Virus genome (UHGV): UHGV-0344222
Length of the DNA stretch: 39,491 nucleotides
Direction: 5' to 3' (one strand)
Source: a virus
Shown: positions 1-39,491 of the stretch, one piece after another
Layout of the letters: each line of letters starts with the position of its first letter
Numbering within the stretch: the first letter of the stretch is position 1
Made by a program: the position numbers and the translations under genes
The notes under the pieces: generated by a model
Databases searched by the model: none
Told to the model about the DNA's origin: nothing
Seen by the model: the letters and a program-made list of their open reading frames with translations, nothing else

Positions 1-148
1 AACTTCAAGTTTCGTGGAATTGACCAAGTCTATAACGCACTGGCTCCGGCGCTGGTTAATCACGGACTTCTTATCCTCCCCCGCATCACTGAGCGCACCG
101 TAACCGAGCGCACGACCCCAAAAGGCACTGTCCTGTTCTAGGTGGTGG
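1..148. repeat. Inverted duplicate of an internal segment of the ERF-like gene; reverse complement of about 324-473 with one mismatch
   Basis: Plus strand 1-143 translates to NFKFRGIDQVYNALAPALVNHGLLILPRITERTVTERTTPKGTVLF then TAG, the same peptide encoded on the minus strand at 324-473; the mismatch turns a Tyr codon into TAG. Repeat is cut by the window edge. Confidence 0.85.
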
Positions 149-566
149 TTACATCAATCGCTGTTTCTTCTGTCGGGATGCAGAACGCCTGAAACGCTGC
201 GTATTTGTAGGCAATCGACATGGCCTTGTTCGTTGCCTTGTCGCCGCTATCCATCGCTTCGCCGTATGTCACAACCGTGTGAACGCTGCCGTCCTTTGTG
301 CTCACAAAGTCGAACTCTGCTTTAACCACCACATAGAACAGGACAGTGCCTTTTGGGGTCGTGCGCTCGGTTACGGTGCGCTCAGTGATGCGGGGGAGGA
401 TAAGAAGTCCGTGATTAACCAGCGCCGGAGCCAGTGCGTTATAGACTTGGTCAATTCCACGAAACTTGAAGTTTTGCTGTGTGTTCGTCCTGTCCTTGCT
501 TATGCCGGTAGTCGCCATTTCCTTGGCTACTGCGCTGATTGCCTGATAAACAAGCTTATCTGTCAT
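138..566 (-). CDS. ERF-family single-strand annealing (recombination) protein, putative
   Basis: Motifs resemble P22 Erf as I recall it (NFKFRGID...; ...AYKYAAFQAFCI). ATG at 566 overlaps the upstream stop (ATGA); the longest ORF extends to a GTG at 593. Confidence 0.55.
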   Translation of the reverse strand: MTDKLVYQAISAVAKEMATTGISKDRTNTQQNFKFRGIDQVYNALAPALVNHGLLILPRITERTVTERTTPKGTVLFYVVVKAEFDFVSTKDGSVHTVVTYGEAMDSGDKATNKAMSIAYKYAAFQAFCIPTEETAIDVTTT

Positions 567-706
567 GAGTAATTCCCCGCGAACTCTTGCCACGTGATTG
601 GCTGATTCATTCGTTCAGCCGCTAGGTTAATTTGCTGCTCTACCTCTTCTTCAATTTCAGGAGAAATGAGAGCGATGAAATCGTCGTCTTCTAATTCATG
701 CAGCAT
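563..706 (-). CDS. Small strongly acidic hypothetical protein (47 aa from internal ATG; longest ORF 563-817)
   Basis: ORF track 563..817; plausible start MLHELEDDD...; stop overlaps the ERF-like start. No strong SD seen. Confidence 0.3.
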   Translation of the reverse strand: MLHELEDDDFIALISPEIEEEVEQQINLAAERMNQPITWQEFAGNYS

Positions 707-884
707 GTTTTTTGTTCCAGTCGTCGTCCTGAATATCATTCCATCCCATCGCGATTTCCCACGCCCATTCATAGGCTGAGTGGCGTCCTTCATCCGTATC
801 CGGGAATGCAGCTTCATAGAGCTTGTTGAACTCGCGGTTACCTTGTTGAACCAGAATGGTTCCGTTAACTGGCAAAATAGTCAT
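696..884 (-). CDS. Hypothetical early-left operon protein (62 aa)
   Basis: ORF track 696..1001 begins with TTG; in-frame ATG at 884 with GGAG about 11 nt upstream gives MTILPVNGT... Confidence 0.35.
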   Translation of the reverse strand: MTILPVNGTILVQQGNREFNKLYEAAFPDTDEGRHSAYEWAWEIAMGWNDIQDDDWNKKHAA

Positions 885-1085
885 AACGCGGCACTCCGGG
901 TTGAGAGAGGATGTCGGCCAGCTTTTTCCAGCCAGTGCGTAACTTGCGTGTGATGCGATCGAGAAGTGATTCAGAGCAGCCCACAACAGGCCACCCTGCA
1001 AAAGCGAACTGTTGCATGGTGTTATCCTTGGTTAATTGGCATAGCGAAAAGGCCGCGCTAATAAGCAGCCTTGTTGATATGCAGG

Positions 1086-1110
1086 CGAAAAAAAGCCCTC
1101 CGTAGAGGGC
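1086..1110 (-). terminator. Rho-independent terminator candidate in the early-left operon
   Basis: GCCCTC-CGTA-GAGGGC hairpin (1095-1110) followed on the minus strand by a 7-T run (plus-strand A-run 1088-1094). Confidence 0.55.
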
Positions 1111-1223
1111 GAACAGACAACAAGGGTTATTTCTCCATTTAACCAGAACAGGTCTTCGTCTCCTGTCTTGGTTATGATGCGGATTGCATCAGATAACCGA
1201 CTCTATGAATCGGCTATCGGCTG

Positions 1224-1469
1224 CTATTCAGCACTTTCAGCGAAGTCCTCGATTAGCTCATCCAGGCAATCGTCAGTCATGGCATCCATTCCCTGTGCTC
1301 GCTGCATGACTTCAATCGCATCGTCTGGTGAGAGGTCAACTGCAACCAGAAACTCAGCAACGGCAAGCTTTGCAACGTAATATTCATTCTCCTGCATGCA
1401 CTGGCTGAACACTGCGCTTACTGCACTTGTTAACCTGATCATCAGGTCATTGTTATCGCAACCTTCCAT
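1224..1469 (-). CDS. Strongly acidic 81-aa hypothetical protein
   Basis: ORF MEGCDNND...DDCLDELIEDFAESAE; 19 Asp/Glu versus 3 Arg/Lys by my count; ATG immediately follows the upstream stop. Confidence 0.5.
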   Translation of the reverse strand: MEGCDNNDLMIRLTSAVSAVFSQCMQENEYYVAKLAVAEFLVAVDLSPDDAIEVMQRAQGMDAMTDDCLDELIEDFAESAE

Positions 1470-1631
1470 TCACTCCTCCTCGCCGATGGCTTTAGCTTGC
1501 GAGCATTCATCATCAATGTCATAAATGTCGTGATAGCATTCGTGGCACAGCTCTTCATTGCCATCGCCACTGTAAACGGCAACCGCAGCAACCCCTTTGC
1601 CGCATACGTCGCATTCGACTTCCTCATCCAT
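1470..1631 (-). CDS. 53-aa CxxC...CxxC zinc-ribbon-like small protein (below the ORF-track cutoff)
   Basis: Manual translation of the minus strand: MDEEVECDVCGKGVAAVAVYSGDGNEELCHECYHDIYDIDDECSQAKAIGEEE; stop directly abuts the next ATG. Confidence 0.4.
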   Translation of the reverse strand: MDEEVECDVCGKGVAAVAVYSGDGNEELCHECYHDIYDIDDECSQAKAIGEEE

Positions 1632-1673
1632 ATCTCATCTCAGATAAGTGGCTTGCCCAAAAAGAAAGGCCGA

Positions 1674-1868
1674 CTATGCGGCCTTTAGTTTTTCCAGTTC
1701 TCTTTCAATCATTGCGGTGGTTCTTATTGCCCATTTATCGACATATTTCCCATCCTCCATTACAAGAAACATTTCATCAGGCTTAATCATGCATTCCGAT
1801 TGAAGCTGGCATCCATTGCATCGTTTGAATTGTCCACACCATTGATTTTTATCAATAGTCGTAGTCAT
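1674..1868 (-). CDS. ral: Ral restriction-alleviation protein
   Basis: MTTTIDKNQWCGQFKRCNGC... matches lambda Ral as I recall it; position between N/sieB and the early-left genes. Confidence 0.85.
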   Translation of the reverse strand: MTTTIDKNQWCGQFKRCNGCQLQSECMIKPDEMFLVMEDGKYVDKWAIRTTAMIERELEKLKAA

Positions 1869-2062
1869 ACGGATAGTCCTGGTACTGTTCCATTACATCC
1901 TGCGGATGCTCTTCGAACTCTTCAAATTCTTCTTCCATATATCACCTTAAATAGTGGATTGCGGTAGTAAAGATTGTGCCTGTCTTTTAACCACATCAGG
2001 CTCGGTGGTTCTCGTGTACCCCTACAGCGAGAAATCGGATAAACTATTACAACCCCTACAGT

Positions 2063-2617
2063 TTGATGAGTATAGAAATGGATCCACTCGTTATTCTCGG
2101 ACGAGTGTTCAGTAATGAACCTCTGGAGAGAACCATGTATATGATCGTTATCTGGGTTGGACTTCTGCTTTTAAGCCCAGATAACTGGCCTGAATATGTT
2201 AATGAGAGAATCGGTATTCCTCATGTGTGGCATGTTTTCGTCTTTGCTCTTGCATTTTCGCTAGCAATTAATGTGCATCGATTATCAGCTATTGCCAGCG
2301 CCAGATATAAGCGATTTAAGCTAAGAAAACGCATTAAGATGCAAAACGATAAAGTGCGATCAGTAATTCAAAACCTTACAGAAGAGCAATCTATGGTTTT
2401 GTGCGCAGCCCTTAATGAAGGCAGGAAGTATGTGGTTACATCAAAACAATTCCCATACATTAGTGAGTTGATTGAGCTTGGTGTGTTGAACAAAACTTTT
2501 TCCCGATGGAACGGGAAGCATATATTATTCCCTATTGAGGATATTTACTGGACTGAATTAGTTGCCAGCTATGATCCATATAATATTGAGATAAAGCCAA
2601 GGCCAATATCTAAGTAA
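2063..2617 (+). CDS. sieB: SieB superinfection-exclusion (abortive infection) membrane protein
   Basis: 184-aa ORF with hydrophobic N-terminal segments, convergent with and abutting N, as sieB is in lambda. Confidence 0.65.
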   Translation: MMSIEMDPLVILGRVFSNEPLERTMYMIVIWVGLLLLSPDNWPEYVNERIGIPHVWHVFVFALAFSLAINVHRLSAIASARYKRFKLRKRIKMQNDKVRSVIQNLTEEQSMVLCAALNEGRKYVVTSKQFPYISELIELGVLNKTFSRWNGKHILFPIEDIYWTELVASYDPYNIEIKPRPISK

Positions 2618-2941
2618 CTAGGTAAGAGGAATCGATTTTCCCTTAATTTTCTGGCGTCCACTGCATGTTATGCCGCGTTCGCCAGGCTTGCTGTACCATG
2701 TGCGCTGATTCTTGCGCTCAATACGTTGCAGGTTGCTTTCAATCTGTTTGTGGTATTCAGCCAGCACTGTAAGGTCTATCGGATTTAGTGCGCTTTCTAC
2801 TCGTGATTTCGGTTTGCGATTCAGCGAGAGAATAGGGCGGTTAACTGGTTTTGCGCTTACCCCAACCAACAGGGGATTTGCTGCTTTCCATTGAGCCTGT
2901 TTCTCTGCGCGACGTTCGCGGCGGCGTGTTTGTGCATCCAT
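2618..2941 (-). CDS. N: Antitermination protein N
   Basis: From the ATG at 2941 the protein reads MDAQTRRRERRAEKQAQWKAANPLLVGVSAKPVNRPILS..., matching lambda N (107 aa); the ORF track extends further upstream. Confidence 0.92.
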   Translation of the reverse strand: MDAQTRRRERRAEKQAQWKAANPLLVGVSAKPVNRPILSLNRKPKSRVESALNPIDLTVLAEYHKQIESNLQRIERKNQRTWYSKPGERGITCSGRQKIKGKSIPLT

Positions 2942-3051
2942 CTGGATTCTCCTGCCAGTTAGCTTTGAGTAACGCGCCGTGATGCTTATCTCCACGGTTG
3001 CTGTCTTGCAGCTGCATTTCGCGCTACTCAAAGCCTTCTGCTTTGAATGCT

Positions 3052-3083
3052 GCCCTTCTTCAGGGCTAAATTTTTAAGAGCGT
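3052..3083 (-). promoter_or_regulatory. nutL (boxA CGCTCTTA and boxB GCCCTGAAGAAGGGC on the minus strand)
   Basis: Reverse complement of 3052-3083 gives boxA/boxB upstream of N. Confidence 0.8.
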
Positions 3084-3121
3084 CACCTTCATGGTGGTCA
3101 GTGCGTCCTGCTGATGTGCTT

Positions 3122-3185
3122 AGTATCACCGCTAGTGGTATTTATGTCAACACCGCCAGAGATAATTTATCACCGCAGATGGTTA
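3122..3185 (-). promoter_or_regulatory. pL promoter with operators OL1 (3124-3140), OL2 (3148-3164), OL3 (3169-3185)
   Basis: 17-bp operators recognisable; -35 TTGACA (rc of 3145-3150) and -10 GATACT (rc of 3122-3127). OL1 has one substitution versus reference lambda. Confidence 0.85.
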
Positions 3186-3340
3186 TCTGTATGTTTTTTA
3201 TATAGATTTATTTTTTGCAGGGTTGTGTGGATTGGGAAGGTGATCGAGAGATCTGAATTGCGATGTTTAGTGAGTTGTATCTATTAATTTCCAAATAAAT
3301 ACAATTGGTTATGTGTTCTTGGGTGAGGGGGATCGTGAGG

Positions 3341-3367
3341 CAAAGAAAACCCGGCTCTGTGGCCGGG
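3341..3367 (-). terminator. Rho-independent terminator downstream of the cI operon (t-imm-like)
   Basis: CCCGGC-TCTGTG-GCCGGG hairpin followed on the minus strand by a T-rich run, directly after the stop of the 3376..4137 gene. Confidence 0.6.
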
Positions 3368-3375
3368 AATAACAT

Positions 3376-4137
3376 TTAGGAATCAAGGTCAGGTAGCATG
3401 ATTTTCTCAATCAACGTCAATGCCCTTTGGTCTCGTTCAGCAAAATATTTAGGAGCGTACTGAGGCAGCCACACTTCGTTGAAGTGTTGTTTGAAATCTG
3501 CAAGATATTCGTTTGGGTATAGACGTACCGGGAATGTCCGGCCATCTGGGTACTCATGGTTATATGTTGGGAATGTCTTCGGCTCAACCCCCCGGTTGTC
3601 ACGGAGCCATTGCGAGAAAACCCTACCCTCTGAAATATCAGGGACCATTTTTTCTGGCAGCGTATATCCGGCCTGTTCAAGTGGCGCAACCAAGTTAAAC
3701 GTCAGTTCATTAAGCATAGAAAAGTGCGTATGAGGAACTCTGCCTCGGTTTGTCATATACCGCTTAAGGTGGATAGGGAGTTCGGCAGGCGCTCTTTCAC
3801 CTGACATCCACTCACGCACCCATCTCGATACTTGCACTGCAAATTTTGGAGATAGCCACTGAGCTAAATTAATTGCGATGTCTGGATGAACCCAAGTCCC
3901 TTGATTCTCTGCTCTTCCGCCTTTAAATGATTGAATTAACTCCGATATGGGAATCCCCATATCGCGTGATAATTCATCAAAAAAATCTTGTGTTGTTTTT
4001 AGTCGTGTATAGTCAGCAAGTAGCTTCCCCGCAGACTTGCACATCGCGGTGGCATTGATGTATCCGTCTTTGGTGCGAAGATGGATGACTTCTCCATCAA
4101 CTTCTCTAGCGATTAATGCAAGTTGAAACTGTGTCAT
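3376..4137 (-). CDS. KilA-N domain protein at the rexAB-equivalent locus (BstA-like abortive-infection candidate)
   Basis: 253 aa; N-terminal KilA-N-type motifs (DGYINAT..., GTWVHPDIAINLAQWLSPKFAVQVSRWV); starts 31 bp after the cI stop, same strand, ends at the t-imm-like terminator. Confidence 0.75.
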   Translation of the reverse strand: MTQFQLALIAREVDGEVIHLRTKDGYINATAMCKSAGKLLADYTRLKTTQDFFDELSRDMGIPISELIQSFKGGRAENQGTWVHPDIAINLAQWLSPKFAVQVSRWVREWMSGERAPAELPIHLKRYMTNRGRVPHTHFSMLNELTFNLVAPLEQAGYTLPEKMVPDISEGRVFSQWLRDNRGVEPKTFPTYNHEYPDGRTFPVRLYPNEYLADFKQHFNEVWLPQYAPKYFAERDQRALTLIEKIMLPDLDS

Positions 4138-4168
4138 AAATCATCCTATTACGTGAAAAATAAAACAA

Positions 4169-4885
<717 letters not shown>

Positions 4886-4892
4886 TTAAATC

Positions 4893-4957
4893 TATCACCG
4901 CAAGGGATAAATATCCAACACCGTGCGTGTTGACTATTTTACCTCTAGCGGTGATAA
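4893..4957. promoter_or_regulatory. OR3 (4893-4909), OR2 (4917-4933), OR1 (4940-4956) with pR (-35 TTGACT 4930-4935, -10 GATAAT 4952-4957) and divergent pRM
   Basis: Operators and promoter hexamers read directly; OR1 and OR2 each differ from reference lambda at one base. Confidence 0.9.
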
Positions 4958-4973
4958 TGGTTGCATGTACTAA

Positions 4974-5183
<210 letters not shown>

Positions 5184-5190
5184 ATAACCC

Positions 5191-5222
5191 CGCTCTTACA
5201 CATCCCAGCCCTGAAAAAGGGC
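5191..5222 (+). promoter_or_regulatory. nutR (boxA CGCTCTTA 5191-5198; boxB GCCCTGAAAAAGGGC 5208-5222)
   Basis: Direct sequence match to the lambda nut consensus downstream of cro. Confidence 0.85.
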
Positions 5223-5301
5223 ATCAAATTAAACCACACCTATGGTGTATGCATTTATTTGCATACATTCAATCAATTGTTATCTAAGGAAATACTTACA
5301 T

Positions 5302-5595
5302 ATGGTTCGTGCAAACAAACGCAACGAGGCTCTACGAATCGAGAGTGCGTTGCTTAACAAAATCGCAATGCTTGGAACTGAGAAGACAGCGGAAGCTGTA
5401 GGAGTTGATAAGTCGCAGATCAGCAGGTGGAAGAGGGACTGGATTCCAAAGTTCTCAATGCTGCTTGCTGTTCTTGAATGGGGTGTCGTTGACGACGACA
5501 TGGCTCGATTGGCACGACAAGTTGCTGCGATTCTCACCAATAAAAAACGCCCGGCGGCAACCGAGCGTTCTGAACAAATCCAGATGGAGTTCTGA
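5302..5595 (+). CDS. cII: cII transcriptional activator
   Basis: MVRANKRNEALRIESALLNKIAMLGTEKTAEAVGVDKSQISRWKRDW... (97 aa) from the ATG at 5302; the ORF track starts upstream. Confidence 0.95.
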   Translation: MVRANKRNEALRIESALLNKIAMLGTEKTAEAVGVDKSQISRWKRDWIPKFSMLLAVLEWGVVDDDMARLARQVAAILTNKKRPAATERSEQIQMEF

Positions 5596-5625
5596 GGTCA
5601 TTACTGGATCAATCTACAGGAGTCA
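5542..5625 (-). ncRNA. oop: oop-like antisense RNA with its terminator (approximate)
   Basis: Minus-strand hairpin CGCUCGG/CCGGGCG followed by T6 (plus 5542-5571), inside the cII 3' end as for lambda oop; 5' end not determined. Confidence 0.45.
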
Positions 5626-5627
5626 TT

Positions 5628-6527
5628 ATGACAAATACAGCAAAAATACTCAACTTCTGCAGAGGTAACTTTGCCGGACAGGAGCGTAATGTGGCAGATC
5701 TCGATGATGGTTACGCCAGACTATCAAATATGCTGCTTGAGGCTTATTCGGGCGCAGATCTGACCAAGCGACAGTTTAAAGTGCTGCTTGCCATTCTGCG
5801 TAAAACCTATGGGTGGAATAAACCAATGGACAGAATCACCGATTCTCAACTTAGCGAGATTACAAAGTTACCCGTCAAACGGTGCAATGAAGCCAAGTTA
5901 GAACTCGTCAGAATGAATATTATCAAGCAGCAAGGCGGCATGTTTGGACCAAATAAAAACATCTCAGAATGGTGTATCCCTCAAAACGAGGGAAAATCCC
6001 CTAAAACGAGGGATAAAACATCCCTCAAATTGGGGGATTGCTATCCCTCAAAACAGGGGGACACAAAAGACACTATTACAAAAGAAAAAAGAAAAGATTA
6101 TTCGTCAGAGAATTCTGGCGAATCCTCTGACCAGCCAGAAAACGATCTTTCTGTGGTGAAACCGGATGCTGCAATTCAGAGCGGCAGCAAGTGGGGGACA
6201 GCAGAAGACCTGACCGCCGCAGAGTGGATGTTTGACATGGTGAAGACCATCGCGCCATCAGCCAGAAAACCGAATTTTGCTGGGTGGGCTAACGATATCC
6301 GCCTGATGCGTGAACGTGACGGACGTAACCACCGCGACATGTGCGTGCTGTTCCGCTGGGCATGCCAGGACAACTTCTGGTCCGGTAACGTGCTGAGCCC
6401 GGCCAAACTCCGCGACAAGTGGACCCAGCTCGAAATCAACCGTAACAAGCAACAGGCAGTCGTGACAGCCAGCAAACCAAAACTCGACCTGACAAACACA
6501 GACTGGATTTACGGGGTGGATCTATGA
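5628..6527 (+). CDS. O: Replication initiator O
   Basis: 299 aa, matches lambda O as I recall it; contains the iterons. Confidence 0.97.
   Translation: MTNTAKILNFCRGNFAGQERNVADLDDGYARLSNMLLEAYSGADLTKRQFKVLLAILRKTYGWNKPMDRITDSQLSEITKLPVKRCNEAKLELVRMNIIKQQGGMFGPNKNISEWCIPQNEGKSPKTRDKTSLKLGDCYPSKQGDTKDTITKEKRKDYSSENSGESSDQPENDLSVVKPDAAIQSGSKWGTAEDLTAAEWMFDMVKTIAPSARKPNFAGWANDIRLMRERDGRNHRDMCVLFRWACQDNFWSGNVLSPAKLRDKWTQLEINRNKQQAVVTASKPKLDLTNTDWIYGVDL
5975..6110. other. Origin of replication (ori-lambda type): four iterons plus an AT-rich stretch inside O
   Basis: Repeated TCCCTCAAAACGAGGGA-like units at about 5975-6062, then AAAAGAAAAAAGAAAAG. Confidence 0.85.
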
Positions 6528-7225
6528 AAAACATCGCCGCACAGATGGTTAACTTTGACCGTGAGCAGATGCGTCGGATCGCCAACAACATGCCGGAACA
6601 GTACGATGAAAAGCCGCAGGTACAGCAGGTAGCGCAGATCATCAACGGTGTGTTCAGCCAGTTACTGGCAACTTTCCCGGCGAGCCTGGCTAACCGTGAC
6701 CAGAACGAAGTGAACGAAATCCGTCGCCAGTGGGTTCTGGCTTTTCGGGAAAACGGGATCACCACGATGGAACAGGTTAACGCAGGAATGCGCGTAGCCC
6801 GTCGGCAGAATCGACCATTTCTGCCATCACCCGGGCAGTTTGTTGCATGGTGCCGGGAAGAAGCATCCGTTATCGCCGGACTGCCAAACGTCAGCGAGCT
6901 GGTTGATATGGTTTACGAGTATTGCCGGAAGCGAGGCCTGTATCCGGATGCGGAGTCTTATCCGTGGAAATCAAACGCGCACTACTGGCTGATTACCAAC
7001 CTGTATCAGAACATGCGGGCCAATGCGCTTACTGATGCGGAATTACGCCGTAAGGCCGCAGATGAGCTTGTCCATATGACTGCGAGAATTAACCGTGGTG
7101 AGGCGATCCCTGAACCAGTAAAACAACTTCCTGTCATGGGCGGTAGACCTCTAAATCGTGCACAGGCTCTGGCGAAGATCGCAGAAATCAAAGCTAAGTT
7201 CGGACTGAAAGGAGCAAGTGTATGA
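6524..7225 (+). CDS. P: Replication protein P (helicase loader)
   Basis: 233 aa, lambda P-like; start overlaps the O stop. Confidence 0.97.
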   Translation: MKNIAAQMVNFDREQMRRIANNMPEQYDEKPQVQQVAQIINGVFSQLLATFPASLANRDQNEVNEIRRQWVLAFRENGITTMEQVNAGMRVARRQNRPFLPSPGQFVAWCREEASVIAGLPNVSELVDMVYEYCRKRGLYPDAESYPWKSNAHYWLITNLYQNMRANALTDAELRRKAADELVHMTARINRGEAIPEPVKQLPVMGGRPLNRAQALAKIAEIKAKFGLKGASV

Positions 7226-7512
7226 CGGGCAAAGAGGCAATTATTCATTACCTGGGGACGCATAATAGCTTCTGTGCGCCGGACGTTGCCGCGCTAACAG
7301 GCGCAACAGTAACCAGCATAAATCAGGCCGCGGCTAAAATGGCACGGGCAGGTCTTCTGGTTATCGAAGGTAAGGTCTGGCGAACGGTGTATTACCGGTT
7401 TGCTACTAGGGAAGAACGGGAAGGAAAGATGAGCACGAACCTGATTTTTAAGGAGTGTCGCCAGAGTGCCGCGATGAAACGGGTATTGGCGGTATATGGA
7501 GTTAAAAGATGA
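7222..7512 (+). CDS. ren: Ren exclusion protein
   Basis: 96 aa MTGKEAIIHYLGTHNSFCAPDVAALTG... Confidence 0.92.
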   Translation: MTGKEAIIHYLGTHNSFCAPDVAALTGATVTSINQAAAKMARAGLLVIEGKVWRTVYYRFATREEREGKMSTNLIFKECRQSAAMKRVLAVYGVKR

Positions 7513-7585
7513 CCATCTACATTACTGAGCTAATAACAGGCCTGCTGGTAATCGCAGGCCTTTTTATTTGGGGGAGAGGGAAGTC

Positions 7586-8026
7586 ATGAAAAAACTAACC
7601 TTTGAAATTCGATCTCCAGCACATCAGCAAAACGCTATTCACGCAGTACAGCAAATCCTTCCAGACCCAACCAAACCAATCGTAGTAACCATTCAGGAAC
7701 GCAACCGCAGCTTAGACCAAAACAGGAAGCTATGGGCCTGCTTAGGTGACGTCTCCCGTCAGGTTGAATGGCATGGTCGCTGGCTGGATGCAGAAAGCTG
7801 GAAGTGTGTGTTTACCGCAGCATTAAAGCAGCAGGATGTTGTTCCTAACCTTGCCGGGAATGGCTTTGTGGTAATAGGCCAGTCAACCAGCAGGATGCGT
7901 GTAGGCGAATTTGCGGAGCTATTAGAGCTTATACAGGCATTCGGTACAGAGCGTGGCGTTAAGTGGTCAGACGAAGCGAGACTGGCTCTGGAGTGGAAAG
8001 CGAGATGGGGAGATCGGGCTGCATGA
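7586..8026 (+). CDS. ninB: NinB (Orf-family recombination mediator)
   Basis: MKKLTFEIRSPAHQQNAIHAVQQILPDPTKP... from the ATG at 7586. Confidence 0.9.
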   Translation: MKKLTFEIRSPAHQQNAIHAVQQILPDPTKPIVVTIQERNRSLDQNRKLWACLGDVSRQVEWHGRWLDAESWKCVFTAALKQQDVVPNLAGNGFVVIGQSTSRMRVGEFAELLELIQAFGTERGVKWSDEARLALEWKARWGDRAA

Positions 8027-8550
8027 CTATCAAATCAAATACGCCAGCACACGACAAGGACTGCTGGCAAACGCCGCTTTGGCTTTTTGATGCACTGGAT
8101 ATTGAGTTTGGATTCTGGCTGGATTCGGCAGCGAGCGACAAAAATGCTCTGTGTGCTCACTGGCTAACTGAGGCCGACGACGCGCTCAATTCTGAGTGGG
8201 TAAGCCACGGTGCAATCTGGAATAACCCACCGTACAGCAATATCAGGCCGTGGGTGGAAAAAGCCGCTGAGCAGTGCAGACAACAGCGACAGACGGTAGT
8301 TATGCTTGTGCCAGAGGATATGTCAGTCGGATGGTTCAGCAAGGCTCTGGAGAGTGTCGACGAAGTTCGCATTATCACTGATGGACGGATTAATTTTATC
8401 GAACCATCGACAGGGCTGGAGAAGAAGGGAAACAGCAAAGGCTCCATGCTGCTGATTTGGCGACCGTTCATCAGTCCTCGACGGATGTTTACTACCGTAT
8501 CCAAAGCGGCATTGATGGCGATCGGGCAGGGCGTCAGGAGGGCGGCATGA
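8023..8550 (+). CDS. Phage-type DNA N6-adenine methyltransferase (orphan, no cognate nuclease seen)
   Basis: NPPY catalytic motif ([13 protein letters not shown]); ATGA overlap with the ninB stop; occupies the ninC/ninD position. Confidence 0.8.
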
Positions 8551-8723
8551 GGCGACAGCGACGAAGTTTCACCGACATCATCTGCGAAAACTGCAAATAC
8601 CTTCCAACGAAACGCTCCAGAAATAAACGCAAGCCAATCCCAAAAGAATCTGACGTAAAAACCTTCAATTACACAGCTCACCTGTGGGATATCCGGTGGC
8701 TAAGATATCGTGCGAGGAAATGA
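8547..8723 (+). CDS. ninE: NinE
   Basis: [58 protein letters not shown]; ATGA overlap with the methyltransferase stop. Confidence 0.85.
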
Positions 8724-8725
8724 CA

Positions 8726-9067
8726 ATGGATTATTCACAGTTAAGTGATTTTGAAATTAACAGAATGGTAGGAGACATAATTTTTAAAGGCCTTTGGGCA
8801 AGTAAACCGGAAACATCAGGGAATAACACCAACAAATGGTATTACGGAAATGCTGATACAACTTTTGAGCCATTAAATCATTTGCCTGACTACTGCAATG
8901 ATCCGAGCGCTTCATGGCCGATTATTGAGAAATACAGGATTTCTATCTTAGACCAGTTAACTGAATGGTGTGTGGATGCAAAAGGCGTAAGCCCAATATT
9001 TGATACCAGACCTCTCCGCGCCGCCATGATTGTCTTTCTCCTGATGCAGGAGGCCAATAATGCTTAG
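8726..9067 (+). CDS. Hypothetical nin-region protein (113 aa; alternative ATG at 8720)
   Basis: ORF with GAGG 7 nt upstream of the ATG at 8726; not a lambda nin gene that I recognise. Confidence 0.5.
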
Positions 9068-9276
9068 CCCATCTCAATCCCTTCAATACCTGAAAGGAAG
9101 CATAGAGCGGGCTTCAATGTGCACAGAGTGGATTCTATCTAGGTTTAGCGCATACAGAAGATTGCCGGTAAAGGGCATGCCAAGCAAGTCGATGCTGCAT
9201 ATGCAAAAGAATGCGCGCTGGAAGGTATGGCGAGAACACAGGTTATCTGGCTGAAAGAGGGGGTTATTAAGGCGTG
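9060..9276 (+). pseudogene. ninF N-terminus fused out of frame to a ybcO-like C-terminus (mosaic junction remnant)
   Basis: First about 19 codons match NinF as I recall it ([10 protein letters not shown]...ERA); a different frame (9149-9277) encodes ...[25 protein letters not shown], the YbcO C-terminus; GTGA overlap with rusA. Confidence 0.5.
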
Positions 9277-9636
9277 AATACCTACAGCATCGCATTACCC
9301 TGGCCTCCGAGCAATAACCGCTACTACCGGCATAATCGCGGGCGCACGCACATCAGCGCAGAAGGGCAGGCATACCGCGATAACGTCGCTCGAATCATTA
9401 AAAACGCAATGCTGGATATCGGCCTGGCTATGCCTGTGAAAATCCGCATTGAGTGCCACATGCCGGATCGCCGTCGCCGTGACCTGGATAATCTGCAAAA
9501 AGCCGCTTTTGACGCACTCACTAAAGCAGGTTTCTGGCTGGATGATGCTCAGGTCGTTGATTACCGCGTTGTGAAGATGCCTGTTACCAAAGGTGGGAGG
9601 CTGGAACTGACCATCACCGAAATGGGGAATGAATGA
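9274..9636 (+). CDS. rusA: RusA Holliday-junction resolvase
   Basis: 120 aa, GTG start; matches DLP12 RusA as I recall it. Confidence 0.93.
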
Positions 9637-9773
9637 TGTTTGAGTTTAATATGGCAGAACTTCTTCGCCACCGCTGGGGGCGTCTGCGCTTATATCGTTT
9701 CCCCGGTTCTGTTTTGACCGATTACCGAATACTGAAGAATTACGCCAAAACACTGACAGGAGCAGGAGTATGA
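9633..9773 (+). CDS. ylcG: YlcG-like small protein (46 aa)
   Basis: Manual translation [46 protein letters not shown]; ATGA overlap with the rusA stop. Confidence 0.6.
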
Positions 9774-9858
9774 AGTCAGAGATAACAATCAACTAATACT
9801 GTTTTGTTGATTTTTGCTTGTAATTGGCGTTCTGGTCTGAGTTTTGTGGAGTAAGTTG

Positions 9859-10242
9859 ATGCGTGATATTCAGATGGTTCTTGAGCGTTGGGGAGCGTGG
9901 GCGGCTAATAATCATGAAGATGTGACCTGGTCGTCCATTGCCGCCGGTTTTAAGGGATTAATTACTTCAAAAGTAAAATCTCGCCCGCAATGTTGTGACG
10001 ATGACGCGATGATCATTTGCGGGTGCATGGCCCGTCTGAAAAAGAACAACAGCGATTTGCACGATTTATTAGTAGATTATTATGTAGTCGGTATGACATT
10101 CATGTCACTGGCAGGTAAGCATTGCTGCTCTGATGGTTATATCGGGAAAAGGTTACAGAAGGCTGAGGGCATAATTGAAGGGATGTTAATGGCATTAGAT
10201 ATCCGGTTAGAGATGGATATCGTTGTTAATAACTCTAATTAA
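9859..10242 (+). CDS. quuD: Late-gene antiterminator Q (QuuD / phage-82 type)
   Basis: [34 protein letters not shown]... 127 aa. Confidence 0.88.
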
Positions 10243-10269
10243 TACGCCAATTATTTACTAAAAGTTATT

Positions 10270-10415
10270 AAAAATGGGGCGTTGAAACGCCCCCAAAAAT
10301 AAAGGGTAATATATAACAGAAGGTTTGTATAGTTAGAAGCAAGGTTGTGCTTCTAAAGGAAGTGGCTTGAGGGAGCCACTTATATGTTGGGGAGGCAAAG
10401 CCTCCCACAACATAT
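10270..10415. other. Cluster of four stem-loops between Q and the porin gene (candidate pR'/tR' region and nmpC terminator)
   Basis: Hairpins at about 10275-10293 (GGGGCGTT/AACGCCCC), 10333-10354, 10363-10382 and 10385-10412. Confidence 0.5.
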
Positions 10416-10430
10416 CTTTTAGTAATCAAA

Positions 10431-11513
10431 TTAGAACTGGTAAACCATACCTACAGCAACGATATCATCGGTAGCAACGCCAGATGCTTTCGTGAAATCG
10501 CTCTTATCAATCAGGTTGATTTTGTAGTCAACAAAAGTGGACATATTTTTGTTGAAGTAATAGGTTGCACCTACATCAACATATTCAACCAGGTCCTGAT
10601 CACCCCAAACACCCAAGTCTTTTCCTTTAGAATGCAGGTAAGCAACGGATGGACGCAGGCCGAAGTCGAACTGATATTGTGCAACAGCTTCGAAGTTTTG
10701 TGCTTTGTTGGCAATATGGTTATTACCAAAAACAGTCATGTTCTGGGTTTCAGAATAGGTGGTGGCCAGATAGATGTTGTTCGCATCATATTTCAGACCA
10801 GCTGCCCATACTTCAGCATTTTGACCAGAAGCATTCAGACCGTTGTTACCGTAGATAACCTGATTATTAGTGCGATCAGATTTAGCATAGGTTGCACCCA
10901 CGCCGAATCCTTCATACTCATAAGTAGTTGAGAAACCGAAACCATCGCCATTAGCTTCAGTTACTTCATTTCGGTCATTTTTGCCCTGATACTGAGCTGC
11001 AAAGTTCAGGCCATCAACCAGACCAAAGAAGTCGTTGTTACGATAAGTTGCAACACCTGTGGTGCGACCAGTCATGAATACATCTGTTTGGGTCCAGGTA
11101 TCGCCACCGAATTCTGGCAGAACGTCAGTCCACGCACCGATGTCGTATGCTACACCGTAGTTACGGCCGTAATCGATTGAGCCGTAGTCACCGAATTTCA
11201 GGCCTGCAAATGCAAGACGGGTTTTGTCTTTGGAGGAACCTTGAGATTCAGCGCGGTTGCCTTTGAATTCATATTCCCACTGACCGAAACCAGTCAGTTG
11301 ATCGTTGATTTGGGTTTCACCTTTGAAGCCAAGACGGGCATAAGTAGTATCACCATCATCTGCATCATTAGAGGAGAAGTAGTGCTTAGCATTAACTTTC
11401 CCGTACAGATCCAGCTTGTTACTGTCTTTATTATAAATTTCAGCTGCCTGAGCAGACATCGCCATCAGTACTGATGCAGCTACAGCAGAAATTGCCACTG
11501 TTAATTTTTTCAT
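10431..11513 (-). CDS. nmpC: Outer-membrane porin (OmpC/NmpC family), apparently intact
   Basis: 360 aa with signal peptide [23 protein letters not shown] and C-terminal ...MVYQF. Confidence 0.92.
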
Positions 11514-12101
11514 CGTGAGCCCTTTTTTTTGAACTATTATTAAAAAATGATGTCACTGCGCGATAAATATTCATCTAATCAATGTGATTATTTCAAGATG
11601 TAAGTTTTAGTTTCTCATTTAATTTGTGAAGTAGATCTCTATTTTTATCTGAACTTTTTCTATCGAAACCTATTTATGGCTCTTATTTGAACAAAAATAA
11701 ACCTATTAGCTAATTTATATTAATGGCTGTTATTTATGGGGGTTCTATAATTCGGCAGTTTAATTTAAATCAACTAAAAATAACCTCTGAAATTATTTAT
11801 TGGTTATTTGTTGAGGTTTTTTTATGTATTTGTGGTGGTGTTTTGAACACTCGGTAGCATTCTCATAAATATCATTCAGTGGTTTACGTACGTAAAAAAT
11901 TGGTTATGCTGTTAAGAGTGGTTACTTCGTCACACAGCTTAAACCCGCCGTCGAGCTGGTTTTTCCATTTTTTGAGTCTCGATATTAGCTGATAACTCAA
12001 TACCTGAGTTATTCACTGACTCCGAGTCTGTTACGTTTCTGCTTTTTTGCGATACGTTGTATTCCCTCAATTTACACCCGCTTTGTCTGCGAGGTGGGGT
12101 T

Positions 12102-12317
12102 ATGAAATCCATGGATAAGTTAACAACGGGTGTCGCCTATGGCACCTCAGCAGGTAGTGCCGGTTACTGGTTTTTACAGCTGCTCGATAAAGTCACGCCC
12201 TCACAGTGGGCAGCAATAGGTGTGCTGGGTAGCCTGGTATTTGGCCTGCTGACGTACCTGACAAACCTTTATTTCAAGATTAAAGAAGATAAGCGCAAGG
12301 CTGCGAGAGGTGAATAA
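12102..12317 (+). CDS. essD: Class II holin (phage-21 S-type pinholin) with dual start MKSM
   Basis: [31 protein letters not shown]... 71 aa. Confidence 0.9.
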
Positions 12318-12814
12318 TGCCTCCATCATTACGAAAAGCCGTTGCTGCTGCTATTGGTGGCGGAGCAATTGCTATAGCATCAGTGTTAATCACTGGCCCA
12401 AGTGGTAACGATGGTCTGGAAGGTGTCAGCTACATACCATACAAAGATATTGTTGGTGTATGGACTGTATGTCACGGGCATACAGGAAAAGACATCATGC
12501 TCGGTAAAACGTATACCAAAGCAGAATGCAAAGCCCTCCTGAATAAAGACCTTGCCACGGTCGCCAGACAAATTAACCCGTACATAAAAGTTGATATACC
12601 GGAAACAACGCGCGGCGCTCTTTACTCGTTCGTCTACAACGTGGGTGCTGGCAATTTCAGAACATCGACGCTTCTTCGCAAAATAAACCACGGTGATATC
12701 AAAGGCGCATGTGATCAGCTACGTCGCTGGACATATGCTGGCGGTAAGCAATGGAAAGGTCTCATGACTCGTCGTGAGATTGAGCGTGAAATCTGTTTGT
12801 GGGGTCAGCAATGA
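12317..12814 (+). CDS. rrrD: SAR endolysin (lysozyme with N-terminal signal-anchor-release domain)
   Basis: 165 aa; Gly/Ala-rich N-terminal TMD then lysozyme E...D...T catalytic region. Confidence 0.92.
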
Positions 12815-13248
12815 ACAGAGTAACCGCGATTATCTCCGCTCTGGTTATCTGCATCATCGTCTGCCTGTCATGGGCTGTTAATCATTACCGTGATAACGCC
12901 ATGACCTACAAAGAACAGCGCGACAAAGCCACATCCATCATCGCTGACATGCAGAAGCGTCAACGTGACGTAGCAGAACTCGATGCCAGATATACAAAGG
13001 AGCTTGCTGATGCTAACGCGACTATCGAAAGTCTCCGTGATGATGTTTCTGCTGGGCGTAAGCGGCTGCAAGTCGCCGCCTCCTGTGCAAAGTCAAAGAC
13101 CGGAGCCAGCAGCATGGGCGATGGAGAAAGCCCAAGACTTACAGCAGATGCTGAACTCAATTATTACCGTCTCCGAAGTGGAATCGACAGGATAACCGCG
13201 CAGGTTAACTACCTGCAGGAGTACATCAGGACGCAATGTCTGAAATAA
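12811..13248 (+). CDS. rzpD: Rz i-spanin
   Basis: [23 protein letters not shown]...; ATGA overlap with the endolysin stop. Confidence 0.85.
13010..13195 (+). CDS. rzoD: Rz1 o-spanin lipoprotein embedded in Rz (+1 frame)
   Basis: [20 protein letters not shown] with lipobox, Pro-rich mature part; AAGGA 8 nt upstream of the ATG at 13010. Confidence 0.7.
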
Positions 13249-13279
13249 TTTTTTTGCAAATCACAAAGTCCATTTAATG

Positions 13280-13305
13280 AGCCTCGCGATGCGGGGCTTT
13301 TTTGC
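13280..13305 (+). terminator. Rho-independent terminator after the lysis cassette
   Basis: AGCCUCGC-GAU-GCGGGGCU hairpin followed by TTTTTT. Confidence 0.6.
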
Positions 13306-13452
13306 AATAAATGCGTACCGCAACACATGTTTTTTTTACACCGAACCTGCCCCTTTGGAATGGGCCTTTGAGGATACCAGTTAGTGCTGGCGAGCCTCGG
13401 TGGGCTGGTTTCCTGTGCGGCAAAGGTTCATTTCAAATGGTAGGTAAACGTT

Positions 13453-13974
13453 ATGAATATCGTGCCACTTAATTACAAAGGTGAAATTGTCAGTTTCAAC
13501 ACTGATGGTTGGATCAACGTCACAGGTGTTGCTGAGAGATTTGGGAAACGCATTGATAACTGGATGCGTTTGGCAGAAACGCTTGAATACGTTCGTGCTT
13601 TAGACGAAGCGTTGACCGGGAAAGAATCTCAAATTTTACATCCCTCACAATCGAGGTATGTAAAAACCAGCAAGGCACGAAAGGACAGGGGTGGTGGTAC
13701 GTGGCTACATCCAAAACTTTCAGTTGCATTTGCCCGTTGGTGTGATGCTCGTTTTGCTGTGTGGTGCGACCTGCACATTGATAGTCTGCTTCGCGGTGAA
13801 CTGACTGAGCAGCAGAAATATGAGCAAGCATGTCGCATTCGCGATGACCGGAAATCAAAAGCCAGCAATGGGGCAAGAGAGATGGCTCGCTGGCGATGGG
13901 ATAAGCCGGTTATTGAAGCAAATGTTGAGTACTGGCGCGAGCAACTGCAGTTGACTCTCGATATCGCGTGCTGA
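13453..13974 (+). CDS. KilA-N domain protein (second copy of the fold; antirepressor- or exclusion-like) at the bor-equivalent locus
   Basis: 173 aa; motifs DGWINVTGVAERFGKR... and GGTWLHPKLSVAFARWCDARFAVWC. Confidence 0.75.
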   Translation: MNIVPLNYKGEIVSFNTDGWINVTGVAERFGKRIDNWMRLAETLEYVRALDEALTGKESQILHPSQSRYVKTSKARKDRGGGTWLHPKLSVAFARWCDARFAVWCDLHIDSLLRGELTEQQKYEQACRIRDDRKSKASNGAREMARWRWDKPVIEANVEYWREQLQLTLDIAC

Positions 13975-14323
13975 TGGCAAACGCAAAACTGCGTTATCGA
14001 AAAAATCAAAGCATTACTAGAACTGAGCAAAGGCTATCCATTACAAAGCCCATCTACGGGTGGGCTTGATAATGGCTTATACCCTGCACGGGATAACTTA
14101 ACTGATATCCCTTTTAACGGATAAAGGCATTCAAGCCTGACACATCATGCGCTGTATCGTCGCCGTATTCCCGCATTAACCATGACCGTAGCCCGACGGG
14201 GAATTCCTTCTGTGTGAGTGTGCGGGAATAATCAAAAACGATGCACACCGGGGTTACCGGGTACACATATTTCATCATGCCAGCGAGTCCGGTTCTGGCA
14301 CGGAAGAAACCGGACGTTATGAT

Positions 14324-14734
14324 TTAGTGCGGAAATATTTGTGTAGTGTTCTGAATGTTCTCAGTAAAGAGTAATGAATTATCAAAGGTATAGTAATACC
14401 TTTTGTTTTCGTGGATATTTGTAATCCATCTGAAAACCCCTGCTGTAGCAAGATTTTTCCTGTATTCGTAAAATGATAACTCTCCTGATTTGAATCCTTT
14501 TAATGTGGCTTCTATAAGGCATTTATTTTTTGAAAATCTTACATTTACAACCTTACCCTGTCCTTTTATTAAAACCGTATTATCGTTTTCAAGAACAAGA
14601 TGAATATTCTCTGTGGCTAAATAGTAAATGTAATGTGAGACATTGTGACGTTTTAGTTCAGAATAAAACCAGTGATAGTTTAAATTATTTCGCACTTTAT
14701 CGAATATTTGTTTAAAAATGGCAACCTGAGCCAT
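14324..14734 (-). CDS. Conserved lambda right-end protein of unknown function (137 aa)
   Basis: [11 protein letters not shown]... with GGAAGG SD; resembles the lambda right-arm ORF as I recall it. Confidence 0.7.
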
Positions 14735-14791
14735 TGTAGTACCTTCCATGTGATATGAGGGTACCTAGTCTGCACGATTATCTAAATTGCT

Positions 14792-15025
14792 TCAATCTGG
14801 TCTGACCTGCTTTCTGAGCAATTCAGTAATGTCACTCTTTTCTTTGTTTGCTTCAGGAGAAACTCTTTTTTCTGAGCACAGTCTCCGGCGGCAGGCTTCA
14901 ATGACCCAGGCTGAGAAATTCCCGGACCCTTTTTGATCAAGAGCGATGTTAATTTGTTCAATCATTTGGTTAGGAAAGCGGATGTTGCGGGTTGTTGTTC
15001 TGCGGGTTCTGTTCTTCGTTGACAT
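14792..15025 (-). CDS. Small ribbon-helix-helix-like DNA-binding protein
   Basis: 77 aa; NIRFPNQMIEQINIALDQKGSGNFSAWVIEACRRR resembles Arc/CopG-type RHH. Confidence 0.55.
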   Translation of the reverse strand: MSTKNRTRRTTTRNIRFPNQMIEQINIALDQKGSGNFSAWVIEACRRRLCSEKRVSPEANKEKSDITELLRKQVRPD

Positions 15026-15224
15026 GAGGTTGTCCCGTATTCAGTGTCGCTGATTTGTATTGTCTGAAGTTGTTTTTACGTTAAGTTGATGCAGATCAAT
15101 TAATACGATACCTGCGTCATAATTGATTATTTGACGTGGTTTGATGGCGTAGATGCATGTTGTGACATGTAGATGATAATTATTATCATTTTGCGGGTCC
15201 TTTCCGGCGATCCGACAGGTTACG

Positions 15225-15236
15225 GGGCGGCGACCT
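15225..15236. other. cosN cohesive-end site (GGGCGGCGACCT); cosB/cosQ in flanking sequence
   Basis: Sequence ...CGACAGGTTACG|GGGCGGCGACCTCGCGGGTTTTCGCTATTTATGAAAA matches the joined lambda right and left ends. Confidence 0.9.
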
Positions 15237-15413
15237 CGCGGGTTTTCGCTATTTATGAAAAATTTCCGGTTTAAGGCGTTTCCGTTCTTCTTCGTCATAA
15301 CTTAATGTTTTTATTTAAAATACCCTCTGAAAAGAAAGGAAACGACAGGTGCTGAAAGCGAGCTTTTTGGCCTCTGTCGTTTCCTTTCTCTGTTTTTGTC
15401 CGTGGAATGAACA

Positions 15414-15933
15414 ATGGAAGTCAACAAAAAGCAGCTGGCTGACATTTTCGGTGCGAGTATCCGTACCATTCAGAACTGGCAGGAACAGGGAATGCCCGTT
15501 CTGCGAGGCGGTGGCAAGGGTAATGAGGTGCTTTATGACTCTGCCGCCGTTATAAAATGGTATGCCGAAAGGGATGCTGAAATTGAGAACGAAAAGCTGC
15601 GCCGGGAGGTTGAAGAACTGCGGCAGGCCAGCGAGGCAGATCTCCAGCCAGGGACTATTGAGTACGAACGCCATCGACTTACGCGTGCGCAGGCCGACGC
15701 ACAGGAACTGAAGAATGCCAGAGACTCCGCTGAAGTGGTGGAAACCGCATTCTGTACTTTCGTGCTGTCGCGGATCGCAGGTGAAATTGCCAGTATTCTC
15801 GACGGGATCCCCCTGTCGGTGCAGCGGCGTTTTCCGGAACTGGAAAACCGACATGTTGATTTCCTGAAACGGGATATCATCAAAGCCATGAACAAAGCAG
15901 CCGCGCTGGATGAACTGATACCGGGGTTGCTGA

Positions 15934-15959
<26 letters not shown>
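15414..15959 (+). CDS. Nu1: Terminase small subunit Nu1
   Basis: 181 aa MEVNKKQLADIFGASIRTIQNWQEQGMPV... Confidence 0.97.
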
Positions 15960-19640
<3,681 letters not shown>

Positions 19641-19660
<20 letters not shown>

Positions 19661-20960
19661 TCTCCCGCATATTGCCAGCATGGCCTTTAATGAGCCGCTG
19701 ATGCTTGAACCCGCCTATGCGCGGGTTTTCTTTTGTGCGCTTGCAGGCCAGCTTGGGATCAGCCGCCTGACGGATGCGGTGTCCGGCGACAGCCTGACTG
19801 CCCAGGAGGCACTCGCGACGCTGGCATTATCCGGTGATGATGACGGACCACGACAGGCCCGCAGTTATCAGGTCATGAACGGCATCGCCGTGCTGCCGGT
19901 GTCCGGCACGCTGGTCAGCCGGACGCGGGCGCTGCAGCCGTACTCGGGGATGACCGGTTACAACGGCATTATCGCCCGTCTGCAACAGGCTGCCAGCGAC
20001 CCGATGGTGGACGGCATTCTGCTCGATATGGACACGCCAGGCGGAATGGTGGCGGGGGCATTTGACTGCGCTGACATCATCGCCCGTGTGCGTGACATAA
20101 AACCGGTATGGGCGCTGGCCAACGACATGAACTGCAGTGCAGGTCAGCTGCTTGCCAGTGCCGCCTCCCGGCGTCTGGTCACGCAGACCGCCCGGACAGG
20201 CTCCATCGGCGTCATGATGGCTCACAGTAATTACGGTGCTGCCCTGGAGAAACAGGGTGTGGAAATCACGCTGATTTACAGCGGCAGCCATAAGGTGGAT
20301 GGCAATCCCTACAGCCATCTTCCGGATGACGTCCGGGAGACACTGCAGTCCCGGATGGATGCAACCCGCCGGATGTTTGCGCAGAAGGTGTCGGCATATA
20401 CCGGCCTGTCCGTGCAGGCTGTGCTGGATACCGAGGCTGCAGTGTACAGCGGTCAGGAGGCCATTGATGCCGGACTGGCTGATGAACTTGTCAACAGCAC
20501 CGATGCGATCACCGTTATGCGTGATGCACTGGATGCACGTAAATCCCGTCTCTCAGGAGGGCGAATGACCAAAGAGACTCAATCAACAACTGTTTCAGCC
20601 ACTGCTTCGCAGGCTGACGTTACTGACGTGGTGCAAGCGACGGAGGGCGAGAACGCCAGCGCTGCGCAGCCGGACGTGAACGCGCAGATCACCGCAGCGG
20701 TTGCGGCAGAAAACAGTCGCATTATGGGGATCCTCAACTGTGAGGAGGCTCACGGACGCGAAGAACAGGCATGCGTGCTGGCCGAAACCCCCGGTATGAC
20801 CGTGGAAACGGCCCGCCGTATTCTGGCCGCAGCACCACAGAGTGCACAGGCGCGCAGTGACACTGCGCTGGATCGTCTGATGCAGGGGGCACCGGCACCG
20901 CTGGCTGCAGGTAACCCGGCATCTGATGCCGTTAACGATTTGCTGAACACACCAGTGTAA
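19641..20960 (+). CDS. C: Head protease/scaffold C (GTG start)
   Basis: VTAELRNLPHIASMAFNEPL...; 439 codons; overlaps B by 20 nt as in lambda. Confidence 0.9.
20355..20960 (+). CDS. Nu3: Scaffold protein Nu3 (in-frame internal start within C)
   Basis: ATG at 20355 in the C frame; position corresponds to lambda Nu3. Confidence 0.7.
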   Translation: MDATRRMFAQKVSAYTGLSVQAVLDTEAAVYSGQEAIDAGLADELVNSTDAITVMRDALDARKSRLSGGRMTKETQSTTVSATASQADVTDVVQATEGENASAAQPDVNAQITAAVAAENSRIMGILNCEEAHGREEQACVLAETPGMTVETARRILAAAPQSAQARSDTALDRLMQGAPAPLAAGNPASDAVNDLLNTPV

Positions 20961-20969
20961 GGGATGTTT

Positions 20970-21302
20970 ATGACGAGCAAAGAAACCTTTACCCATTACC
21001 AGCCGCTGGGCAACAGTGACCCGGCTCATACCGCAACCGCGCCCGGCGGATTGAGTAAGAAAACGCCAGCAATGACTCCGTTGATGCCGGATACCTCCAC
21101 CCGTAAGCTGGTTGCGTGGGATGGCACCACCGACGGTGCTGCCGTTGGCATTCTTGCTGTTGCTGCTGACCAGACCAGCACCACGCTGACGTTCTACAAG
21201 TCCGGCACGTTCCGTTATGAGGATGTGCTCTGGCCGGAGGCTGCCAGCGACGAGGCGAAAAAACGGACCGCGTTTGCCGGAACGGCAATCAGCATCGTTT
21301 AA
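20970..21302 (+). CDS. D: Head decoration protein D
   Basis: [27 protein letters not shown]... 110 aa. Confidence 0.95.
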
Positions 21303-21357
21303 CCTGACCCTTCATCACTAAAGGCCGCCTGTGCGGCTTTTTTTACGGGATTTTTTT

Positions 21358-22383
21358 ATGTCGATGTACACAACCGCCCAGCTGCTGGCGGCAAATGAGC
21401 AGAAATTTAAGTTTGATCCGCTGTTTCTGCGTCTCTTTTTCCGTGAGAGCTATCCCTTCACTACGGAGAAAGTCTATCTCTCACAAATTCCGGGACTGGT
21501 AAACATGGCGCTGTACGTTTCGCCGATTGTTTCCGGTGAGGTTATCCGTTCCCGTGGCGGCTCCACCTCTGAATTTACGCCGGGATATGTCAAGCCGAAG
21601 CATGAAGTGAATCCGCAGATGACCCTGCGTCGCCTGCCGGATGAAGATCCGCAGAATCTGGCGGACCCGGCTTACCGCCGCCGTCGCATCATCATGCAGA
21701 ACATGCGTGACGAAGAGCTGGCCATTGCTCAGGTCGAAGAGATGCAGGCAGTTTCTGCCGTGCTTAAGGGCAAATACACCATGACCGGTGAAGCCTTCGA
21801 TCCGGTTGAGGTGGATATGGGTCGCAGTGAAGCGAATAACATCACGCAGTCCGGCAGCACGGGGTGGAGCAAGCGCGACAAGTCCACGTATGACCCGACC
21901 GACGATATCGAAGCCTACGCGCTGAACGCCAGCGGTGTGGTGAATATCATCGTGTTTGACCCGAAAGGCTGGGCGCTGTTCCGTTCCTTCAAAGCCGTCA
22001 GGGAGAAGCTGGATACCCGTCGCGGCTCTCATTCCGAACTGGAGACAGCGGTAAAAGACCTGGGCAAAGCGGTGTCCTATAAGGGAATGTATGGCGATGT
22101 GGCCATCGTCGTGTATTCCGGACAGTACGTGGAAAACGGCGTCAAAAAGAACTTCCTGCCGGACAACACGATGGTGCTGGGTAACACTCATGCACGCGGT
22201 CTGCGCACCTATGGCTGTATTCAGGATGCGGATGCATTGAGTGAGGGTATTAATGCGTCTCCCCGTTATCCGAAAAACTGGAAGACATCCGGCGATCCGG
22301 CGCGAGAGTTCACCATGATTCAGTCAGCACCGCTGATGCTGCTGGCTGATCCTGATGAGTTCGTGTCCGTTCAACTGGCGTAA
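21358..22383 (+). CDS. E: Major capsid protein E
   Basis: MSMYTTAQLLAANEQKFKFDPLFLRLFF... 341 aa. Confidence 0.97.
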   Translation: MSMYTTAQLLAANEQKFKFDPLFLRLFFRESYPFTTEKVYLSQIPGLVNMALYVSPIVSGEVIRSRGGSTSEFTPGYVKPKHEVNPQMTLRRLPDEDPQNLADPAYRRRRIIMQNMRDEELAIAQVEEMQAVSAVLKGKYTMTGEAFDPVEVDMGRSEANNITQSGSTGWSKRDKSTYDPTDDIEAYALNASGVVNIIVFDPKGWALFRSFKAVREKLDTRRGSHSELETAVKDLGKAVSYKGMYGDVAIVVYSGQYVENGVKKNFLPDNTMVLGNTHARGLRTYGCIQDADALSEGINASPRYPKNWKTSGDPAREFTMIQSAPLMLLADPDEFVSVQLA

Positions 22384-22424
22384 TCATGGCCCTTCGGGGC
22401 CATTTTCTCTCTGTGGAGGAGTCC

Positions 22425-22820
22425 ATGACGAAAGATGAACTGATTGCCCGTCTCCGTTCGCTGGGTGAGCAACTGAACCGTGATGTCAGCCTGACGGGGA
22501 CGAAAGAAGAACTGGCGCTCCGTGTGGCAGAGCTGGAAGAGGAGCTTGATGACACGGATGACGCAGCCGGTCAGGACACGTCGGTCAGCCCGGAAAATGT
22601 GCTGACCGTGCATGAAAATGAGGTTGTATCAGCGCAGCCGGATACCGTGACTGATACGGCTGATCTGGTCACGGTTGTGGCACTGGTGACGCTGCATACT
22701 GATGCACTTCACGCCACGCGGGATGAGGCTGTGGCATTTGTGCTGCCGGGAACGGCGTTTCGTGTCTCTGCCGGTGTGGCAGCTGAAATGACAGAGCGCG
22801 GCCTGGCCAGAATGCAATAA
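22425..22820 (+). CDS. FI: DNA-packaging protein FI
   Basis: MTKDELIARLRSLGEQLNRDVSLTGTKEELALRV... 131 aa. Confidence 0.93.
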   Translation: MTKDELIARLRSLGEQLNRDVSLTGTKEELALRVAELEEELDDTDDAAGQDTSVSPENVLTVHENEVVSAQPDTVTDTADLVTVVALVTLHTDALHATRDEAVAFVLPGTAFRVSAGVAAEMTERGLARMQ

Positions 22821-22831
22821 CGGGAGGCGCT

Positions 22832-23185
22832 GTGGCTGATTTCGATAACCTGTTCGATGCTGCCATTGCCTGCGCCGATGAAACGATACGCGGGTACATG
22901 GGAACGTCAGCCACCATGACATCCGGTGAGCAGTCCGGTGCTGTGATACGTGGTGTTTTTGATGACCCTGAAAATATCAGCTATGCCGGACAGGGCGTGC
23001 GCGTTGAAGGCTCCAGCCCGTCCCTGTTTGTCCGGACTGATGAGGTGCGGCAACTGCGGCGTGGAGACACGCTGACCATCGGTGAGGAAAACTTCTGGAT
23101 AGACCGGGTTTCGCCGGATGATGGCGGAAGCTGTCATCTCTGGCTTGGGCGTGGCGTGCCGCCTGCCGTTAACCGTCGCCGTTGA
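22832..23185 (+). CDS. FII: Head-tail connector FII
   Basis: 117 aa MADFDNLFDAAIACADETIRGYMG... Confidence 0.95.
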   Translation: MADFDNLFDAAIACADETIRGYMGTSATMTSGEQSGAVIRGVFDDPENISYAGQGVRVEGSSPSLFVRTDEVRQLRRGDTLTIGEENFWIDRVSPDDGGSCHLWLGRGVPPAVNRRR

Positions 23186-23196
23186 AAGGGGGATGT

Positions 23197-23775
23197 ATGG
23201 CCATAAAAGGTCTTGAGCAGGCCGTTGAAAACCTCAGCCGTATCAGCAGAACGGCGGTGCCCGGTGCCGCCGCAATGGCCATTAACCGCGTTGCTTCATC
23301 CGCGATATCGCAGTCGGCGTCACAGGTTGCCCGTGAGACAAAGGTACGCCGGAAACTGGTAAAGGAAAGGGCCAGGCTGAAAAGGGCCACGGTCAAAAAT
23401 CCGCAGGCCAGAATCAGGGTTAACCGGGGGGATTTGCCCGTAATAAAGCTGGGTAACGCGCGGATTGTCCTGTCCCGACGCAGGCGTCGTAAAAAGGGGC
23501 AGCGTTCATCCCTGAAAGGTGGCGGCAGCGTGCTTGTGGTGGGAAACCGTCGTATTCCCGGCGCGTTTATTCAGCAACTGAAAAATGGCCGCTGGCATGT
23601 CATGCAGCGTGTGGCCGGGAAAAACCGTTACCCTATTGATGTGGTGAAAATCCCGATGGCGGTGCCGCTGACCACGGCGTTTAAACAAAATATTGAGCGG
23701 ATACGGCGTGAACGTCTTCCGAAAGAGCTGGGCTATGCGCTGCAGCATCAACTGAGGATGGTAATAAAGCGATGA
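23197..23775 (+). CDS. Z: Tail completion protein Z
   Basis: MAIKGLEQAVENLSRISRTAVPGAAAM... 192 aa. Confidence 0.93.
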   Translation: MAIKGLEQAVENLSRISRTAVPGAAAMAINRVASSAISQSASQVARETKVRRKLVKERARLKRATVKNPQARIRVNRGDLPVIKLGNARIVLSRRRRRKKGQRSSLKGGGSVLVVGNRRIPGAFIQQLKNGRWHVMQRVAGKNRYPIDVVKIPMAVPLTTAFKQNIERIRRERLPKELGYALQHQLRMVIKR

Positions 23776-24167
23776 AACATACTGAACTCCGTGCAGCCGT
23801 ACTGGATGCACTGGAGAAGCATGACACCGGGGCGACGTTTTTTGATGGTCGCCCCGCTGTTTTTGATGAGGCGGATTTTCCGGCAGTTGCCGTTTATCTC
23901 ACCGGCGCTGAATACACGGGCGAAGAGCTGGACAGCGATACATGGCAGGCGGAGCTGCATATTGAAGTTTTCCTGCCTGCTCAGGTGCCGGATTCAGAGC
24001 TGGATGCGTGGATGGAGTCCCGGATTTATCCGGTGATGAGCGATATCCCGGCGCTGTCAGATTTGATCACCAGTATGGTGGCCAGTGGCTATGACTACCG
24101 GCGCGACGATGATGCGGGCCTGTGGAGTTCAGCCGATCTGACTTATGTCATTACCTATGAAATGTGA
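23772..24167 (+). CDS. U: Tail terminator U
   Basis: 131 aa [26 protein letters not shown]... Confidence 0.95.
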
Positions 24168-24174
24168 GGACGAT

Positions 24175-24915
24175 ATGCCAACACCAAATCCTCTGGCACC
24201 GGTGAAAGGGGCCGGGACCACCCTGTGGGTTTATAACGGGAGCGGTGACCCTTATGCGAATCCGCTTTCAGACGTTGACTGGTCGCGTCTGGCAAAAGTT
24301 AAAGACCTGACGCCCGGCGAACTGACCGCTGAGTCCTATGACGACAGCTATCTCGATGATGAAAATGCGGACTGGACTGCGACCGGGCAGGGGCAGAAAT
24401 CTGCCGGAGATACCAGCTTCACGCTGGCGTGGATGCCCGGAGAGCAGGGGCAGCAGGCGCTGCTGGCGTGGTTTAATAAAGGGGATACCCGTGCCTATAA
24501 AATCCGCTTCCCGAACGGCACGGTCGATGTGTTCCGCGGCTGGGTCAGCAGTATCGGTAAGGCGGTGACGGCGAAGGAAGTGATCACCCGCACGGTGAAA
24601 GTCACCAACGTGGGACGTCCGTCGATGGCAGAAGATCGCAGCACGGTAACAGCGGCAACCGGCATGACCGTGACGCCTGCCAGCACTTCGGTGGTGAAAG
24701 GGCGGAGCATCACGCTGACCGTGGCATTCCAGCCGGAAGGCGCAACCGACAAGAGCTTCCGTGCGGTGTCTGCGGATAAAACAAAAGCCACCGTGTCGGT
24801 CAGTGGTATGACCATCACCGTGAAAGGTGTTGCTGCAGGCAAGGTCAACATTCCGGTTGTATCCGGTAATGGTGAACTTGCTGTGGTTGCAGGAATCACC
24901 GTCACCGACAGTTAA
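24175..24915 (+). CDS. V: Major tail tube protein V (with C-terminal Ig-like domain)
   Basis: [31 protein letters not shown]... 246 aa. Confidence 0.95.
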
Positions 24916-24930
24916 TCCGGAGAGTCAGCG

Positions 24931-25353
24931 ATGTTCCTGAAAACCGAATCATTTGAATATAACGGTGTGAGCGTCACGCTTTCTGAACTGTCAGCCCTGC
25001 AGCGAATTGAGCATCTCGCCCTGCTGAAACGACAGGCAGAACAGGCGGGATCCAGTCTCAATCGATAGGTGAGCGTGGAAGATCTCGTCAGAACCGGTGC
25101 TTTTCTGGTGGCGATGTCCCTGTGGCATAGCCATCCGCAGAAGACAAAGATGCCGTCCATGAATGAAGCCGTTAAACAAATTGAGCAGGAAGTGCTTACC
25201 ACCTGGCCCACAGAGGCAATTGCTCAGGCTGAAAATGTGGTAATGCGTCTGTCCGGTATGTCTGAGTTTGTTGTAAATGATGCCCCTGAACAGGCAGAGG
25301 ACGCCGGGCCTGCAGAGCCTGTTTCTGCGGGAAAGTGTTCGACGGTGAGCTGA
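24931..25353 (+). pseudogene. G: Tail assembly chaperone G interrupted by an in-frame TAG at codon 46 (25066-25068)
   Basis: MFLKTESFEYNGVSVTLSELSALQRIEHLALLKRQAEQAGSSLNR* then VSVEDLVRTGAFLVAM... in the same frame; slippery site G GGA AAG at 25329-25335 intact. Confidence 0.85.
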
Positions 25354-25769
25354 GTTTTGCCCTGAAACTGGCGCGTGAGATGGGGCGACCTGACTGGCGC
25401 GCCATGCTTGCCGGGATGTCATCCACGGAGTATGCCGACTGGCACCGCTTTTACAGTACCCATTATTTTCATGATGTTCTGCTGGATATGCACTTTTCCG
25501 GGCTGACGTACACCGTACTCAGCCTGTTTTTCAGCGATCCGGATATGCATCCGCTGGATTTCAGTCTGCTGAACCGGCGCGAGGCTGACGAAGAGCCTGA
25601 AGATGATGTGCTGATGCAGAAAGCGGCAGGGCTTGCCGGAGGCGTCCGCTTTGGCCCGGACGGGAATGAAGTTATCCCCGCTTCCCCGGATGTGGCGGAC
25701 ATGACGGAGGATGACGTAATGCTGATGACAGTATCAGAAGGGATCGCAGGAGGAGTCCGGTATGGCTGA
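25335..25769 (+). CDS. T: T portion of the G-T tail assembly chaperone (made by -1 frameshift from G)
   Basis: -1 frame ORF MFDGELSFALKLAREMGRPDWRAMLAGMSSTEYADWHRFY... following the slippery heptamer. Confidence 0.8.
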   Translation: MFDGELSFALKLAREMGRPDWRAMLAGMSSTEYADWHRFYSTHYFHDVLLDMHFSGLTYTVLSLFFSDPDMHPLDFSLLNRREADEEPEDDVLMQKAAGLAGGVRFGPDGNEVIPASPDVADMTEDDVMLMTVSEGIAGGVRYG

Positions 25770-28323
25770 ACCGGTAGGCGATCTGGTCGTTGATTTGAGT
25801 CTGGATGCGGCCAGATTTGACGAGCAGATGGCCAGAGTCAGGCGTCATTTTTCCGGTACGGAAAGTGATGCGAAAAAAACAGCGGCAGTCGTTGAACAGT
25901 CAATGAACCGGCAGGCGCTGGCTGCACAGAAAGCGGGGATTTCCGTCGGACAGTATAAAGCCGCCATGCGTATGCTGCCTGCACAGTTCACCGACGTGGC
26001 CACGCAGCTTGCAGGCGGGCAAAGCCCGTGGCTGATCCTGCTGCAACAGGGGGGTCAGGTTAAGGACTCCTTCGGCGGGATGATCCCCATGTTCAGGGGG
26101 CTTGCCGGTGCGATCACCCTGCCGATGGTGGGGGCCACCTCGCTGGCGGTGGCGACCGGTGCGCTGGCGTATGCCTGGTATCAGGGCAACTCAACCCTGT
26201 CCGATTTCAACAAAACGCTGGTCCTTTCCGGCAATCAGGCGGGACTGACGGCAGATCGTATGCTGGTCCTGTCCAGAGCCGGGCAGGCGGCAGGGCTGAC
26301 GTTTAACCAGACCAGCGAGTCACTGACGGCGCTGGTGAATGCCGGTGTGCGTGGTGGTGAGCAGTTTGAGGCGATCAGCCAGAGTGTGGCGCGTTTCTCC
26401 TCTGCATCCGGCGTGGAGGTGGACAAGGTCGCTGAAGCCTTCGGGAAGCTGACCACAGACCCGACGTCGGGACTGACAGCGATGGCACGTCAGTTCCATA
26501 ACGTGACGGCGGAGCAGATTGCGTATGTTGCTCAGTTGCAGCGTTCCGGAGATGAAGCCGGGGCATTGCAGGCGGCGAACGAGGCCGCAACGAAAGGGTT
26601 TGATGACCAGACCCGACGCCTGAAAGAGAACATGGGCACGCTGGAAACCTGGGCAGACAGGACAGCACGGGCATTCAAATCCATGTGGGATGCGGTGCTG
26701 GATATTGGTCGTCCTGATACCGCTCAGGAGATGCTGATTAAGGCAGAGGCTGCGTTTAAGAAAGCAGACGACATCTGGAATCTGCGCAAGGATGATTATT
26801 TTGTTAACGATGAAGCGCGGGCGCGTTACTGGGATGATCGTGAAAAGGCCCGTCTTGCGCTTGAAGCCGCCCGAAAGAAGGCTGAGCAGCAGACTCAACA
26901 GGACAAAAATGCGCAGCAGCAGAGCGATACTGAAGCGTCACAGCTGAAATATACCGAAGAGGCGCAGAAGGCTTACGAACGGCTGCAGACGCCGCTGGAG
27001 AAATATACCGCCCGTCAGGAAGAACTGAACAAGGCACTGAAAGACGGGAAAATCCTGCAGGCGGATTACAACACGCTGATGGCGGCGGCGAAAAAGGATT
27101 ATGAAGCGACGCTGAAAAAGCCGAAACAGTCCGGCGTGAAGGTGTCTGCGGGCGATCGTCAGGAAGACAGTGCTCATGCTGCCCTGCTGACGCTTCAGGC
27201 AGAACTCCGGACGCTGGAGAAGCATGCCGGAGCAAATGAGAAAATCAGCCAGCAGCGCCGGGATTTGTGGAAGGCGGAGAGTCAGTTCGCGGTACTGGAG
27301 GAGGCGGCGCAACGTCGCCAGCTGTCTGCACAGGAGAAATCCCTGCTGGCGCATAAAGATGAGACGCTGGAGTACAAACGCCAGCTGGCTGCACTTGGCG
27401 ACAAGGTTACGTATCAGGAGCGCCTGAACGCGCTGGCGCAGCAGGCGGATAAATTCGCACAGCAGCAACGGGCAAAACGGGCCGCCATTGATGCGAAAAG
27501 CCGGGGGCTGACTGACCGGCAGGCAGAACGGGAAGCCACGGAACAGCGCCTGAAGGAACAGTATGGCGATAATCCGCTGGCGCTGAATAACGTCATGTCA
27601 GAGCAGAAAAAGACCTGGGCGGCTGAAGACCAGCTTCGCGGGAACTGGATGGCAGGCCTGAAGTCCGGCTGGAGTGAGTGGGAAGAGAGCGCCACGGACA
27701 GTATGTCGCAGGTAAAAAGTGCAGCCACGCAGACCTTTGATGGTATTGCACAGAATATGGCGGCGATGCTGACCGGCAGTGAGCAGAACTGGCGCAGCTT
27801 CACCCGTTCCGTGCTGTCCATGATGACAGAAATTCTGCTTAAGCAGGCAATGGTGGGGATTGTCGGGAGTATCGGCAGCGCCATTGGCGGGGCTGTTGGT
27901 GGCGGCGCATCCGCGTCAGGCGGTACAGCCATTCAGGCCGCTGCGGCGAAATTCCATTTTGCAACCGGAGGATTTACGGGAACCGGCGGCAAATATGAGC
28001 CAGCGGGGATTGTTCACCGTGGTGAGTTTGTCTTCACGAAGGAGGCAACCAGCCGGATTGGCGTGGGGAATCTTTACCGGCTGATGCGCGGCTATGCCAC
28101 CGGCGGTTATGTCGGTACACCGGGCAGCATGGCAGACAGCCGGTCGCAGGCGTCCGGGACGTTTGAGCAGAATAACCATGTGGTGATTAACAACGACGGC
28201 ACGAACGGGCAGATAGGTCCGGCTGCTCTGAAGGCGGTGTATGACATGGCCCGCAAGGGTGCCCGTGATGAAATTCAGACACAGATGCGTGATGGTGGCC
28301 TGTTCTCCGGAGGTGGACGATGA
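25762..28323 (+). CDS. H: Tail tape-measure protein H
   Basis: 853 aa, lambda gpH-like. Confidence 0.97.
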   Translation: MAEPVGDLVVDLSLDAARFDEQMARVRRHFSGTESDAKKTAAVVEQSMNRQALAAQKAGISVGQYKAAMRMLPAQFTDVATQLAGGQSPWLILLQQGGQVKDSFGGMIPMFRGLAGAITLPMVGATSLAVATGALAYAWYQGNSTLSDFNKTLVLSGNQAGLTADRMLVLSRAGQAAGLTFNQTSESLTALVNAGVRGGEQFEAISQSVARFSSASGVEVDKVAEAFGKLTTDPTSGLTAMARQFHNVTAEQIAYVAQLQRSGDEAGALQAANEAATKGFDDQTRRLKENMGTLETWADRTARAFKSMWDAVLDIGRPDTAQEMLIKAEAAFKKADDIWNLRKDDYFVNDEARARYWDDREKARLALEAARKKAEQQTQQDKNAQQQSDTEASQLKYTEEAQKAYERLQTPLEKYTARQEELNKALKDGKILQADYNTLMAAAKKDYEATLKKPKQSGVKVSAGDRQEDSAHAALLTLQAELRTLEKHAGANEKISQQRRDLWKAESQFAVLEEAAQRRQLSAQEKSLLAHKDETLEYKRQLAALGDKVTYQERLNALAQQADKFAQQQRAKRAAIDAKSRGLTDRQAEREATEQRLKEQYGDNPLALNNVMSEQKKTWAAEDQLRGNWMAGLKSGWSEWEESATDSMSQVKSAATQTFDGIAQNMAAMLTGSEQNWRSFTRSVLSMMTEILLKQAMVGIVGSIGSAIGGAVGGGASASGGTAIQAAAAKFHFATGGFTGTGGKYEPAGIVHRGEFVFTKEATSRIGVGNLYRLMRGYATGGYVGTPGSMADSRSQASGTFEQNNHVVINNDGTNGQIGPAALKAVYDMARKGARDEIQTQMRDGGLFSGGGR

Positions 28324-28649
28324 AGACCTTCCGCTGGAAAGTGAAACCCGGTATGGATGTGGCTTCGGTCCCTTCTGTAAGAAAGGTGCGCTTTGGTGAT
28401 GGCTATTCTCAGCGAGCGCCTGCCGGGCTGAATGCCAACCTGAAAACGTACAGCGTGACGCTTTCTGTCCCCCGTGAGGAGGCCACGGTACTGGAGTCGT
28501 TTCTGGAAGAGCACGGGGGCTGGAAATCCTTTCTGTGGACGCCGCCTTATGAGTGGCGGCAGATAAAGGTGACCTGCGCAAAATGGTCGTCGCGGGTCAG
28601 TATGTTGCGTGTTGAGTTCAGCGCAGAGTTTGAACAGGTGGTGAACTGA
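28320..28649 (+). CDS. M: Tail tip protein M
   Basis: 109 aa MKTFRWKVKPGMDVASVPSVRKVRFGDGYSQRAPAG... Confidence 0.95.
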   Translation: MKTFRWKVKPGMDVASVPSVRKVRFGDGYSQRAPAGLNANLKTYSVTLSVPREEATVLESFLEEHGGWKSFLWTPPYEWRQIKVTCAKWSSRVSMLRVEFSAEFEQVVN

Positions 28650-29347
28650 TGCAGGATATCCGGCAGGAAACACTGAATGAATGCACCCGTGCGGAGCAGT
28701 CGGCCAGCGTGGTGCTCTGGGAAATCGACCTGACAGAGGTCGGTGGAGAACGTTATTTTTTCTGTAATGAGCAGAACGAAAAAGGTGAGCCGGTCACCTG
28801 GCAGGGGCGACAGTATCAGCCGTATCCCATTCAGGGGAGCGGTTTTGAACTGAATGGCAAAGGCACCAGTACGCGCCCCACGCTGACGGTTTCTAACCTG
28901 TACGGTATGGTCACCGGGATGGCGGAAGATATGCAGAGTCTGGTCGGCGGAACGGTGGTCCGGCGTAAGGTTTACGCCCATTTTCTGGATGCGGTGAACT
29001 TCGTCAACGGAAACAGTTACGCCGATCCGGAGCAGGAGGTGATCAGCCGCTGGCGCATTGAGCAGTGCAGCGAACTGAGCGCGGTGAGTGCCTCCTTTGT
29101 ACTGTCCACGCCGACGGAAACGGATGGCGCTGTTTTTCCGGGACGTATCATGCTGGCCAACACCTGCACCTGGACCTATCGCGGTGACGAGTGCGGTTAT
29201 AGCGGTCCGGCTGTCGCGGATGAATATGACCAGCCAACGTCCGATATCACGAAGGATAAATGCAGCAAATGCCTGAGCGGTTGTAAGTTCCGCAATAACG
29301 TCGGCAACTTTGGCGGCTTCCTTTCCATTAACAAACTTTCGCAGTAA
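28649..29347 (+). CDS. L: Tail tip protein L
   Basis: 232 aa MQDIRQETLNECTRAEQSASVVLWEIDLTEVGGERYFF... Confidence 0.95.
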   Translation: MQDIRQETLNECTRAEQSASVVLWEIDLTEVGGERYFFCNEQNEKGEPVTWQGRQYQPYPIQGSGFELNGKGTSTRPTLTVSNLYGMVTGMAEDMQSLVGGTVVRRKVYAHFLDAVNFVNGNSYADPEQEVISRWRIEQCSELSAVSASFVLSTPTETDGAVFPGRIMLANTCTWTYRGDECGYSGPAVADEYDQPTSDITKDKCSKCLSGCKFRNNVGNFGGFLSINKLSQ

Positions 29348-29352
29348 ATCCC

Positions 29353-30096
29353 ATGACACAGACAGAATCAGCGATTCTGGCGCACGCCCGGCGATGTGCG
29401 CCAGCGGAGTCGTGCGGCTTCGTGGTAAGCACGCCGGAGGGGGAAAGATATTTTCCCTGCGTGAATATCTCCGGTGAGCCGGAGGCGTATTTCCGTATGT
29501 CGCCGGAAGACTGGCTGCAGGCAGAGATGCAGGGTGAGATTGTGGCGCTGGTCCACAGCCACCCCGGTGGTCTGCCCTGGCTGAGTGAGGCCGACCGGCG
29601 GCTGCAGGTGCAGAGTGATTTGCCGTGGTGGCTGGTCTGCCGGGGGACGATTCATAAGTTCCGCTGTGTGCCGCATCTCACCGGGCGGCGCTTTGAGCAC
29701 GGTGTGACGGACTGTTACACACTGTTCCGGGATGCTTATCATCTGGCGGGGATTGAGATGCCGGACTTTCATCGTGAGGATGACTGGTGGCGTAACGGCC
29801 AGAATCTCTATCTGGATAATCTGGAGGCGACGGGGCTGTATCAGGTGCCGTTGTCAGCGGCACAGCCGGGCGATGTGCTGCTGTGCTGTTTTGGTTCATC
29901 AGTGCCGAATCACGCCGCAATTTACTGCGGCGACGGCGAGCTGCTGCACCATATTCCTGAACAACTGAGCAAACGAGAGAGGTACACCGACAAATGGCAG
30001 CGACGCACACACTCCCTCTGGCGTCACCGGGCATGGCGCGCATCTGCCTTTACGGGGATTTACAACGATTTGGTCGCCGCATCGACCTTCGTGTGA
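29353..30096 (+). CDS. K: Tail tip assembly protein K (JAB/MPN plus NlpC/P60-like); overlaps I
   Basis: HSHPGGLPWLSEAD JAMM-type motif; ORF of 247 codons as given by the track, true stop/start usage not verified. Confidence 0.85.
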   Translation: MTQTESAILAHARRCAPAESCGFVVSTPEGERYFPCVNISGEPEAYFRMSPEDWLQAEMQGEIVALVHSHPGGLPWLSEADRRLQVQSDLPWWLVCRGTIHKFRCVPHLTGRRFEHGVTDCYTLFRDAYHLAGIEMPDFHREDDWWRNGQNLYLDNLEATGLYQVPLSAAQPGDVLLCCFGSSVPNHAAIYCGDGELLHHIPEQLSKRERYTDKWQRRTHSLWRHRAWRASAFTGIYNDLVAASTFV

Positions 30097-30665
30097 AAAC
30101 GGGGGCTGAAGCCATCCGGGCACTGGCCACACAGCTCCCGGCGTTTCGTCAGAAACTGAGCGACGGCTGGTATCAGGTACGGATTGCCGGGCGGGACGTC
30201 AGCACGTCCGGGTTAACGGCGCAGTTACATGAGACTCTGCCTGATGGCGCTGTGATTCATATTGTTCCCAGAGTCGCCGGGGCCAAGTCAGGTGGCGTAT
30301 TCCAGATTGTCCTGGGGGCTGCCGCCATTGCCGGATCATTCTTTACCGCCGGAGCCACCCTTGCAGCATGGGGGGCAGCCATTGGGGCCGGTGGTATGAC
30401 CGGCATCCTGTTTTCTCTCGGTGCCAGTATGGTGCTCGGTGGTGTGGCGCAGATGCTGGCACCGAAAGCCAGAACTCCCCGTACACAGACAACGGATAAC
30501 GGTAAGCAGAACACCTATTTCTCCTCACTGGATAACATGGTTGCCCAGGGCAATGTTCTGCCTGTTCTGTACGGGGAAATGCGCGTGGGGTCACGCGTGG
30601 TTTCTCAGGAGATCAGCACGGCAGACGAAGGGGACGGTGGTCAGGTTGTGGTGATTGGTCGCTGA
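29994..30665 (+). CDS. I: Tail tip assembly protein I
   Basis: 223 aa MAATHTLPLASPGMARICLYGDLQRFGRRIDLRVKTGAEAIRA... Confidence 0.95.
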   Translation: MAATHTLPLASPGMARICLYGDLQRFGRRIDLRVKTGAEAIRALATQLPAFRQKLSDGWYQVRIAGRDVSTSGLTAQLHETLPDGAVIHIVPRVAGAKSGGVFQIVLGAAAIAGSFFTAGATLAAWGAAIGAGGMTGILFSLGASMVLGGVAQMLAPKARTPRTQTTDNGKQNTYFSSLDNMVAQGNVLPVLYGEMRVGSRVVSQEISTADEGDGGQVVVIGR

Positions 30666-30725
30666 TGCAAAATGTTTTATGTGAAACCGCCTGCGGGCGG
30701 TTTTATCGTTTATGGAGCATGACGA

Positions 30726-33700
30726 ATGGGTAAAGGCAGCAGTAAAGGGCATACCCCGCGCGAAGCGAAGGACAACCTGAAGTCCACGCAGCTGCTGAGT
30801 GTGATCGATGCCATCAGCGAAGGGCCGGTTGAAGGTCCGGTGGATGGATTAAAAAGCGTGCTGCTGAACAGTACGCCGGTGCTGGACAGTGAGGGGAATA
30901 CCAATATATCCGGCGTCACGGTGGTGTTCCGGGCCGGTGAGCAGGAGCAGACACCGCCGGAGGGATTTGAATCCTCCGGCTCCGAGACGGTGCTCGGTAC
31001 AGAAGTGAAATATGACACGCCGATCACCCGGACCATCACGTCGGCAAACATTGACCGTCTGCGTTTTACTTTCGGCGTGCAGGCACTGGTGGAAACCACC
31101 TCAAAGGGGGACAGGAATCCATCGGAAGTCCGCCTGCTGGTTCAGATACAACGTAACGGTGGCTGGGTGACGGAAAAAGACATCACCATTAAGGGCAAAA
31201 CCACCTCGCAGTATCTGGCCTCGGTGGTGGTGGGTAACCTGCCGCCGCGCCCGTTCAATATCCGGATGCGCAGGATGACGCCGGACAGCACCACAGACCA
31301 GCTGCAGAACAAAACGCTCTGGTCGTCATACACCGAAATCATCGATGTGAAACAGTGCTACCCGAACACGGCACTGGTCGGCGTGCAGGTGGATTCGGAG
31401 CAGTTCGGCAGCCAGCAGGTGAGCCGTAATTATCATCTGCGCGGGCGCATTCTGCAGGTGCCGTCGAACTATAACCCGCAGACGCGGCAATACAGCGGTA
31501 TCTGGGACGGAACGTTTAAGCCAGCATACAGCAACAACATGGCCTGGTGTCTGTGGGATATGCTGACCCATCCGCGCTACGGCATGGGGAAACGTCTTGG
31601 TGCGGCGGATGTGGACAAATGGGCGCTGTATGTCATCGGCCAGCATTGCGATCAGTCGGTGCCGGACGGTTTTGGCGGCACGGAGCCGCGCATCACCTGT
31701 AATGCGTACCTGACCACACAGCGCAAGGCGTGGGATGTGCTCAGTGATTTCTGCTCTGCGATGCGCTGTATGCCGGTATGGAACGGGCAGACGCTGACGT
31801 TCGTGCAGGACCGACCGTCGGATAAGGTGTGGACCTATAACCGCAGTAATGTGGTGATGCCGGATGATGGTGCGCCGTTCCGCTACAGCTTCAGCGCCCT
31901 GAAGGACCGCCATAATGCCGTTGAGGTGAACTGGATTGACCCGAATAACGGCTGGGAGACGGCGACAGAGCTTGTGGAGGACACGCAGGCCATTGCCCGT
32001 TACGGTCGTAACGTCACGAAGATGGATGCTTTTGGCTGTACCAGCCGGGGGCAGGCACACCGCGCCGGGCTGTGGCTGATTAAAACAGAACTGCTGGAAA
32101 CGCAGACCGTGGACTTCAGCGTGGGTGCCGAAGGGCTTCGCCATGTACCGGGCGATGTCATTGAAATCTGCGATGATGACTATGCCGGTATCCGCACCGG
32201 CGGGCGCGTGCTGGCGGTAAACAGCCAGACCCGGACGCTGACGCTCGACCGTGAAATCACGCTGCCATCTTCCGGCACCACGCTGATAAGCCTGGTTGAC
32301 GGGCAGGGGAGTCCGGTCAGCGTGGAGGTTCAGTCCGTCACCGACGGCGTGAAGGTGAAAGTGAGCCGTGTTCCTGACGGCGTTGCTGAATACAGCGTAT
32401 GGGGGCTGAAGCTGCCGACGTTGCGCCAGCGCCTGTTCCGCTGCGTGAGTATCCGTGAGAACGACGACGGCACGTATGCCATCACCGCCGTGCAGCATGT
32501 ACCGGAAAAAGAGGCCATCGTGGATAACGGGGCGCACTTTGACGGCGACCAGAGCGGCACGGTAAATGGTGTCACGCCGCCAGCGGTGCAGCACCTGACC
32601 GCAGAAGTCACCGCAGACAGCGGGGAATACCAGGTGCTGGCCCGCTGGGACACGCCGAAGGTGGTGAAGGGCGTGAGCTTCCTGCTTCGCCTGACCGTGG
32701 CAGCGGATGACGGCCGTGAGCGGCTGGTCAGCACGGCCCGGACGACGGAAACCACTTACCGCTTCACACAACTGGCTCTGGGGAACTACAGGCTGACAGT
32801 CCGGGCAGTAAATGCGTGGGGGCAGCAGGGCGATCCGGCGTCGGTATCGTTCCGGATTGCCGCACCGGCAGCGCCGTCGCGGATTGAGCTGACGCCGGGC
32901 TATTTTCAGATAACCGCCACGCCGCATCTTGCGGTTTATGACCCGACGGTACAGTTTGAGTTCTGGTTCTCGGAAAAACGGATTGCGGATATCAGGCAGG
33001 TTGAAACCAGCGCGCGTTATCTTGGTACGGCACTGTACTGGATAGCCGCCAGTATCAATATCAAACCGGGCCATGATTATTATTTTTACGTTCGCAGTGT
33101 GAACACCGTTGGCAAATCGGCATTCGTGGAGGCTGTCGGTCAGCCGAGTGATGATGCATCAGGCTATCTGGATTTTTTCAAAGGCGAGATAGGGAAAACC
33201 CATCTGGCTCAGGAGCTGTGGACGCAGATTGATAACGGTCAGCTTGCGCCTGACCTGGCTGAAATCAGGACGTCCATTACGGATGTCAGCAATGAAATCA
33301 CACAGACCGTCAATAAGAAACTGGAAGACCAGAGTGCAGCGATCCAGCAGATACAGAAGGTTCAGGTTGATACAAATAATAATCTGAACAGCATGTGGGC
33401 TGTGAAGCTGCAACAGATGAAGGACGGACGCCTTTATATTGCGGGTATCGGTGCCGGTATTGAGAATACGCCAGCAGGAATGCAGAGTCAGGTGCTGCTG
33501 GCGGCAGACAGGATTGCGATGATTAATCCTGCGAATGGCAACACAAAACCGATGTTTGTTGGTCAGGGTGATCAGATATTCATGAATGAAGTGTTCCTGA
33601 AGCGCCTGACGGCCCCCACCATTACCAGCGGCGGCAATCCTCCGGCCTTTTCCCTGACACCGGACGGAAAGCTGACCGCTAAAAATGCGGATATCAGTGG

Positions 33701-34208
33701 CAGTGTGAATGCGAACTCCGGGACGCTCAACAACGTCACGATTAATGAGAACTGTCAGATTAAGGGGAAACTGTCAGCCAATCAGATTGAAGGCGATATT
33801 GTCAAAACGGTCAGCAAGTCTTTCCCCCGCACGAGCACTTATGCCAGTGGCACCATCACGGTAAGAATCAGTGATGATCAGAAATTTGACCGGCAGGTCA
33901 TGATACCGCCAGTGTTATTCCGCGGTGGTAAGCATGAGAATTTCAACAGTAATAACCAACAGTCATACTGGTATTCAACCTGCCGGTTAAGAGTGACCCG
34001 CAATGGTCAGGAGATTTTTAATCAGTCCACGACGGATGCTCAGGGCGTATTTTCCTCCGTTATAGATATGCCTGCCGGACAGGGGACGCTGACACTGACA
34101 TTCACCGTATCTTCATCAGGAGCGAATAACTGGACACCAACAACCAGTATCAGCGATCTGCTGGTTGTGGTGATGAAAAAATCCACAGCAGGTATCAGTA
34201 TCAGCTGA
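30726..34208 (+). CDS. J: Central tail fiber / host-specificity protein J (1160 aa) with divergent C-terminal receptor-binding region
   Basis: N-terminal about 980 aa lambda J-like; C-terminal about 170 aa differ from what I recall of lambda J. Confidence 0.93.
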
Positions 34209-34274
34209 ATTTTATAACCCAGAACGGGCGTCAGAAATGACGCCTTTTTTATTGCAGAAAAGCGAGAGGTAATT

Positions 34275-34874
34275 ATGCGTAAACTTTATGCCGCCATTTT
34301 GTCCGCAGCCATCTGTCTGGCCGTATCCGGTGCGCCTGCATGGGCGTCTGAACATCAGTCCACGCTGAGCGCGGGCTATCTTCATGCCTCGACGAACGTT
34401 TCCGGCAGCGATGATCTGAACGGGATTAACGTGAAATACCGTTATGAGTTTACGGACACGCTGGGAATGGTGACGTCATTCAGCTATGCAGGAGACAAGA
34501 ATCGCCAGCTTACCCGTTACAGCGATACCCGCTGGCATGAAGATTCCGTGCGTAACCGCTGGTTCAGCGTAATGGCGGGGCCGTCTGTGCGCGTGAATGA
34601 ATGGTTCAGCGCGTATGCGATGGCGGGTGTGGCTTACAGCCGTGTGTCGACTTTCTCCGGGGATTATCTCCGCGTAATTGACAACAAGGGGAAAACGCAC
34701 GACGTGCTGACCGGAAGTGATGACGGTCGCCACAGCAACACGTCTCTGGCGTGGGGAGCTGGCGTGCAGTTTAACCCGACCGAATCCGTGGCCATTGATA
34801 TTGCTTATGAAGGCTCCGGCAGTGGTGACTGGCGCACTGACGGTTTCATCGTGGGTGTCGGTTATAAATTCTGA
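34275..34874 (+). CDS. lom: Lom outer-membrane protein (Ail/OmpX family)
   Basis: 199 aa with signal peptide [24 protein letters not shown] and ...[11 protein letters not shown]-terminus. Confidence 0.9.
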
Positions 34875-34932
34875 TTAGCCAGGTAACACAGTGTTATGAC
34901 AGCCCGCCGGTTCAGGCGGGCTTTTTTGTGGG

Positions 34933-37900
34933 GTGAATATGGCAGTAAAGATTTCAGGTGTACTGAAAGACGGCACAGGAAAACCGGTACAGAACTGCAC
35001 AATCCAGCTGAAAGCAAAACGTAACAGTACCACTGTGGTGGTGAACACGCTGGCCTCAGAAAATCCGGATGAAGCCGGGCGTTACAGCATGGACGTTGAG
35101 TACGGTCAGTACAGCGTTATTCTGTTGGTGGAAGGATTCCCGCCGTCACATGCCGGGACCATCACCGTGTATGAAGATTCTCAACCCGGTACGCTGAATG
35201 ATTTTCTCGGTGCCATGACGGAGGATGATGCCCGTCCGGAGGCACTGCGTCGTTTTGAACTGATGGTGGAAGAGGTGGCGCGTAACGCGTCCGTGGTGGC
35301 ACAGAACACGGCAGCCGCAAAGAAGTCAGCCAGTGATGCCAGCACATCTGCCAGTGAGGCGGCAACCCGTGCGACTGATGCTGCAGATTCAGCACGTGCA
35401 GCCAGCACGTCAGCCGGACAGGCCGCGTCGTCGGCTCAGTCAGCGTCTTCCAGCGCAGGAACGGCATCAACAAAGGCCACTGAAGCCTCAAAAAGTGCTG
35501 CCGCTGCAGAGTCCTCAAAAAGCGCGGCGGCTACCAGTGCCGGTGCGGCGAAAACGTCAGAAACGAATGCGGCAGTGTCAGAACAATCAGCCGCCACTTC
35601 TGCATCCACCGCGACCACGAAAGCGTCAGAAGCTGCCACCTCAGCCAGGGATGCGTCGGCTTCAAAAGAGGCGGCAAAATCATCAGAAACGAACGCATCA
35701 TCAAGCGCCAGTAGTGCAGCTTCCTCGGCAACGGCGGCAGGAAATTCCGCGAAGGCGGCAAAGACGTCTGAGACAAACGCCAGGTCCTCTGAAACGGCAG
35801 CAGCACAGAGTGCCTCCGCAGCAGCAGGCTCAAAAACAGCGGCTGTGTCGTCGGCCAGTGCCGCGTCAACAAGTGCCGGGCAGGCCTCAGCCAGTGCCAC
35901 CGCCGCCGGAAAATCGGCAGAAAGCGCCGCGTCGTCCGCTTCAACAGCCACAACGAAGGCTGGCGAAGCCACTGAACAGGCCAGCGCAGCAGCGAGGTCT
36001 GCTTCCGCAGCGAAGACATCCGAAACGAACGCGAAAGCGTCGGAAACCAACGCAGAATCCTCAAAAACGGCTGCCGCATCGTCCGCCAGTTCGGCGGCGT
36101 CATCGGCATCATCGGCGTCTGCTTCAAAAGATGAGGCGACCAGACAGGCGTCAGCAGCGAGGGGCAGCGCCACGACGGCATCCACGAAGGCGACAGAGGC
36201 TGCTGGCAGTGCGGCAGCGGCAGCACAGAGCAAAAGTACGGCAGAATCCGCAGCAACGCGCGCTGAGACAGCGGCAAAACGGGCAGAGGATATTGCATCC
36301 GCCGTGGCGCTTGAGGATGCGAGCACGACGAAAAAGGGGATAGTACAGCTCAGCAGTGCGACTAACAGCACGTCTGAAACGCTGGCGGCAACGCCAAAGG
36401 CAGTAAAAGCAGCCTATGACAATGCAGAGAAACGTCTGCAGAAAGACCAGAACGGTGCTGATATTCCCGACAAGGACCGCTTCCTGAGTAACATTAATGT
36501 TTACAGCAAAGGTGAAGTGGATCAGAAAAAGGGGATGCGATACGTTGTGGTAAATGCCCCGGCGGGTGTCCAGGAAGGTAAATATTATCCGTTAGTGATA
36601 AAAAGGAATGACAGCCATCGGGCATCCCGCGTTGTCATTTCAACGCCAAGTCGCTTAGCTAATCACAGAATGAATAATTGTGAGTTTAATGGTTTTGTTT
36701 GCGCAGGCGGCTGGACGGACCGGGGTAGCTATGCCTGTGGTATGTTCTGGGCTTATTCATCATCGGAACGCGCTATTCATTCCATTCTGATGAGTAATAA
36801 AGGCGATACCGTAGACAGCGTATTCTATATAGAAGGTGGGGCATTTCCCGTAGAGGTCTTTTTAGAAGAAGGTCTCTCCGTTACTGCACCTGCTTCTGAT
36901 TATATTGTTGCTGAAACGACTTATAAATTTGGCGCAACTGATCCTTATTCTGAATCAGTTGCGGTAAATTTAATTTTAGATTTTAAACAAGGTAATGGAT
37001 TTTATAGTTCGTATCCTGTTTTGAGTAAGTCAGACATTAGCGGGAATAAGATTTACGCTAATGATGAAGTTATTGTCCGTAGTCAGAACGCGTTAAGGAT
37101 GATTGCAGGTGATTACGGTGTCATATGGCGAAATGATGGAGCAAATACTTACTTGCTCATGACTGATAAAGGCGACCAGTACGGTGGCTGGAACGGTCTT
37201 CGACCATTTGCAGTAAATAACGCAACAGGTGAAGTGACGATCAATACACCACTTAATTCTCCTAAGGGGATTAAGGGAAATTCTGATACAGCTACGAAAC
37301 TTCAGACAGCAATAAAAATATCTGGTGTTTCGTTTGATGGTTCTACTGATATCACTTTAACCGCTGCGCATGTTGCTGCTTTTGCCAGAAGAGCAACGGA
37401 TACGTATGCCGATGCGGATGGGGGCGTTCCCTGGAATGCCGAATCAGGCGCTTACAATGTCACTCGCTCTGGCGACAGCTATATTCTGGTTAACTTCTAT
37501 ACCGGAGTCGGAAGTTGCCGGACCTTGCAGATGAAGGCGCATTACAGAAATGGTGGTCTGTTCTACCGTTCTTCAAGAGACGGTTATGGTTTTGAGGAAG
37601 ACTGGGCAGAAGTTTATACCTCGAAAAATCTTCCACCAGAAAGCTACCCAGTCGGCGCACCAATCCCGTGGCCATCAGATACCGTTCCGTCTGGTTATGC
37701 CCTGATGCAGGGGCAGACTTTTGACAAATCTGCTTACCCGAAACTTGCAGCTGCTTATCCGTCAGGCGTGATCCCTGATATGCGTGGCTGGATGATTAAG
37801 GGCAAGCCCGCCAGTGATCGAGCCGTATTGTCTCAGGAACAGGACGGCATTAAATCACACACCCACAGCGCCAGCGTATCCAGTACGGATTTGGGGACGA

Positions 37901-38286
37901 AAACCACATCGTCGTTTGATTACGGCACTAAATCCACGAATAACACTGGTGCGCATACCCATAGTGTTAGCGGTACGGCTGCTTCAGCCGGTGCACATAC
38001 CCATTCGATGACATTTGTTTCAGGTGGTTCCAGTGGTGCTCCGGGAAGTGGAGCATCTGATTATTCTAAATACAGTGTTAACACTTCTTCTGCAGGCGCT
38101 CATACGCACTCTGTATCGGGTACTGCTGCAAGCGCAGGTGCACACGCGCATACTGTCGGTATTGGTGCTCATACGCACTCCGTTGCGATTGGCTCACATG
38201 GACACACCATCACCGTTAACGCTGCTGGTAACGCGGAAAACACCGTCAAAAATATCGCATTTAACTATATTGTGAGGCTTGCATAA
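34933..38286 (+). CDS. stf: Side tail fiber protein Stf (1117 aa) with long Ala/Ser-rich repeat region and His-rich C-terminal repeats
   Basis: N-terminus [26 protein letters not shown]... lambda Stf-like; repeats SAxxAxxSASSA... and [17 protein letters not shown] (twice). Confidence 0.92.
35300..36300 (+). repeat. Intragenic low-complexity tandem repeats (Ala/Ser/Thr-rich) within stf
   Basis: Reiterated GCx-AGC/TCx codon blocks; explains the long spurious ORFs on other frames and the antisense strand. Confidence 0.7.
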
Positions 38287-38861
38287 TGGCATTCAGAATG
38301 AGTGAACAAGCACGGACCATAAAAATTTATAATCTGCTGGCCGGAACTAATGAATTTATTGGTAAAGGTGACGCATATATTCCGCCTCATACAGGTCTGC
38401 CAGCAAACAGTACCGATATTGCACCGCCAGATATTCCGGCTGGCTTTGTGGCTGTTTTCAACAGTGATGAGGCATCGTGGCATCTCGTTGAAGATCATCG
38501 GGGAAAAACCGTCTATGACGTGGCTTCCGGCGACGCGTTATTTATTTCTGAACTTGGCTCGTTACCGGAAAATGTCACCTGGTTATCGCCGGAAGGGGAA
38601 TATCAGAAGTGGAACGGCACAGCCTGGGTGAAGGATACGGAAGCAGAAAAACTGTTCCGGATCCGGGAGGCGGAAGAAACAAAAAACAGCCTGATGCAGG
38701 TAGCCAGTGAGCATATAGCGCCACTTCAGGATGCTGTAGATCTGGAAATTGCAACGGAGGAAGAAATCTCGTTGCTGGAAGCATGGAAAAAGTATCGGGT
38801 ATTGCTGAACCGTGTTGATACGTCAACTTCACAGGATATTGAATGGCCAGCACTGCCGTAG
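38286..38861 (+). CDS. tfa: Tail fiber assembly protein Tfa
   Basis: 191 aa [48 protein letters not shown]... Confidence 0.93.
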
Positions 38862-38958
38862 GGTAAAACATATAAATTCTATAATTAGATGTATCTTTCC
38901 ATTTACGGCAAGGAAGGGGGCTTGGAAGACGTAAAGCATCTCACACCGAGATTATTTT

Positions 38959-39216
38959 TTATATGTCAGGTGTCTGAAGTTTTGCTTTGGCTCTTAAAAT
39001 GGTTTGCCGCGAGGTTTTGAATTCCCGGGCAATGGCACTTATACTTACACCTGACTTAATTCGTTCGAATACCACCTGTTTCTGTTCTTCATTTAACACA
39101 GGTGGTCGACCAAAACGTTTCCCTGCGCCGCGGGCTCTTACTATCCCGGAATGAGTGCGTTCAAGTAAAAGGTCTCGTTCAAATTCAGCGACTGCTGAAA
39201 TTACTTGCATCATCAT
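38959..39216 (-). pseudogene. 3' fragment of a serine DNA-invertase gene (Pin/Gin/Hin family, C-terminal HTH domain only)
   Basis: [47 protein letters not shown]...; lacks the N-terminal catalytic domain; 5' end replaced by an inverted repeat. Confidence 0.75.
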
Positions 39217-39244
39217 TTTTCCTGTTGGACTGGTCAGGTCAATG
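39145..39244. repeat. Left arm of a 100-bp inverted repeat; right arm 39391-39491 is truncated by the window edge
   Basis: 39145-39244 is the exact reverse complement of 39391-39490 by manual comparison; both arms encode the invertase segment [26 protein letters not shown]. Confidence 0.85.
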
Positions 39245-39491
39245 CACCGGTTGCTTGCTCGCCTGAAATGTGGTGATCAATTGATTGTGACAAAACTGGA
39301 TCGCCTTGGTTGTAATGCAATGGATATCAGGAAAACAGTGGAACAACTGACCGAAACAGGTATCAGAGTGCATTGCTTAGCATTGGGGGGCATTGACCTG
39401 ACCAGTCCAACAGGAAAAATGATGATGCAAGTAATTTCAGCAGTCGCTGAATTTGAACGAGACCTTTTACTTGAACGCACTCATTCCGGGA
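39242..39491 (+). CDS. Partial serine DNA-invertase gene: central catalytic-domain region, 5'-truncated, 3' end beyond the window
   Basis: [83 protein letters not shown]; resolvase-type motif without the catalytic Ser region. Confidence 0.6.

Follow-up and report, generated by a model that had tools for sequence, protein, structure and literature searches.

Terminal fold-backs at both ends of a lambda-like phage sequence are very probably technical chimeras

Introduction

Chimeras that join nearby segments in inverted orientation are a documented class of artefact (PMC1855051, PMC8458033, PMC12870357, PMC13141652). In MDA, inverted joins of nearby segments make up 85% of the chimeras, and 93.5% of these nearby inverted chimeras have at least 2 bp of microhomology (Lasken and Stockwell 2007; PMC1855051). 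Hairpinned single-stranded DNA that is filled in at end repair gives rise to inverted-repeat artefact chimeric fragments, and what defines chimeras of the FFPE type is a short overlap of reverse-complementary sequence (PMC8458033). Long-read libraries commonly contain fold-back and inverted-repeat reads (PMC12870357, PMC13141652).

The window, which is the whole 39,491-nt stretch of DNA analysed here, most likely corresponds to a complete assembled contig from a lambda-like prophage, and each of its two ends is an inverted copy of sequence lying close by. As in library and amplification chimeras, opposite-strand segments of one locus are joined 144-171 nt apart, the inverted duplication has a single-copy spacer, and the junctions occur in a single data set only. 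The junctions differ from those of MDA and hairpinned single-stranded DNA chimeras by the absence of the usual short complementary overlap. They are also unlike long-read fold-backs, which normally have almost no spacer and far longer arms, and unlike chimeras known from reads, being visible here after assembly only, at the contig tips.

Fold-back inversions and palindromes are also generated during replication by template switching; such events arise at short inverted repeats, and are rare and heritable. The window ends share with them the U-turn of a strand that copies the opposite strand and the asymmetric centre, but their breakpoints have no short inverted repeats and show no sign of inheritance or recurrence. 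The gene reached at the left end is a clear member of the P22 Erf family (PF04404), found with an Arf partner in the order cIII, DUF5444, Arf, Erf; unlike P22 Erf, it has 138 of 207 codons and owes its apparent C-terminus, VTTT and a stop, to the fold-back. At the right end a pin-type serine invertase gene adjoins tail-fibre and tail-fibre-assembly genes, as in the Pin/Gin/Cin/Hin systems, whereas the repeat found in the window is duplicated invertase coding sequence and not a crossover-site pair.

Genome context

The window is a lambda-like phage with 97% identity to phage mEp332 over 1657-25000. Its genes include those coding for a lambda-type cI, for a KilA-N protein, for SieB, Ral and Lom, and for tail-fibre assembly. 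Replication gene O (5628-6527), also of lambda type, is situated between the two fold-back ends. Upstream of erf is a recombination module of P22 type composed of Arf (563-706), a DUF5444 protein (696-887) and cIII (865-1017). No att site or integrase is seen at either window edge. The edges are within the erf and pin-type invertase genes and are not prophage boundaries, contrary to the original prediction, which had placed a possible real rearrangement at such boundaries.

Geometry of the two fold-backs

The repeat search finds two inverted pairs with arms above 100 nt in the window, one per edge: 1-156/318-473 at the left (98%) and 39144-39248/39387-39491 at the right (99%). Base-by-base comparison gives the following left-end features, listed with the two genes concerned:

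1-151, plus strand: left fold-back arm, an inverted copy of 323-473 that carries erf codons 32-81 on the wrong strand and is non-native at this place
141, plus strand: single substitution in the left arm, G where T is implied by arm 323-473 and by the nearest relative, L014
151-152: left novel junction, blunt, with 152 and 322 mismatched and no usable microhomology
152-322, minus strand: left single-copy spacer of 171 nt, native erf codons 82-138 in native orientation, collinear with relatives L002 and L014-L022
323-473, minus strand: left native partner arm, erf codons 32-81
138-566, minus strand: truncated erf ORF, made of 138 native codons (153-566) followed by VTTT and a TAG at 138-140 from the fold-back arm
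563-706, minus strand: Arf gene, 47 aa, PF17585 (Phage_Arf), native neighbour upstream of erf

Those of the right end are:

38959-39245, minus strand: native 3' part of the pin-type serine invertase gene, with the end of the Resolvase domain and HTH_7
39144-39245: right inner arm of 102 nt, from base-by-base comparison
39245-39246: right novel junction, at which alignments stop, placed by comparison with the pin gene of E. coli MB50
39246-39389, plus strand: right single-copy spacer of 144 nt, the native pin continuation, inverted relative to the rest of the window
39390-39491, plus strand: right terminal arm, an inverted copy of 39144-39245 that ends exactly at the window edge

Arm 1-151 is the reverse complement of 323-473 with a sole mismatch at 141: pairing is perfect between 1-140 and 334-473, resumes between 142-151 and 323-332, and is lost from 152. 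The right pair, 39144-39245 and 39390-39491, is a perfect reverse complement over 102 nt. The original prediction had described 1-148 as the reverse complement of about 324-473 with a single mismatch; the duplication and the mismatch stand, with these somewhat refined extents. It had also announced a mirror-image situation at the right edge, and this is what the right pair displays. Because the spacer in an order of arm, spacer, arm may be read either way round, the right end is the mirror image of the left one.

The outer arms run to the very edges, position 1 at the left and position 39491 at the right. Both junctions are sharp (151/152 and 39245/39246) and each lies within a gene, erf at the left and the pin-type invertase gene at the right. 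At both ends the strand that runs outward switches to its complement, at a point that lies 171 nt behind the tip on the left and 144 nt on the right. Microhomology amounts to 0 nt at the left junction and, after a terminal mismatch, to 2 nt at the right one. The spacers of 171 and 144 nt are non-palindromic. Exact inverted matches of 140 nt and 102 nt cannot have arisen by chance in 39.5 kb, and the terminal fold-back is thereby confirmed as a real observation.

Left end: a truncated erf gene

In the profile search the ORF at 138-566 belongs to the ERF family (PF04404, E = 8.7e-20, 71.7 bits for a cut-off of 25), with a match restricted to profile positions 1-121 of 153. A full-length ERF is absent from the window, which holds 138 native codons compared with about 207 aa in relatives. 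All 33 relatives checked have an ERF of 201-256 aa that runs past the junction point and measures 207 aa in the closest ones; those with a readable ORF (25/25) span the same 201-256 aa, with 207 aa in the closest 12. The Arf gene at 563-706 served as anchor to retrieve native contexts. In the 8 NCBI contexts with identical Arf, a 207-aa ERF comes next in every case, followed by an SSB gene that is sometimes preceded by an HNH gene, and an integrase is found further on in 5/8.

The departure of the window from its relatives is seen in both protein and DNA. The protein reads ...TAID-ADAEVHHIQPADAD... in 25/25 readable ORFs, with a continuation of the type ...AIDADAEVHH..., versus ...TAID-VTTT-stop in the window. 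With a slash marking the break, all relatives have ...GATTGATG/CTGATGCGG... where the window has ...GATTGATG/TAACCACC... at 151/152; the 8/8 NCBI contexts read ...GATTGATG/CTGATGCGGAGG... versus ...GATTGATG/TAACCACCACC... in the window, and native erf across codons 138 to 139 is ...GATTGATGCTGATGCGG.... Judging from these sequences, the native erf would have 207 codons with the SSB gene next to it. The gene had been taken as fully encoded at 138-566; it is not, because this ORF combines 138 native codons with VTTT and a stop, that is, its last four codons and its terminator, supplied by the inverted arm.

In each of the ten closest relatives listed by BLAST (L002 and nine from IMG/VR), the sequence is collinear with the window from 152 onwards, while 1-151 maps to the opposite strand within the same erf gene; native sequence thus ends at 152. 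The nearest relative of the window erf is the IMG/VR contig UViG_2548876925_000001 (L014), 99.3% identical over 153-566. The left arm is identical to it at 150/151 positions. Two further points of the original prediction hold: the window opens with a plus-strand fragment of the same ERF-like gene, whose translation is an erf segment (NFKFRGIDQV...GTVLF-stop-VVV), and the mismatch at 141 creates a TAG, the TAT of the native ...GTVLFYVVV having become TAG. This nonsense change is missing from the native arm and from L014, and is found in no relative.

The stretch 141-151 (GGTGGTGGTTA) was considered as native sequence providing a natural 10-nt inverted repeat as priming site, and was rejected as the relatives all continue with CTGATGCGG... 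past the junction. The string GGTTACATCAATCG... was looked for in the contig collections and found in none.

Right end: a pin-type invertase gene

The tail-fibre assembly gene (38286-38861) is followed at the right by the 3' part of the pin-type invertase gene on the minus strand. Profile searches assign Resolvase positions 103-144 of 145 and HTH_7 to the native pin part in the body of the window, and Resolvase positions 53-135 to the inverted spacer region. The catalytic N-terminus of the invertase (Resolvase positions 1-52) is missing from the window; natively, pin would continue to this N-terminal catalytic part.

Complete E. coli genomes are collinear with the window up to 39248. Once reverse-complemented, 39249-39491 matches the pin continuation in E. 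coli MB50 at 100% identity, and the last 246 nt of the window, likewise reverse-complemented, are the exact native continuation of E. coli pin, a gene that is itself collinear with the window as far as 39245. At the junction the MB50 gene reads ...CAACCGGT/TAAAACC, and native pin across the junction site is ...GTCAATGCCCCCCAATGC.... The trinucleotide ACC (39246-39248) belongs to native pin and lies upstream of the spacer. Since it adjoins the 39249-39491 stretch in MB50 pin, the true right junction is 39245/39246; for the same reason the reading of 39246-39248 as an extension of the arm by a mismatch plus CC was discarded.

The region of pin and tail-fibre assembly is present in several copies; the median number of places in an E. 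coli genome is 3. Six out of ten public contigs with the same 85-aa pin fragment end at window-equivalent 39216-39218, only 27-29 nt from the junction, so the right end is a usual assembly break point.

Public pin copies vary in the A-run before ATGATGATG, which is CAACAGGAAAAATG in the window versus CAACAGAAAAATG in loci L102 and L109, where the difference splits pin into two ORFs (111 + 85 aa). Loci L105 and L108 have substitutions near window-equivalent about 39218-39225, and in them pin is again divided (109/96 + 85 aa). This A-run site (about 39218-39225) is also the exact end of several draft contigs. In E. coli MB50 (L003, at 2933-3032) pin is annotated at just 157 aa (474 nt), and an IS4-like ISVsa5 transposase gene starts approximately 100 nt past the N-terminal end of pin.

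The junctions in other sequences

A 140-nt query centred on the right junction reaches at least 80% coverage in 0 of 5,426 complete E. coli genomes, while its halves match 2,763 of them. Queries centred on either junction attain at least 80% coverage in none of 50,697 phage records, whose alignments stop at window 152 and at 39245-39248. The exact strings of both junctions are absent from IMG/VR viral contigs. A 24-mer across the right junction has no match in metagenome or species-representative genome contigs, nor has a 24-mer across the left one in viral or metagenome contigs; the left junction was tested in the metagenome and species-representative collections with flanking patterns only. 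As a control, a terminal fold-back occurs in 0 of 111 other fetched loci, which include about 70 real contig ends (count from coordinate tables). Both junctions are private to this sequence among the collections searched.

Origin of the fold-backs

The fold-backs are very probably an artefact and not a genomic feature, produced by chimeric fold-back reads taken up at both contig ends. This explanation is favoured because the fold-backs end exactly at both window ends, because both junctions are private to this sequence, because each of them interrupts a conserved gene whose copies in all relatives are intact and collinear, because the extra copy has a nonsense substitution found in no relative, and because the right end sits where public draft assemblies often break. 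The marks of a fold-back chimera are present: an inverted copy of adjacent sequence at the sequence end, and native collinearity with the junction missing from independent sequences. The reverse-complementary overlap at the breakpoint (2 to about 21 nt) expected of MDA or hairpinned single-stranded DNA is lacking, and the absent microhomology and the arm lengths do not fit standard priming models. It also speaks against an artefact that a coverage-aware assembler should prefer the native path, had it been present.

The events could be as follows. At each tip the outward strand would come to a halt inside a gene, which at the left is erf (position 152) and at the right pin (native position equivalent to 39246). 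It would resume on the opposite strand, 171 nt back in erf and 144 nt back in pin, yielding an inverted copy of 151 or 102 nt, respectively. Resumption might occur by copying the opposite strand or by joining to it, with ligation, template switch and assembler behaviour as candidate steps. Presumably the junctions, whose read support would be low, come from a single chimeric library molecule or read, or from a few of them. The assembler, or a contig-extension step, may then have followed the chimeric path where the native path was irresolvable at the repeat. The T to G change at 141 is probably a read error in the copy and would fit a single low-coverage read.

The original prediction had left the choice between a real inversion or fold-back and a chimeric assembly or amplification artefact. 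Its artefact branch is the one retained; a real fold-back inverted duplication in the sequenced DNA, at both outward ends of a replicating or broken lambdoid prophage and perhaps in a subpopulation, is unlikely. Two routes to it can be imagined, a leading strand that jumps to the lagging-strand template approximately 150 nt behind the fork, or the hairpin capping of resected ends. The geometry is as a U-turn predicts at both ends, with similar spacers (171 and 144 nt), and the lambda-type replication gene O lies between these ends; the assembler followed the junction path rather than the native one, and a mutation that arose later could account for the single base by which the arms differ. Enterobacteria can, moreover, tolerate inverted repeats more than 100 nt apart. 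This reading nevertheless needs two independent rare events, each falling exactly at a contig end and each destroying a conserved gene; neither junction is present in any other record of the collections searched, the arm difference is a nonsense change as a read error would give, and assemblies habitually break where the right end lies. Still more doubtful is that both ends are real on a linear lambdoid molecule of about 39 kb, with each outward replication end having U-turned approximately 150 nt back. That molecule would be an inverted-duplication or hairpin-capped by-product of the replication of an induced prophage without excision. Real fold-backs would testify to U-turns made during replication at either end of a lambdoid replicon.

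The outer arms reach the window edges, which hides their true length, and the window might therefore have been excised from a longer palindromic or concatemeric sequence, for instance an inverted multimer from a chimeric long read or from amplified DNA. We regard this as very improbable: the cut would by coincidence have to fall just 151 and 102 nt into the repeat on the two sides, and no longer parent sequence was found, as neither of the exact strings 152-191 and 147-170 occurs in the genome, metagenome or viral contig collections, bar one relative. Look-ups for identical proteins likewise had no hit for the ERF ORFs of 142 aa and 151 aa, for the ORF adjoining erf (563-817) in its 84-aa reading or for the N gene ORF in its 137-aa reading. 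It would in any case be a technical chimera all the same. Hardly credible is a functional role as crossover sites of Pin, terminal inverted repeats of a mobile element or a hairpin telomere, even if the right end is in an invertase gene beside tail-fibre genes, a typical place for invertible segments. The arms are ordinary erf or pin coding sequence, copied with a shift in register, rather than short crossover sites at the flanks of a segment, the spacers are non-palindromic, the native loci are single-copy and, from gene content, no transposase or protelomerase gene is met between or beside the arms. An invertase-mediated invertible segment was rejected in particular since each arm consists of 102 nt from the pin coding region, repeated at an offset of 144 nt, which is no conservative in-register exchange. 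A hairpin telomere of N15 type was set aside in view of the non-palindromic spacers of 171 and 144 nt, versus a spacer-less palindrome, and of the lambda-type gene content. Terminal repeats of an IS or transposon were dismissed as the spacers encode erf codons 82-138 or Resolvase-domain residues of pin only. The fold-backs carry no implication for function.

Consequences for annotation

The technical chimeras bear mainly on data quality. Terminal fold-backs yield false inverted repeats, false stops and short genes that falsely appear complete, here a 142-aa "ERF" and two pin fragments, and may wrongly be taken for prophage boundaries, inversions or terminal repeats. Annotators should trim 1-151 and 39246-39491 and treat erf and pin as partial genes; trimming of 39246-39491 also loses 144 nt of true, inverted pin sequence.

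Additional observations

One joined end per junction is broken at T/TAA, at 322/323 in the window and in native pin at ...CCGGT/TAAAACC (39245/39246). The post-hoc chance of such breaks at both junctions is approximately 2e-4, or approximately 4e-3 if the 16 palindromic tetramers are allowed for. A restriction-like origin at TTAA was rejected: the ends keep different parts of the site and one cut-and-fill chemistry cannot explain both. In the left arm the perfect match covers exactly 140 nt, which is k-1 for k = 141, and stops at the lone mismatch; the right arm has 102 nt. A single k-mer explanation does not hold, as the left 140 nt fits k = 141 while the right 102 nt needs k = 103, and a pure unitig at k = 141 would also break at 333/334.

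The genome is mosaic, with the P22-type module of cIII, DUF5444, Arf and Erf (563-1017 and erf) in place of lambda exo/bet/gam. The left 1.6 kb has one 50-nt match only in 5,426 complete E. coli genomes. A porin gene on the minus strand (10431-11513, 360 aa; Porin_1, E = 3.6e-152) lies in a low-GC stretch (0.40), and related phages carry an 'OmpD' annotation at this position. The KilA-N domain protein of 253 aa (3376-4137, minus strand) adjoins the 237-aa cI repressor (4169-4882); lambda itself has rexAB at the position of the KilA-N gene. The cI and KilA-N genes (3376-4882) are flanked by an inverted pair, I3 (3124-3153/4927-4956), with TATCACCGC...GGTGATA motifs on either side that resemble the OL and OR operators of lambda.

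Follow-up and report, generated by a model that had tools for sequence, protein, structure and literature searches.

The window analysed here, the whole stretch of 39,491 nucleotides of viral DNA, belongs to a lambdoid phage or prophage that has the immunity of lambda. Behind its cI gene it carries a 253-aa gene whose RefSeq record (WP_000191544.1) reads 'KilA-N domain-containing protein'. The features of this region are as follows.

3150..3122, minus strand: promoter pL, hexamers as in lambda.
3340..3367, minus strand: t-imm-type intrinsic terminator, hairpin CCCGGCCACAGAGCCGGG followed by a TTTTCTTTGC tail, with the scan placing hairpin and tail at 3367..3350 (terminator scan; alignment to lambda).
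3368..4167, minus strand: 800-bp cassette in place of rexB, rexA and the cI-rexA spacer, lambda 35825-37225 (blastn breakpoints; lambda annotation).
3376..4137, minus strand: 253-aa gene, ATG start, TAA stop (ORF list; Pfam, PADLOC and PHROG matches).
3427..3780, minus strand: BstA C-terminal domain, aa about 120-237 (PADLOC BstA model, E 2.5e-20).
3802..4101, minus strand: KilA-N (APSES-type) DNA-binding domain, aa 13-112 (Pfam KilA-N, E 8.2e-27).
3943..3964, unstranded: palindrome CGATATGGGgATTCCCATATCG in the KilA-N coding sequence, codons 58-65 (R-D-M-G-I-P-I-S), a candidate cis element.
4138..4195, minus strand: upstream unit of about 58 nt that moves together with the gene, comprising AGGA, an AT-rich spacer and 27 nt from the end of cI (alignment of 12 contexts; ungapped comparison).
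4169..4882, minus strand: lambda cI repressor, HTH_3 plus Peptidase_S24 (Pfam; 99% DNA identity to lambda).
4930..4958, plus strand: promoter pR, hexamers as in lambda.

A spacer of 31 nt (4138-4168) separates the cI stop from the ATG of the 253-aa gene, and a Shine-Dalgarno sequence, AGGA, lies at 4144-4147, 7-10 nt 5' of this start. At the other end, the terminator (6-bp all-G:C stem, 6-nt loop) begins 8 nt past the TAA and aligns with the lambda hairpin just past rexB, which we take to be t-imm, where the pRM transcript of cI, rexA and rexB ends. Blastn equates window 3029-3367 with lambda 35496-35824 at 91% identity and window 4168-5300 with lambda 37226-38358 at 99%; since lambda homology is interrupted at 3367/3368 and 4167/4168, positions 3368-4167 substitute for lambda 35825-37225. 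An earlier note, made from the letters alone, had placed the ORF 31 bp past the cI stop on the same strand, had seen it end at a t-imm-like hairpin and had assigned it to the rexA/rexB slot; the ORF coordinates, the hairpin alignment with its 8-nt distance and the lambda breakpoints, respectively, bear this placement out. A scan of the window revealed no promoter-like or terminator-like site between cI and the 253-aa gene. A promoter within the 58-nt upstream unit was considered separately and rejected, as its best hexamers match at 3/6 and 4/6 positions, it would cut off the Shine-Dalgarno sequence, and the scan was negative there too. Elsewhere in the window, a 184-aa ORF at 2063-2617 (plus strand) occupies the position of lambda sieB (superinfection exclusion), with DNA 99% identical to lambda over 2501-2967. 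Another nearby accessory gene, a 195-aa ORF at 7963-8550 (plus strand), contains, as read from the translation, an NPPY motif typical of DNA N6-adenine methyltransferases.

Profile searches assign both halves of the 253-aa protein. The KilA-N motifs that the earlier note had recognized at the N-terminus correspond to the Pfam domain at aa 13-112, and the C-terminal 140 aa, which it had regarded as unassigned, turned out to contain the BstA C-terminal domain. The BstA-like architecture that it had proposed is supported by the PADLOC BstA model, by a full-length match to PHROG 6287 ('BstA abortive infection system, replication inhibitor', E 1.8e-82) and by the precomputed annotation of the close homologues, all of which carry PF04383 (KilA-N) plus PF26567 (BstA_C). 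BstA_C was read from this precomputed annotation, as the Pfam set that we scanned was without the PF26567 model. The N-domain is also matched by PHROG 129 ('transcriptional regulator'). In the Pfam scan the protein gave KilA-N only and no ANT domain (KilAC, PF03374), which the same scan detected in a control KilA-N protein with ANT. No Rex match was found in Pfam or PHROGs, NCBIfam holds no model for the protein, a PDB sequence search returned marginal Mbp1 matches only, and no solved structural relative of the C-domain was found. Similarity to the APSES domains of yeast Mbp1 and Bqt4 is likewise marginal (E 0.04), and these are eukaryotic transcription or telomere-tethering factors without BstA_C. 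The gene is under strong purifying selection: against an allele of 86% identity, pN is 0.09 and pS 0.74, with a dN/dS of about 0.03 at a dS near saturation. Because of these values and the strong domain matches, we regard the ORF as a real gene.

BstA proteins are prophage proteins that are often placed behind the repressor (Owen et al. 2021, PMC8585504), and this arrangement is therefore already published. Abortive infection, in which BstA blocks the replication of phage DNA, has been measured for the proteins of BTP1, Klebsiella and E. coli, and a cognate 63-bp DNA element, aba, which covers the start codon and has terminal CCCGCC repeats, neutralizes BstA (PMC8585504). Among the three tested proteins, identity to BstA-BTP1 is 41.7-48.4% (PMC8585504). 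As in the window, the genes of BstA-BTP1, BstA-Ec and BstA-Kp lie directly behind a cI-type repressor and end at a terminator, and the BstA-BTP1 group likewise combines two domains, an N-terminal KilA-N-type domain and BstA_C. Alignment of the window protein (253 aa) with BstA-BTP1 (307 aa) succeeded for the C-domain and failed for the N-domain. BLASTP aligns only aa 133-251, at 29% identity, and hhalign of the two family alignments joins the C-domains (97.9% probability, E 4e-13) and gives no alignment of the N-domains. In the PADLOC BstA model, the window protein scores 70.8 bits over positions 149-271 of 292 (42% of its length), whereas BstA-BTP1 scores 412.5 bits over positions 3-291. BLASTP and PADLOC thus both fail to connect the window protein along its entire length with a BstA that has been tested by experiment; PHROG 6287 does span this length. 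The window protein has a canonical Pfam KilA-N domain; BstA of BTP1 and its relatives, in contrast, carry PF26567 only and were negative in the Pfam KilA-N scan. Within the C-domain, BstA-BTP1 and the window protein have the motifs P..HFS..E, VPDIS.G, H.YPD and YP...L..F in common, and 14 residues are invariant in both subfamilies (R126, N130, P135, S140, E144, D167, S169, G171, W177, H194, Y207, P208, F215 and Y231).

By these alignments the 253-aa gene is a new member, or subfamily, of the BstA family, set apart from the three tested BstA proteins. The family annotation itself, judged by the profiles, is correct and not new in kind, as PHROGs, PADLOC and Pfam already point to BstA. Table S1 of PMC8585504 closes with homologues matched over the C-terminal region only, including a protein of the Psychrobacter plasmid PsyG_4. 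This protein has the KilA-N + BstA_C architecture and matches aa 1-239 of the window protein at 40% identity; the subfamily was therefore seen in the BstA paper, where it was not studied. Our literature search found no demonstration of abortive infection by any member of the KilA-N + BstA_C subfamily, and nothing relevant on PhiR5_2, the lambda-immunity phages HK244 and mEp332, later BstA mechanism or a KilA-N palindrome. In deposited records of lambda-immunity phages (HK244, HK542, HK544 and mEp332), rex is replaced by other genes. Lambda RexA and RexB fill the same slot as the window gene, from the cI stop to t-imm, and, like them, it is presumably expressed from pRM in lysogens and presumably keeps out other phages by abortive infection. 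Unlike RexA and RexB, it is one gene in place of two, includes no RexB-like membrane protein and has no sequence relationship to either.

Phage PhiR5_2 and E. coli ML35 have an identical gene behind lambda cI. Among 5,426 complete E. coli genomes, about 22 carry this allele at 95% identity or more, and another 117 carry a relative of 60-80% DNA identity. In 80 viral contigs, alleles of at least 92% identity lie 31 to 354 nt behind HTH + Peptidase_S24 repressors, which fall into at least eight sequence types. All of these copies, behind their different repressors, have the approximately 58 nt 5' of the ATG in common, including the last 27 nt of lambda cI (CAGTGGCCAGAAGAGACGTTTGGGTGA, window 4169-4195), which move with the cassette. 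Behind unrelated repressors, these 27 nt are kept as a non-coding remnant in the alignment of 12 contexts (L015, L020, L031, L033 and L038), and L031 and L033 contain two copies of it. A recombination junction, as read from this alignment, lies within the end of cI. Downstream of the gene, a hairpin terminator of one of two variants is found in nearly all contexts. The occurrence of a near-identical gene behind at least eight different cI-type repressors identifies a mobile immunity-region cassette, and the common upstream unit, the switching of repressors and the terminator behind the stop indicate that this cassette is promoter-less and moves between immunity regions. The gene can also be lost, as frameshifted copies behind lambda cI (L072-L078, L081, L084) are apparently pseudogenes of the window allele: they match over 757-758 nt instead of 759, with a protein break at about nt 549-636.

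An 80% homologue in a Proteus phage also lies directly behind a cI gene. The 86% E. coli allele, in contrast, resides outside the immunity region: it stands alone in the nin/Q region, in divergent orientation to a hok gene. It comprises about 355 member sequences (L004:4001-4774; L011:3474-4242; L054-L067) and bears no relationship to the window allele in the first 33 nt of the gene or in the DNA upstream. Farther homologues occur in a P4-like element, in a chromosomal island that also has a RES-Xre toxin pair, and elsewhere. Many homologues do not adjoin a repressor. The family comprises 2,748 clusters at E <= 0.001. KilA-N + BstA_C proteins with 53-63% identity to the window protein are found in Alpha-, Beta- and Gammaproteobacteria, Verrucomicrobiota, Planctomycetes, Nitrospirota and candidate phyla; the same set (loci L094-L173) includes Myxococcales, Armatimonadota and Gracilibacteria/Peribacteria MAGs. 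Judged by these identities, conservation across phyla is unusually high for a mobile defence gene, and KilA-N + BstA_C is a separate, very widespread subfamily.

By analogy with BstA, we propose that the gene is probably expressed with cI in the lysogen and acts as a prophage defence by abortive infection. To the architecture, slot and cassette behaviour observed at the locus, family membership would add co-transcription, exclusion and a replication block. The gene would be transcribed together with cI from pRM, as rexA and rexB are in lambda. Its KilA-N domain would bind the replicating DNA of a superinfecting phage, and the BstA_C domain would then block phage DNA replication, so that the infected cell dies without progeny. 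More tentatively, a cognate DNA element, situated in the gene or close to it, could spare the prophage's own lytic growth.

Two other roles for the protein have to be weighed against this proposal. Modulation of the lysis-lysogeny switch has been proposed for lambda RexA, and a protein in the rexA slot could regulate the prophage's own switch, through operators or induction, instead of serving in defence. The KilA-N fold is known from DNA-binding transcription factors, in line with the match of the N-domain to PHROG 129, and the conserved palindrome could be an autoregulatory operator in the protein's own gene; RexA-like DNA-binding proteins left of cI have moreover been noted (PMC12315714). 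We nevertheless consider such a regulator improbable, because the near-identical gene stands behind eight unrelated repressors with different operators, which speaks against a repressor-specific partner, because its C-domain is BstA_C, and because many homologues lie outside prophages. The second role is that of an antirepressor or host-killing protein active in lytic growth, of the P1 KilA or KilA-N-ANT type. P1 KilA and many antirepressors have KilA-N as their N-domain, the N-domains of P1 KilA, of KilA-N + ANT antirepressors and of KilA-N + MUG113/T5orf172 proteins are homologous to that of the window protein, and KilA-N + ANT genes contain the same internal palindrome. The window gene differs from these other KilA-N genes in its C-domain, which is BstA_C and not ANT/KilAC, and in its position inside the lysogenic immunity transcript. 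A gene on the cI strand that ends at t-imm is expected to be expressed in the lysogen, where such an activity would be self-defeating, and this makes the second role highly improbable.

If the gene is, as we favour, a BstA-like defence gene, the best candidate for the self-sparing element would be the palindrome at 3943-3964, and not a BTP1-like element over the start codon. The 63-bp BTP1-type aba with CCCGCC repeats at the start codon is missing from the window gene: the locus contains no CCCGCC-N-CCCGCC and no conserved repeat over the start codon, which is crossed only by an 8/9 inverted repeat with an RNA fold no better than that of shuffles (z -0.60). Since aba elements are variant-specific, the absence of the BTP1 sequence says little. 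The search for an internal aba-like repeat that the earlier note had recommended had a divided outcome: no BTP1-type element was found, but the conserved internal palindrome emerged as a candidate, which is not specific to BstA_C. BTP1-type bstA genes, in turn, lack this internal palindrome, and a scan of them for an equivalent found none that is conserved.

The window contains a single copy of the palindrome, where chance would give 0. It is imperfect there, with 9-bp arms and a GGGG centre, and most other alleles contain the perfect 22-mer CGATATGGGAATTCCCATATCG (D-M-G-I-P-I-S). Synonymous divergence of the gene from two diverged alleles is saturated except at codons 51-80 (pS 0.17-0.37), which contain the palindrome. 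More distant alleles exhibit paired changes, namely CGAAACGGGAATTCCCGTTTCG (E-T-G-I-P-V-S), CGATGCGGGAATTCCCGCATCG (D-A-G-I-P-A-S), GTCTATGGGAATTCCCATAGAC (S-M-G-I-P-I-D) and CGATATCGGTATACCGATATCG (D-I-G-I-P-I-S). Compensatory substitutions, which in some cases alter amino acids, thus preserve the palindrome in different phyla. Complementary pairs number 10.2 out of 11 in 66 distinct homologues that have the G-I-P motif, whereas reshuffling of synonymous codons predicts 7.3, and the number is 3.9 in the 39 homologues that lack the motif. The inner helix is 94.6% paired over 57 aligned sequences, with changes on both sides at 8 of the 11 pairs. For the palindrome plus three flanking pairs, the covariation score in these 57 sequences is 0.347, compared with 0.121 after shuffling (0 of 500 shuffles reach it) and 0.04-0.10 with the partners slid. 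All of these statistics are subject to two limits, as the sequences were picked by amino-acid motif and are related to one another. The proline codon provides a clean case of synonymous covariation, being CCC opposite G and CCG opposite C.

Whether selection acts on the DNA or on the transcript bears on a different reading, in which the palindrome is an mRNA hairpin (for stability, processing or translation rate) or a recombination-prone palindrome, and in either case unrelated to self-immunity. The sense-strand RNA of the region folds well (-21.6 kcal/mol, z = -4.95), which may point to an RNA hairpin, as may a possible outer stem rich in G-U pairs. Mismatches within the arms, however, comprise 6 G-U and 8 A-C cells and hence have no bias towards sense-strand G-U, and the centre-adjacent pair covaries (A-T, T-A), although these bases would be unable to pair in a hairpin. 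An outer stem extending the palindrome was rejected, as its pairing of 69.9% is mostly explained by column composition (66.4%), and it is missing from the orphan palindrome copies described below. With no G-U excess, a covarying central pair and a weak outer stem, we lean towards a strand-symmetric duplex site, even though the sense-strand fold points the other way.

Beyond BstA_C genes, the palindrome is found in KilA-N genes of Bacteroides phages and cyanophages, and in KilA-N genes with ANT, MUG113 or unassigned C-domains; it is therefore tied to KilA-N and not to BstA_C. KilA-N members with a D-x-G-I-P-x-S motif carry the internal palindrome. The exact 20-mer is present in at least 120 viral contigs, and among the matches listed about 30 lie inside KilA-N ORFs, while about 85 of these contigs (again among the matches listed) contain an orphan 36-nt island with a perfect palindrome. 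In lambdoid nin regions, the island is adjacent to hok/sok within non-coding DNA, and the remainder of the KilA-N/BstA_C gene is absent there. One example, L260:2656-2691, is near a sok match (L260:2437-2612) and equals L011:3644-3679. The 201 nt around the island are nearly whole in 667 of the 5,426 E. coli genomes, and blastn of the phage collection also located these surroundings in PPompW and Stx2a phages. Megablast of the island against the same collection gave no match, whereas the more sensitive blastn did. An arm-free search yielded further perfect variants in short-ORF, apparently non-coding contexts. Because the orphan searches required the core sequence, preferential retention of the palindrome in gene remnants cannot be shown from these counts. 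The orphan island could be a decoy site or a deletion scar.

We give the reading as mRNA hairpin or recombination-prone palindrome slightly less than an even chance. The good sense-strand fold, the presence of the palindrome in KilA-N genes with other C-domains, and orphan copies that could be deletion scars are in its favour; the arm mismatches, the covarying centre-adjacent pair, the weak outer stem and the perfect arms retained by orphans in non-coding DNA argue against it. The palindrome may also be an autoregulatory operator of KilA-N proteins generally. The most far-reaching proposal, which we put forward tentatively and hold to be rather unlikely, is that the palindrome is both the recognition site of KilA-N itself and the aba-equivalent self-immunity element of the subfamily. 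Under this proposal, the many site copies of a replicating prophage would titrate or switch off the protein, the covarying arm variants would confer cognate specificity on the alleles, and the orphans, found near hok/sok in hundreds of lambdoid prophages of E. coli, would serve as stand-alone decoys that enable escape. The proposal of self-immunity is attractive because the palindrome is inseparable from the gene and variable between alleles, and because the orphans would be natural decoys.

BstA belongs to the few defence systems for which a self-immunity mechanism has been described, and here a BstA-type gene is set in the best-understood context, that of lambda immunity, with pRM, t-imm and phages of E. 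coli K-12 such as PhiR5_2. Standard lambda genetics can therefore address exclusion, self-immunity and joint transcription with cI, and a functional result would annotate many genes that are now named only 'KilA-N domain-containing protein'. The palindrome is a concrete 22-bp candidate for a cis element, possibly the first binding site for bacterial or phage KilA-N domains. The added value of the locus thus consists in a lambda-based test bed, a separate and widespread KilA-N + BstA_C subfamily and a conserved palindrome.

Two single cases may be recorded in addition. One IMG/VR contig combines a cI-linked gene identical to that of the window (L014:3001-3759, with the imperfect GGGG centre) with a second, perfect palindrome (L258:10625-10644) at a distance of about 5.6 kb from this gene. 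In an AT-rich, giant-virus-like sequence (L352), a 471-aa ORF encodes a zinc-finger-like N-terminus, KilA-N and a MUG113/T5orf172-type C-terminus; its protein has two tandem DMGIPI motifs, and its gene contains the exact 20-mer palindrome.

Follow-up and report, generated by a model that had tools for sequence, protein, structure and literature searches.

An open reading frame of 175 codons lies on the plus strand at positions 8023-8550 of the window (the whole stretch of 39,491 bases that was analysed), with its ATG at 8023-8025 and its TGA at 8548-8550 in the program-made listing of reading frames. The window is a lambda-like prophage or phage, and the reading frame sits between ninB and ninE in its nin region. 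The features of the locus are as follows.

4930-4958, plus strand: pR-like sigma-70 promoter (TTGACT, 17 nt, GATAAT), from a consensus scan only, with 10 of 12 matches
7538-7569, plus strand: tR2-type intrinsic terminator between ren and ninB, with an 8-bp G+C-rich stem (7538-7561) and a T run, from a terminator scan
7586-8026, plus strand: ninB (orf), recombination mediator gene, matching PF05772 (E 2e-54) and 99.1% identical to lambda up to 8026
8009-8012, plus strand: Shine-Dalgarno-like GGAG in the 3'-terminal part of ninB, placed 10 nt before the start codon of the methyltransferase gene
8023-8550, plus strand: methyltransferase coding sequence, recognised by its reading frame, the profiles PF05869 and TIGR01712, 174 of 175 residues shared with VT2-Sakai orf32, its motifs and a predicted gamma-class fold
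8027-8553, no strand: mosaic cassette without lambda homology, replacing lambda 41085-42096 (ninC, ninD and the first ninE codons)
8547-8723, plus strand: ninE, matching PF05322 (E 3e-42), with lambda homology resuming at 8554

At both ends of the methyltransferase gene a stop and a start codon overlap within an ATGA. The TGA of ninB (8024-8026) and the methyltransferase ATG share 8023-8026, and the methyltransferase TGA and the ATG of ninE (8547-8549) share 8547-8550. Such overlaps are the typical arrangement of the nin region (PMC8022706). In phage 434 a ribosome-binding site is annotated at the position equivalent to the GGAG at 8009-8012. A GATC at 8012-8015 overlaps this GGAG, 8 nt upstream of the ATG. 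Two other readings of the same DNA were considered and rejected. A longer frame starting from the GTG at 7963 is unsupported: the profiles begin at residue 2-4 of the protein that starts at ATG 8023, and the homologues are 175-183 aa long. An antisense ORF of 174 aa (8157-8681) was without support and was treated as a shadow ORF.

Judged by profile searches, the match of the predicted protein to a methyltransferase family is far beyond chance. It covered positions 1-167 of 169 of PF05869, 'DNA N-6-adenine-methyltransferase (Dam)' (E 1.2e-65; 220.8 bits, cut-off 28.1), and positions 1-165 of 165 of the NCBIfam equivalog TIGR01712, 'phage N-6-adenine-methyltransferase' (266.6 bits, cut-off 97.05). 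PHROG 111 (phrog_111), 'DNA methyltransferase', was matched at E 7e-88. The segment IWNNPPYS occupies residues 65-72 of the protein; the TP of motif X is found at residues 17-18, an LD.AA segment resembling motif I at 33-37, and the NPPY of motif IV at 68-71. Residues D13, W15, T17, P18, L33, D34, A37 and NPPYS (68-72), among others, were invariant in an alignment with T1 Dam and HP1 Dam, and N68-S72, T17, P18, L33, D34 and A36 were invariant among 39 homologues. The sequence-only reading had proposed an NPPY-type N6-adenine methyltransferase at 8023-8550, coupled between ninB and ninE. The first part is borne out by the reading frame, the NPPY motif and the matches to PF05869, TIGR01712 and phrog_111, and the second agrees with the ATGA overlap at both junctions.

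With full-length profile matches, the motifs and a predicted Rossmann-type fold in a small single domain lacking a separate target-recognition domain (about 170-240 aa is the size expected), the protein falls into the family of the T1, HP1 and VT2 Dam enzymes. It falls outside the classical Dam family (PF02086 MethyltransfD12, alpha class), as a Pfam search of the protein gave no PF02086 match. From their description, enzymes of the Hia5 and M.EcoGII type are also set apart: the window protein has NPPY, no FxGxG, and PF05869 as its only Pfam family match. This is an intact, ordinary phage gene in its usual place, already known and routinely annotated.

Comparison with lambda by blastn gave 99.1% identity over window positions 5442-8026, from cII through the last base of ninB. 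Identity resumed inside ninE (95.2% over 8554-8720), and there was no match between these two segments. Lambda NinC, a weak PAPS-reductase-domain protein, gave no alignment with the methyltransferase at E <= 100, and this absence of protein similarity rules out NinC as its diverged relative. Since NinC is unrelated to the methyltransferase, the cassette is a non-homologous replacement. On the alignments, the event is best described as the exchange of one cassette for an unrelated one, and the breakpoints fall at gene boundaries.

Around the cassette, the genes follow in the order cII, O, P, ren, ninB, methyltransferase, ninE, ninX, rusA, ylcG and a Q-family antiterminator gene; RusA is a Holliday-junction resolvase. 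Beyond Q come an OmpC-type porin gene on the opposite strand, lysis genes, and genes for terminase, portal, capsid E, FI, tail tube and tape measure, and then L, a K-like gene, J, Lom, a tail fibre and a fibre assembly protein. The left part contains an ERF-family recombinase fragment (138-593), DUF5444, SieB (2063-2617), N (2618-3031), a KilA-N protein (3376-4137) and an S24/HTH repressor on the minus strand (4169-4882), and is followed by cII (5242-5595). No restriction endonuclease was found in the 39,491-base window, and the prophage ends lie outside it. Within the window the enzyme is thus an orphan (solitary) methyltransferase. Two further claims made from the letters withstood these comparisons. 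One was the replacement of lambda ninC and ninD, and lambda homology indeed stops at the ninB stop (8026) and restarts at 8554. The other was that no cognate endonuclease is adjacent; the neighbours encode NinB, NinE, NinX, RusA, YlcG and Q, and the other large ORFs serve immunity, replication, lysis, packaging, and head and tail formation.

Several observations concern the mosaic make-up of the element. A prophage with a 100% identical methyltransferase gene aligned with the window only from 5189 onward, at 98.8%, and left window positions 1-5189 unmatched. Among complete E. coli genomes, none covered the window's first 25 kb at 99% or more, and 86% at 98.5% was the highest coverage. By these alignments, known modules have come together in this element as a new mosaic. 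The porin gene (10431-11513, minus strand) encodes a 360-aa protein of the OmpC/NmpC type; the gene for the Q antiterminator (9844-10242) precedes it and the lysis genes follow. The porin gene is moron-like, as in DLP12-type prophages, and in strain NT1F25 a near-identical prophage has a 'porin OmpC' annotation. At about 9188-9277, immediately before rusA (9274-9636), a truncated 'DUF1364 domain-containing protein' pseudogene is annotated in the near-identical prophage (13166-13255 there). This pseudogene is a remnant of another nin-region gene after mosaic recombination.

The specificity of the enzyme can be predicted from its relatives. The window protein and VT2-Sakai orf32 (NP_050531) were identical at 174 of 175 positions (99.4%). 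The single difference is at residue 86, where the window has R, the family consensus, and VT2-Sakai has I. This near-identical VT2-Sakai copy was reportedly cloned and characterised by Radlinska and Bujnicki in 2001, with GATC methylation as the result. Orf32 is the only VT2-Sakai gene annotated as a methylase, and a six-frame scan of VT2-Sakai for [DNS]PP[YFWH] in ORFs of at least 80 codons returned orf32 alone. PMC6602927, citing Radlinska & Bujnicki 2001, refers to the 'orphan MTase M.EcoVT2Dam of E. coli prophage VT2-Sa' as known to target GATC. Because orf32 is the sole VT2-Sakai ORF with an amino-methyltransferase motif, we infer, by elimination within VT2-Sakai, that M.EcoVT2Dam is orf32. 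Orf4 of VT2-Sakai (299 aa, near xis) was considered as the real M.EcoVT2Dam and rejected, being a DUF551 protein. PMC6602927 gives 99.2% similarity for copies that are also called identical, a figure that fits no whole number of mismatches in 175 residues; the discrepancy is unexplained.

More distant members of the family point in the same direction. M.EcoT1Dam has been described as modifying G(m6A)TC, and M.Btr190III, a prophage enzyme 35% identical to M.EcoT1Dam, methylated GATC after cloning and had substantial off-target activity (PMC4996451). From the near-identity to orf32 and the reports on T1 Dam and M.Btr190III, GATC specificity of the window enzyme is a strong prediction and almost certainly correct. 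At high expression its specificity may be looser than strict GATC.

A search of the PDB by sequence found no relative of the protein, the only match being SdiA at E 0.61, which is a chance match. The fold was therefore judged on a predicted model. This model is a minimal gamma-class catalytic domain with M.TaqI as its best match and without a separate recognition domain. The motif order, X (TP), then the I-like segment (LD.AA), then IV (NPPY), is gamma-like, and the interval from motif I to motif IV is only about 30 residues long; residues 31-50 were modelled at low confidence (pLDDT 51-56). No solved structure is detectable by sequence for PF05869. It is possible, although we consider it unlikely, that GATC is read without a recognition domain by a mechanism unseen in solved methyltransferases, for example by a dimer or by the poorly modelled 38-62 segment together with the 121-140 hairpin. 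Such an enzyme would perhaps also have significant in vivo activity beyond GATC, and would then counter restriction more broadly than 'a second Dam'.

The lack of a separate target-recognition domain in the predicted fold would also suit a relaxed or near non-specific adenine methyltransferase, for which GATC is merely the best site and which, strongly expressed in the lytic cycle, would modify many sequence contexts and so protect against a wide range of restriction systems. The off-target activity of M.Btr190III (PMC4996451) is in line with this explanation, as is the frequent promiscuity of prophage- and plasmid-borne methyltransferases (PMC4659465; PMC3299994). We nevertheless regard it as decidedly improbable. 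The 99.4% identical M.EcoVT2Dam is reported as GATC-specific in PMC6602927, and T1 Dam likewise (PMC4996451). Further, the non-specific phage enzymes Hia5, Hin1523 and Nme1821 have a different architecture, whereas PF05869 is the only Pfam family that the window protein matches.

Expression of the gene can be considered by comparison with lambda, where the nin genes past tR2 in the pR operon depend on N antitermination. Phage 434 has a terminator annotated at the same place as the tR2-type one found here, in a region that shares 99.1% identity with lambda. Transcription through the methyltransferase gene is presumed to start at the promoter at 4930-4958, which separates the repressor gene from the rightward early operon. 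By this analogy, a gene placed after tR2 in the pR operon, as here, would be expressed in a delayed-early, N-dependent manner and be silent under repression. Consistent with this, transcripts of the 528-bp 'dam' gene of phage Phi24B followed the lytic cycle after induction (PMC3342100); that gene shares 100% identity with VT2-Sakai NP_050531 and 99% with HK97.

These expression data bear on the idea that the enzyme is an epigenetic regulator in the lysogen, where it would supplement host Dam and stabilise lysogeny or alter host genes, with no lytic action on phage DNA. Stable lysogeny of the Stx phage 933W reportedly requires host Dam, the authors of the Phi24B study raised this idea for the phage dam gene, and a screen of lysogen cultures recovered the Phi24B gene product (PMC3342100). 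However, the signal from the lysogen cultures was attributed to spontaneously induced cells and the Phi24B transcript had a lytic pattern (PMC3342100), while the gene in the window lies past a tR2-type terminator in a repressor-controlled pR operon. Moreover, from the methylomes of STEC (PMC6602927) and Bibersteinia (PMC4996451) such prophage genes could be credited with no activity beyond that of host Dam. We therefore consider a role mainly in the lysogen to be very improbable.

The 528-bp gene was found at a DNA identity of at least 95% in 1566 of 5426 complete E. coli genomes (approximately 29%), with up to five copies per genome. The E. coli copies are annotated 'phage N-6-adenine-methyltransferase' and lie between ninB and ninE. 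The block of ninB, methyltransferase gene and ninE is 98-99.8% identical in many lambdoid phages (434, Sf101, mEp and 'ev' phages, Stx phages). A tblastn search detected relatives in 2137 phage records, and in 244 of these the identity reached at least 95%. T1-like phages of Escherichia, Klebsiella, Salmonella and Shigella carry more distant relatives, at 25-45% identity, as do phages of Vibrio, Lactococcus, Gordonia and Staphylococcus. In the protein database, entries named 'phage N-6-adenine-methyltransferase' are spread across Enterobacterales and include relatives at 60-86% identity.

The idea of a passenger gene, inactive or in decay and filling a non-essential region of the mosaic without a current function, can be dismissed almost with certainty: the nin region is dispensable in lambda, which has the unrelated ninC and ninD at the same position, and truncated and fused forms of the gene exist in the protein database, but the frame in the window is intact and full length against PF05869 and TIGR01712, all catalytic motifs are conserved, the protein recurs at the 95% level in the 244 phage records and the DNA in the 1566 E. 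coli genomes, and the invariant motif residues of the Enterobacterales relatives at 60-86% identity indicate purifying selection.

In the fused forms in the protein database, the methyltransferase is joined to NinE (233-235 aa, with 41 members in one such cluster), to NinB, to RusA, to CII or to a domain of the Q family. Their probable origins are frameshifts at the ATGA overlaps, recombinant junctions or errors of gene calling. Escherichia phage Eeyore (PP925821; 2453-3787) encodes a 444-aa protein annotated as 'phosphoadenosine phosphosulfate reductase'. The N-terminal part of this protein matches PF05869 (residues 19-199, E 2e-43), its C-terminal extension of about 245 aa matches nothing in Pfam, and a second DNA methyltransferase gene follows. 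A functional link between PAPS-reductase-type genes (the lambda NinC slot, the Eeyore annotation) and Dam genes is possible.

The reading that we prefer, and hold to be very probable, is that the gene encodes a Dam-type phage methyltransferase specific for GATC, which is produced in the delayed-early lytic phase and completes GATC methylation of the phage genome independently of host dam. The gene would be transcribed from pR after N antitermination, coupled in translation to ninB and ninE, and largely silent in the lysogen. The enzyme would use S-adenosylmethionine to methylate adenine N6 in double-stranded DNA at GATC, the specificity of host Dam. In virion DNA of the phages lambda, P22 and L, Dam sites are incompletely methylated, presumably because replication outruns host Dam (PMC3299994; PMC8022706). 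Fast-replicating phage genomes left under-methylated by host Dam would in this way receive full GATC methylation whatever the dam status of the host.

Two benefits may follow from such methylation. Progeny DNA would be shielded from methylation-sensitive restriction enzymes that cut GATC in the next host. Nicking by MutH and binding by SeqA at hemi- or unmethylated GATC would also be avoided during replication and recombination; the methyltransferase gene sits among the recombination genes ninB and rusA. We infer this biological role and these benefits of GATC methylation. The gene is dispensable under laboratory conditions, as lambda lacks it and grows well. A point against a benefit is that full GATC methylation would expose the DNA to methyl-dependent enzymes of the DpnI type.

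The GATC content of the window was also determined. A total of 99 GATC sites were observed in 39491 bases, compared with 153 expected from base composition and 182 +/- 12 expected from second-order Markov simulation, so that the site is strongly depleted. The longest gap without a GATC is 2.1 kb (34413-36520). GATC avoidance has been reported for lambda-like prophages generally (PMC6602927; PMC4659465). Depletion is unexpected if self-methylation fully neutralised GATC sites, and it counts against a strong requirement for the gene.

A methyltransferase with the specificity of host Dam has consequences for how its activity is looked for. In STEC (PMC6602927) and Bibersteinia (PMC4996451) methylomes, prophage Dam homologues were inseparable from host Dam. 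Because host Dam already methylates GATC, even a fully active phage enzyme would add no new motif to the methylome of a dam+ host. As a result of this masking, the finding of 'no new motif' upon expression, which the sequence-only reading had named as a refutation, is unsound as a refutation of activity. Methylome surveys of dam+ strains are blind to the enzyme, and an experiment seeking 'a new motif' would yield a false negative. Induction of the prophage may raise GATC methylation of phage DNA, and possibly of host DNA.

Of the known systems, VT2-Sakai orf32 is closest in sequence and context, with the same length of 528 bp and the same order of ninB, methyltransferase gene and ninE with overlapping stop and start codons; the gene is also present as 'dam' in Phi24B, in HK97 and 434, and in many Stx phages. 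The carriers differ. The window phage is a lambda/434/DLP12-type mosaic without stx, and VT2-Sakai has a Lar-like gene upstream of ninB. This VT2-Sakai gene, orf30 (NC_000902 15792-16034), encodes a 'Lar-like restriction alleviation protein' and overlaps the start of ninB, and is a second anti-restriction-type function in that block. In the window the Lar-like gene is absent, and ren is followed directly by tR2 and ninB.

T1 Dam (M.EcoT1Dam, 237 aa) and HP1 Dam (orf13, 173 aa) are orphan phage enzymes that also belong to PF05869, with 32% and 35% identity to the window protein, respectively. The primary paper on HP1 Dam is said to report GATC methylation. T1 Dam is longer by about 45 residues at its N-terminus and by 14 residues inserted internally, and T1 is a virulent phage. 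HP1, which has been listed among phages encoding Dam-like proteins (PMC7556043), is a P2-like phage of Haemophilus, and the gene contexts in both T1 and HP1 are unrelated to the nin region.

Hia5, Hin1523, Nme1821 and M.EcoGI/GII resemble the window enzyme in being prophage-borne orphan m6A methyltransferases that are thought to protect phage DNA from restriction (PMC3299994). In contrast to it, Hia5, Hin1523 and Nme1821 are described as having DPPY and FxGxG and a larger architecture with a region of about 90 residues replacing the recognition domain, and as methylating adenine in nearly any context (PMC3299994). Membership of the Hia5 family was rejected on the basis of the DPPY, FxGxG and larger architecture described there, as opposed to the PF05869-only match here. 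M.EcoGIX ('SAY') was likewise rejected: it is plasmid-borne (pESBL) and is treated as a single-strand-specific enzyme associated with plasmid replication.

The other gamma-class enzymes M.TaqI, M.BseCI, CamA and Type I HsdM have 380-610 aa and a separate recognition domain or specificity subunit, compared with 175 aa here. E. coli Dam, T4 Dam and DpnM are alpha-class enzymes with a recognition domain, whereas the window protein is about 100 residues shorter, is without such a domain and has a gamma-like motif order. The GATC specificity that the window enzyme is predicted to have in common with classical Dam would be convergent, and convergent specificity has already been noted for other phage GATC methyltransferases (PMC7556043).

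Follow-up and report, generated by a model that had tools for sequence, protein, structure and literature searches.

Three-part recombination scar, probably non-functional, in the nin region of a lambda-like E. coli prophage

Results

Gene order and the ninF-type start

The window, that is, the whole stretch of viral DNA analysed in the present study (39,491 nt, UHGV virus genome UHGV-0344222), contains ninE at 8547-8723 (from the ORF list and the sequence), followed downstream by an intact ninX (8726-9067), which was recognised by Pfam (Phage_P22_NinX, 8e-17), by the PGAP annotation of the corresponding locus of RM14721 and by its arrangement as in ST64T. Like ninX, the features discussed from here to rusA are on the plus strand. 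The ninX stop overlaps a ninF-type ATG by 8 nt (ATGCTTAG), as in P22-like phages, and a ninF-type Shine-Dalgarno sequence (AGGAGG) stands at about 9047-9052, 7 nt 5' of this ATG. The ORF that starts here (64 aa, 9060-9254, in the ORF list) is chimeric: it runs from the ninF start through a segment of different origin, here called X, into a ybcO fragment read in the wrong frame, and stops at 9252-9254, 19 nt before the GTG start of rusA. The latter (9274-9636; Pfam RusA 6e-23, and PGAP) is an intact Holliday-junction resolvase gene and the first functional gene of a right-hand DLP12-type module (rusA-ylcG-quuD-porin), in which it is followed by ylcG, quuD and a minus-strand porin gene. As in DLP12, this porin gene (OmpC/NmpC-like, 360 aa, 10431-11513) separates the Q-type antiterminator gene quuD from the lysis genes. 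A full-length IS009 (RF02111, 38629-38827, plus strand, 221 bits), the sole Rfam match at gathering level in the window, falls within a 191-aa ORF (38286-38861) located at the tail-fibre end of the prophage.

DNA identity, amino acid identity and three-way alignment all place a P22/ST64T-type ninF 5' fragment of 21 codons at 9060-9122. Positions 9000-9122 are identical to the ninX-ninF region of ST64T at 114 of 123 nt (93%, E=1e-49), and in BLASTP the chimeric protein shares 16 of residues 1-22 with the P22-type NinF of ST64T (E=2e-9) and shows no similarity beyond them; the right end of the fragment can be placed only to within about 10 nt (9122-9132). A ninF-type start that overlaps the upstream gene and a homologous N-terminus are both present in the 64-aa ORF. 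The zinc ribbon of NinF (CxxC-x(12-13)-CxxCC, Pfam PF05810) was not found in it, hmmscan returning 0 families for the ORF while ST64T NinF, as a control, matched PF05810 at 6e-14. The whole Pfam NinF model spans NinF residues 20-44, the CxxC...CxxCC zinc-ribbon core, which is exactly the part absent here, and in all 36 ninF codons are absent from the scar. In one IMG/VR contig, the ninF 5' fragment contains TCCCTTCAA three times in tandem and in frame.

The ybcO fragment and its overlap with rusA

The right-hand part of the scar is the 3' end of ybcO (DUF1364, PF07102), namely its last 29 codons and TGA (9188-9277), in a frame (9188 mod 3 = 2) other than that of the ninF-type ORF (9060 mod 3 = 0). 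Positions 9188-9300 match the ybcO-rusA region of O157 at 112 of 113 nt (E=5e-55) and that of DLP12 at 109 of 113 (E=3e-51). The TGA in the ybcO frame (9275-9277) overlaps the rusA GTG (9274-9276) as GTGA, and the ribosome-binding region of rusA, GAGGGGG, lies inside the fragment at 9256-9262.

A full-length YbcO was not found: the Pfam alignment covers only profile positions 62-92 of 92 and scores 18.2 bits against a gathering cutoff of 29.9, with the YbcO of DLP12 reaching 144.8 bits over positions 2-92 as a control. No start-bearing ORF of at least 20 aa that ends at 9277 is listed in the ybcO frame, which is interrupted by stops at about 9140-9148; of the 96 ybcO codons, the first 66 are missing together with the start codon. 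At the RM14721 locus, PGAP annotates the stretch corresponding to 9188-9277 as a pseudogene ('DUF1364 domain-containing protein, incomplete, missing N-terminus'). The ybcO tail has probably been retained because it carries the translation-initiation region of rusA.

Segment X between the two gene fragments

Segment X, 65 nt in length (9123-9187), has no homology to ninF or ybcO, and shows about 90% identity to the left edge of a ninF-interrupting insert of the type carried by phages AU6Stx1 and SH2026Stx1. Its identities to the two parents (12/55 to ninF and 13/55 to ybcO) are at the random level, compared with 50/55 to AU6. In the three-way alignment the identity blocks amount to 32/38, 50/55 and 21/21, with random-level identity outside them. 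The alignment of the window with AU6 spans 9094-9194 and that with ybcO begins at 9188; therefore, the crossover lies within the CGATG at 9190-9194, a microhomology common to the AU6-type continuation of X and to ybcO.

When 9105-9205 was compared with 50,697 phage records by sensitive blastn, X turned up, 100% identical throughout, in 27 phages with the complete scar and, at 89% identity, in the Stx1 phages AU6Stx1 and SH2026Stx1. Across phages, E. coli genomes, IMG/VR and GTDB species representatives it has only two genomic contexts, the window type and the AU6-type interrupted ninF. Specifically, an exact 35-mer of X occurs in one E. coli contig only among 185,579 GTDB species representatives, and an 18-mer recovered 118 IMG/VR contigs, all in one or the other context. 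By blastn, 250 of 5,426 complete E. coli genomes hold most of an AU6-type query, and partial matches to its X portion coincide, in window-type loci, with the DUF1364 pseudogene. No donor of X beyond these two contexts was found by blastn or tblastn against the 50,697 phage records, nor in the 5,426 E. coli genomes, GTDB and IMG/VR, and tblastn of the X-encoded peptide against the phage records gave no further context.

Other origins of X were considered and set aside. A scrambled 5' end of ybcO is suggested by a 14/16 match (GGGCATGCCAAGCAAG against ybcO codons 10-15), which has E=0.29 and flanks that align at the random level; it is also contradicted by the occurrence of X without any ybcO in AU6-type loci. 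A divergent ninF allele was rejected on the identity to ninF given above and the lack of cysteines. Finally, X together with the DNA to its right was compared with the 3' end of ydaT, after which the block to the right recurs in a Rac-like prophage, and no similarity was found.

The sequence-only reading of this locus had described an ORF that begins like ninF, diverges after about 19 codons and is joined to a ybcO 3' end, with the YbcO C-terminus continuing in another frame up to a GTGA overlap with rusA. The ninF-like start holds, extended to 21-22 residues, and the YbcO C-terminus and its overlap are as described. Both gene pieces are real, with similarities that far exceed what chance would give; their direct joining has to be given up, since the 65 nt of X lie between them. 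The comparison with related prophages that had been suggested for locating the breakpoint places the end of ninF at about 9122 (to 9132), the start of ybcO at 9188 and the crossover in CGATG. The supposed junction between a lambda-type and a DLP12-type nin region is indeed a mosaic with a DLP12/phage-82-type module, and its left partner is of the P22/ST64T type, not lambda proper.

The interrupted ninF of AU6-type loci

In AU6-type loci, a lambda-type ninF 5' end comes after ninE and leads into X, beyond which the DNA is different; about 2.8 kb of foreign sequence thus divides ninF in two (NC_049921.1, AU6Stx1, excerpt positions about 915-3725; also positions 1960-2300 of a separate excerpt). 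Here X runs about 30 nt further, to a GAGGA Shine-Dalgarno sequence and the ATG of a small membrane-protein ORF, beyond which lies AT-rich DNA with a 590-aa minus-strand orphan (no Pfam match), followed by a (TTTCTA)x6 repeat. The insert is bounded on its right by a ninF 3' remnant ('EEEGDG*'), with the ninG-like ATGGCTAAAC directly after it, and to the right of this remnant come an HNH-NinG-like gene, ninG, ninH, Q and stx1. This split ninF is carried by Stx1-converting phages and by about 250 complete E. coli genomes. Judged from these alignments, X is the left edge, or presumptive 5' leader, of the foreign insert in the AU6-type lineage. The frame running from ninF into X is decayed there (of 38 loci, 34 have TAA as their fourth codon and 15 have GTA in place of the start), and X was therefore not originally a coding sequence under selection.

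Several additional features of these loci were noted. The small membrane-protein (TM) ORF at the left of the insert (MKTSDFFTVLACGTGGALTGHFIVNIFTWYFFGFRDYFTRW..., positions 2104-2300 of the separate excerpt) is unannotated, and a homologue with 84% identity follows ydaT in a Rac-like prophage (E. coli 3-72, excerpt 3467-3685). In 37 of 38 AU6-type IMG/VR loci the ORF is frameshifted at a T-run (T6 not T7), which could represent decay or slippage-dependent expression. A further mosaic joint within a gene of this nin region is apparently present in the AU6Stx1 'HNH endonuclease' (excerpt 3712-4317), which is encoded directly upstream of a full ninG: its N-terminus resembles that of NinG (MAKPARRRC) and is fused to domains HNH_3 and AP2. 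Furthermore, one AU6-type IMG/VR contig contains an insertion at CTAG inside X, the end sequence of which we take to be that of IS5.

Distribution and annotation of the scar

A genome was counted as a carrier of the full scar when it covered at least 80% of window positions 8900-9400; by this measure, 575 of 5,426 complete E. coli genomes (about 10%) are carriers, among them ATCC 25922 with 98.2% identity. The scar is likewise found in 27 phage records that were submitted as complete genomes (ev207, ev243, ev017, 2G7b, mEp332, PhiR11_1, Lambda_2E9 and others), presumably of phages isolated as viable, and in about 80 IMG/VR contigs. The breakpoints are identical across the E. coli genomes, phage records and IMG/VR contigs, which means that the joint has been inherited by many genomes.

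The closest complete genome for the scar region is RM14721, with 99.8% identity over 8900-9400. Its collinearity with the window is confined to about 5.2-10.5 kb and 12-13 kb, and within the 10001-11000 bin (56% identity) the two fall out of ungapped register, at a point inside the porin gene or just upstream of it. The RM14721 prophage is truncated, being followed by trkG, IS1 and then the bio operon; beyond about 13300 the window apparently carries lambda-like head and tail genes, as judged by ORF sizes. The nin module with the scar thus moves between prophages whose backbones differ.

On at least 1000 contigs, and likewise in NCBI nr, UniRef and RefSeq phage records (e.g., ev207), the 64-aa ORF goes by the name 'protein ninF'; PGAP did not call this ORF at the RM14721 locus, where the overlapping ybcO pseudogene is annotated instead. 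The name is misleading, as the NinF domain is absent. A literature search found no paper mentioning ninF together with ybcO, and none describing the joint of ninF 5' end, X and ybcO.

Constraint on the scar

Among 46 window-type haplotypes, the 64-aa ORF has 2 polymorphic codons with synonymous changes only and 13 with amino-acid changes, against 46 and 30, respectively, in ninX and rusA together (Fisher p=0.0012 versus the scar, on small counts and with no phylogenetic correction). Read in the ybcO frame, the ybcO part has 2 synonymous-only and 7 amino-acid-changing codons; in these small counts, some of the scar variants may be recombination imports and not mutations in place. This pattern indicates constraint on the scar that is relaxed relative to the neighbouring genes.

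Discussion

We put at about 85% the probability that these three parts form a recombination scar without function in the nin region, a dispensable section of this lambda-like E. coli prophage. Homology ends abruptly at defined breakpoints and essential parts of both genes are absent, from which it is predicted that neither NinF (zinc ribbon lost) nor YbcO (N-terminal two thirds lost) can be made. The earlier suggestion of a non-functional remnant is in this respect well founded, being in line with the PGAP pseudogene call, the absent NinF domain and the polymorphism pattern. Its remark that the pieces are joined out of frame is correct as to the frames, which do differ, and has no consequence, as 36 ninF and 66 ybcO codons are simply absent. 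Such a scar is tolerated because the nin genes are non-essential, the nin5 deletion of lambda being viable.

The history that we propose would have run in three steps. To judge from related loci, an ancestral ninF would have been cut after about codon 21 by foreign DNA, a state that survives in AU6Stx1 and SH2026Stx1. An illegitimate crossover at the 5-nt CGATG, 65-72 nt into the foreign DNA, may then have connected X with the last 90 nt of ybcO; the joint is seen in the alignment, and the mechanism is what we infer from it. The ybcO partner would have been a DLP12/phage-82-type module that brought in rusA-ylcG-quuD-porin, at the cost of the remaining insert, the ninF 3' end and the first 66 ybcO codons. 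Finally, homologous exchange in the conserved ninF 5' core and its neighbours could have placed a P22-type ninX-ninF 5' end on the left. The joint itself would have arisen once and then spread widely. The third segment between the ninF and ybcO pieces points to at least two illegitimate events. No intermediates (a P22-type ninF 5' end with X and the full insert, or the insert followed by ybcO) were found in the collections searched. The order of events, and whether the second step was inter-phage recombination or an internal deletion, we infer from the sequences compared.

Could the chimeric ORF nevertheless be functional? It might encode a newborn small basic protein, or serve as a translation coupler, in which case ribosomes loaded at the ninF Shine-Dalgarno sequence would end at 9252-9254, right at that of rusA, and reinitiate, replacing the GTGA coupling of ybcO and rusA. 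Selection would then have held the frame open up to a stop near rusA; alternatively, a basic peptide that gained a function would amount to de novo gene birth at a mosaic joint. The strong AGGAGG 7 nt before the ATG, the overlap of this ATG with the ninX stop and the occurrence of the ORF on so many contigs speak for such a role. In addition, the frame is open in all 84 window-type loci read (one more has an in-frame 6-aa duplication), the position of the stop is conserved (TGA or TAA), and only about 7% of composition-matched shuffles have a frame open equally far. However, for one observation made after the fact, a probability of 7% is hardly persuasive, and with the low diversity about 0.7 nonsense mutations would be expected, so that their absence is not significant. 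Moreover, the excess of amino-acid-changing codons shows the peptide sequence to be unconstrained, no Pfam or NCBIfam family matches it, the cognate frame is broken in AU6-type loci, and rusA has its own GAGGGGG. On balance, we regard a function of the ORF, in either form, as unlikely.

The invariance of X, which has 1 polymorphic site in 65 among the 46 window-type haplotypes, with flanks 5-10 times more variable (7-17 variable sites per 100 nt), would be explained if X or the whole scar were an element acting in cis or as RNA, for instance a terminator, an sRNA or a regulatory leader. Such an element is very improbable, given that the RNA fold of the scar is no better than that of shuffles (z=0.27), that the scar holds neither promoter or terminator motifs (8400-9800 contains one weak site, inside ylcG) nor any Rfam match, and that X differs by about 12% between its two contexts with no evident compensatory pattern. 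For these reasons we do not ascribe the low diversity of X to selection; we attribute it to a recent single origin and to the lack of homologous alleles for exchange, which is the simpler account. The two recognisable pieces stand in frames related by a -1 shift, and this might suggest a sequencing or assembly artefact, a simple frameshift, or a programmed -1 frameshift yielding a NinF-YbcO fusion. The chance of any of these is negligible. The identical sequence recurs in hundreds of independent complete genomes and phage genomes, and the continuous frame on resequencing that would have spoken against a remnant was not seen in any of these independent assemblies; with so many codons of both genes absent, no indel restores either of them. 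As for programmed frameshifting, reading of the sequence from the last stop in the ybcO frame (9146-9148) to 9252 revealed no slippery heptamer of the form X_XXY_YYZ, and any fusion would be without all zinc-binding residues of both parents.

Taken as a non-functional mosaic remnant, the scar offers a clean, datable marker of exchange among P22/lambda-type left nin regions, Stx1-type interrupted ninF and DLP12/82-type rusA-Q modules. It also exposes an inconsistency of annotation, one and the same DNA stretch being 'protein ninF' in RefSeq phages and a ybcO-tail pseudogene in PGAP. Additionally, it marks ninF and ybcO as dispensable in phages deposited as complete genomes. What is added here is the three-part anatomy, with its link to the Stx1-phage insert, and the recognition of 'protein ninF' as a misnomer.

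Compared with its relatives, the scar ORF has the same start, Shine-Dalgarno sequence, overlap with the ninX stop and first 21 codons as NinF of P22/ST64T, whereas it lacks the zinc-ribbon core and the Pfam match that NinF of both P22/ST64T and lambda possess. It differs from lambda proper in that the lambda ninF comes after ninE and starts MIDQNRSYEQ, while the ninF piece of the window comes after ninX. With YbcO of DLP12 and phage 82 ('putative nuclease YbcO') it shares, at 96-99% DNA identity, the final 29 codons and the GTGA at which ybcO and rusA overlap; the start codon and the N-terminal two thirds are not part of the scar piece, which stays below the Pfam threshold. The interrupted ninF of AU6Stx1 and SH2026Stx1 has in common with the window the breakpoint from ninF to X and the sequence of X. 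In these phages, however, the ninF 5' end is lambda-type and decayed, and X goes on into the insert of about 2.8 kb, the ninF 3' end and the stx1 region, with no ybcO-rusA.

In a wider context, the scar is an ordinary example of lambdoid mosaicism and involves no new mechanism, its ybcO remnant being already flagged as a pseudogene in RefSeq. The 'novel joints' of lambdoid phages reportedly arise by illegitimate recombination followed by selection, in a model associated with Juhala and colleagues (2000) and with Hendrix, and most surviving mosaic joints sit at gene boundaries. The scar resembles these joints in its abrupt switch of homology, in the short microhomology at the crossover and in its location in the non-essential nin region. 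It differs from them in that the joint lies inside two genes, combines two gene fragments with a third, orphan fragment, and would have required at least two successive events.

Follow-up and report, generated by a model that had tools for sequence, protein, structure and literature searches.

A ninX gene of the P22 type in the nin region of a lambda-like prophage

A stretch of viral DNA of 39,491 nucleotides (UHGV virus genome UHGV-0344222; hereafter the window) contains, between ninE and a remnant of ninF, an open reading frame (ORF) that is, with a probability of about 0.9 as judged by sequence comparison, a genuine copy of ninX, a P22-type nin-region gene, carried here by a lambda-like prophage. 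The coding sequence runs on the + strand from an ATG at 8726 to a TAG at 9065-9067 (CDS 8726-9067) and specifies a NinX/DUF2591 family protein of 113 amino acids ending in ...LLMQEANNA. ninX is an already known gene that was first described in phage P22, has long been named, and is very common. A preliminary description of the same DNA had left the protein unassigned, which is wrong. The protein is a member of Pfam family PF10765 (Phage_P22_NinX, formerly DUF2591), scoring 62.1 bits against a gathering score of 22.6 (E = 7.4e-17), with its residues 2-108 aligned to positions 1-114 of the 114-position profile, and this was its sole Pfam match. It also matches phrog_444 at full length (E = 7.6e-44), while no NCBIfam model matched it. 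In BLASTP, it is 61% identical over the whole length to the type protein, NinX of P22 (NP_059615; E = 1e-43), which belongs to the same family, is nearly the same size (112 versus 113 amino acids), and is encoded in the same slot between ninE and ninF. Moreover, many lambdoid phages (127 phage records) carry a gene 100% identical to it in nucleotide sequence that is annotated as 'Phage NinX', 'NinX protein' or 'DUF2591 family protein'.

All of the signature blocks of the family, including the invariant C57 and A100, are present in the window protein: Y-S-x-[LM]-S-D-x-E-I-N, D-Y-C-N-x-P-x-D-A-W-P-I-I, W-x-A, and a C-terminal motif. Among 5426 complete E. coli genomes, 1172 contain a ninX match, for which the RefSeq name is 'phage protein NinX family protein'. 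Of the 1175 E. coli records with a match, just 607 span 80% or more of ninX, and such partial coverage is consistent with cassette mosaicism. The ORF is a real gene and not a chance frame, as is evident from purifying selection (pN/pS of 0.11-0.35 in the ninX frame, against alleles differing from that of the window by 11-14 nucleotides), from full-length family matches, and from a confident structural model.

The nin region of the window resembles that of lambda (ninB-ninI, NC_001416) in its position in the operon, in the presence of O, P, ren, ninB and ninE, and in its tightly packed, small, non-essential genes. Unlike the window, lambda has no ninX, and its ninE abuts ninF directly, so that the preliminary description was right in saying that the protein matches none of the nin proteins of lambda; homology to lambda's own nin gene products (NinA-NinI) was not found with Pfam or in the lambda reference. 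It is because lambda itself lacks ninX that the gene was missed at first reading. That description had named homology to a characterised housekeeping lambdoid nin protein as the result that would speak against it, and had proposed profile and structure-based homology searches. The homologue found is a canonical, named nin protein of the P22 type, but not a characterised one; the profile searches gave a named family (PF10765, phrog_444), whereas the structure searches gave no significant fold match in the PDB. The view of the nin region as an accessory, dispensable region is borne out by earlier work, in which the nin genes of lambda were non-essential once polarity on Q had been removed (PMC10695390), and P22 remained viable after deletion of ninB through ninH, ninX included (PMC11016777). 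Dispensability of ninX for laboratory plaque formation has thereby been shown.

Start site and neighbouring genes

Reading of the sequence confirmed a well-formed ORF with a plausible ribosome-binding site at the position first proposed, lying between NinE and a NinF-like neighbour. A Shine-Dalgarno-like GAGGAA occupies 8714-8719 (+), with the end of its GAGG core 8 nucleotides before the ATG at 8726. Two other in-frame starts were considered. An ATG at 8720-8722 (+), which overlaps the stop of ninE as ATGA, would lengthen the protein by an N-terminal Met-Thr (MTMDYS...), and it is from the equivalent of this ATG that P22 ninX is annotated. A GTG at 8684, taken from a mechanical ORF listing, would overlap ninE by 40 nucleotides. 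Since most NinX homologues begin with M-[DN]-Y-S and the spacing to the Shine-Dalgarno sequence fits, 8726 appears to be the best start, in preference to both ATG 8720 and GTG 8684.

The gene upstream is ninE (8547-8723, +), which codes for 58 amino acids, matches PF05322 (NinE) over positions 1-58 of 58 (E = 3.4e-42), and shares about 97% of its nucleotides with ninE of P22. Its TGA stop (8721-8723) lies 2 nucleotides before the ninX ATG. Downstream, a 64-codon ORF with a NinF-like N-terminus (9060-9254, +; here ninF') has an ATG that overlaps the ninX stop by 8 nucleotides (ATGCTTAG), and P22 has the same kind of overlapping stop/start arrangement between ninX and ninF. This ORF is chimeric. 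Its first 22 amino acids are identical to those of P22 NinF at 16 positions (73%), while the remainder diverges and is unrelated to P22 NinF, which makes the earlier term 'ninF remnant' a fair one. phrog_672 gave a weak match to the N-terminus only; Pfam gave none to the ORF, and the remaining 42 amino acids were matched in none of Pfam, PHROGs and NCBIfam. In the annotation of Escherichia phage PhiR11_1, the ORF is listed as a 'hypothetical protein'. The rusA-type right half of the nin region joins at a mosaic junction inside ninF', at about nucleotide 9122.

Around ninX, the order of the genes is cI, cro, cII, O, P, ren, tR2, ninB, a dam-type methyltransferase gene, ninE, ninX, ninF', rusA, ylcG and Q, and that annotated in PhiR11_1 is the same (O, P, ren, NinB, methyltransferase, NinE, NinX, hypothetical, RusA, YlcG, Q, porin). 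ninX is part of the rightward early operon, where it follows a tR2-like terminator. The latter is a strong intrinsic-terminator-like hairpin at 7538-7561 (+), between ren and ninB, with an 8-bp stem containing 6 GC pairs followed by a T-run; it occupies the position of lambda tR2. A scan of 7000-10500 for promoters and terminators revealed none within ninX, and a scan of the whole window against Rfam revealed nothing in or near the ninX ORF. The sole Rfam match above the gathering score in the window is IS009 (RF02111; 221 bits, full length) at 38629-38827 (+), which sits within a 191-codon ORF (38286-38861) at the tail-fibre end of the prophage.

The methyltransferase gene (7963-8550, +; probable start about 8023) codes for a Dam-family DNA N6-adenine methyltransferase (PF05869, E = 2e-65) and stands where lambda has ninC and ninD. 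The gene that follows the ninF stub is rusA (9274-9636, PF05866) in the window and ninG in P22; rusA likewise replaces lambda ninG. The right half of the nin region in the window is of the DLP12/82 type. Further along, between Q and the lysis genes, a gene for a 360-amino acid OmpC/OmpD-like porin with a signal peptide is found on the opposite strand (10431-11513, -); it is annotated 'OmpD' in PhiR11_1 and is probably a lysogenic-conversion gene. Two long ORFs on the - strand, one of 174 codons (8157-8681) antisense to the methyltransferase gene and ninE, and the other of 582 codons (31326-33074) antisense to a J-like tail-tip gene of 1160 codons, are most likely spurious.

Conserved blocks and variable segments

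A model of the window protein was made with AlphaFold2 from an alignment of 47 sequences from which that of P22 had been left out (mean pLDDT 84.9, pTM 0.77, core above 90). The protein is confidently predicted to be a single small, acidic alpha/beta domain, arranged as helix 1 (residues 8-19), a variable insert, helix 2 (60-69), a three-stranded sheet (predicted strands at 73-77, 80-85 and 88-93), and helix 3 (96-112). The insert (residues 20-58) is poorly defined in the model, with pLDDT values of 56-64. Neither a signal peptide nor a transmembrane segment could be recognized in the window protein as judged from its sequence, and its one hydrophobic run, AAMIVFLLM, has just nine residues and forms the core helix in the model. 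The protein has a pI of 4.5 and a net charge of -6, and the family as a whole is similarly acidic, with a median pI of 4.7, a median net charge of -7, and 88% of 120 members below pI 5.5.

An alignment of 120 diverse NinX sequences, which have a mean identity to the window protein of about 35%, was used to measure conservation. Two residues, C57 and A100, are invariant in all 120 members; R98, D8 and N12 are conserved in at least 96%; and the positions conserved in at least 90% further include Y3, S7, E10, I11, V15, N58, D62, A63, P65, I67, I72, W81, P96, L97, M101 and L105. Three blocks are conserved. The N-terminal block (8726-8764, +; amino acids 1-13) takes in part of helix 1 with Y3, S7, D8, E10, I11 and N12, and is 100% identical to P22 in nucleotide sequence. 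The central block (8888-8947, +; amino acids 55-74; D-Y-C-N-x-P-x-x-x-W-P-I-I...I-S) takes in helix 2 and the beginning of strand 1, along with the invariant Cys57. The C-terminal block (9008-9064, +; amino acids 95-113) is helix 3, with a motif ending in -x-M-Q and a nucleotide identity to P22 of about 95%. Between these blocks lie variable segment V1 (8765-8887, +; amino acids 14-54; pLDDT 56-64), where the patch that diverges from P22 begins, and variable segment V2 (8948-9007, +; amino acids 75-94), which makes up most of the three-stranded sheet. Within V2, just W81 and position 83 are conserved, the latter being Ala in 81% of the family and Val in the window.

The window allele departs from the family consensus at several places. 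Positions 62 and 63, which are D and A in 93-97% of the family, are A62 and S63 here; V83 stands in place of the usual Ala of W-x-A, and R95 and Y70 are found for N.

A comparison with P22 at the DNA level revealed how the alleles have been assembled. Identity is complete through codon 13 of ninX; about 150 nucleotides that are unrelated follow, to roughly nucleotide 8912; identity of about 95% then resumes through the C-terminal half to the end of ninX and across the first 21 codons of ninF, after which the sequences diverge again. The central 45-50 residues of P22 NinX (amino acids 14-62) thus represent a different cassette, and this accounts for the overall identity of 61%. Salmonella phage L, on the other hand, carries the ninX allele of the window (96.5% amino acid identity). 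Among 92 relatives with recognizable anchor motifs, 18 types of V1 and 37 types of V2 occur in 55 combinations, numbers that are illustrative only, as the relatives were drawn by similarity to the query. The V1 type of the window occurs in company with 22 different V2 types, and 15 different V1 types accompany its V2 type, although choosing relatives by their similarity to the query makes reassortment look more extensive for the cassettes of the window itself. Taken at the sequence level, NinX is a near-invariant scaffold bearing two independently exchangeable cassettes (amino acids 14-54 and 75-94).

Spread of the family and possible roles

The NinX family comprises 930 clusters at 90% identity and, in a library of 1.84 billion proteins, 1874 clusters at 50% identity. 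Nearly all of its members are single-domain proteins of about 100-140 amino acids. tblastn located the family in 599 phage records, among them those of virulent or unrelated phages that infect Vibrio, Klebsiella, Salmonella (Jerseyvirus, Sashavirus) and Aeromonas, and of large E. coli myoviruses. At lambdoid loci in IMG/VR where the flanking ORF could be called, NinE lies upstream of ninX in 61 of 76 cases and a NinF-like start lies downstream in 59 of 75. In unrelated phages, genes of DNA metabolism recur beside ninX. In phage Sergei, they specify DNA polymerase, nucleoside 2-deoxyribosyltransferase and DNA methylase; in a Klebsiella Jedunavirus, ninX lies between the genes for helicase and primase; in an E. 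coli phage and in a Jerseyvirus, it is next to those for helicase-primase, a PD-(D/E)XK exonuclease, an annealing protein and a DNA polymerase; and in an Aeromonas phage, it is next to those for a Pif1/Dda-like helicase, a primase and a polymerase. In a Vibrio phage, Dam methylase and dUTPase genes are nearby, and in three other phages the neighbours were uninformative. None of the gene neighbours of ninX is conserved across these lineages. A seemingly constant upstream partner of 157-179 amino acids in virulent phages, considered as a possible Dam methylase, was rejected, as the immediate upstream proteins fall into four different, unrelated PHROGs and have no Pfam match.

The fusion proteins P0003, P0030 and P0033 were set aside as clues to function, and are read as frameshift or deletion fusions with the neighbouring genes ninE, DUF1364 and Phage_stabilise. 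One homologue, P0129, is extended at its C-terminus by a stretch that has CxxCxGxG and CPxC motifs and resembles a zinc finger of the DnaJ type, and on its sequence is apparently the only genuine domain fusion seen in the family.

Pfam and PHROGs record no function for NinX, the entry for phrog_444 reading 'unknown function'. In the searchable literature on NinX, DUF2591, 4PUP and anti-defence genes of the nin region, NinX occurs in annotation mentions only, with no experiment on it. Two profiles of the family found no usable match in a sequence search of the PDB, and the thioredoxins matched by a single NinX sequence (E = 0.04 or worse) were dismissed as chance, for NinX has no CxxC and its fold order differs. 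Foldseek found no PDB structure at E < 0.5, and only uncharacterised phage proteins in BFVD. The sole whole-length superposition in the PDB is with 4PUP, an uncharacterised protein of Burkholderia cenocepacia J2315 which, at 115 amino acids, is similar in size to NinX; TM scores are 0.57/0.56 over 110 columns and the Foldseek probability is 0.69, but the E-value is 0.65 and the identity 12%. 4PUP may be a member of PF18066 (Phage ABA sandwich domain), a family to which 2 of the 120 NinX members also gave weak matches (best E = 0.099). These weak matches hint at a superfamily link for NinX, and give no clue to function. None of the defence HMMs of PADLOC-DB matched NinX at E-values up to 1.

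By analogy with lambda and P22, the ninX product would be a delayed-early protein of the N-antiterminated pR transcript, and its translation would be coupled to that of the neighbouring genes. Our tentative reading, held at clearly less than even odds, is that NinX is neither an enzyme nor a DNA binder, and that it binds a protein partner tied to DNA replication, recombination or modification, or to host defence against these. Binding would be stoichiometric; the near-invariant scaffold would carry a putative conserved polar site (Y3, S7, D8, E10, N12, C57, N58 and R98), and the freely reassorting V1 (amino acids 14-54) and V2 (amino acids 75-94) would tune specificity. We infer this solely from composition, conservation pattern and gene neighbourhood; what was counted in its favour is the acidity of the protein, the lack of any enzyme or defence signature, the presence of cassettes on a scaffold, and neighbours that function in DNA metabolism. 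Adjacency to replication genes is weak evidence for a role, as small accessory genes abound in the early gene clusters of tailed phages. Also counted against partner binding are that the invariant Cys and the conserved Asp, Asn and Arg could equally fit a catalytic site, that V1 and V2 may be no more than permissive loops and hairpins, shuffled in the course of ordinary lambdoid mosaicism, and that the near-invariant D62 and A63 are missing from the window allele.

The catalytic alternative, which we regard as unlikely, makes NinX a small Cys57-dependent enzyme with an active site drawn from Cys57, D8, E10, N12, N58 and R98; such an enzyme might, for instance, be a thiol-dependent hydrolase or transferase with a nucleotide, a DNA modification or a signalling molecule as its substrate. 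Preservation of C57 in 120 of 120 members, and of R98, D8 and N12 in at least 96%, is striking for a family with only about 35% overall identity, and nucleotide- or DNA-modifying neighbours occur in several phages (deoxyribosyltransferase with methylase; Dam with dUTPase). Nonetheless, PDB, Pfam and Foldseek searches linked NinX to no enzyme by sequence or by fold, its domain is very small, and the near-invariant D62 is Ala in the window allele, which is still abundant and under purifying selection. Somewhat less improbable, though still doubtful, is that NinX serves as an anti-defence protein, or as a decoy against the triggering of defence, with V1 and V2 shaped by an arms race with variable host immune proteins. 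The two segments do vary strongly, in length as well as in sequence, and reassort independently of each other among phages whose hosts are closely related, in a sample, however, that is biased through being drawn by similarity to the query. NinX is also small and acidic like many phage inhibitors, and its gene is an early one in an accessory hotspot and is dispensable in laboratory strains. Against this, the scaffold is unusually conserved and occurs in temperate and virulent phages of Vibrio, Aeromonas, Klebsiella and Salmonella, for which a conserved target fits better; a link to defence was not found in the searchable literature on NinX; and PADLOC gave no match, a result that is expected for a phage gene and carries little weight. 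The anti-defence version overlaps with the partner-binding reading, and their likelihoods are not additive.

Two further possibilities are far less probable. ninX might be a decaying mosaic leftover that no longer has a function, carried along between recombination-prone junctions at ninE and ninF. Such a fate would agree with the fact that lambda does without ninX, with flanks that are mosaic junctions and a downstream ninF that is itself chimeric, and with the loss of near-invariant D62 and A63 from the window allele; yet selection on that allele is purifying by its pN/pS values, the reading frame is intact at full length in hundreds of genomes, the fold is confidently predicted, and the family is kept in virulent phages with compact genomes. 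It is just as improbable that NinX regulates the early operon by binding DNA or RNA, for instance by modulating termination or antitermination in the nin region. The gene does lie in a region that holds transcription terminators upstream of Q (PMC11016777), but the acidity of the family (median pI 4.7) argues against nucleic-acid binding, Pfam detected no helix-turn-helix or other nucleic-acid-binding domain in the window protein or the family, and NinX also occurs in phages that lack a lambda-type Q or nin organisation.

Carried one step further, the partner-binding reading would make NinX a two-cassette specificity protein, built on a near-invariant helical scaffold that temperate and virulent phages of many gamma-proteobacteria share, whose two hypervariable segments recognize variable proteins of the host or of rival phages, and which would act as an anti-defence factor or as a modulator of nucleases or helicases in early replication, a proposal that we consider speculative and more likely wrong than right by a wide margin. 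The finding itself adds little, because ninX is already named and annotated in public records. Its interest lies in the family, which is very common (about one-fifth of complete E. coli genomes and about 600 sequenced phages, virulent ones included), conserved, and under selection. The variation of its cassettes and its recurrent placement among replication and recombination genes provide concrete hypotheses for host-interaction or counter-defence screens of phage accessory genes. If the two-cassette reading were true, NinX would be among the most widespread uncharacterised counter-defence scaffolds in enterobacterial phages.

Follow-up and report, generated by a model that had tools for sequence, protein, structure and literature searches.

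Results

Gene organization of the prophage and position of the porin gene

The window analysed in the present study, a stretch of 39,491 nt taken as a whole, is a lambda-like prophage. Genes for an Erf-like recombinase, SieB, an N-like antiterminator, a BstA-like protein, a CI-type repressor and a CII-like activator were observed among its early and replication genes, together with ORFs at the O and P positions. Beyond the early genes lie the nin region, Q, the lysis cassette and Lom, and long rightward ORFs occupy the positions of the lambda head and tail genes. Between Q and the lysis cassette, a porin gene is located on the opposite strand, and the genes of this part of the prophage are as follows:

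9859..10242, plus strand: Q antiterminator of the quuD type, 127 aa from ATG (Pfam PF06530, E=4e-53)
10431..11513, minus strand: porin gene of the NmpC/Lc/'OmpD' type, 360-aa precursor (Pfam, NCBIfam, PHROG and PDB-chain alignment)
12102..13248, plus strand: lysis cassette (ORF calls and Pfam; essD/rrrD in RefSeq relatives), comprising the next three genes
12102-12317, plus strand: S21-type holin with the dual start MKSM
12317-12814, plus strand: lysozyme
12799-13248, plus strand: Rz

The mechanically called ORF of the Q gene begins at a TTG codon at 9844.

A preliminary description of this DNA had presented the porin gene as a unit inserted antisense between quuD and the holin gene, and the gene calls and Pfam neighbours bear out this arrangement. 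Judged from sequence comparison, a porin cassette of ~1.65 kb (about 10226-11880) is inserted between Q and the late promoter pR'. Several properties of a moron were simultaneously observed in this cassette, including a terminator, a predicted promoter, insertion between elements that are adjacent in relatives, and a deviant base composition, with flanks of 25-29% GC. In addition, the cassette lies on the opposite strand between Q and the holin gene inside a lambdoid prophage, and it is closely identical to nmpC of DLP12 and the DNA around it (92% for the protein and 95-97% for the flanks), as expected of an NmpC/Lc porin cassette.

Porin gene and protein

The porin ORF (minus strand, 10431-11513) starts with ATG and continues uninterrupted for 360 codons. 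The product matched Pfam Porin_1 (PF00267) at 337 of the 337 profile positions (E=3.6e-152, 507 bits compared with a cutoff of 23.7) and PHROG 410 at 360 of 360 positions. The cutoff of the NCBIfam OmpC subfamily was just exceeded (515 vs 484 bits), and the scores for the PhoE and OmpF equivalogs of NCBIfam were below their cutoffs. Residues 24-360 aligned with the solved chains of OmpC, OmpK36 and PhoE (E about 1e-135). General porins are characterized by a cleavable signal peptide, the constriction motif PEFGG in loop 3 (L3) and an aromatic residue at the C-terminus. In the translated gene, residues 1-23 form the signal peptide, with cleavage between SAQA and AEIYNK, and the mature PDB chains begin to align at residue 24; the L3 motif is present in the form LPEFGGDTW, and the protein ends in VGMVYQF. 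A trimeric 16-stranded beta-barrel fold is implied by the alignment of residues 24-360 with the solved chains. The uninterrupted ORF, the full Pfam match and the score above the OmpC subfamily cutoff confirm that the gene encodes an intact NmpC/OmpC-family porin with a signal peptide, as had been proposed earlier.

The codon adaptation index of the porin gene, calculated with approximate codon weights, was 0.56, compared with 0.16-0.40 for all other genes in the window, including the ORF in the major-capsid position. The highest codon adaptation in the window is what would be expected of a gene built for high expression. The copies of the porin in phages were 84-98% identical to the window porin, and the full-length ORF was kept across lineages. 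When seven copies were compared, the differences were clustered in a few short blocks, and the remainder of the protein was nearly invariant.

Upstream region of the porin gene

The preliminary description had reported a 590-bp AT-rich region upstream of the porin. This description applies to 11514-11880, which has 27.5% GC and represents ~370 bp of regulatory DNA 5' of the porin; from ~11880 to 12101, however, the GC content is 44-47%, and these last ~220 bp belong to the pR', tR' and holin leader region. The following features were assigned to the AT-rich part:

11568..11596, minus strand: predicted sigma-70 promoter of the porin gene, with -35 TTGAAA (11596-11591), a 17-nt spacer and a weak -10 TGAATA (11573-11568)
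11625..11640, strand not assigned: putative CRP-like site TGTGAAGTAGATCTCT (TGTGA-AGTAGA-TCTCT), proposed from the alignment with the P1-like copy
11641..11880, strand not assigned: AT-rich distal upstream DNA with three TTATTTATGG-like copies, the least conserved part of the cassette (82-93%)

From the predicted promoter, we infer a transcription start at about 11561 and a 5' UTR of about 48 nt. The promoter block is the best conserved part of the upstream DNA (99% among lambdoid copies), and the divergent P1-like copy retains TTGAAA and the spacing. A perfect CRP consensus, TGTGATTTTGATCACA, is present in the P1-like copy in register with 11625-11640 of the window, and the CRP-like site is centred at about -71.5 from the predicted start, which corresponds to a class I position. 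Catabolite repression has been reported for the PA-2 porin and for Salmonella OmpD. The weak -10 element, the CRP-type site and the AT-rich surroundings fit a conditional expression of the porin.

The reiterated TTATTTATGG-like motifs noted earlier in the upstream DNA were found again, and their number is beyond chance. Copies with one mismatch or none are located at 11670, 11730 and 11793, with spacings of 60 and 63 bp, and none of 1000 local dinucleotide shuffles of the AT-rich stretch reached three copies; in the whole window, 7 matches were observed compared with 1.85 expected. Every copy is altered in four of the five lambdoid relatives. The copies were considered as sites for a regulator and, being enriched yet not conserved, were assigned no function.

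A generic promoter scan picked up neither the porin promoter nor pR'. The scan demanded 9-of-12 hexamer matches, and each of the two promoters has 4/6 plus 4/6. Because both fall under this requirement, the result was rejected as a negative test, and the homologue of pR' is an annotated promoter in Stx phages.

The upstream DNA also bears on whether the porin is produced. The gene might be intact and effectively silent in the lysogen, a quiescent cargo under AT-rich silencing with little phenotypic effect, and the weak -10 element and the 27.5% GC of the upstream DNA are compatible with this possibility, as are the toleration of the K-12 copy as an IS5-disrupted pseudogene and the title of one paper, in which nmpC is named a "quiescent porin gene" in E. 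coli B. However, the full-length ORF has been kept at 84-98% identity across phage lineages with differences in few short blocks, the codon adaptation of the porin is the highest in the window, and both the promoter block and the CRP-type site are conserved. We regard a silent porin as rather unlikely.

Structured region 3' of the porin gene

Four stable hairpins are located between Q and the porin stop codon, with stems at 10276-10293, 10333-10356, 10360-10381 and 10382-10415. When the minus-strand RNA of this region was folded, the minimum free energy (MFE) was -70 kcal/mol, compared with a mean of -36 for shuffled sequences (z=-8.95), and none of 200 shuffles was as good. The features of this region are as follows:

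10268..10434, minus strand: structured 3' UTR of the porin transcript, identified as the IpeX small-RNA region of ~167 nt, with three hairpins and an intrinsic terminator (fold, DLP12 identity and literature)
10276..10293, minus strand: predicted intrinsic terminator of the porin/IpeX transcript, GGGGCGT-TTCA-ACGCCCC followed by AUUUUUAAUA (terminator scan; -13.9 kcal/mol)
10382..10415, read on the plus strand: strong hairpin followed by CUUUUAGU (-22.7 kcal/mol, z=-6.15)

In the terminator scan, a T-run on the minus strand was observed only after the hairpin at 10276-10293, which is the one farthest from the porin stop codon. The distance from the stop codon to this T-run (10434 to 10268) is 167 nt. 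IpeX is described in passages of reviews as a 167-nt RNA of DLP12, also attributed to PA-2, which is processed out of the porin transcript and represses OmpC and OmpF. The region in the window lies directly 3' of the porin stop codon on the same strand as the porin, has a length of ~167 nt, ends at an intrinsic terminator, and is 97% identical to the nmpC-quuD intergenic DNA of the K-12 prophage DLP12, the locus where IpeX was defined. Because of this position, the length, the DLP12 origin and the identity to DLP12, the hairpin cluster is identified as the IpeX region together with the cassette terminator, and the exact RNA ends are predicted on the same grounds. An Rfam search of 9500-12500 at E<=1 returned no match; since Rfam has no IpeX family, the identification was made through homology and literature. 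Thus, the four-hairpin cluster of the preliminary description is present as such, but it is really an IpeX-type 3' UTR with the terminator of the cassette.

The porin 3' region of the P1-like phage JL22 keeps the four-hairpin layout with changed stem sequences (z=-6.1), and the evidence for covariation of the structure comes essentially from this one divergent sequence. On the plus strand, the hairpin at 10382-10415 has a bulged stem and was not reported by the terminator scan; it might act as a weak terminator for unmodified early pR transcripts that leave Q.

The cluster could also be read as a simple stack of terminators, or as a bidirectional insulator between Q and the porin, that yields no regulatory RNA. 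The first hairpin is indeed a minus-strand terminator, the last one is followed by CUUUUAGU on the plus strand, and the Rfam search gave no family match. In contrast, neither of the two middle hairpins is followed by a T-run in either orientation, although both are kept with changed stems in P1-like copies, and the region shares 97% identity with the DLP12 DNA reported as the source of the 167-nt IpeX. These observations argue for an IpeX-type 3' UTR and make a cluster without a regulatory RNA improbable.

Q and the late promoter region

The amino acid sequence of the window Q is 78% identical to Q of VT1-Sakai and 85% identical to Q of PhiR55_1. All three proteins diverge just past RLEMD, and beyond this point the three lineages differ in that no insert is present in the Stx phages, another minus-strand ORF is present in PhiR55_1, and the porin is present in the window. 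In PhiR55_1, Q is followed by this different ORF of 148 aa and then by the same pR'. Reading a Q-binding site off the Q21 structures was considered and dropped, since QuuD is only remotely related to the crystallised Q21 (E=7e-7).

A search with 11850-12100 revealed that 11882-11964 is 76-77% identical to a stretch in several hundred records of Stx phages, which starts ~44 bp past the point where their Q match ends. Three records with independent annotation place the late promoter pR', the Q-utilisation site and a rho-independent terminator of the pR' transcript in this stretch. The corresponding features of the window are as follows:

11883..11910, plus strand: putative late promoter pR', with -35 TTTACG (11883-11888), a 16-nt spacer and -10 TATGCT (11905-11910); start at about 11917
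11913..11932, plus strand: initial transcribed block, TAAGAGTGGTTAC, invariant in all relatives
11942..11965, plus strand: putative tR' terminator of the short pR' transcript, aligned with annotated terminators

The promoter was aligned column by column with the annotated pR' of the Stx phages 06-3462, Ss-VASD and VT1-Sakai; the -10 element is TATGCT in the window, compared with TATCAT in Stx phages. The block at 11913-11932 spans the stretch aligned with the 8 bp annotated as the Q-utilisation site in VT1-Sakai and is the probable region of pausing and Q loading. In tR', a change from G to T at 11956 breaks the canonical stem, and an alternative 6-bp stem precedes the U-run; the MFE is -8.4 kcal/mol in the window compared with -13.9 in K-12. 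The same variant at 11956 is carried by phage PhiR29_2. Thus, the window contains homologues of the promoter, the Q-utilisation region and the terminator that accompany a closely related Q, and the ~1.65 kb of the cassette separates them from the Q gene.

In the canonical late cassette, pR' comes immediately after the Q gene, and a pause element and a terminator come next. The target of Q is the promoter-proximal complex, and the adjacency of Q and pR' is thus customary and not required. Published work on the lysis operon of DLP12 treats it as a unit with a promoter region of its own and with control by Q. Based on homology, the late control region of the window belongs to the Q933W/H-19B/DLP12 type, with two departures: it lies apart from Q, and tR' has the stem-breaking change.

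The preliminary description had concluded that Q-dependent late transcription must cross the porin gene in antisense. Under that model, pR' would directly follow Q, the hairpins would form its terminator region, and the Q-modified polymerase would run antisense through the porin to the holin gene, in agreement with the canonical order and with the stable hairpins that do come after Q. However, only 27 nt separate the Q stop codon from the first hairpin, the 9-of-12 consensus scan gave no promoter-like site in the plus-strand interval from the Q stop to the porin (10243-10430), and three of the four hairpins have no T-run on the plus strand. Moreover, the homologue of the pR'/qut/tR' region of closely related Q genes is located past the porin, at 11883-11965. 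Because the pR' homologue (11883-11910) is located beyond the right end of the cassette and points toward the holin gene, Q-dependent transcription would bypass the porin, and the crossing of the porin by Q-modified polymerase is very improbable. From the position of this homologue, the Q-dependent start is predicted ~370 bp upstream of the porin start codon, with transcription heading away from the porin. Only early pR transcription that reads through past the end of Q could cross the porin in antisense.

Distribution of the segment

Among 5426 complete E. coli genomes, 2393 matched at least 80% of the segment 9800-12400, the genes being annotated as quuD, porin OmpC, essD and rrrD. The segment was also observed in 36 phage records, in which the porin is labelled OmpD, OmpC or NmpC. 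Records with exactly this layout, such as ev099, PhiR34_1, D2 and Chlobot, have been deposited as phage genomes, several of the deposits with a named propagation host. P1/P7-like phages contain the same porin with its 3' hairpins at a genome position unrelated to this one, and so do 113 plasmid records. The porin of P1-like phages was dropped as a new observation, the nmpC gene being already annotated there in phage P7.

Discussion

Thus, the porin locus of this prophage is not new in kind; it is the long-known NmpC/Lc porin locus of many lambda-like E. coli prophages, and the value of the re-analysis is that the intactness of the gene was confirmed, the hairpins were named and the transcription model was corrected. 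Herein, we propose that the element is a self-contained lysogenic-conversion cassette (moron) of the NmpC/Lc type, located in the gap between Q and its target pR', and we consider this explanation very probable.

First, in the lysogen, the cassette would be transcribed leftward from its own weak predicted sigma-70 promoter with the aid of CRP, and the AT-rich DNA around this promoter is probably subject to silencing. The 360-aa precursor would be exported, cut after Ala23 and assembled as a general-diffusion porin. Second, the porin transcript would run on through three stable hairpins to the intrinsic terminator. The 3' part of this transcript would be the counterpart of IpeX, which in the DLP12/PA-2 relatives is processed out and lowers OmpC and OmpF. 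In other words, the net outcome may be that the phage porin replaces the host porins, resulting in changed permeability and in the removal of phage receptors. Third, during lytic growth, the early pR transcript would supply Q, and Q would act in trans on polymerase that has begun at pR' (about 11917), ~1.65 kb to the right of the Q stop codon. The polymerase would then pass tR' into the holin, lysozyme, Rz and morphogenesis genes, away from the porin. With the late promoter downstream of the cassette, late transcription and the porin gene would not inherently conflict.

The intact copy suggests that the lysogen may display a phage-encoded major porin and have reduced OmpC and OmpF, which bears on antibiotic permeability and on the susceptibility to phages that use OmpC or OmpF. 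Given the literature on close relatives, it is plausible that lysogeny alters the outer membrane and the phage receptors by way of the porin and IpeX. The gap between Q and pR' appears as a recurrent slot for cargo. Beyond the correct annotation, the importance of these results is small.

We also considered a broader hypothesis, in which the porin together with its promoter and 3' RNA would constitute a discrete "porin-swap" module exchanged among unrelated temperate phages (lambdoid and P1/P7-like lineages), the lambdoid slot ranging from codon ~120 of Q to the -35 element of pR'. In such a module, the hairpins may insulate in both directions, and the phased TTATTTATGG copies and the weakened tR' could tune expression or leakage. 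If this were true, the hairpin stack would block unmodified early transcripts from pR' and the lysis genes and would keep porin transcripts from Q, and the window-specific TTATTTATGG copies together with the weak tR' could tune the expression of the porin or the leakage of the lysis genes in this prophage. We regard this hypothesis as speculative and, taken as a whole, unlikely.

Among the closest known systems is the cryptic prophage DLP12 (qsr') of E. coli K-12, in which the same order of rusA-ylcG-quuD, nmpC on the minus strand and essD-rrrD-rzpD is observed. The two loci are 97% identical in the nmpC-quuD intergenic DNA, 95% in the nmpC-essD intergenic DNA and 92% in the porin protein. However, IS5 interrupts nmpC of DLP12 close to its 3' end, and the gene carries a pseudogene annotation, whereas the window copy is unbroken. 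The window also differs from DLP12 in the residues of a few short porin blocks, in a 16-bp extra segment before the holin gene and in the G to T change in tR'; moreover, the window element resembles a complete lambda-like prophage, whereas DLP12 is a remnant. A second system, compared by description, is the lc porin (protein 2) of the lambdoid phage PA-2 with IpeX, a porin that the prophage expresses in the lysogen and for which OmpC and OmpF are lowered by a 3' RNA.

In Stx phages of the 933W, H-19B and VT1-Sakai type, Q is 78% identical, and the -35 and -10 elements of pR', the TAAGAGTGGTTAC block and the terminator are homologous to those of the window. The Q ORF of these phages extends into pR', with its stop codon between the -35 and -10 elements, and their cargo (tRNAs and stx) is located downstream of tR' and is Q-dependent. 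In contrast, Q of the window is shortened after LEMD, and ~1.65 kb of cargo, which would be independently transcribed, lies before pR'. The nmpC gene of P7/P1-like phages encodes a porin with 84% identity (JL22) and is accompanied by a promoter-like block, a CRP consensus and a four-hairpin 3' region; it sits between ssb and hxr in a different type of phage, and its DNA is ~75% identical. Finally, OmpC, OmpF, PhoE and Salmonella OmpD belong to the same Pfam family as the window porin, which differs from these chromosomal porins in being phage-borne and in having a different regulatory region.

Discussion

The gap between the antiterminator gene Q and the late promoter pR' is a recurrent cargo slot (1540-2600 in locus L004 of Escherichia phage PhiR55_1; approximately 1200-1600 in the further loci L002, L003 and L010). 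The porin occupies this gap in DLP12-type phages, and in PhiR55_1 the same gap holds an unrelated minus-strand ORF of 148 aa, for which a Pfam match was not obtained. Stx phages carry no cargo between Q and pR', and their Q overlaps pR'. The divergence of all three Q genes (Stx, PhiR55_1 and DLP12-type) begins directly after ..RLEMD.

An 84%-identical porin was also observed in P1/P7-like phages and in 113 plasmid records, flanked by ssb and hxr; its nmpC annotation is already present in P7. This locus lies at:

JL22 (P1-like phage), 2400-4100
P7 (AF503408), 25298-26999

Because the P1/P7-like copies carry a perfect CRP site and a 3' region of four hairpins, the porin appears to move between phage types together with its promoter and 3' RNA.

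Additional defence-type cargo, SieB and a KilA-N gene with a BstA-family match, was observed in the immunity region; other accessory genes follow the lysis cassette and also occur in the tail region:

2063-2617, plus strand, SieB superinfection-exclusion gene
3376-4137, minus strand, KilA-N protein with a BstA abortive-infection family match
13453-13974, plus strand, accessory KilA-N protein
14324-14749, minus (opposite) strand, accessory ybcV-like DUF1398 gene, 31.5% GC
34275-34874, plus strand, accessory Lom

The terminator tR' (11942-11965) carries G to T at 11956 (GCGGG to GCTGG) compared with K-12 and most relatives, and phage PhiR29_2 shares this variant. The canonical stem is lost in the window copy (MFE -8.4 vs -13.9 kcal/mol), and the variant could permit leakier lysis-gene expression without Q. 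The 16-bp segment CTGCTTTTTTGCGATA (12043-12058), between tR' and the holin, is missing in K-12 DLP12; because short ACGTT repeats border it on both sides, the sequence suggests loss from K-12 by slippage deletion. A 14-nt inverted repeat (10255-10268 / 10412-10425; 93% complementary) encloses the hairpin cluster and reaches past the terminator U-run. In this repeat an A-rich tract pairs with the U-run side, as is likewise the case in bidirectional terminators.

Follow-up and report, generated by a model that had tools for sequence, protein, structure and literature searches.

Among the described systems, Rha, encoded by phages P22 (orf201) and phi80, is the closest functional analogue of the protein studied here. 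P22 rha belongs to the late operon, and its product impairs lytic growth when IHF is missing, according to a passage of PMC4936722, and the annotation text of phi80 rha reads "DNA synthesis inhibition in IHF- hosts". The paper "A window into lysogeny" contains no rha data. P22F, an 89-nt plus-strand RNA whose 3' end lies 6 nt 5' of the rha ATG, was reported in 2026 by a study of the small RNAs of P22 and described there as "partially overlapping ORF201, no known function" (PMC13397905). Its abundance was 0 RPM without infection, 2054 RPM in infected cells and 926 RPM in the vesicles of these cells, and its ends are those of small-RNA reads from this one study, which may reflect degradation (PMC13397905). 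Domain shuffling in the Bro network, as seen at the rha slot, has also been described (PMC10111431). BstA is a prophage-encoded defence protein of two-domain design with a KilA-N head (PMC8585504).

We analyzed a KilA-N gene that follows the lysis genes in a window of 39,491 nt (the whole stretch of DNA, UHGV virus genome UHGV-0344222). The features are collected in Table 1. The overall picture that we consider fairly probable is that of a late-expressed, two-domain DNA-binding protein of the Bro network which occupies the rha slot and is the KilA-N counterpart of P22 Rha. The identity, the architecture and the slot of the gene are held with much higher confidence than this picture as a whole.

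Table 1. Positions of the KilA-N gene, its leader cassette and related features; window coordinates unless another sequence is named.
Feature	Position	Strand	Description
CDS, KilA-N + ORF11CD3 protein	13453..13974	+	173 aa, ATG start; 100% identical to HK544 gp62, ev099 gp69 and a protein of Salmonella phage Emek
KilA-N DNA-binding domain (aa 7-114)	13471..13794	+	Pfam PF04383, 77.5 bits against a cut-off of 23.8, E = 8.2e-22
ORF11CD3-type C-terminal module (aa 118-172)	13804..13968	+	Predicted antiparallel two-helix hairpin
Intrinsic (rho-independent) terminator after Rz	13279..13303	+	Stem GAGCCTCGC / loop GAT / GCGGGGCTT + T-run; hairpin 13279-13299
Structured RNA leader	13349..13443	+	Consensus hairpin 13354-13437; 13359-13437 = P22F nt 1-79
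Shine-Dalgarno AGGT	13442..13445	+	About 8 nt 5' of the ATG; paired in the MFE fold with ACCUGCC 13345-13351 at the hairpin base
3' flank travelling with the KilA-N gene in HK544 and Emek	13975..14125	+	Megablast covers query 1-876; common cassette stops at about 14125
First KilA-N gene ("rex-locus")	3376-4137	-	KilA-N E = 8e-27; adjoins cI-like repressor (4169-4882)
Leader-family copies	window 13349-13443 (+); P22 L007:2211-2305; phi80 L013:1897-1991, 3490-3570; P13374 L010:236-335, 1600-1696; L011:1499-1593; about 45 IMG/VR loci		

The initial annotation had described a plus-strand ORF of 173 aa with KilA-N motifs, and our profile search agrees with it: the ORF is present with an ATG start, and the Pfam match spans profile positions 4-106 of 107 at a score above the cut-off (Table 1). 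The genes of HK544, ev099, Emek and the E. coli O104:H4, 55989 and E24377A prophages are the same gene, with nothing of substance that differs. The locus is 99.8-100% identical in these three E. coli prophages, and DNA identity is 98-100% across HK544, ev099, Emek and the E. coli prophage copies. A full-length locus, annotated as "KilA-N domain-containing protein", was found in 137 of 5426 complete E. coli genomes, and many P22-like Salmonella phages encode "KilA-N/DNA-binding" proteins that are 85% identical to the product. The gene occurs in differing mosaics with HK97-like, lambda-like and P22-like virion modules, and in many prophages of E. coli and Salmonella, that of the outbreak strain O104:H4 included.

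At E <= 1e-3, 704 homologs were found in Enterobacteriaceae and Pseudomonas. The best 120 of the 704 are mostly 160-200 aa long and carry KilA-N and ORF11CD3 in precomputed Pfam. A homolog that matches along its full length is encoded by Pseudomonas phage D3: Orf11, with 44% identity over 98% of the protein. Orf11 has the same size, and its gene is likewise co-directional with late-operon genes; however, that gene is found between those for head-tail joining and for the tail rather than past the lysis genes, and its leader is unrelated. Because of these 704 homologs, the identical annotated proteins in three phages and a confident AlphaFold model (pLDDT 92.5, pTM 0.82, 40-sequence alignment), the ORF is clearly not a chance ORF; a lambdoid prophage carries it as a true accessory gene. 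Since it is a widespread Bro-network gene that has already been annotated, its novelty is low. What is added here is its equivalence to the rha slot, the common ORF11CD3 tail and a family-level definition of the P22F-like cassette.

The KilA-N part has an APSES-like alpha/beta DNA-binding fold, and in the AlphaFold model this N-terminal alpha/beta domain is followed by two long antiparallel helices (residues 118-137 and 141-172). The homology of this tail rests on profiles and on D3 Orf11, because the protein's own ORF11CD3 score is below threshold (PF10549, 16.2 bits, E = 0.013; cut-off 25 bits) and BLASTP against P22 Rha detected no similarity. Precomputed Pfam gives PF10549 for clusters that are 99-100% identical to the protein, and PHROG 518 ("Rha-like") matches aa 118-170. 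D3 Orf11, which going by its name is probably the protein behind the Pfam name ORF11CD3, combines KilA-N with an ORF11CD3 domain that scores 39.8 bits. When the family profile was compared with the C-terminus of P22 Rha by hhalign, the two aligned at the ORF11CD3 region of Rha (E = 4.3e-4). A motif, AS..G..LA.W..KP, is common to the 173-aa protein, D3 Orf11, the allele of phages 2851 and PhiR49_1, P22 Rha and ORF55 of phage P13374. The helical hairpin is probably an oligomerisation or partner-binding module. No NCBIfam model matches the protein, and the Pfam search at E <= 1 detected neither Phage_pRha (PF09669) nor an ANT, AntA or P22_AR_N/C domain.

The window contains a second KilA-N protein, encoded at the rex locus (Table 1), with which the gene after the lysis cassette had been said to share the fold and not the sequence. 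This is roughly right for the domains; however, a weak similarity is detectable between them (27% identity over 95 aa, pairwise E = 5e-13). Their C-termini are unrelated, being BstA-like in the rex-locus protein (PADLOC BstA, E = 2.5e-20, aa 119-236) and of ORF11CD3 type here. Phage PhiR5_2 encodes a 100% identical rex-locus protein and the vB_EcoS-6xx phages encode one with 86% identity; from its domains, the protein is probably a BstA-family abortive-infection defence protein. The initial annotation had further linked the two genes, and we found nothing that supports a functional pairing: HK544, Emek, ev099 and SPN3UB-type phages are without the BstA-like gene, carriers of the BstA-like gene are without the gene at 13453-13974, and so the two assort independently among sequenced phages. 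Membership of the 173-aa protein in the BstA family was rejected as well. It shares with BstA the KilA-N head, the prophage origin and the two-domain design; however, it has no PADLOC BstA match and no BstA C-terminal domain, and its gene lies away from the repressor-proximal locus.

The lysis cassette 5' of the KilA-N gene is of P21/DLP12 type and consists of a holin (ending at 12317), a lysozyme (12317-12814) and Rz (12799-13248; Phage_lysis, E = 9e-36) with an embedded Rz1. The position after Rz and a terminator, as initially annotated, was confirmed, and so was the statement that lambda carries bor on the minus strand immediately 3' of Rz. The term "bor-equivalent locus" holds for position, since both genes are the first past Rz; however, bor is on the opposite strand, encodes an unrelated lipoprotein that is expressed in the lysogen, and shows no homology. 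The rha slot of P22, phi80 and ES18 is the better description. We compared slots by searching with the Rz-to-ATG leader as the query. In phi80, P22, ES18 and the O104:H4 Stx2 phage P13374, the gene order is Rz, terminator, leader and a Rha-type gene. The terminator is 93-100% identical in phi80, HK022, HK97, mEp and further phages, and window positions 13339-13437 are 99% identical to the P22 DNA directly 5' of rha. In 836 of 5426 E. coli genomes (about 15% of the complete genomes), the leader precedes a KilA-N or "Rha family" gene.

Several proteins occupy this slot. P22 Rha, when read from the ATG at L007:2315, and ORF55 of P13374 both combine Phage_pRha with ORF11CD3, whereas phi80 Rha has no detectable ORF11CD3 tail. 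Phages 2851 and PhiR49_1 and O157 prophages carry a second KilA-N + ORF11CD3 allele, which has an identical leader and an ORF11CD3 tail but is only 24% identical in protein sequence and, in 2851, is followed by an extra 85-aa ORF. Conservation of this allele runs to the ATG, and divergence starts directly past it. In HK022 and mEp234, a KilA-N + P63C protein is found past Rz and the same terminator; the head is 47% identical (HK022-type), while the P63C tail and the leader are different. In one and the same slot, the ORF11CD3 tail is thus combined with three or more kinds of DNA-binding head, and this suggests that the ORF11CD3-tailed slot proteins may have one effector function in common, with interchangeable targeting.

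The gene at 13453-13974 resembles rha in its slot, which lies in the late operon past the lysis genes and behind the common terminator and leader, in being a late-operon accessory gene and in its length of about 175 aa. In P22 the leader hairpin and the C-terminal module are also shared, and it is for the common leader and this module that Rha is named as the closest analogue. However, the head of Rha is the winged-helix Phage_pRha domain and that of the present protein is KilA-N, no pairwise similarity exists between the two, and IHF-dependent growth inhibition is known only for Rha. Membership in the Rha family (PF09669) was therefore rejected for want of the pRha winged helix, and the relation is a positional and architectural one: on sequence evidence, the protein is a head-swapped (KilA-N) counterpart of P22 Rha. 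An orphan KilA-N gene is thereby tied to a genetically studied locus, which offers concrete assays such as growth in an IHF-deficient host and DNA synthesis.

The initial annotation had regarded the gene as possibly lysogen-expressed. No sigma-70-like promoter was found on the plus strand of 13249-13452 by a scan for the sigma-70 consensus only. The gene is co-oriented with S-R-Rz and with Nu1-A, and its GC content (0.44-0.50) is akin to that of the lysis genes and not anomalous. The terminator is GC-rich and begins 31 nt past the Rz stop. Its hairpin is present in the MFE fold and was also found by a separate terminator script, the built-in consensus scan did not list it, and homologous sequences are annotated as terminators in HK544, phi80 and ES18. 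Morons are autonomous units of promoter, gene and terminator that are expressed in the lysogen; of their features, neither a sigma-70 promoter of its own nor a deviant composition was found for this gene, which has a terminator upstream instead. With these observations, and with an identical leader RNA in lytic P22 infection (PMC13397905), the idea of a lysogen-expressed moron is not supported. From the late-operon orientation and the upstream intrinsic terminator, and from the similar placement of D3 orf11 among late genes, we infer that the gene is more likely to be expressed late and in dependence on Q than in the lysogen, and the most economical reading is that the gene would be reached only by Q-modified RNA polymerase from pR'.

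The same evidence bears on the proposal that the protein is an exclusion or abortive-infection factor, made in the lysogen against superinfecting phages in the manner of BstA and replacing lambda bor. The slot does hold a lysogenic-conversion gene in lambda, the defence protein BstA does have a KilA-N head (PMC8585504), and a weak PADLOC match to the candidate system PDC-S22 covers the KilA-N region (E = 1e-5). However, a gene without a recognizable sigma-70 promoter, behind a terminator, in late-operon orientation and of ordinary composition does not fit such a role. In addition, the BstA C-terminal domain is absent from this protein and present in the rex-locus protein, and the same leader stands 5' of the late-operon gene P22 rha, where its RNA is seen only in infected cells. 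We consider this proposal quite unlikely.

We then return to the preferred reading, a late-expressed counterpart of Rha, and to its leader. On the plus strand, 13340-13470 forms a long hairpin (-49.8 kcal/mol, z = -3.06; 0 of 200 shuffles); the complementary minus strand is not significantly structured (z = -1.19), an asymmetry which comes from G.U pairs. The pairing of the Shine-Dalgarno sequence at the hairpin base (Table 1) is particular to the window allele; it is absent from the consensus structure and is not conserved across alleles. An AAGG(U) sequence is kept at the same position past the hairpin in about 40 copies. P22F nt 1-79 are 100% identical to the window leader over the interval in Table 1. 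By this identity the leader RNA has been seen experimentally in lytic growth; its detection in infected cells speaks for late transcription and for a hairpin that may be stable or processed.

Seven compensatory pairs were counted in the first 8 leader copies, and a covariance model (R1) was built from 7 copies. R1 scored the window leader at 105 bits, and on copies outside the training set it scored 53 bits for the phi80 rha leader, 38 bits for the P13374 "ant" leader and 35 bits for the leader of phi80 ORF PHI80_66. Folded alone, the phi80 and D3 leaders are not significantly structured; R1 still detects that of phi80 rha. When IMG/VR had been scanned with a pattern, 52 copies were detected with R1 at E < 1e-5. 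In an alignment of 47 distinct copies that was fitted to R1's own structure, 92.8% of the cells were paired (84.6% in shuffles, 31-50% in slid registers), compensatory changes were present in 16 of 33 pairs (reached by 0 of 500 shuffles), and the covariation score was 0.319 (0.169 in shuffles, 0.151 or less in slid registers). No Rfam family matches the leader, either at the gathering threshold or at E <= 5.

Almost all copies are followed by an ORF whose start, behind an AAGG(U) Shine-Dalgarno sequence, is 4-12 nt past the end of the model; the ATG in the window is 10 nt past this end. About 35 of 42 copies have an intrinsic terminator 42-56 nt upstream of the element, with stem sequences that differ among copies. 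One member of the family, P22F of P22, has been reported so far (PMC13397905). Our analysis places it in a widespread, covarying leader family which abuts the start of an accessory gene, usually at a fixed distance past a terminator. This position and spacing make a cis-regulatory role testable, and they point to over-extended rha starts. The annotated P22 rha (L007:2246-2851) has a GTG start inside the hairpin, and a well-placed Shine-Dalgarno sequence and ATG (L007:2315) lie past it. The annotated start of phi80 rha (L013:1963-2517) overlaps the leader, and a Shine-Dalgarno sequence and ATG are found 7 nt past the model end. From these sequences, the annotated N-termini are probably too long by 23 codons in P22 and by about 12 codons in phi80.

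A leader of another sequence precedes the KilA-N-P63C gene in mEp234 (L006:2887-2972) and in HK022-type phages. It forms a hairpin of about 85 nt (z = -2.7) with a CUGYGAG...GGCUC-like 3' arm, and R1 gave it a score of 9.5 bits, which is not significant. It would thus be a relative that has diverged very far, or else a structure that arose by convergence.

The genes behind the leader encode KilA-N proteins with ORF11CD3-like or P63C tails, pRha proteins with or without ORF11CD3, P22_AR_N + ORF11CD3 proteins and HNH_3(-AP2) homing endonucleases, and some phages have two leader cassettes. This range could be explained if the unit of terminator, hairpin and Shine-Dalgarno sequence were a selfish passenger, mobile by recombination at its conserved flanks like free-standing homing endonuclease genes, with a cargo of little or no benefit to the phage. 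The homing endonucleases that follow the leader besides the Bro-network genes, the mosaic joint exactly at the ATG, the free swapping of alleles and heads in the slot and the double cassettes would all be in accord with this. However, the protein family is large, its sequence and length are well conserved across Enterobacteriaceae and Pseudomonas and its fold is confident, which argues for selection on the protein, and to our knowledge KilA-N has no nuclease activity. That the gene is mainly a selfish passenger is therefore very unlikely.

One of the cassettes concerns antirepression. In P13374, a gene named "ant" (L010:236-911) lies between the lysozyme gene (R) and Rz, encodes P22_AR_N + ORF11CD3 and has its own terminator-hairpin-Shine-Dalgarno cassette; the second cassette of this phage carries the Rha-like ORF55 past Rz. 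The 173-aa protein might likewise be an antirepressor, which would inactivate the repressor of its own or of a co-resident prophage or satellite and so speed or spread induction. Proven antirepressors exist among Bro-network proteins, the P13374 "Ant" is found behind the same leader, induction is aided by the Ant proteins of Stx phages (PMC3064807), and antirepressors that act in trans have been reported for Salmonella (PMC3121763). However, the ANT, AntA and P22_AR domains are absent from our protein, expression from the late operon would follow derepression, and the Phi24B Ant of PMC3064807 is another gene at another locus. An antirepressor role is thus unlikely.

Under the preferred reading of a late Rha counterpart, the locus would work as follows. 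The terminator past Rz would block ordinary transcription, and the gene would join the Q-antiterminated late transcript and be transcribed in lytic growth only. The hairpin of about 90 nt just 5' of the start would limit or time translation or yield a stable small RNA; candidate modes of action are occlusion of a ribosome standby region, RNase III-type processing and 5' stabilisation. Processing of the RNase III type occurs at the lambda N leader. The KilA-N head would serve for targeting by DNA binding, and the ORF11CD3 hairpin for oligomerisation or for contact with a common partner. The protein would then act late in infection as a modulator of gene expression or of phage DNA replication, as Rha may do, and would be harmful when over-produced. 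Such harm in excess would explain the tight insulation by a terminator and a structured leader. That the protein has a Rha-like activity is conceivable by analogy, and we would not go so far as to call it probable. Because phi80 Rha, the best-studied one, is without a detectable ORF11CD3 tail, it may be the pRha head, absent here, that causes the Rha phenotypes.

For the cassette itself we tentatively suggest a general role, somewhat short of an even chance of being right. The terminator, a spacer of about 50 nt, the covarying hairpin of about 90 nt and the Shine-Dalgarno sequence with the ATG would form a portable, antitermination-gated cis-regulatory RNA unit with which lambdoid phages insulate and dose potentially toxic DNA-binding accessory genes, with possible RNase III-type processing to a trans-acting small RNA. 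Its cargo then looks like a set of KilA-N, pRha and P22_AR_N heads on ORF11CD3 tails, together with HNH homing endonucleases.

Since rha is reported to be IHF-regulated, we searched the leader for the IHF consensus and found none at up to 1 mismatch; counts over the whole window were at chance level. An exact IHF consensus, AATCAAAGCATTA, is present at 14004-14016, just 3' of the KilA-N gene. A hairpin at 14046-14067, inside the 3' flank, may terminate the leftward DUF3950-DUF1398-orf54 unit.

This leftward unit lies on the minus strand 3' of the KilA-N gene and comprises a 54-aa ORF, a DUF1398 gene (14324-14749, YbcV-like) and a DUF3950 gene (14792-15025, YlcI-like), after which Nu1 and terminase A come on the plus strand. 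Because its GC content falls to 0.31, the block (14114-15025) is a better candidate for a lysogen-expressed moron than the KilA-N gene, and it looks like a true moron.

On the other side of the lysis cassette, a complete porin gene of OmpC/OmpD/NmpC type (10431-11513, minus strand; Porin_1, E = 3.5e-152) lies in opposite orientation between the genes for the Q-like antiterminator and the holin, likewise in ev099 and PhiR49_1, and is flanked by a very AT-rich tract (GC 0.26 at 11500-11800). Near the end of the window, in or beside the tail-fibre assembly region, the plus strand at 38629-38827 matches the Rfam family IS009 (RF02111) with 221 bits (E = 3e-54).

Follow-up and report, generated by a model that had tools for sequence, protein, structure and literature searches.

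Results

A lambda-like prophage with one interrupted gene

The stretch of DNA analysed here, UHGV-0344222 (39,491 nt; hereafter the window), is a lambda-like E. coli prophage and a close natural relative of lambda. The order of its tail genes, V-G-T-H-M-L-K-I-J, is exactly that of lambda, and identity with lambda amounts to 97.5% over the 18 kb of the cos-to-J region (the cos 12-mer was found at 15225) and to 99.1% for the segment of the immunity region from cI to ninB. Lambda homology ends at the boundary of cI (4169-4882), and the position of lambda rexA-rexB beside this gene is occupied by an unrelated 253-aa ORF (3376-4137, minus strand) with weak similarity to KilA-N domain proteins (26% identity by tblastn). 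The Q-to-lysis region is of a DLP12-like type that differs from that of lambda and includes a porin gene. This gene (10431-11513, minus strand) lies between a Q-like antiterminator gene (9859-10242) and the holin gene, encodes a 360-aa porin of the OmpC/NmpC type, and is 100% identical to the gene annotated as ompC in the prophage of E. coli O78 strain 3; it is cargo of the lysogenic-conversion type, and lambda has no such gene. The stf gene (34933-38286) forms one unbroken ORF of 1117 codons, whereas two (orf-401 and orf-314) are annotated in the lambda reference, and its central part is mosaic with respect to both lambda and the O78 relative.

The prophage of E. coli O78 strain 3, the closest complete relative, which occupies lambda attB between ybhC and ybhB-bioA, served as the annotated reference, and its 58 annotated proteins were compared with the window by tblastn. 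All genes from N to tfa (approximately 45 phage genes) were found at full length apart from G, the only one with an internal stop; a stop flagged in tfa is the terminator of that gene, located two codons early. The same comparison revealed no in-frame TAG in the other phage genes of the window, and no tRNA gene is present within its 39.5 kb. The sole Rfam match of the window at the gathering threshold, family IS009 (RF02111, 221 bits), lies at 38629-38827 on the plus strand, inside the 3' part of tfa.

Gene G and its amber codon

Gene G is preceded by V (24175-24915, plus strand), which encodes the major tail protein and is intact, with a full-length tblastn match and no stop; the exact V protein is widespread and elsewhere adjoins an intact G. 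The Shine-Dalgarno sequence of G, GGAGAG (24919-24924), is calculated to form a duplex of -7.6 kcal/mol with the 3' end of 16S rRNA. The ATG at 24931 opens a frame that contains a single internal stop across 24931-25353, a TAG at codon 46 (25066-25068), so that the 5' part of the gene (24931-25068) consists of 45 sense codons and the amber codon and specifies a beta-hairpin, a first helix, and a loop. The G frame reopens at a GTG (25069) directly after the TAG and runs to the normal stop at 25351-25353. It contains the slippery heptamer G GGA AAG for -1 frameshifting (25329-25335), which is identical to that of lambda, is in the G frame, lies 88 codons downstream of the TAG, and is surrounded by invariant alignment columns (390-430). 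The T reading frame, -1 relative to G (25335-25769), has no stop, is 99.3% identical to that of the relative, matches PF06223 (Phage_tail_T, minor tail protein T), and overlaps the start of H (25762-28323). According to both the ORF listing and tblastn, H encodes an intact tape measure protein of 853 aa, the client of the G chaperone.

With Gln restored at position 46, the G protein matched PF06894 (Phage_TAC_2) over profile positions 1-125 of 126 with an E value of 2.5e-55 and a score of 186 bits (curated cut-off, 27). The stop splits this single domain, with the 45-aa piece corresponding to positions 1-41 and the 92-aa piece to positions 50-125. The window thus has the PF06894 match, the location between V and H, and the slippery heptamer with an overlapping -1 T ORF that characterize a lambda-type G/GT locus, and the TAG at codon 46 interrupts the frame that links the start codon with the slippery site. 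Its G is a member of the G/GT family by descent, but a null or pseudogene allele. The 140-codon frame is unbroken in lambda, in phage PhiR11_1, in the prophage of strain ATCC 8739, and in 28 of 34 fetched loci with this type of allele, which argues that the stop in G is more than a chance occurrence. These findings uphold the description in the initial annotation of a tail assembly chaperone gene with a G-T frameshift, in which an in-frame amber codon truncates both G and the G-T fusion while the downstream frame and the slippery site are kept.

Origin of the stop from a CAG codon

An alignment of G showed that codon 46 is CAG in the ATCC 8739 prophage and in PhiR11_1 and is AAG (Lys) in lambda. 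Given that the closest public alleles carry CAG, the stop is the result of a single C>T transition at 25066. The remaining differences in G and T from these relatives are synonymous, with the exception of one D>E replacement that is common to lambda, and they do not point to any relaxation of constraint past the stop.

Sister prophages were located by look-up of exact window proteins. A contig of GCA_016656385.1 (DADBYP010000007.1) matches window positions 21762-32323 (10,562 bp) with 25066 as the sole difference. Over positions 20726-38849 (18,124 bp), it differs at four sites, 25066, 38822, 38829, and 38833, the last three of which cluster at a mosaic junction at the 3' end of tfa, beyond which the elements diverge. 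Position 25066 was also the only difference from window positions 14129-27859 in both GCA_016656385.1 and the Logan assembly ERR4457387, and these sister prophages match the window over approximately 24.7 kb apart from that position. All seven loci with an identical H protein encode an intact G of 140 aa. The initial annotation had allowed that closely related intact phages might share the TAG; the close intact prophages carry CAG instead. Such near-identical sisters indicate that the mutation is very young compared with the divergence of these prophages. A mutational hot spot was considered as a source of the change and rejected, the context GACAGG not being a Dcm site (CCWGG).

The right flanks of these elements were compared for window positions 38822-39245 and for positions 17561-23483 of each of two fetched loci, L035 (ENA ERZ27269914) and L029. 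In the CAG sister, a GGDEF gene and ybhB-bioA-bioB, the lambda attB side, lie beyond tfa (194 aa). In the window and L035, the genes after tfa (191 aa) are a Pin-like invertase gene, ynaE, a usp gene, a porin gene, and a PFOR gene, a neighbourhood of the Rac-prophage type. The switch at the 3' end of tfa could reflect recombination of one resident lambdoid prophage with another, or a join made during assembly via a shared repeat.

Occurrence and rarity of the TAG allele

The T at 25066 was recovered from several sources. A 228-kb contig of NCBI assembly GCA_045076085.1 overlaps the window by 21,926 bp with 100% identity and has no G product called, as is expected for a pseudogene. A 38-kb Logan contig of SRR30012536, reported in three samples, and a 69.6-kb contig of ENA ERZ27269914 are 100% identical to the window over 16,857 and 18,520 bp, respectively, and in both of them G is called as products of 45 and 92 aa. 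A short contig of ENA ERZ27269923 (L004) also carries the TAG, with 231 nt of G being identical. Given that the same T is present in separate assemblies and that position 25066 is not in a homopolymer, a sequencing error, which the initial annotation had held open, is very unlikely.

Neither the 5,426 complete E. coli genomes nor the 50,697 phage records searched contained a 30-mer that matches only when the TAG is present (CAGTCTCAATCGATAGGTGAGCGTGGAAGA), and an exact 29-mer with the TAG was not found among the GTDB representatives, in IMG/VR, or in metagenomes of the JGI. With a 76-mer that has the TAG at its centre, 413 E. coli records matched at 95-99% identity and none at 99% or above; among the matches listed, every one had exactly one mismatch. 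The same protein with Gln46 was found on 271 contigs. Eight contigs had the exact 45-aa product, but four short ones (L005-L008) were set aside as wild-type CAG sequences cut by contig ends.

L004 was not counted as a second genetic background. It combines the TAG, preceded by an identical stretch of 157 nt, with divergent Z, U, and V sequences (38 mismatches), the metagenome assembly from which it comes was built with k=141, and no fetched locus is an exact match for its upstream part; a chimera and a recombinant are both possible.

The window closes with 246 nt (39246-39491) that correspond, in reverse complement, to L035 positions 18419-18664, which comprise the equivalent of window positions 39144-39245 together with the next 144 nt in L035. 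The window consequently ends in a 105-nt inverted repeat (39144-39248 and 39387-39491) with an abrupt breakpoint in the Pin-like DNA invertase gene, whereas in L035 the invertase (196 aa) is intact and the second arm of the repeat is absent. The repeat looks more like an artefact of assembly at a contig end than like an invertible segment, and its presence implies that a whole contig from a different assembly makes up the window.

Possible restart after the stop

The initial annotation proposed that translation might restart at the GTG adjacent to the stop. This codon (25069) is indeed in frame and directly follows the TAG, opening an ORF of 94 aa (25069-25353, plus strand), but no Shine-Dalgarno sequence lies close enough to serve it (-4.3 kcal/mol at a distance of 15 nt). 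A second GTG at 25075 is the better candidate. It opens a 92-aa ORF in the G frame (25075-25353, plus strand) that retains the slippery site, and it is preceded, at an aligned spacing of approximately 5 nt, by the Shine-Dalgarno-like sequence AGGTGA (25067-25072), which overlaps the stop and is also present in the wild-type sequence CAGGTGA. The calculated duplex of this sequence with the 3' end of 16S rRNA (-8.3 kcal/mol) is as strong as that of the site of G itself and is in the best seventh or so of those for start-like triplets between 15414 and 34000 (14% reach -8.0 kcal/mol or lower). The 92-aa ORF is also the exact product of public gene callers (P0029). Given this favorable site and the choice of the gene callers, truncated forms of G and of the G-T fusion are probably produced to some extent.

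To judge what such products would lack, we aligned 44 diverse homologues and obtained a structure model of G with AlphaFold (AF2). Residues 1-35 are the most conserved part of the family, with L3, E19, and L23 being invariant and K4, L20, S21, Q24, and R25 nearly so. They are followed by a linker of variable length (approximately residues 36-50), the most variable part of the family, and then by a COOH-terminal block. The model (mean pLDDT, 85.7) consists of a beta-hairpin (residues 5-18, with strands 5-10 and 13-18) and four long helices: helix 1 (residues 22-39) is separated by a loop (40-44) from helix 2 (45-65), and further helices extend to residue 108, followed by a disordered tail (109-140). 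A sequence search of the PDB and a Foldseek search yielded no significant match among solved structures, with the HK97 chaperone (2ob9), the reference for the spiral all-helical fold, appearing only at rank 27 of the Foldseek search against the PDB (E = 3.4). Lacking the hairpin and helix 1 of this model, the restart product is unlikely to work alone.

Other changes in the G linker

Additional lesions were found in the same part of G. ENA ERZ21883316 (L018, 1389-1811) has a CGA>TGA change at codon 45 and an intact CAG. E. coli p0305293.15 and others have lost 1 nt of a GGG run near codon 40, which gives rise to a 46-aa product, the stop of which overlaps the same GTG, and a downstream ORF of 94 aa. 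An ENA protein (P0030) lacks residues 36-46 by an in-frame deletion of 11 aa between CGACAGG direct repeats, and other G alleles have three fewer or two more linker residues; the proteins with linker changes were P0015, P0016, P0030, P0118, and P0147. These lesions are independent events. The apparent cluster at codons 40-46 was considered as a hot spot or a tolerated site and set aside: only products that end or begin there had been queried, and the end points of fragments in an unbiased search of representative sequences were spread along the whole protein, so the clustering is not evidence for either.

Discussion

We have described a naturally occurring amber codon in gene G of a lambda-like prophage. 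The gpG protein and its frameshift product gpGT are both needed for tail assembly, at a molar ratio of approximately 30:1, with the G part binding the tape measure protein and the T part recruiting the major tail protein (PMC5009743), and both have been reported to be essential for this process (PMC5009743, PMC4493119). With an engineered stop in its gpG homologue, phage TP901-1 formed DNA-filled capsids but no tails, together with aggregates that were ascribed to the tape measure protein (PMC4493119). Because the stop in the window lies upstream of the slippery site, it would remove both gpG and gpGT, and the prediction of the initial annotation that the phage is tail-defective unless the codon is suppressed or translation restarts thus appears sound.

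In a non-suppressing host, ribosomes would terminate after 45 residues, well upstream of G GGA AAG, and neither full-length gpG nor the gpGT fusion would be produced in useful amounts. The H protein would be left without its chaperone and V would not be recruited to it. Induction would be expected to lead to lysis and to the release of DNA-filled heads, functional tails and infectious particles being scarce or absent. Because late transcription in lambda is subject to antitermination by Q, polarity of the stop on H to J is likely to be small. Some leakiness may result from near-cognate readthrough or from reinitiation at the GTG at 25075, neither of which is expected to restore function. We put at approximately 80% the probability that the TAG is a genuine and recent C>T loss-of-function nonsense mutation (Gln46 to amber) that has become fixed in one clonal E. 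coli lineage. Several points speak against such an interpretation. A start preceded by a good Shine-Dalgarno sequence lies 6 nt past the stop, so that some production of the 92-aa fragment and of its fusion to T is probable; the break is placed where a linker of variable length ends, which makes complementation by two fragments conceivable; and the allele has lasted long enough to be sampled several times, as a tolerated change would.

An alternative possibility is that termination is followed by reinitiation at the GTG at 25075 (or that at 25069), yielding G(48-140) and G(48-140)-T, and that these products, alone or together with the 45-residue peptide, chaperone H and keep the phage viable. 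The duplex of AGGUGA is stronger than that of the G ribosome binding site (-8.3 versus -7.6 kcal/mol), only 6 nt separate stop and start, and the break comes just after loop 40-44, at the start of helix 2, in a linker whose length varies among alleles (by -3 or +2 aa, or by the 11-aa in-frame deletion). Independent lesions just upstream of the same GTGs (the TGA at codon 45 and the 1-nt deletion near codon 40) fit this possibility as well, but their clustering is biased by the querying of products that end or begin there. The restart product would moreover be missing residues 1-47, including the hairpin, helix 1, and most of the invariant or nearly invariant residues (L3, K4, E19, L20, S21, L23, Q24, and R25), and the split arrangement is not conserved, with every sister and thousands of relatives having an unbroken G. 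We thus consider rescue by reinitiation improbable. Its more specific form, in which the 45-residue piece, G(48-140), and G(48-140)-T reassemble across the linker, the prophage is infectious, and breaks in the linker are tolerated (TAG at codon 46, TGA at codon 45 in ERZ21883316, and the frameshift), has a very slim chance of being correct; a functional split gene would, if confirmed, reveal something new about the modularity of tail assembly chaperones. The host might instead carry an amber suppressor, such as a supE-like tRNA-Gln with the anticodon CUA, or read through UAG sufficiently to supply full-length gpG and gpGT with Gln46, so that the phage would be functional in its own host. The supE suppressor inserts Gln, and since the ancestral codon is CAG it would restore the wild-type protein exactly; the TAG is also followed by G, and suppression is reported to be favoured by a purine at this position. 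However, wild E. coli strains uncommonly carry suppressor alleles, and UAG is read through at a basal level of approximately 1% or less. A literature search for natural amber suppressors in wild E. coli gave nothing useful. A phage-borne suppressor tRNA was discarded, no tRNA gene being present in the 39.5-kb window, and the other phage genes contain no in-frame TAG, with nothing to suggest a suppressor-adapted phage. Suppression accordingly seems a slim prospect.

An artefact, with the T at 25066 being a sequencing or assembly error and the real phage having CAG, would account for the fact that the window and its sister differ at one base amid many kilobases of identity, and the window does end in an assembly-like inverted duplication. 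The same T was nevertheless obtained across sources and pipelines (GCA_045076085.1, SRR30012536 in three samples, ERZ27269914, and ERZ27269923) at a position outside a homopolymer, and these comparisons largely refute the artefact, which retains scarcely any credibility. Programmed recoding, in which the UAG would be a conserved readthrough or recoding signal that sets the dosage of G and GT, has in its favour only that the stop occurs in a gene with another form of recoding, the -1 frameshift. The stop is not conserved, being unmatched in the 5,426 complete E. coli genomes, the 50,697 phage records, and the three other collections searched, and otherwise identical prophages carry CAG; an Rfam search of the G-T region found no RNA family. 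Recoding is to be regarded as refuted by this lack of conservation, as judged from sequence comparison, and its probability is close to nil.

A loss-of-function mutation therefore remains the preferred reading, and the allele can be compared with known systems on that basis. The G/T locus of lambda (J02459, 9711-10549) shares with that of the window the V-H position, a G of 140 codons once Gln46 is restored, the slippery heptamer, and the T overlap, with a DNA identity of 94.3% across G-T; it differs in having AAG (Lys) in place of TAG at codon 46 and a different allele of linker residues 36-47. Classical sus (amber) mutants of lambda late genes are Campbell-type conditional lethals. The window allele resembles them in being an in-frame UAG, one base from CAG, in an essential morphogenesis gene, at which supE would insert the original glutamine. 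Whereas those mutants were obtained by laboratory mutagenesis and selection on suppressor hosts, the window allele arose naturally, in a wild prophage lineage. It is an ordinary nonsense mutation, a natural "sus"-type allele, that has most likely left an otherwise intact prophage unable to build tails. The gpG::Ter mutant of TP901-1 (PMC4493119) likewise has a premature stop in a gpG-type chaperone upstream of the G-T frameshift, and its phenotype is the one predicted here, although it is an engineered mutant of a distant lactococcal phage and host and has no nearby in-frame restart codon with a Shine-Dalgarno sequence.

Defective or cryptic lambdoid prophages of E. coli include DLP12, Rac, Qin, and e14 (PMC6379469). 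They have lost infectivity by mutation while resident in the chromosome, as is predicted for the window prophage, which carries an inherited inactivating lesion in an essential gene (the TAG being present in GCA_045076085.1, SRR30012536, and ERZ27269914). They differ from it in their large deletions, IS insertions, and many pseudogenes, in place of which the window has one nonsense codon across approximately 45 genes. With this single lesion, the window prophage represents at most the earliest step of decay.

The finding as it stands matters little. It does provide a clean and datable first inactivating event in a lambda-like prophage that is intact in other respects and for which an isogenic sister without the lesion is available, and the TAG/CAG prophage pair constitutes a natural isogenic system for the effects of loss of gpG and gpGT in a wild relative of lambda. 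It also calls for caution with predictors of prophage completeness, by which the window element would be scored as intact.

Two other elements among the fetched loci have tail-gene lesions of their own. The ATCC 8739 prophage (L001, 1269-1845), in which G is intact, has a Z gene annotated as frameshifted and is another lambda-like prophage with a single lesion. GCA_014775395.1 (L046, 9315-12992) has an IS66-family element with three ORFs inserted between Z and U in an otherwise similar prophage, a different route to tail-gene inactivation.

Follow-up and report, generated by a model that had tools for sequence, protein, structure and literature searches.

Two systems with an OmpC-dependent central tail fiber are close relatives of the one described here. 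Phage phi330 (vB_EcoS_phi330, PV189401.1), a Stx2a siphophage, was tried on a panel of 54 Keio outer-membrane mutants that included lamB732, ompF746 and fhuA766; it lysed lamB732 and 52 others and failed only on ompC768, in which Plac-ompC restored lysis (PMC12502783). The second is the A8 gpJ chimera of Eligo, an engineered fusion with which lambda particles deliver in an OmpC-dependent and LamB-independent manner (PMC11338833). With OmpC supplied from a plasmid to MG1655 deleted for ompC and lamB, A8 delivered to 95% of cells and wild-type lambda to 1.9%; A8 was paired in these tests with an LPS-binding lambda-P2 side fiber, and its delivery varied with the OmpC variant supplied (PMC11338833). 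OmpC is not the same in all E. coli strains, and of 23 variants tried two were used by neither A8 nor 1A2. Structures of A8 gpJ are deposited as PDB 9WCA (closed) and 9WCB (open), the latter released on 2026-01-28 with three OmpC chains under the title 'Open state of A8 gpJ 713 central tail fiber with OmpC G17 from E. coli EDL933'. No paper describing 9WCA and 9WCB was found in the literature available to us.

Three lambdoid phages with known receptors provide a wider comparison. Lambda uses LamB (J receptor-binding domain, RBD, in PDB 8XCJ and 8XCK), phage 434 uses OmpC, and phage 21 (OL657228) natively uses LamB and gains OmpC through the single change I1025T (PMC11336670). Mutations at the fiber/RBD junction can alter receptor use in both phage 21 and lambda. 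The specificity region of J is known as an independently recombining module, for which indel hot spots have been defined (PMC6646904). As cited in 2020, the J of phage 2H10 shares more than 97% identity with that of lambda over 982 residues but 40-60% in the last 150 or so.

The window discussed here is the whole 39,491-nt stretch of viral DNA, UHGV genome UHGV-0344222. By sequence its J gene encodes a lambda-type tail tip attachment protein (TipJ/gpJ). The NCBIfam profile NF049904 (lambda_TipJ) aligns over residues 1-1160 and scores 2391.7 bits (cut-off 1950). Six Pfam families score above their gathering thresholds (FNIII-A_GpJ, Phage-tail_3, Ig_J, Ig_J_second, Phage_Tail_Tip and Ig_GpJ_C), in the order expected for hub, FNIII/Ig domains, fiber and C-terminal Ig-like RBD. 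Comparison of the ORFs with the lambda and phage 21 annotations places J 3' of the tail genes H-M-L-K-I and 5' of lom-stf-tfa, and E. coli NZ_CP145707.1 holds an identical J gene (100% nt). Judging solely from the solved lambda gpJ and A8 gpJ structures, J would form a trimer at the tail tip. The features are collected in the table, where the domains of the central fiber are named as in the published structure of lambda gpJ (PMC11101478).

Table. Features of the J gene and its 3' flank (window coordinates).
Feature	Position	Strand	Remarks
Gene J (tail tip attachment protein / central tail fiber)	30726..34208	+	Single intact ORF, 1160 aa plus stop
Conserved N-terminal part (aa 1-805; hub, FNIII/Ig domains)	30726..33140	+	Common to lambda, 21, 434 and 2H10
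First variable module (aa 806-955; alpha-helical shaft and upper beta-prism)	33141..33590	+	Phage-21/Chlobot type
Linker, 139 nt (aa 956-1001, lower beta-prism)	33591..33729	+	100% identical to lambda DNA
Crossover zone into RBD module	33681-33729	+	3' part of linker
Receptor-binding module (aa 1002-1160)	33729..34205	+	A8/phi330/2H10 type, OmpC-specific as predicted from sequence
Codon I1025	33798..33800	+	Trimer axis at fiber/RBD junction; conserved here
Loop TSTY (aa 1036-1039)	33831..33842	+	Equivalent to lambda S1012 indel hot spot; 4 aa shorter than lambda
Hairpin, 10 residues (aa 1071-1080)	33936..33965	+	5-aa insertion relative to lambda (hot spot 1048-1049)
Loop AQG (aa 1105-1107)	34038..34046	+	Equivalent to lambda 1076-1078 (hot spot 1077); VSR in phage 21
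Hairpin ANNWTP (aa 1133-1138)	34122..34139	+	Equivalent to lambda D1107 loop; 1 aa shorter than lambda
Terminator-like hairpin and T-run	34226..34245	+	Between J stop codon and lom; putative, consensus scan

Within 33600-34208 there is no ORF of 60 aa or more besides J on either strand, no Rfam family was matched and no promoter-like site was found; repeats there are weak and at chance level only. In phage 21 a terminator is annotated at the position that corresponds to the terminator-like hairpin downstream of J.

Comparison with lambda (NC_001416; J of 1132 aa) and other phages divides J into four segments, with GC contents of 59, 48, 60 and 47% in order. J nt 1-2416 are 95-97% identical to lambda, 21, 434, 2H10 and Chlobot, and residues 1-800 are 98% identical to lambda J. 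The first variable module is 62% identical to lambda at the DNA level, with 84 gap nt, and 95% identical to phage 21 and Chlobot. It is 28 aa longer than its lambda counterpart, and it is this block and not the C-terminus that makes J longer than lambda J. The first-pass annotation, which took J to be lambda-like for most of its length, is thus right for residues 1-800 and overlooked a second divergent block at 806-955. The linker that follows (J nt 2866-3004) has no mismatch to lambda, and the RBD module diverges from J nt 3005 onward (window 33730, codon 1002). Phi330 is nearly identical to the window from J nt 2956 onward. The sharp identity breakpoints and the GC steps support module exchange. 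Homologous recombination in the conserved part of the beta-prism that precedes it would have brought in the RBD module, which is how host-range cassettes are usually swapped among lambdoid phages.

The C-terminus is indeed unlike that of lambda, as had been claimed, and the peptides quoted for it are in the ORF. However the divergent region had been placed at 33600-34208, with about 170 residues; the first 130 nt of that interval are lambda sequence and the divergent part has 159 residues. Identity to lambda J is 41% over residues 1011-1160 and 46% (71/154) over residues 1002-1160 in a refined alignment, and the module DNA is 57.6% identical to lambda as against 95.7% for J nt 1-2416, a contrast far beyond chance. 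In lambda numbering the indels are -4 aa at 1008-1011, +5 aa at 1053/1054 and -1 aa at about 1103. Pfam PF12421 (Ig_GpJ_C) covers residues 1037-1160 (E=5.9e-36), and the lambda and 434 RBDs share with that of the window this family, their position and their context in a trimeric fiber, but differ in loop lengths at the known indel hot spots. With indels at three of four loop hot spots this is not a lambda-type LamB-specific RBD that differs by point substitutions in loops of unchanged length. Divergence from lambda does not of itself prove a change of receptor, as phage 21, with an RBD 81% identical to that of the window, uses LamB.

The assignment to OmpC comes from the close relatives. The RBD is identical to that of phi330 in all 159 residues and to that of 2H10 in 157 of 159, with 81% identity to phage 21 and 49% to 434; at the DNA level the module is 99.2% identical to both phi330 and 2H10. 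All of residues 983-1160 are identical in phi330. The A8 gpJ chimera is identical at 203 of 205 positions over residues 956-1160, the differences being S1037N and T1038S, and the PDB entries for 'A8 gpJ 713' (9wca/9wcb) match J with E=1.9e-173. The RBD is thus essentially identical to those of experimentally characterised OmpC-dependent members, and we consider that residues 1002-1160 are very probably an Ig-like RBD of the A8/phi330/2H10 class that docks on OmpC rather than LamB. The suggestion of a different receptor or allele in the first-pass annotation had been drawn from divergence alone; it is well supported by these identities, which the letters by themselves could not reveal. It would have been overturned by normal J variation together with a need for LamB; the C-terminus does lie within natural J variation, since the allele is very common, but LamB dependence is contradicted. 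An OmpC-type RBD is not new: for identical or near-identical RBDs it is published that OmpC is required and LamB is not, that the C-terminus of J suffices, and how the complex is built.

The TSTY loop is the sole difference in the RBD from A8 and 2H10, which have TNSY, and its counterpart in phi330 (T918-Y921) is predicted to make no OmpC contact (PMC12502783). Phi330 has exactly the window residues at the positions, 1037 and 1038, that differ in A8. The fiber differs from phi330 upstream of residue 983 and from A8 upstream of residue 956, a reservation given that junction mutations can alter receptor use, although over residues 956-1160 the window agrees with A8 apart from those two positions. 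The hairpin at residues 1071-1080 corresponds to E953-S962 of phi330, a segment directed into the OmpC barrel in an AlphaFold3 prediction (PMC12502783). Both hairpins predicted to contact OmpC, this one and ANNWTP, are unchanged relative to phi330 (E953-S962 and A1015-P1020), the contacts being those of the AlphaFold3 prediction in PMC12502783. Our own single-sequence AlphaFold2 model of residues 956-1160 (mean pLDDT 55.8, pTM 0.48) was too poor for loop mapping, and its Foldseek matches, driven by 99% sequence identity, were used for PDB titles and release dates only.

Infection that needs OmpC and is free of LamB has been demonstrated for phi330 and A8 particles, and by analogy we infer the same for this prophage, which would make infectious particles that behave like them. 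One could argue that J is a relic in a defective prophage, with an OmpC-type RBD and no functional virion or present receptor function. The right end of the window has a truncated recombinase, and the same J occurs in IS-interrupted form in other genomes. However J is intact over its full length here, and the head-tail module is complete and, over about 24 kb, 96-97% identical to Turner, PhiR30_1, Chlobot and 2H10, all isolated, plaque-forming phages. We regard the relic explanation as improbable.

It is considerably less likely still that the allele uses LamB as phage 21 does, its divergence being a second solution to LamB binding. The case for this is the phage 21 RBD itself, which has exact copies of both hairpins and comes from an ancestor that used LamB only. 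But phi330, with the identical RBD, lyses a lamB knockout and not an ompC knockout, A8 enters lamB-deleted cells only if OmpC is supplied, and a complex of A8 gpJ with OmpC has been solved. Nor is the RBD of the LamB-specific phage 21 type, there being 29 substitutions between them. That the OmpC dependence of the relatives comes from side tail fibers (Stf), with the J tip binding another receptor, is scarcely credible: Ur-lambda Stf does bind OmpC, and the window encodes an Stf (last 213 or so aa 67% identical to lambda) and a Tfa (94% identical to lambda), but A8 particles with the LPS-recognising STF chimera still needed OmpC, the solved complex pairs a gpJ fragment with OmpC, no other non-essential outer-membrane knockout blocked phi330, and in Ur-lambda the binding is dispensable for plaques and loss of OmpC leaves the titre unchanged (PMC12617516), so that an absolute requirement for OmpC points to J. 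A8 amounts in effect to a J-only swap that confers OmpC dependence, comparable to one into lambda PaPa, a phage that lacks side fibers.

With OmpC as the receptor, we can suggest how the particle would dock, by analogy with lambda gpJ on LamB and the solved open state of A8 gpJ with OmpC. The RBD trimer, with which the central tail fiber ends, would meet the trimeric porin, and the likely sequence has four steps: the distal loops of each RBD would insert into or around an OmpC barrel, the RBD bases would spread, the beta-prism fiber would twist and the alpha-helical shaft flip, and the tail tip would open for DNA ejection.

Phi330 has lom downstream of J, as in the window, but it is a Pankowvirus Stx phage with another genome backbone, and the rest of its J is only about 62-84% identical (aa). 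The A8 chimera resembles the window in its lambda-type N-terminal part but has the shorter alpha-helical shaft of lambda. The shaft in the window is of the phage-21 type (+28 aa), and its J is a natural mosaic and not an engineered fusion. The same RBD allele (98-100% aa) is found in 2H10, Turner, Chlobot, PhiR29_2/30_1/70_1, CP-1639 and many lambda-like Stx1a/Stx2a phages. Chlobot has the 1160-aa architecture of the window, with 22 aa differences overall; 2H10 and Turner differ in having the short lambda shaft (1132 aa). We found no receptor data for any of these phages; a literature search on Chlobot, 2H10 and CP-1639 yielded a descriptive mention of 2H10 alone, and in those parts of the SNIPE paper available to us, which uses the PhiR phages, no outer-membrane receptor assignment for them was found. 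A 2026 preprint on receptor prediction concerns the GpJ of Drexlerviridae and not lambdoid RBDs. At 95% nt identity or more, the allele is present in about 27% of complete E. coli genomes, the query being the RBD-only segment without the 130 nt identical to lambda.

The comparison with phage 21 deserves attention. Its J has 1160 aa, the long shaft module (95% nt) and an RBD of the same sub-family, which is 49% identical to that of lambda and has the same pattern of indels relative to lambda as that of the window. The RBD DNA is 75% identical to phage 21 as against 99% to the OmpC-type phages, and the 29 substitutions, all in residues 1011-1160, are concentrated at the TSTY and AQG loops, at the GQGTLT turn and in the strands next to them. 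Phage 21 has both of the predicted OmpC-contact hairpins yet uses LamB, so the published contact model alone fails to explain specificity. With the hairpins identical, the natural LamB/OmpC switch must be encoded among the other 29 substitutions. The two loops, the turn and the strand residues just named are candidates, and it is conceivable, if somewhat doubtful, that a few of these suffice. If so, a pair of 21-type and A8-type RBDs would offer a minimal system, supplied by nature, in which to map the porin switch, and receptor choice might depend on trimer geometry rather than loop contacts.

Beyond this comparison the finding raises no new question; it is real but ordinary. We suggest that in annotation this J be labelled a tail tip protein of the OmpC type and not of the LamB type. 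Its allele is among the most widespread in E. coli, and is found in lambda-like Stx1 and Stx2 phages of O157:H7. Since E. coli in the gut down-regulates lamB, J variants that target OmpC were picked for in-gut base-editing vectors. The receptor chosen by the central fiber sets host range and usefulness as a delivery vector, and it also sets the route to bacterial resistance, through ompC/ompR as against malT/lamB mutations.

[quoted passage not shown] The tape-measure, L, K and I genes lie upstream, and the gene order around J is that of lambda. The head-tail region, 25 kb long, matches those of the temperate phage isolates Turner, PhiR30_1, Chlobot and 2H10 at 96-97% identity, and a copy of J without differences is present in E. 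coli chromosome NZ_CP145707.1. A defective prophage is unlikely; J and the entire morphogenetic module are intact.

We aligned the J protein with those of lambda (1132 aa) and phage 21 (1160 aa), and the J DNA falls into four pieces (see table). The C-terminal divergence from lambda reported in the first-pass annotation is real, in amino acids over residues 1011-1160 and in DNA over 33730-34208, but it starts at codon 1002 (nt 33729), giving a receptor-binding domain (RBD) of 159 residues rather than about 170. The description of J as lambda-like for most of its length is correct for aa 1-800, but overlooks a second divergent block at aa 806-955 (window 33141-33590), and it is there, outside the C-terminal module, that the 28-residue excess over lambda J is found. 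In the lambda gpJ structure (PMC11101478), the alpha-helical shaft and the uppermost part of the beta-prism fiber correspond to this block. It is of phage-21/Chlobot type, with GC of 48% between flanks of 59%, and nested indels in the shaft part of J were noted, unexplained, by Maddamsetti et al. (PMC6646904).

Segments and features of J and of the genes downstream
Feature	Position in J	Window (nt)	Details
J protein segment	aa 1-800		identity 98% lambda, 98% phage 21
J protein segment	aa 801-940		identity 43% lambda, 96% phage 21
J protein segment	aa 941-1010		identity 91% lambda, 91% phage 21
J protein segment	aa 1011-1160		identity 41% lambda, 81% phage 21
J DNA piece	nt 1-2416	30726-33141	95-97% to lambda, 21, 434, 2H10; GC 59%
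J DNA piece	nt 2417-2865	33142-33590	95% to phage 21, Chlobot; 62% to lambda, 84 gap nt; GC 48%
J DNA piece	nt 2866-3004	33591-33729	139 nt, zero mismatches to lambda; GC 60%
J DNA piece	nt 3005-3483	33730-34208	99.2% phi330, 2H10; 75% phage 21; 57.6% lambda; GC 47%
Phage_Tail_Tip	aa 872-1000		Pfam
Ig_GpJ_C, "C-terminal receptor binding domain"	aa 1037-1160		last Pfam domain, E=5.9e-36
Loop TSTY	aa 1036-1039		phi330 T918-Y921
Hairpin [10 protein letters not shown]	aa 1071-1080	33936-33965	phi330 E953-S962
Hairpin ANNWTP	aa 1133-1138	34122-34139	phi330 A1015-P1020
lom		34275..34874	downstream of J
Side tail fiber (stf)		34933..38286	1117 aa; downstream of J
tfa		38286..38861	after stf

Compared with lambda, the C-terminal module carries three indels (lambda residues ~1008-1011, 1053/1054 and ~1103), which coincide with three of the four natural J indel hot spots (1012, 1048-49, 1077-78 and 1107) of Maddamsetti et al. 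2018 (PMC6646904), who also showed the J "specificity region" to be a module that recombines independently. The two divergent modules are separated by 33591-33729, which is 100% lambda DNA, and identity to the J of phage vB_EcoS_phi330 (phi330) starts within it, at 33681. This stretch is probably a homologous-recombination landing pad for swapping RBD cassettes.

With regard to the receptor, the suggestion of a different receptor or allele is supported, and published work of three kinds identifies OmpC as the receptor of J tips identical or nearly identical to this one. The J of phi330 is 100% identical to ours over aa 983-1160, and in spot tests against 54 Keio knockouts of outer-membrane genes, lamB732, ompF746 and fhuA766 among them, phi330 failed on ompC768 only, plaques being restored by chromosomal Plac-ompC (PMC12502783). 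The second is the Eligo A8 gpJ, an OmpC-targeting chimera in which lambda gpJ is fused to the C-terminal part of a naturally occurring gpJ (PMC11338833); the PDB chain "A8 gpJ 713" differs from window aa 956-1160 only by S1037N and T1038S, at which 2H10 is as A8 and phi330 as the window. A8 particles carry a lambda-P2, LPS-binding side fiber, and at MOI 84 delivered to 95% of ompC/lamB-deleted MG1655 cells with plasmid OmpC, against 1.9% for wild-type lambda; 21 of 23 OmpC variants gave efficient delivery with A8, a second chimera 1A2, or both (PMC11338833). These results show that OmpC specificity resides in the J C-terminus alone. The complex has also been solved: PDB 9WCA is the "Closed state of A8 gpJ 713 central tail fiber" and 9WCB the [quoted passage not shown], with three OmpC chains (both released 2026-01-28). 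Attribution of OmpC dependence to the side fibers is contradicted by the P2 fiber of A8, by the gpJ-OmpC complex and by Ur-lambda, whose titres are the same on ompC mutants (PMC12617516). Continued use of LamB by this RBD is contradicted twice: phi330 plates on a lamB knockout, and A8 delivers into cells deleted for lamB.

Divergence from lambda does not in itself predict a receptor change: phage 21 shares the long shaft, its RBD belongs to this sub-family at 81% identity, and its ancestor uses LamB alone (PMC11336670). One substitution in phage 21, I1025T where fiber and RBD join, adds OmpC use, and further J changes add OmpF (PMC11336670); I1025 is conserved in the window J. An AlphaFold3 model of phi330 has OmpC contacted by hairpins E953-S962 and A1015-P1020, with zero contact for the short loop T918-Y921 (PMC12502783). 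Both hairpins are identical in phage 21 and the window (33831-34139 against phage 21 L002:5001-8483), and all 29 RBD differences lie outside them: phage 21 has NGSY in place of the TSTY loop, VSR for the AQG loop and GHGHVT for the GQGTLT turn, and neighbouring strands also differ. As the hairpins are shared with a LamB user, the published contact model leaves the LamB/OmpC difference unexplained.

By analogy with lambda gpJ-LamB (PMC11101478) and the A8 open and closed states, and with sequence identity as the link to this prophage, we infer that the trimeric Ig-like RBD would dock on the OmpC trimer with its distal loops gripping or entering each barrel. The RBD bases would then move apart, the beta-prism twist and the alpha-helical shaft flip, and the tail tip would open last.

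Among neighbouring genes, Stf resembles its lambda counterpart at the N-terminus (81% identity) and over its last ~213 aa (67%, lambda Stf orf-314), which include His-rich GAHTHS repeats; it also has a long repeat region rich in Ala, Ser and Thr. The Tfa proteins of this phage and lambda share 94% identity. Ur-lambda Stf is an OmpC binder, so the side fibers of this phage may target OmpC as well as the central fiber. An Rfam IS009 (RF02111) match at 38629-38827 (+) (221 bits, gathering score 117) is wholly within the tfa coding sequence, and probably stems from the family having been built on prophage tfa-related sequence, not from a separate RNA gene. At 38959-39216 (-) there is a truncated Pin/Hin-type serine recombinase of 85 aa, of which the C-terminal ~33 residues of the resolvase catalytic domain and an HTH_7 domain remain. 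No frame through to the end of the window encodes its N-terminal catalytic part, and the gene appears to be left over from a system for tail-fiber inversion beside tfa. Lom is 47% identical to lambda Lom with a full-length Ail_Lom match, and a terminator-like hairpin and T-run (34226-34245) lies between J and lom, where phage 21 has an annotated terminator.

This C-terminal module is not a rare one. With the 150-aa J tip as query, tblastn gave 243 phage records in discrete allele classes: 44 records at 95% identity or more, 22 at about 81% (phage 21 type), and the remainder at about 76%, about 60% and, with lambda among them, about 42-44%. With the 453 nt RBD alone as query, 1155 records from 5426 complete E. 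coli genomes had at least 99% identity and 336 had 95-99%; ~27% of the genomes carry the allele, O157:H7 strains often in several copies. 2H10, with the same allele, was cited in 2020 as an example of a J >97% identical to lambda over 982 aa and 40-60% in the last ~150. Modular exchange of this region has been on record since 2018; identification of the receptor followed in 2024-2025 and that of the complex in 2026. The first-pass annotation was a correct reading of an ordinary, previously characterised feature, and the value of the finding lies in a refined annotation, that of an OmpC-type J.

Follow-up and report, generated by a model that had tools for sequence, protein, structure and literature searches.

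Both ends of the virus contig UHGV-0344222, which was analysed over its full length of 39,491 nucleotides (hereafter the window), are most probably technical fold-back (inverted-duplication) chimeras and not a biological feature. Comparisons with related sequences suggest a probability of about 0.88 for this reading. At the right end, the window passes through the tail-fibre genes stf and tfa into the DNA-invertase gene pin and then turns back on itself within pin. An equivalent turn-back is found at the left end within an unrelated recombinase gene. The features of both ends are collected in Table 1.

Table 1. Coordinates of the two terminal fold-backs and of the neighbouring tail-fibre genes in the window.
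Feature	Position	Strand	Evidence
Outer arm, left fold-back (ERF sense nt 94-244)	1..151	+	Starts on first window base; one mismatch, base 141
Native 5' part of ERF gene (nt 1-415 of 624), holding the loop (152-322) and inner arm (323-473)	152..566	-	ERF protein and DNA matches
stf side tail-fibre gene, 1115 aa from ATG	34939..38286	+	ORF list; exact protein on 14 public contigs
tfa tail-fibre assembly gene, 191 aa	38286..38861	+	ORF list; Pfam Caudo_TAP on the identical L025 gene
Native 3' part of pin (residues 102-196: Resolvase end and HTH_7)	38959..39245	-	100% identical to L025
Inner arm, right fold-back (pin nt 406-305, native orientation)	39144..39245		Repeat comparison
Right-end chimeric junction, blunt	39245..39246		32-mer across junction absent from three public collections
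Loop, pin nt 161-304, native sequence inverted relative to the rest of the contig	39246..39389	+	L025 comparison
Outer arm, right fold-back (pin nt 305-406 forward)	39390..39491	+	Ends on last window base

The right end and the native pin locus

Base-by-base comparison of the right end identifies a perfect 102-nt inverted repeat, the arms of which (39144-39245 and 39390-39491) are separated by a spacer of 144 nt. An automated repeat search places the arms at 39144-39248 and 39387-39491 (105 nt, 99%). The last base of the window is also the end of the outer arm. The chance expectation for a perfect 102-nt inverted match within approximately 350 nt is roughly 350 x 4^-102, which is effectively zero; the repeat is truly present in the sequence and chance cannot produce it. 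A prior examination of this DNA from its letters and open reading frames (the sequence-only reading) had reported a perfect 100-bp inverted repeat with a 146-bp spacer. The repeat itself is upheld, while the sizes have to be corrected, as they were one base short at each arm end (102 and 144).

The anatomy of the right end was determined by alignment to the intact pin of phage mEp460_ev081 (591 nt, 196 aa). Nucleotides 305-591 of pin are present in reverse complement at window 38959-39245, and nt 161-406 follow in the forward orientation at 39246-39491. The junction links pin nt 161 to nt 305 of the other strand, a distance of 144 nt. There is no microhomology on either side of this junction (39245/39246), which is blunt, and the two breakpoints in pin (160/161 and 304/305) show no similarity to each other.

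The minus-strand ORF at 38959-39216 encodes 85 aa, with homology that extends to 39245. This piece matches positions 103-144 of the Pfam Resolvase profile (PF00239) and also contains HTH_7 (PF02796, E = 1.3e-11). The plus-strand piece (39248-39490) matches Resolvase profile positions 54-135. Based on these profile matches, neither piece in the window includes the first 53 residues with the catalytic serine region, so that the C-terminal HTH_7 domain is present and a complete Resolvase catalytic domain with its active-site serine is not. These results bear out the domain assignments of the sequence-only reading, in which the minus-strand ORF encodes the C-terminal HTH part only, the plus-strand ORF encodes the central catalytic region, and neither piece contains the N-terminal active-site segment. 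The implied presence of two invertase gene copies does not hold. When reverse-complemented, the last 246 nt of the window match exactly one continuous native stretch on both sides of the breakpoint of a single pin.

The native arrangement of this locus is seen in L025 (ENA ERZ27269914 k141_120449), an independent metagenome contig of 69.6 kb that is one of the 14 public contigs with the exact Stf protein and is 100.000% identical to window 30939-39245 (8,307 nt, 0 mismatches). Past the breakpoint, L025 continues into an intact 196-aa pin, followed by ynaE, uspF, and ompN. The L025 pin contains both Resolvase (4-144, covering PF00239 profile positions 1-144) and HTH_7. Once reverse-complemented, the tail of the window (39246-39491) agrees with L025 8206-8451 at every position (246/246); this segment is made up of the 102 nt before the breakpoint and 144 nt of native sequence beyond it. 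A single intact pin with no inverted duplication had been named beforehand as the observation that would mark the repeat as an assembly artefact, and this is what L025 provides by proxy, being 100% identical over the preceding 8.3 kb. Judged from these alignments, the true locus is an ordinary stf-tfa-pin arrangement with one intact pin.

Genes of the pinQ/pinR type in lambdoid prophages (Qin, Rac; phages mEp460, 2H10, and Tritos) are 99.5-100% identical to window 38959-39245. Similar to the window, pin in these loci is convergent with tfa and lies 97 bp downstream of it. In contrast to the window, the pin of these records is always a single 591-nt ORF (196 aa), whereas the window lacks nt 1-160 of the gene and contains nt 161-406 in the wrong orientation.

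The junctions were not recovered in any of the sequences searched. The pin sequence of the window is found in 2,837 of 5,426 complete E. coli genomes, where every match stops at the breakpoint and 0 matches cover the right junction. The same holds for 11 phage records with the same pin, in which all matches stop at the breakpoint and the right junction is uncovered. Searches of the IMG/VR, JGI metagenome, and GTDB genome collections find neither a 32-mer across the right junction nor a 30-mer across the left junction, while the control, a 32-mer spanning the pin breakpoint in its native form, is present in 102 viral contigs. The truncated ERF ORFs of 151 and 142 aa at the left end have no counterpart on record. 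Furthermore, 31 whole contigs with the same gene show a terminal fold-back at none of their 62 ends, and the right arm occurs in both orientations in 0 of 131 fetched loci. Three of the marks by which a fold-back artefact is recognized are found here, in that opposite strands are joined at short distance, the terminal arm is truncated, and the junctions are not reproduced in independent assemblies.

The left end of the contig

A scan of the whole window for inverted repeats indicates that bases 1-151 are the reverse complement of 323-473, with a loop of 171 nt. This repeat is made up of 140 perfect bases, one mismatch at base 141, and 10 additional bases. The outer arm corresponds to ERF sense nt 94-244 and lies on the opposite strand to the native part, which covers nt 1-415 of a 624-nt gene for an ERF-family recombinase. 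Over 138 aa, the ERF piece of the window shows 100% identity to an ERF protein of Cronobacter sakazakii (207 aa). DNA matches to intact ERF loci (L026-L029 and L134) end exactly at window position 152, which is ERF nt 415. At this point ERF nt 415 is joined to nt 244 on the opposite strand, 171 nt apart. The junction (151/152) is blunt, with no microhomology.

The presence of an equivalent fold-back in an unrelated ERF gene at the other end points to an artefact. In addition, the arms end exactly on bases 1 and 39491, indicating that the window represents an entire contig, with the repeats as a property of its termini. The terminal repeat at the left end, as well as the position of the right outer arm on the last base of the window, are features beyond those described in the sequence-only reading.

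The left part of the window also has a distinct affiliation. Window 152-1962 (ERF, Arf, cIII, and Ral) is 97-99% identical to Cronobacter-type prophages and is absent from the 5,426 E. coli genomes, and similarity to E. coli lambdoid sequences begins at window position 1657. The closest match on the left (L134, 99.3%) and the contig with 100% identity on the right (L025) are two separate contigs of one ENA sample, ERZ27269914. The window may thus combine two phages that meet in the ral region of approximately 300 nt, either as a natural mosaic or as a chimeric contig.

Origin of the fold-backs and alternative explanations

In the mechanism proposed for the two ends, native sequence would run outward to pin nt 161 on the right and to ERF nt 415 on the left. 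The assembly would then step back by 144 nt (right) or 171 nt (left) and proceed along the complementary strand, giving rise to an inverted repeat with an outer arm that is cut off by the contig end. The source may be fold-back molecules formed at DNA ends during library preparation or amplification. Alternatively, the assembler may have extended the contig ends with mis-oriented reads. The likely setting would be a dataset whose native coverage ended near both turn-back points.

Interrupted pin genes are also found in other assemblies. Contigs that start at pin codons MMMQV, with the 85-aa gene at 1-258 (+/- two bases), occur in several independent assemblies. Besides the window, the 85-aa pin fragment is on record only in assemblies that break or are frameshifted within pin. 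In the frameshifted form, pin appears as two ORFs (96-111 aa and 85 aa) beside ynaE, with ynaM also present in L003. The loci with a broken or split pin are L004, L005, L007, L008, L011, and L012. These observations are consistent with pin as a habitual, repeat-induced contig break point, which fits a multi-copy repeat at which contigs end. Since other assemblies break in pin without fold-backs, the fold-backs would be specific to the dataset from which the window was assembled.

Fold-back artefacts, in which a breakpoint joins both strands of one locus within 200 bp, have been described previously (Heinz, Meyerson & Li 2026, PMC12870357). Inverted chimeras account for more than 85% of the artefacts of MDA (Lasken & Stockwell 2007, PMC1855051), and more than 70% of MDA chimeras show 2-21 nt of priming homology (PMC1855051). 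Inverted chimeras are also the dominant artefact in ligation-based nanopore libraries, where they make up 0.18-7.33% of reads (Xie et al. 2026, PMC13141652), and they occur in sonication or enzymatic short-read libraries as well (PMC10908179). The window resembles known fold-back artefacts in its opposite-strand switch within 200 bp, the short intervening segment, the location at a sequence terminus, and the arbitrary position inside genes. It differs from them in that the fold-backs are seen in an assembled contig, not in single reads, and at both ends. In contrast to most MDA chimeras, the junctions of the window lack priming homology; the blunt junctions at both ends mildly disfavour classic MDA priming.

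The dimensions of the left end provide a hint as to how the contig was assembled. The left tail is 151 nt long, and the mismatch at base 141 leaves exactly 140 perfect bases, which is k-1 for k=141. A read length of 151 nt is common on Illumina instruments, and k=141 is the largest default k of MEGAHIT. Together with the closest relatives, which are named 'k141_' (MEGAHIT contigs), these numbers hint at short reads and a de Bruijn assembler, although this is suggestive only. The dimensions of the right end (102-nt arm, 246-nt tail) do not fit this k=141 and 151-nt reading.

Several specific routes to the fold-backs were considered and set aside. A hairpin loop in a single-k de Bruijn graph fits the left end with k=141, but the 102-nt arm on the right fits no standard k. 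The concatenation of mate reads as sequenced would match both the geometry and the blunt junctions, but it would require unequal read lengths at the two ends (151 and 246 nt) and the idea is speculative; we know of no pipeline that concatenates mates in the as-sequenced orientation. An 8-nt perfect palindrome, AACCGGTT, is located at the right turn-back point (pin nt 160-167, window 39246-39253). Self-priming at short natural inverted repeats is nonetheless disfavoured, as there is no microhomology at either junction and the turn-back is not centred on this palindrome, the proximity of which may be a coincidence.

One biological explanation is a real inverted duplication inside pin. Such a duplication could have been generated by replication template switching or by fold-back break repair, leaving two truncated, head-to-head copies of pin at which the assembler stopped. 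The assembled junction must have had some supporting sequence data, and pin is dispensable for a prophage. An inverted repeat of 102 bp with a 144-bp spacer is also tolerated in E. coli. This explanation is very unlikely. A duplication specific to the pin locus cannot explain an equivalent fold-back in an unrelated gene at the left end of the contig. Furthermore, an in vivo duplication does not agree with both outer arms ending at the contig termini, with the absence of the junction from every collection searched, or with the intact pin in the relative that is identical over 8.3 kb.

The matching geometry at both ends, which argues against a duplication confined to pin, would be expected if the sequence had been read around the hairpins of a linear molecule. 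Under this proposal, the contig would represent an actual linear DNA whose ends are snap-back or hairpin-like, for example a defective phage genome or a fragment whose ends were self-primed in the cell. The native span between the turn-back points is approximately 39.2 kb, which is capsid-sized, and the terminal fold-backs could in this case belong to a real linear phage DNA of that length, a defective, 'copy-back'-like lambdoid genome bounded within erf and pin. Both the general and the more specific form of this proposal are extremely unlikely. The loops (144 and 171 nt) are ordinary, non-palindromic coding sequence within pin and erf and are not telomere-like, in contrast to hairpin-telomere replicons of the N15 type, which possess a perfect palindromic telomere-resolution site that the ends of the window lack. 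The phage is lambda-like, with N, cI, and cro nearly identical to those of lambda and the structural genes ordered as in a prophage, and the packaged ends of a lambda-like phage would be at cos, well inside the contig. Nothing comparable to snap-back ends is found in any related locus.

The position of pin directly downstream of stf-tfa had led to the proposal of a tail-fibre inversion switch. The Gin, Cin, and Pin invertase genes adjoin tail-fibre genes in Mu, P1, and e14, and the window shares with these switches (the Mu G, P1 C, and e14 P segments) a serine invertase gene beside fibre and assembly genes. The palindrome beside the turn-back point could likewise be taken to favour a site-specific event. 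Pin would in this case have inverted either a host-range segment or a cryptic segment within pin itself, one orientation of which was caught in the assembly. Conservative serine recombination proceeds by strand exchange at a 2-bp core, however, and a duplication of 102 nt is impossible by this route; the breakpoints in pin are also dissimilar. With TTNTCNNAAACCNNGGTTTNNGANAA as the consensus for crossover sites of the gix/hix type (approximately 26 bp), the whole window contains 0 matches at <=3 mismatches. No inverted repeat of at least 14 nt flanks stf/tfa in the window, and there is one stf and one tfa, with no minus-strand fibre ORFs between tfa and pin and no inverted alternative cassette. 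The lack of crossover sites, the lack of repeats flanking stf/tfa, and the single stf-tfa set together indicate that there is no host-range inversion switch. Unlike the Mu G, P1 C, and e14 P systems, the window has neither a bounded invertible segment nor an alternative fibre cassette, and its inverted repeat lies inside the invertase coding sequence, part of which it duplicates. Given the duplication and the missing crossover sites in the window, recombination by Pin is rejected as the source of the junction, and the inversion reading as a whole can be dismissed almost outright.

Implications and further features of the window

The main value of the artefact reading lies in quality control. 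Annotation of the right end as an inversion switch, or as a pin locus that has been rearranged or duplicated, should be avoided, and trimming is advised at both termini (bases 1-151 and 39246-39491). Collections of viral contigs can be screened for similar cases by searching for contigs whose first or last 20-25 bases recur as the reverse complement within a few hundred bases. If the repeat were true biology, it would be an odd inverted duplication that destroys a non-essential gene, and as such would be of modest interest.

Additional features were observed elsewhere in the window. The 3' part of stf (window 37948-38183) contains five copies of a 20-nt unit (GGTGCNCATACNCA...), which encode His-rich fibre-tip repeats of the GAHTHS type. 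Window 3376-4137 (minus strand) encodes a 253-aa protein with KilA-N and BstA_C domains, a BstA-type abortive-infection gene located between the lambda-like cI and N; in lambda, rexAB are carried between these two genes. An identical copy of this protein is found in 2,229 blocks of a public assembly collection. Among the ten matches listed for this gene, nine adjoin the same 237-aa cI and one adjoins a gene for a 232-aa repressor. Between the replication/nin region and the lysis genes, the window contains a 360-aa ORF (10431-11513, minus strand). By analogy with the related locus L015, in which Q and the holin gene flank a Porin_1 gene, the 360-aa ORF is possibly a phage-borne porin.
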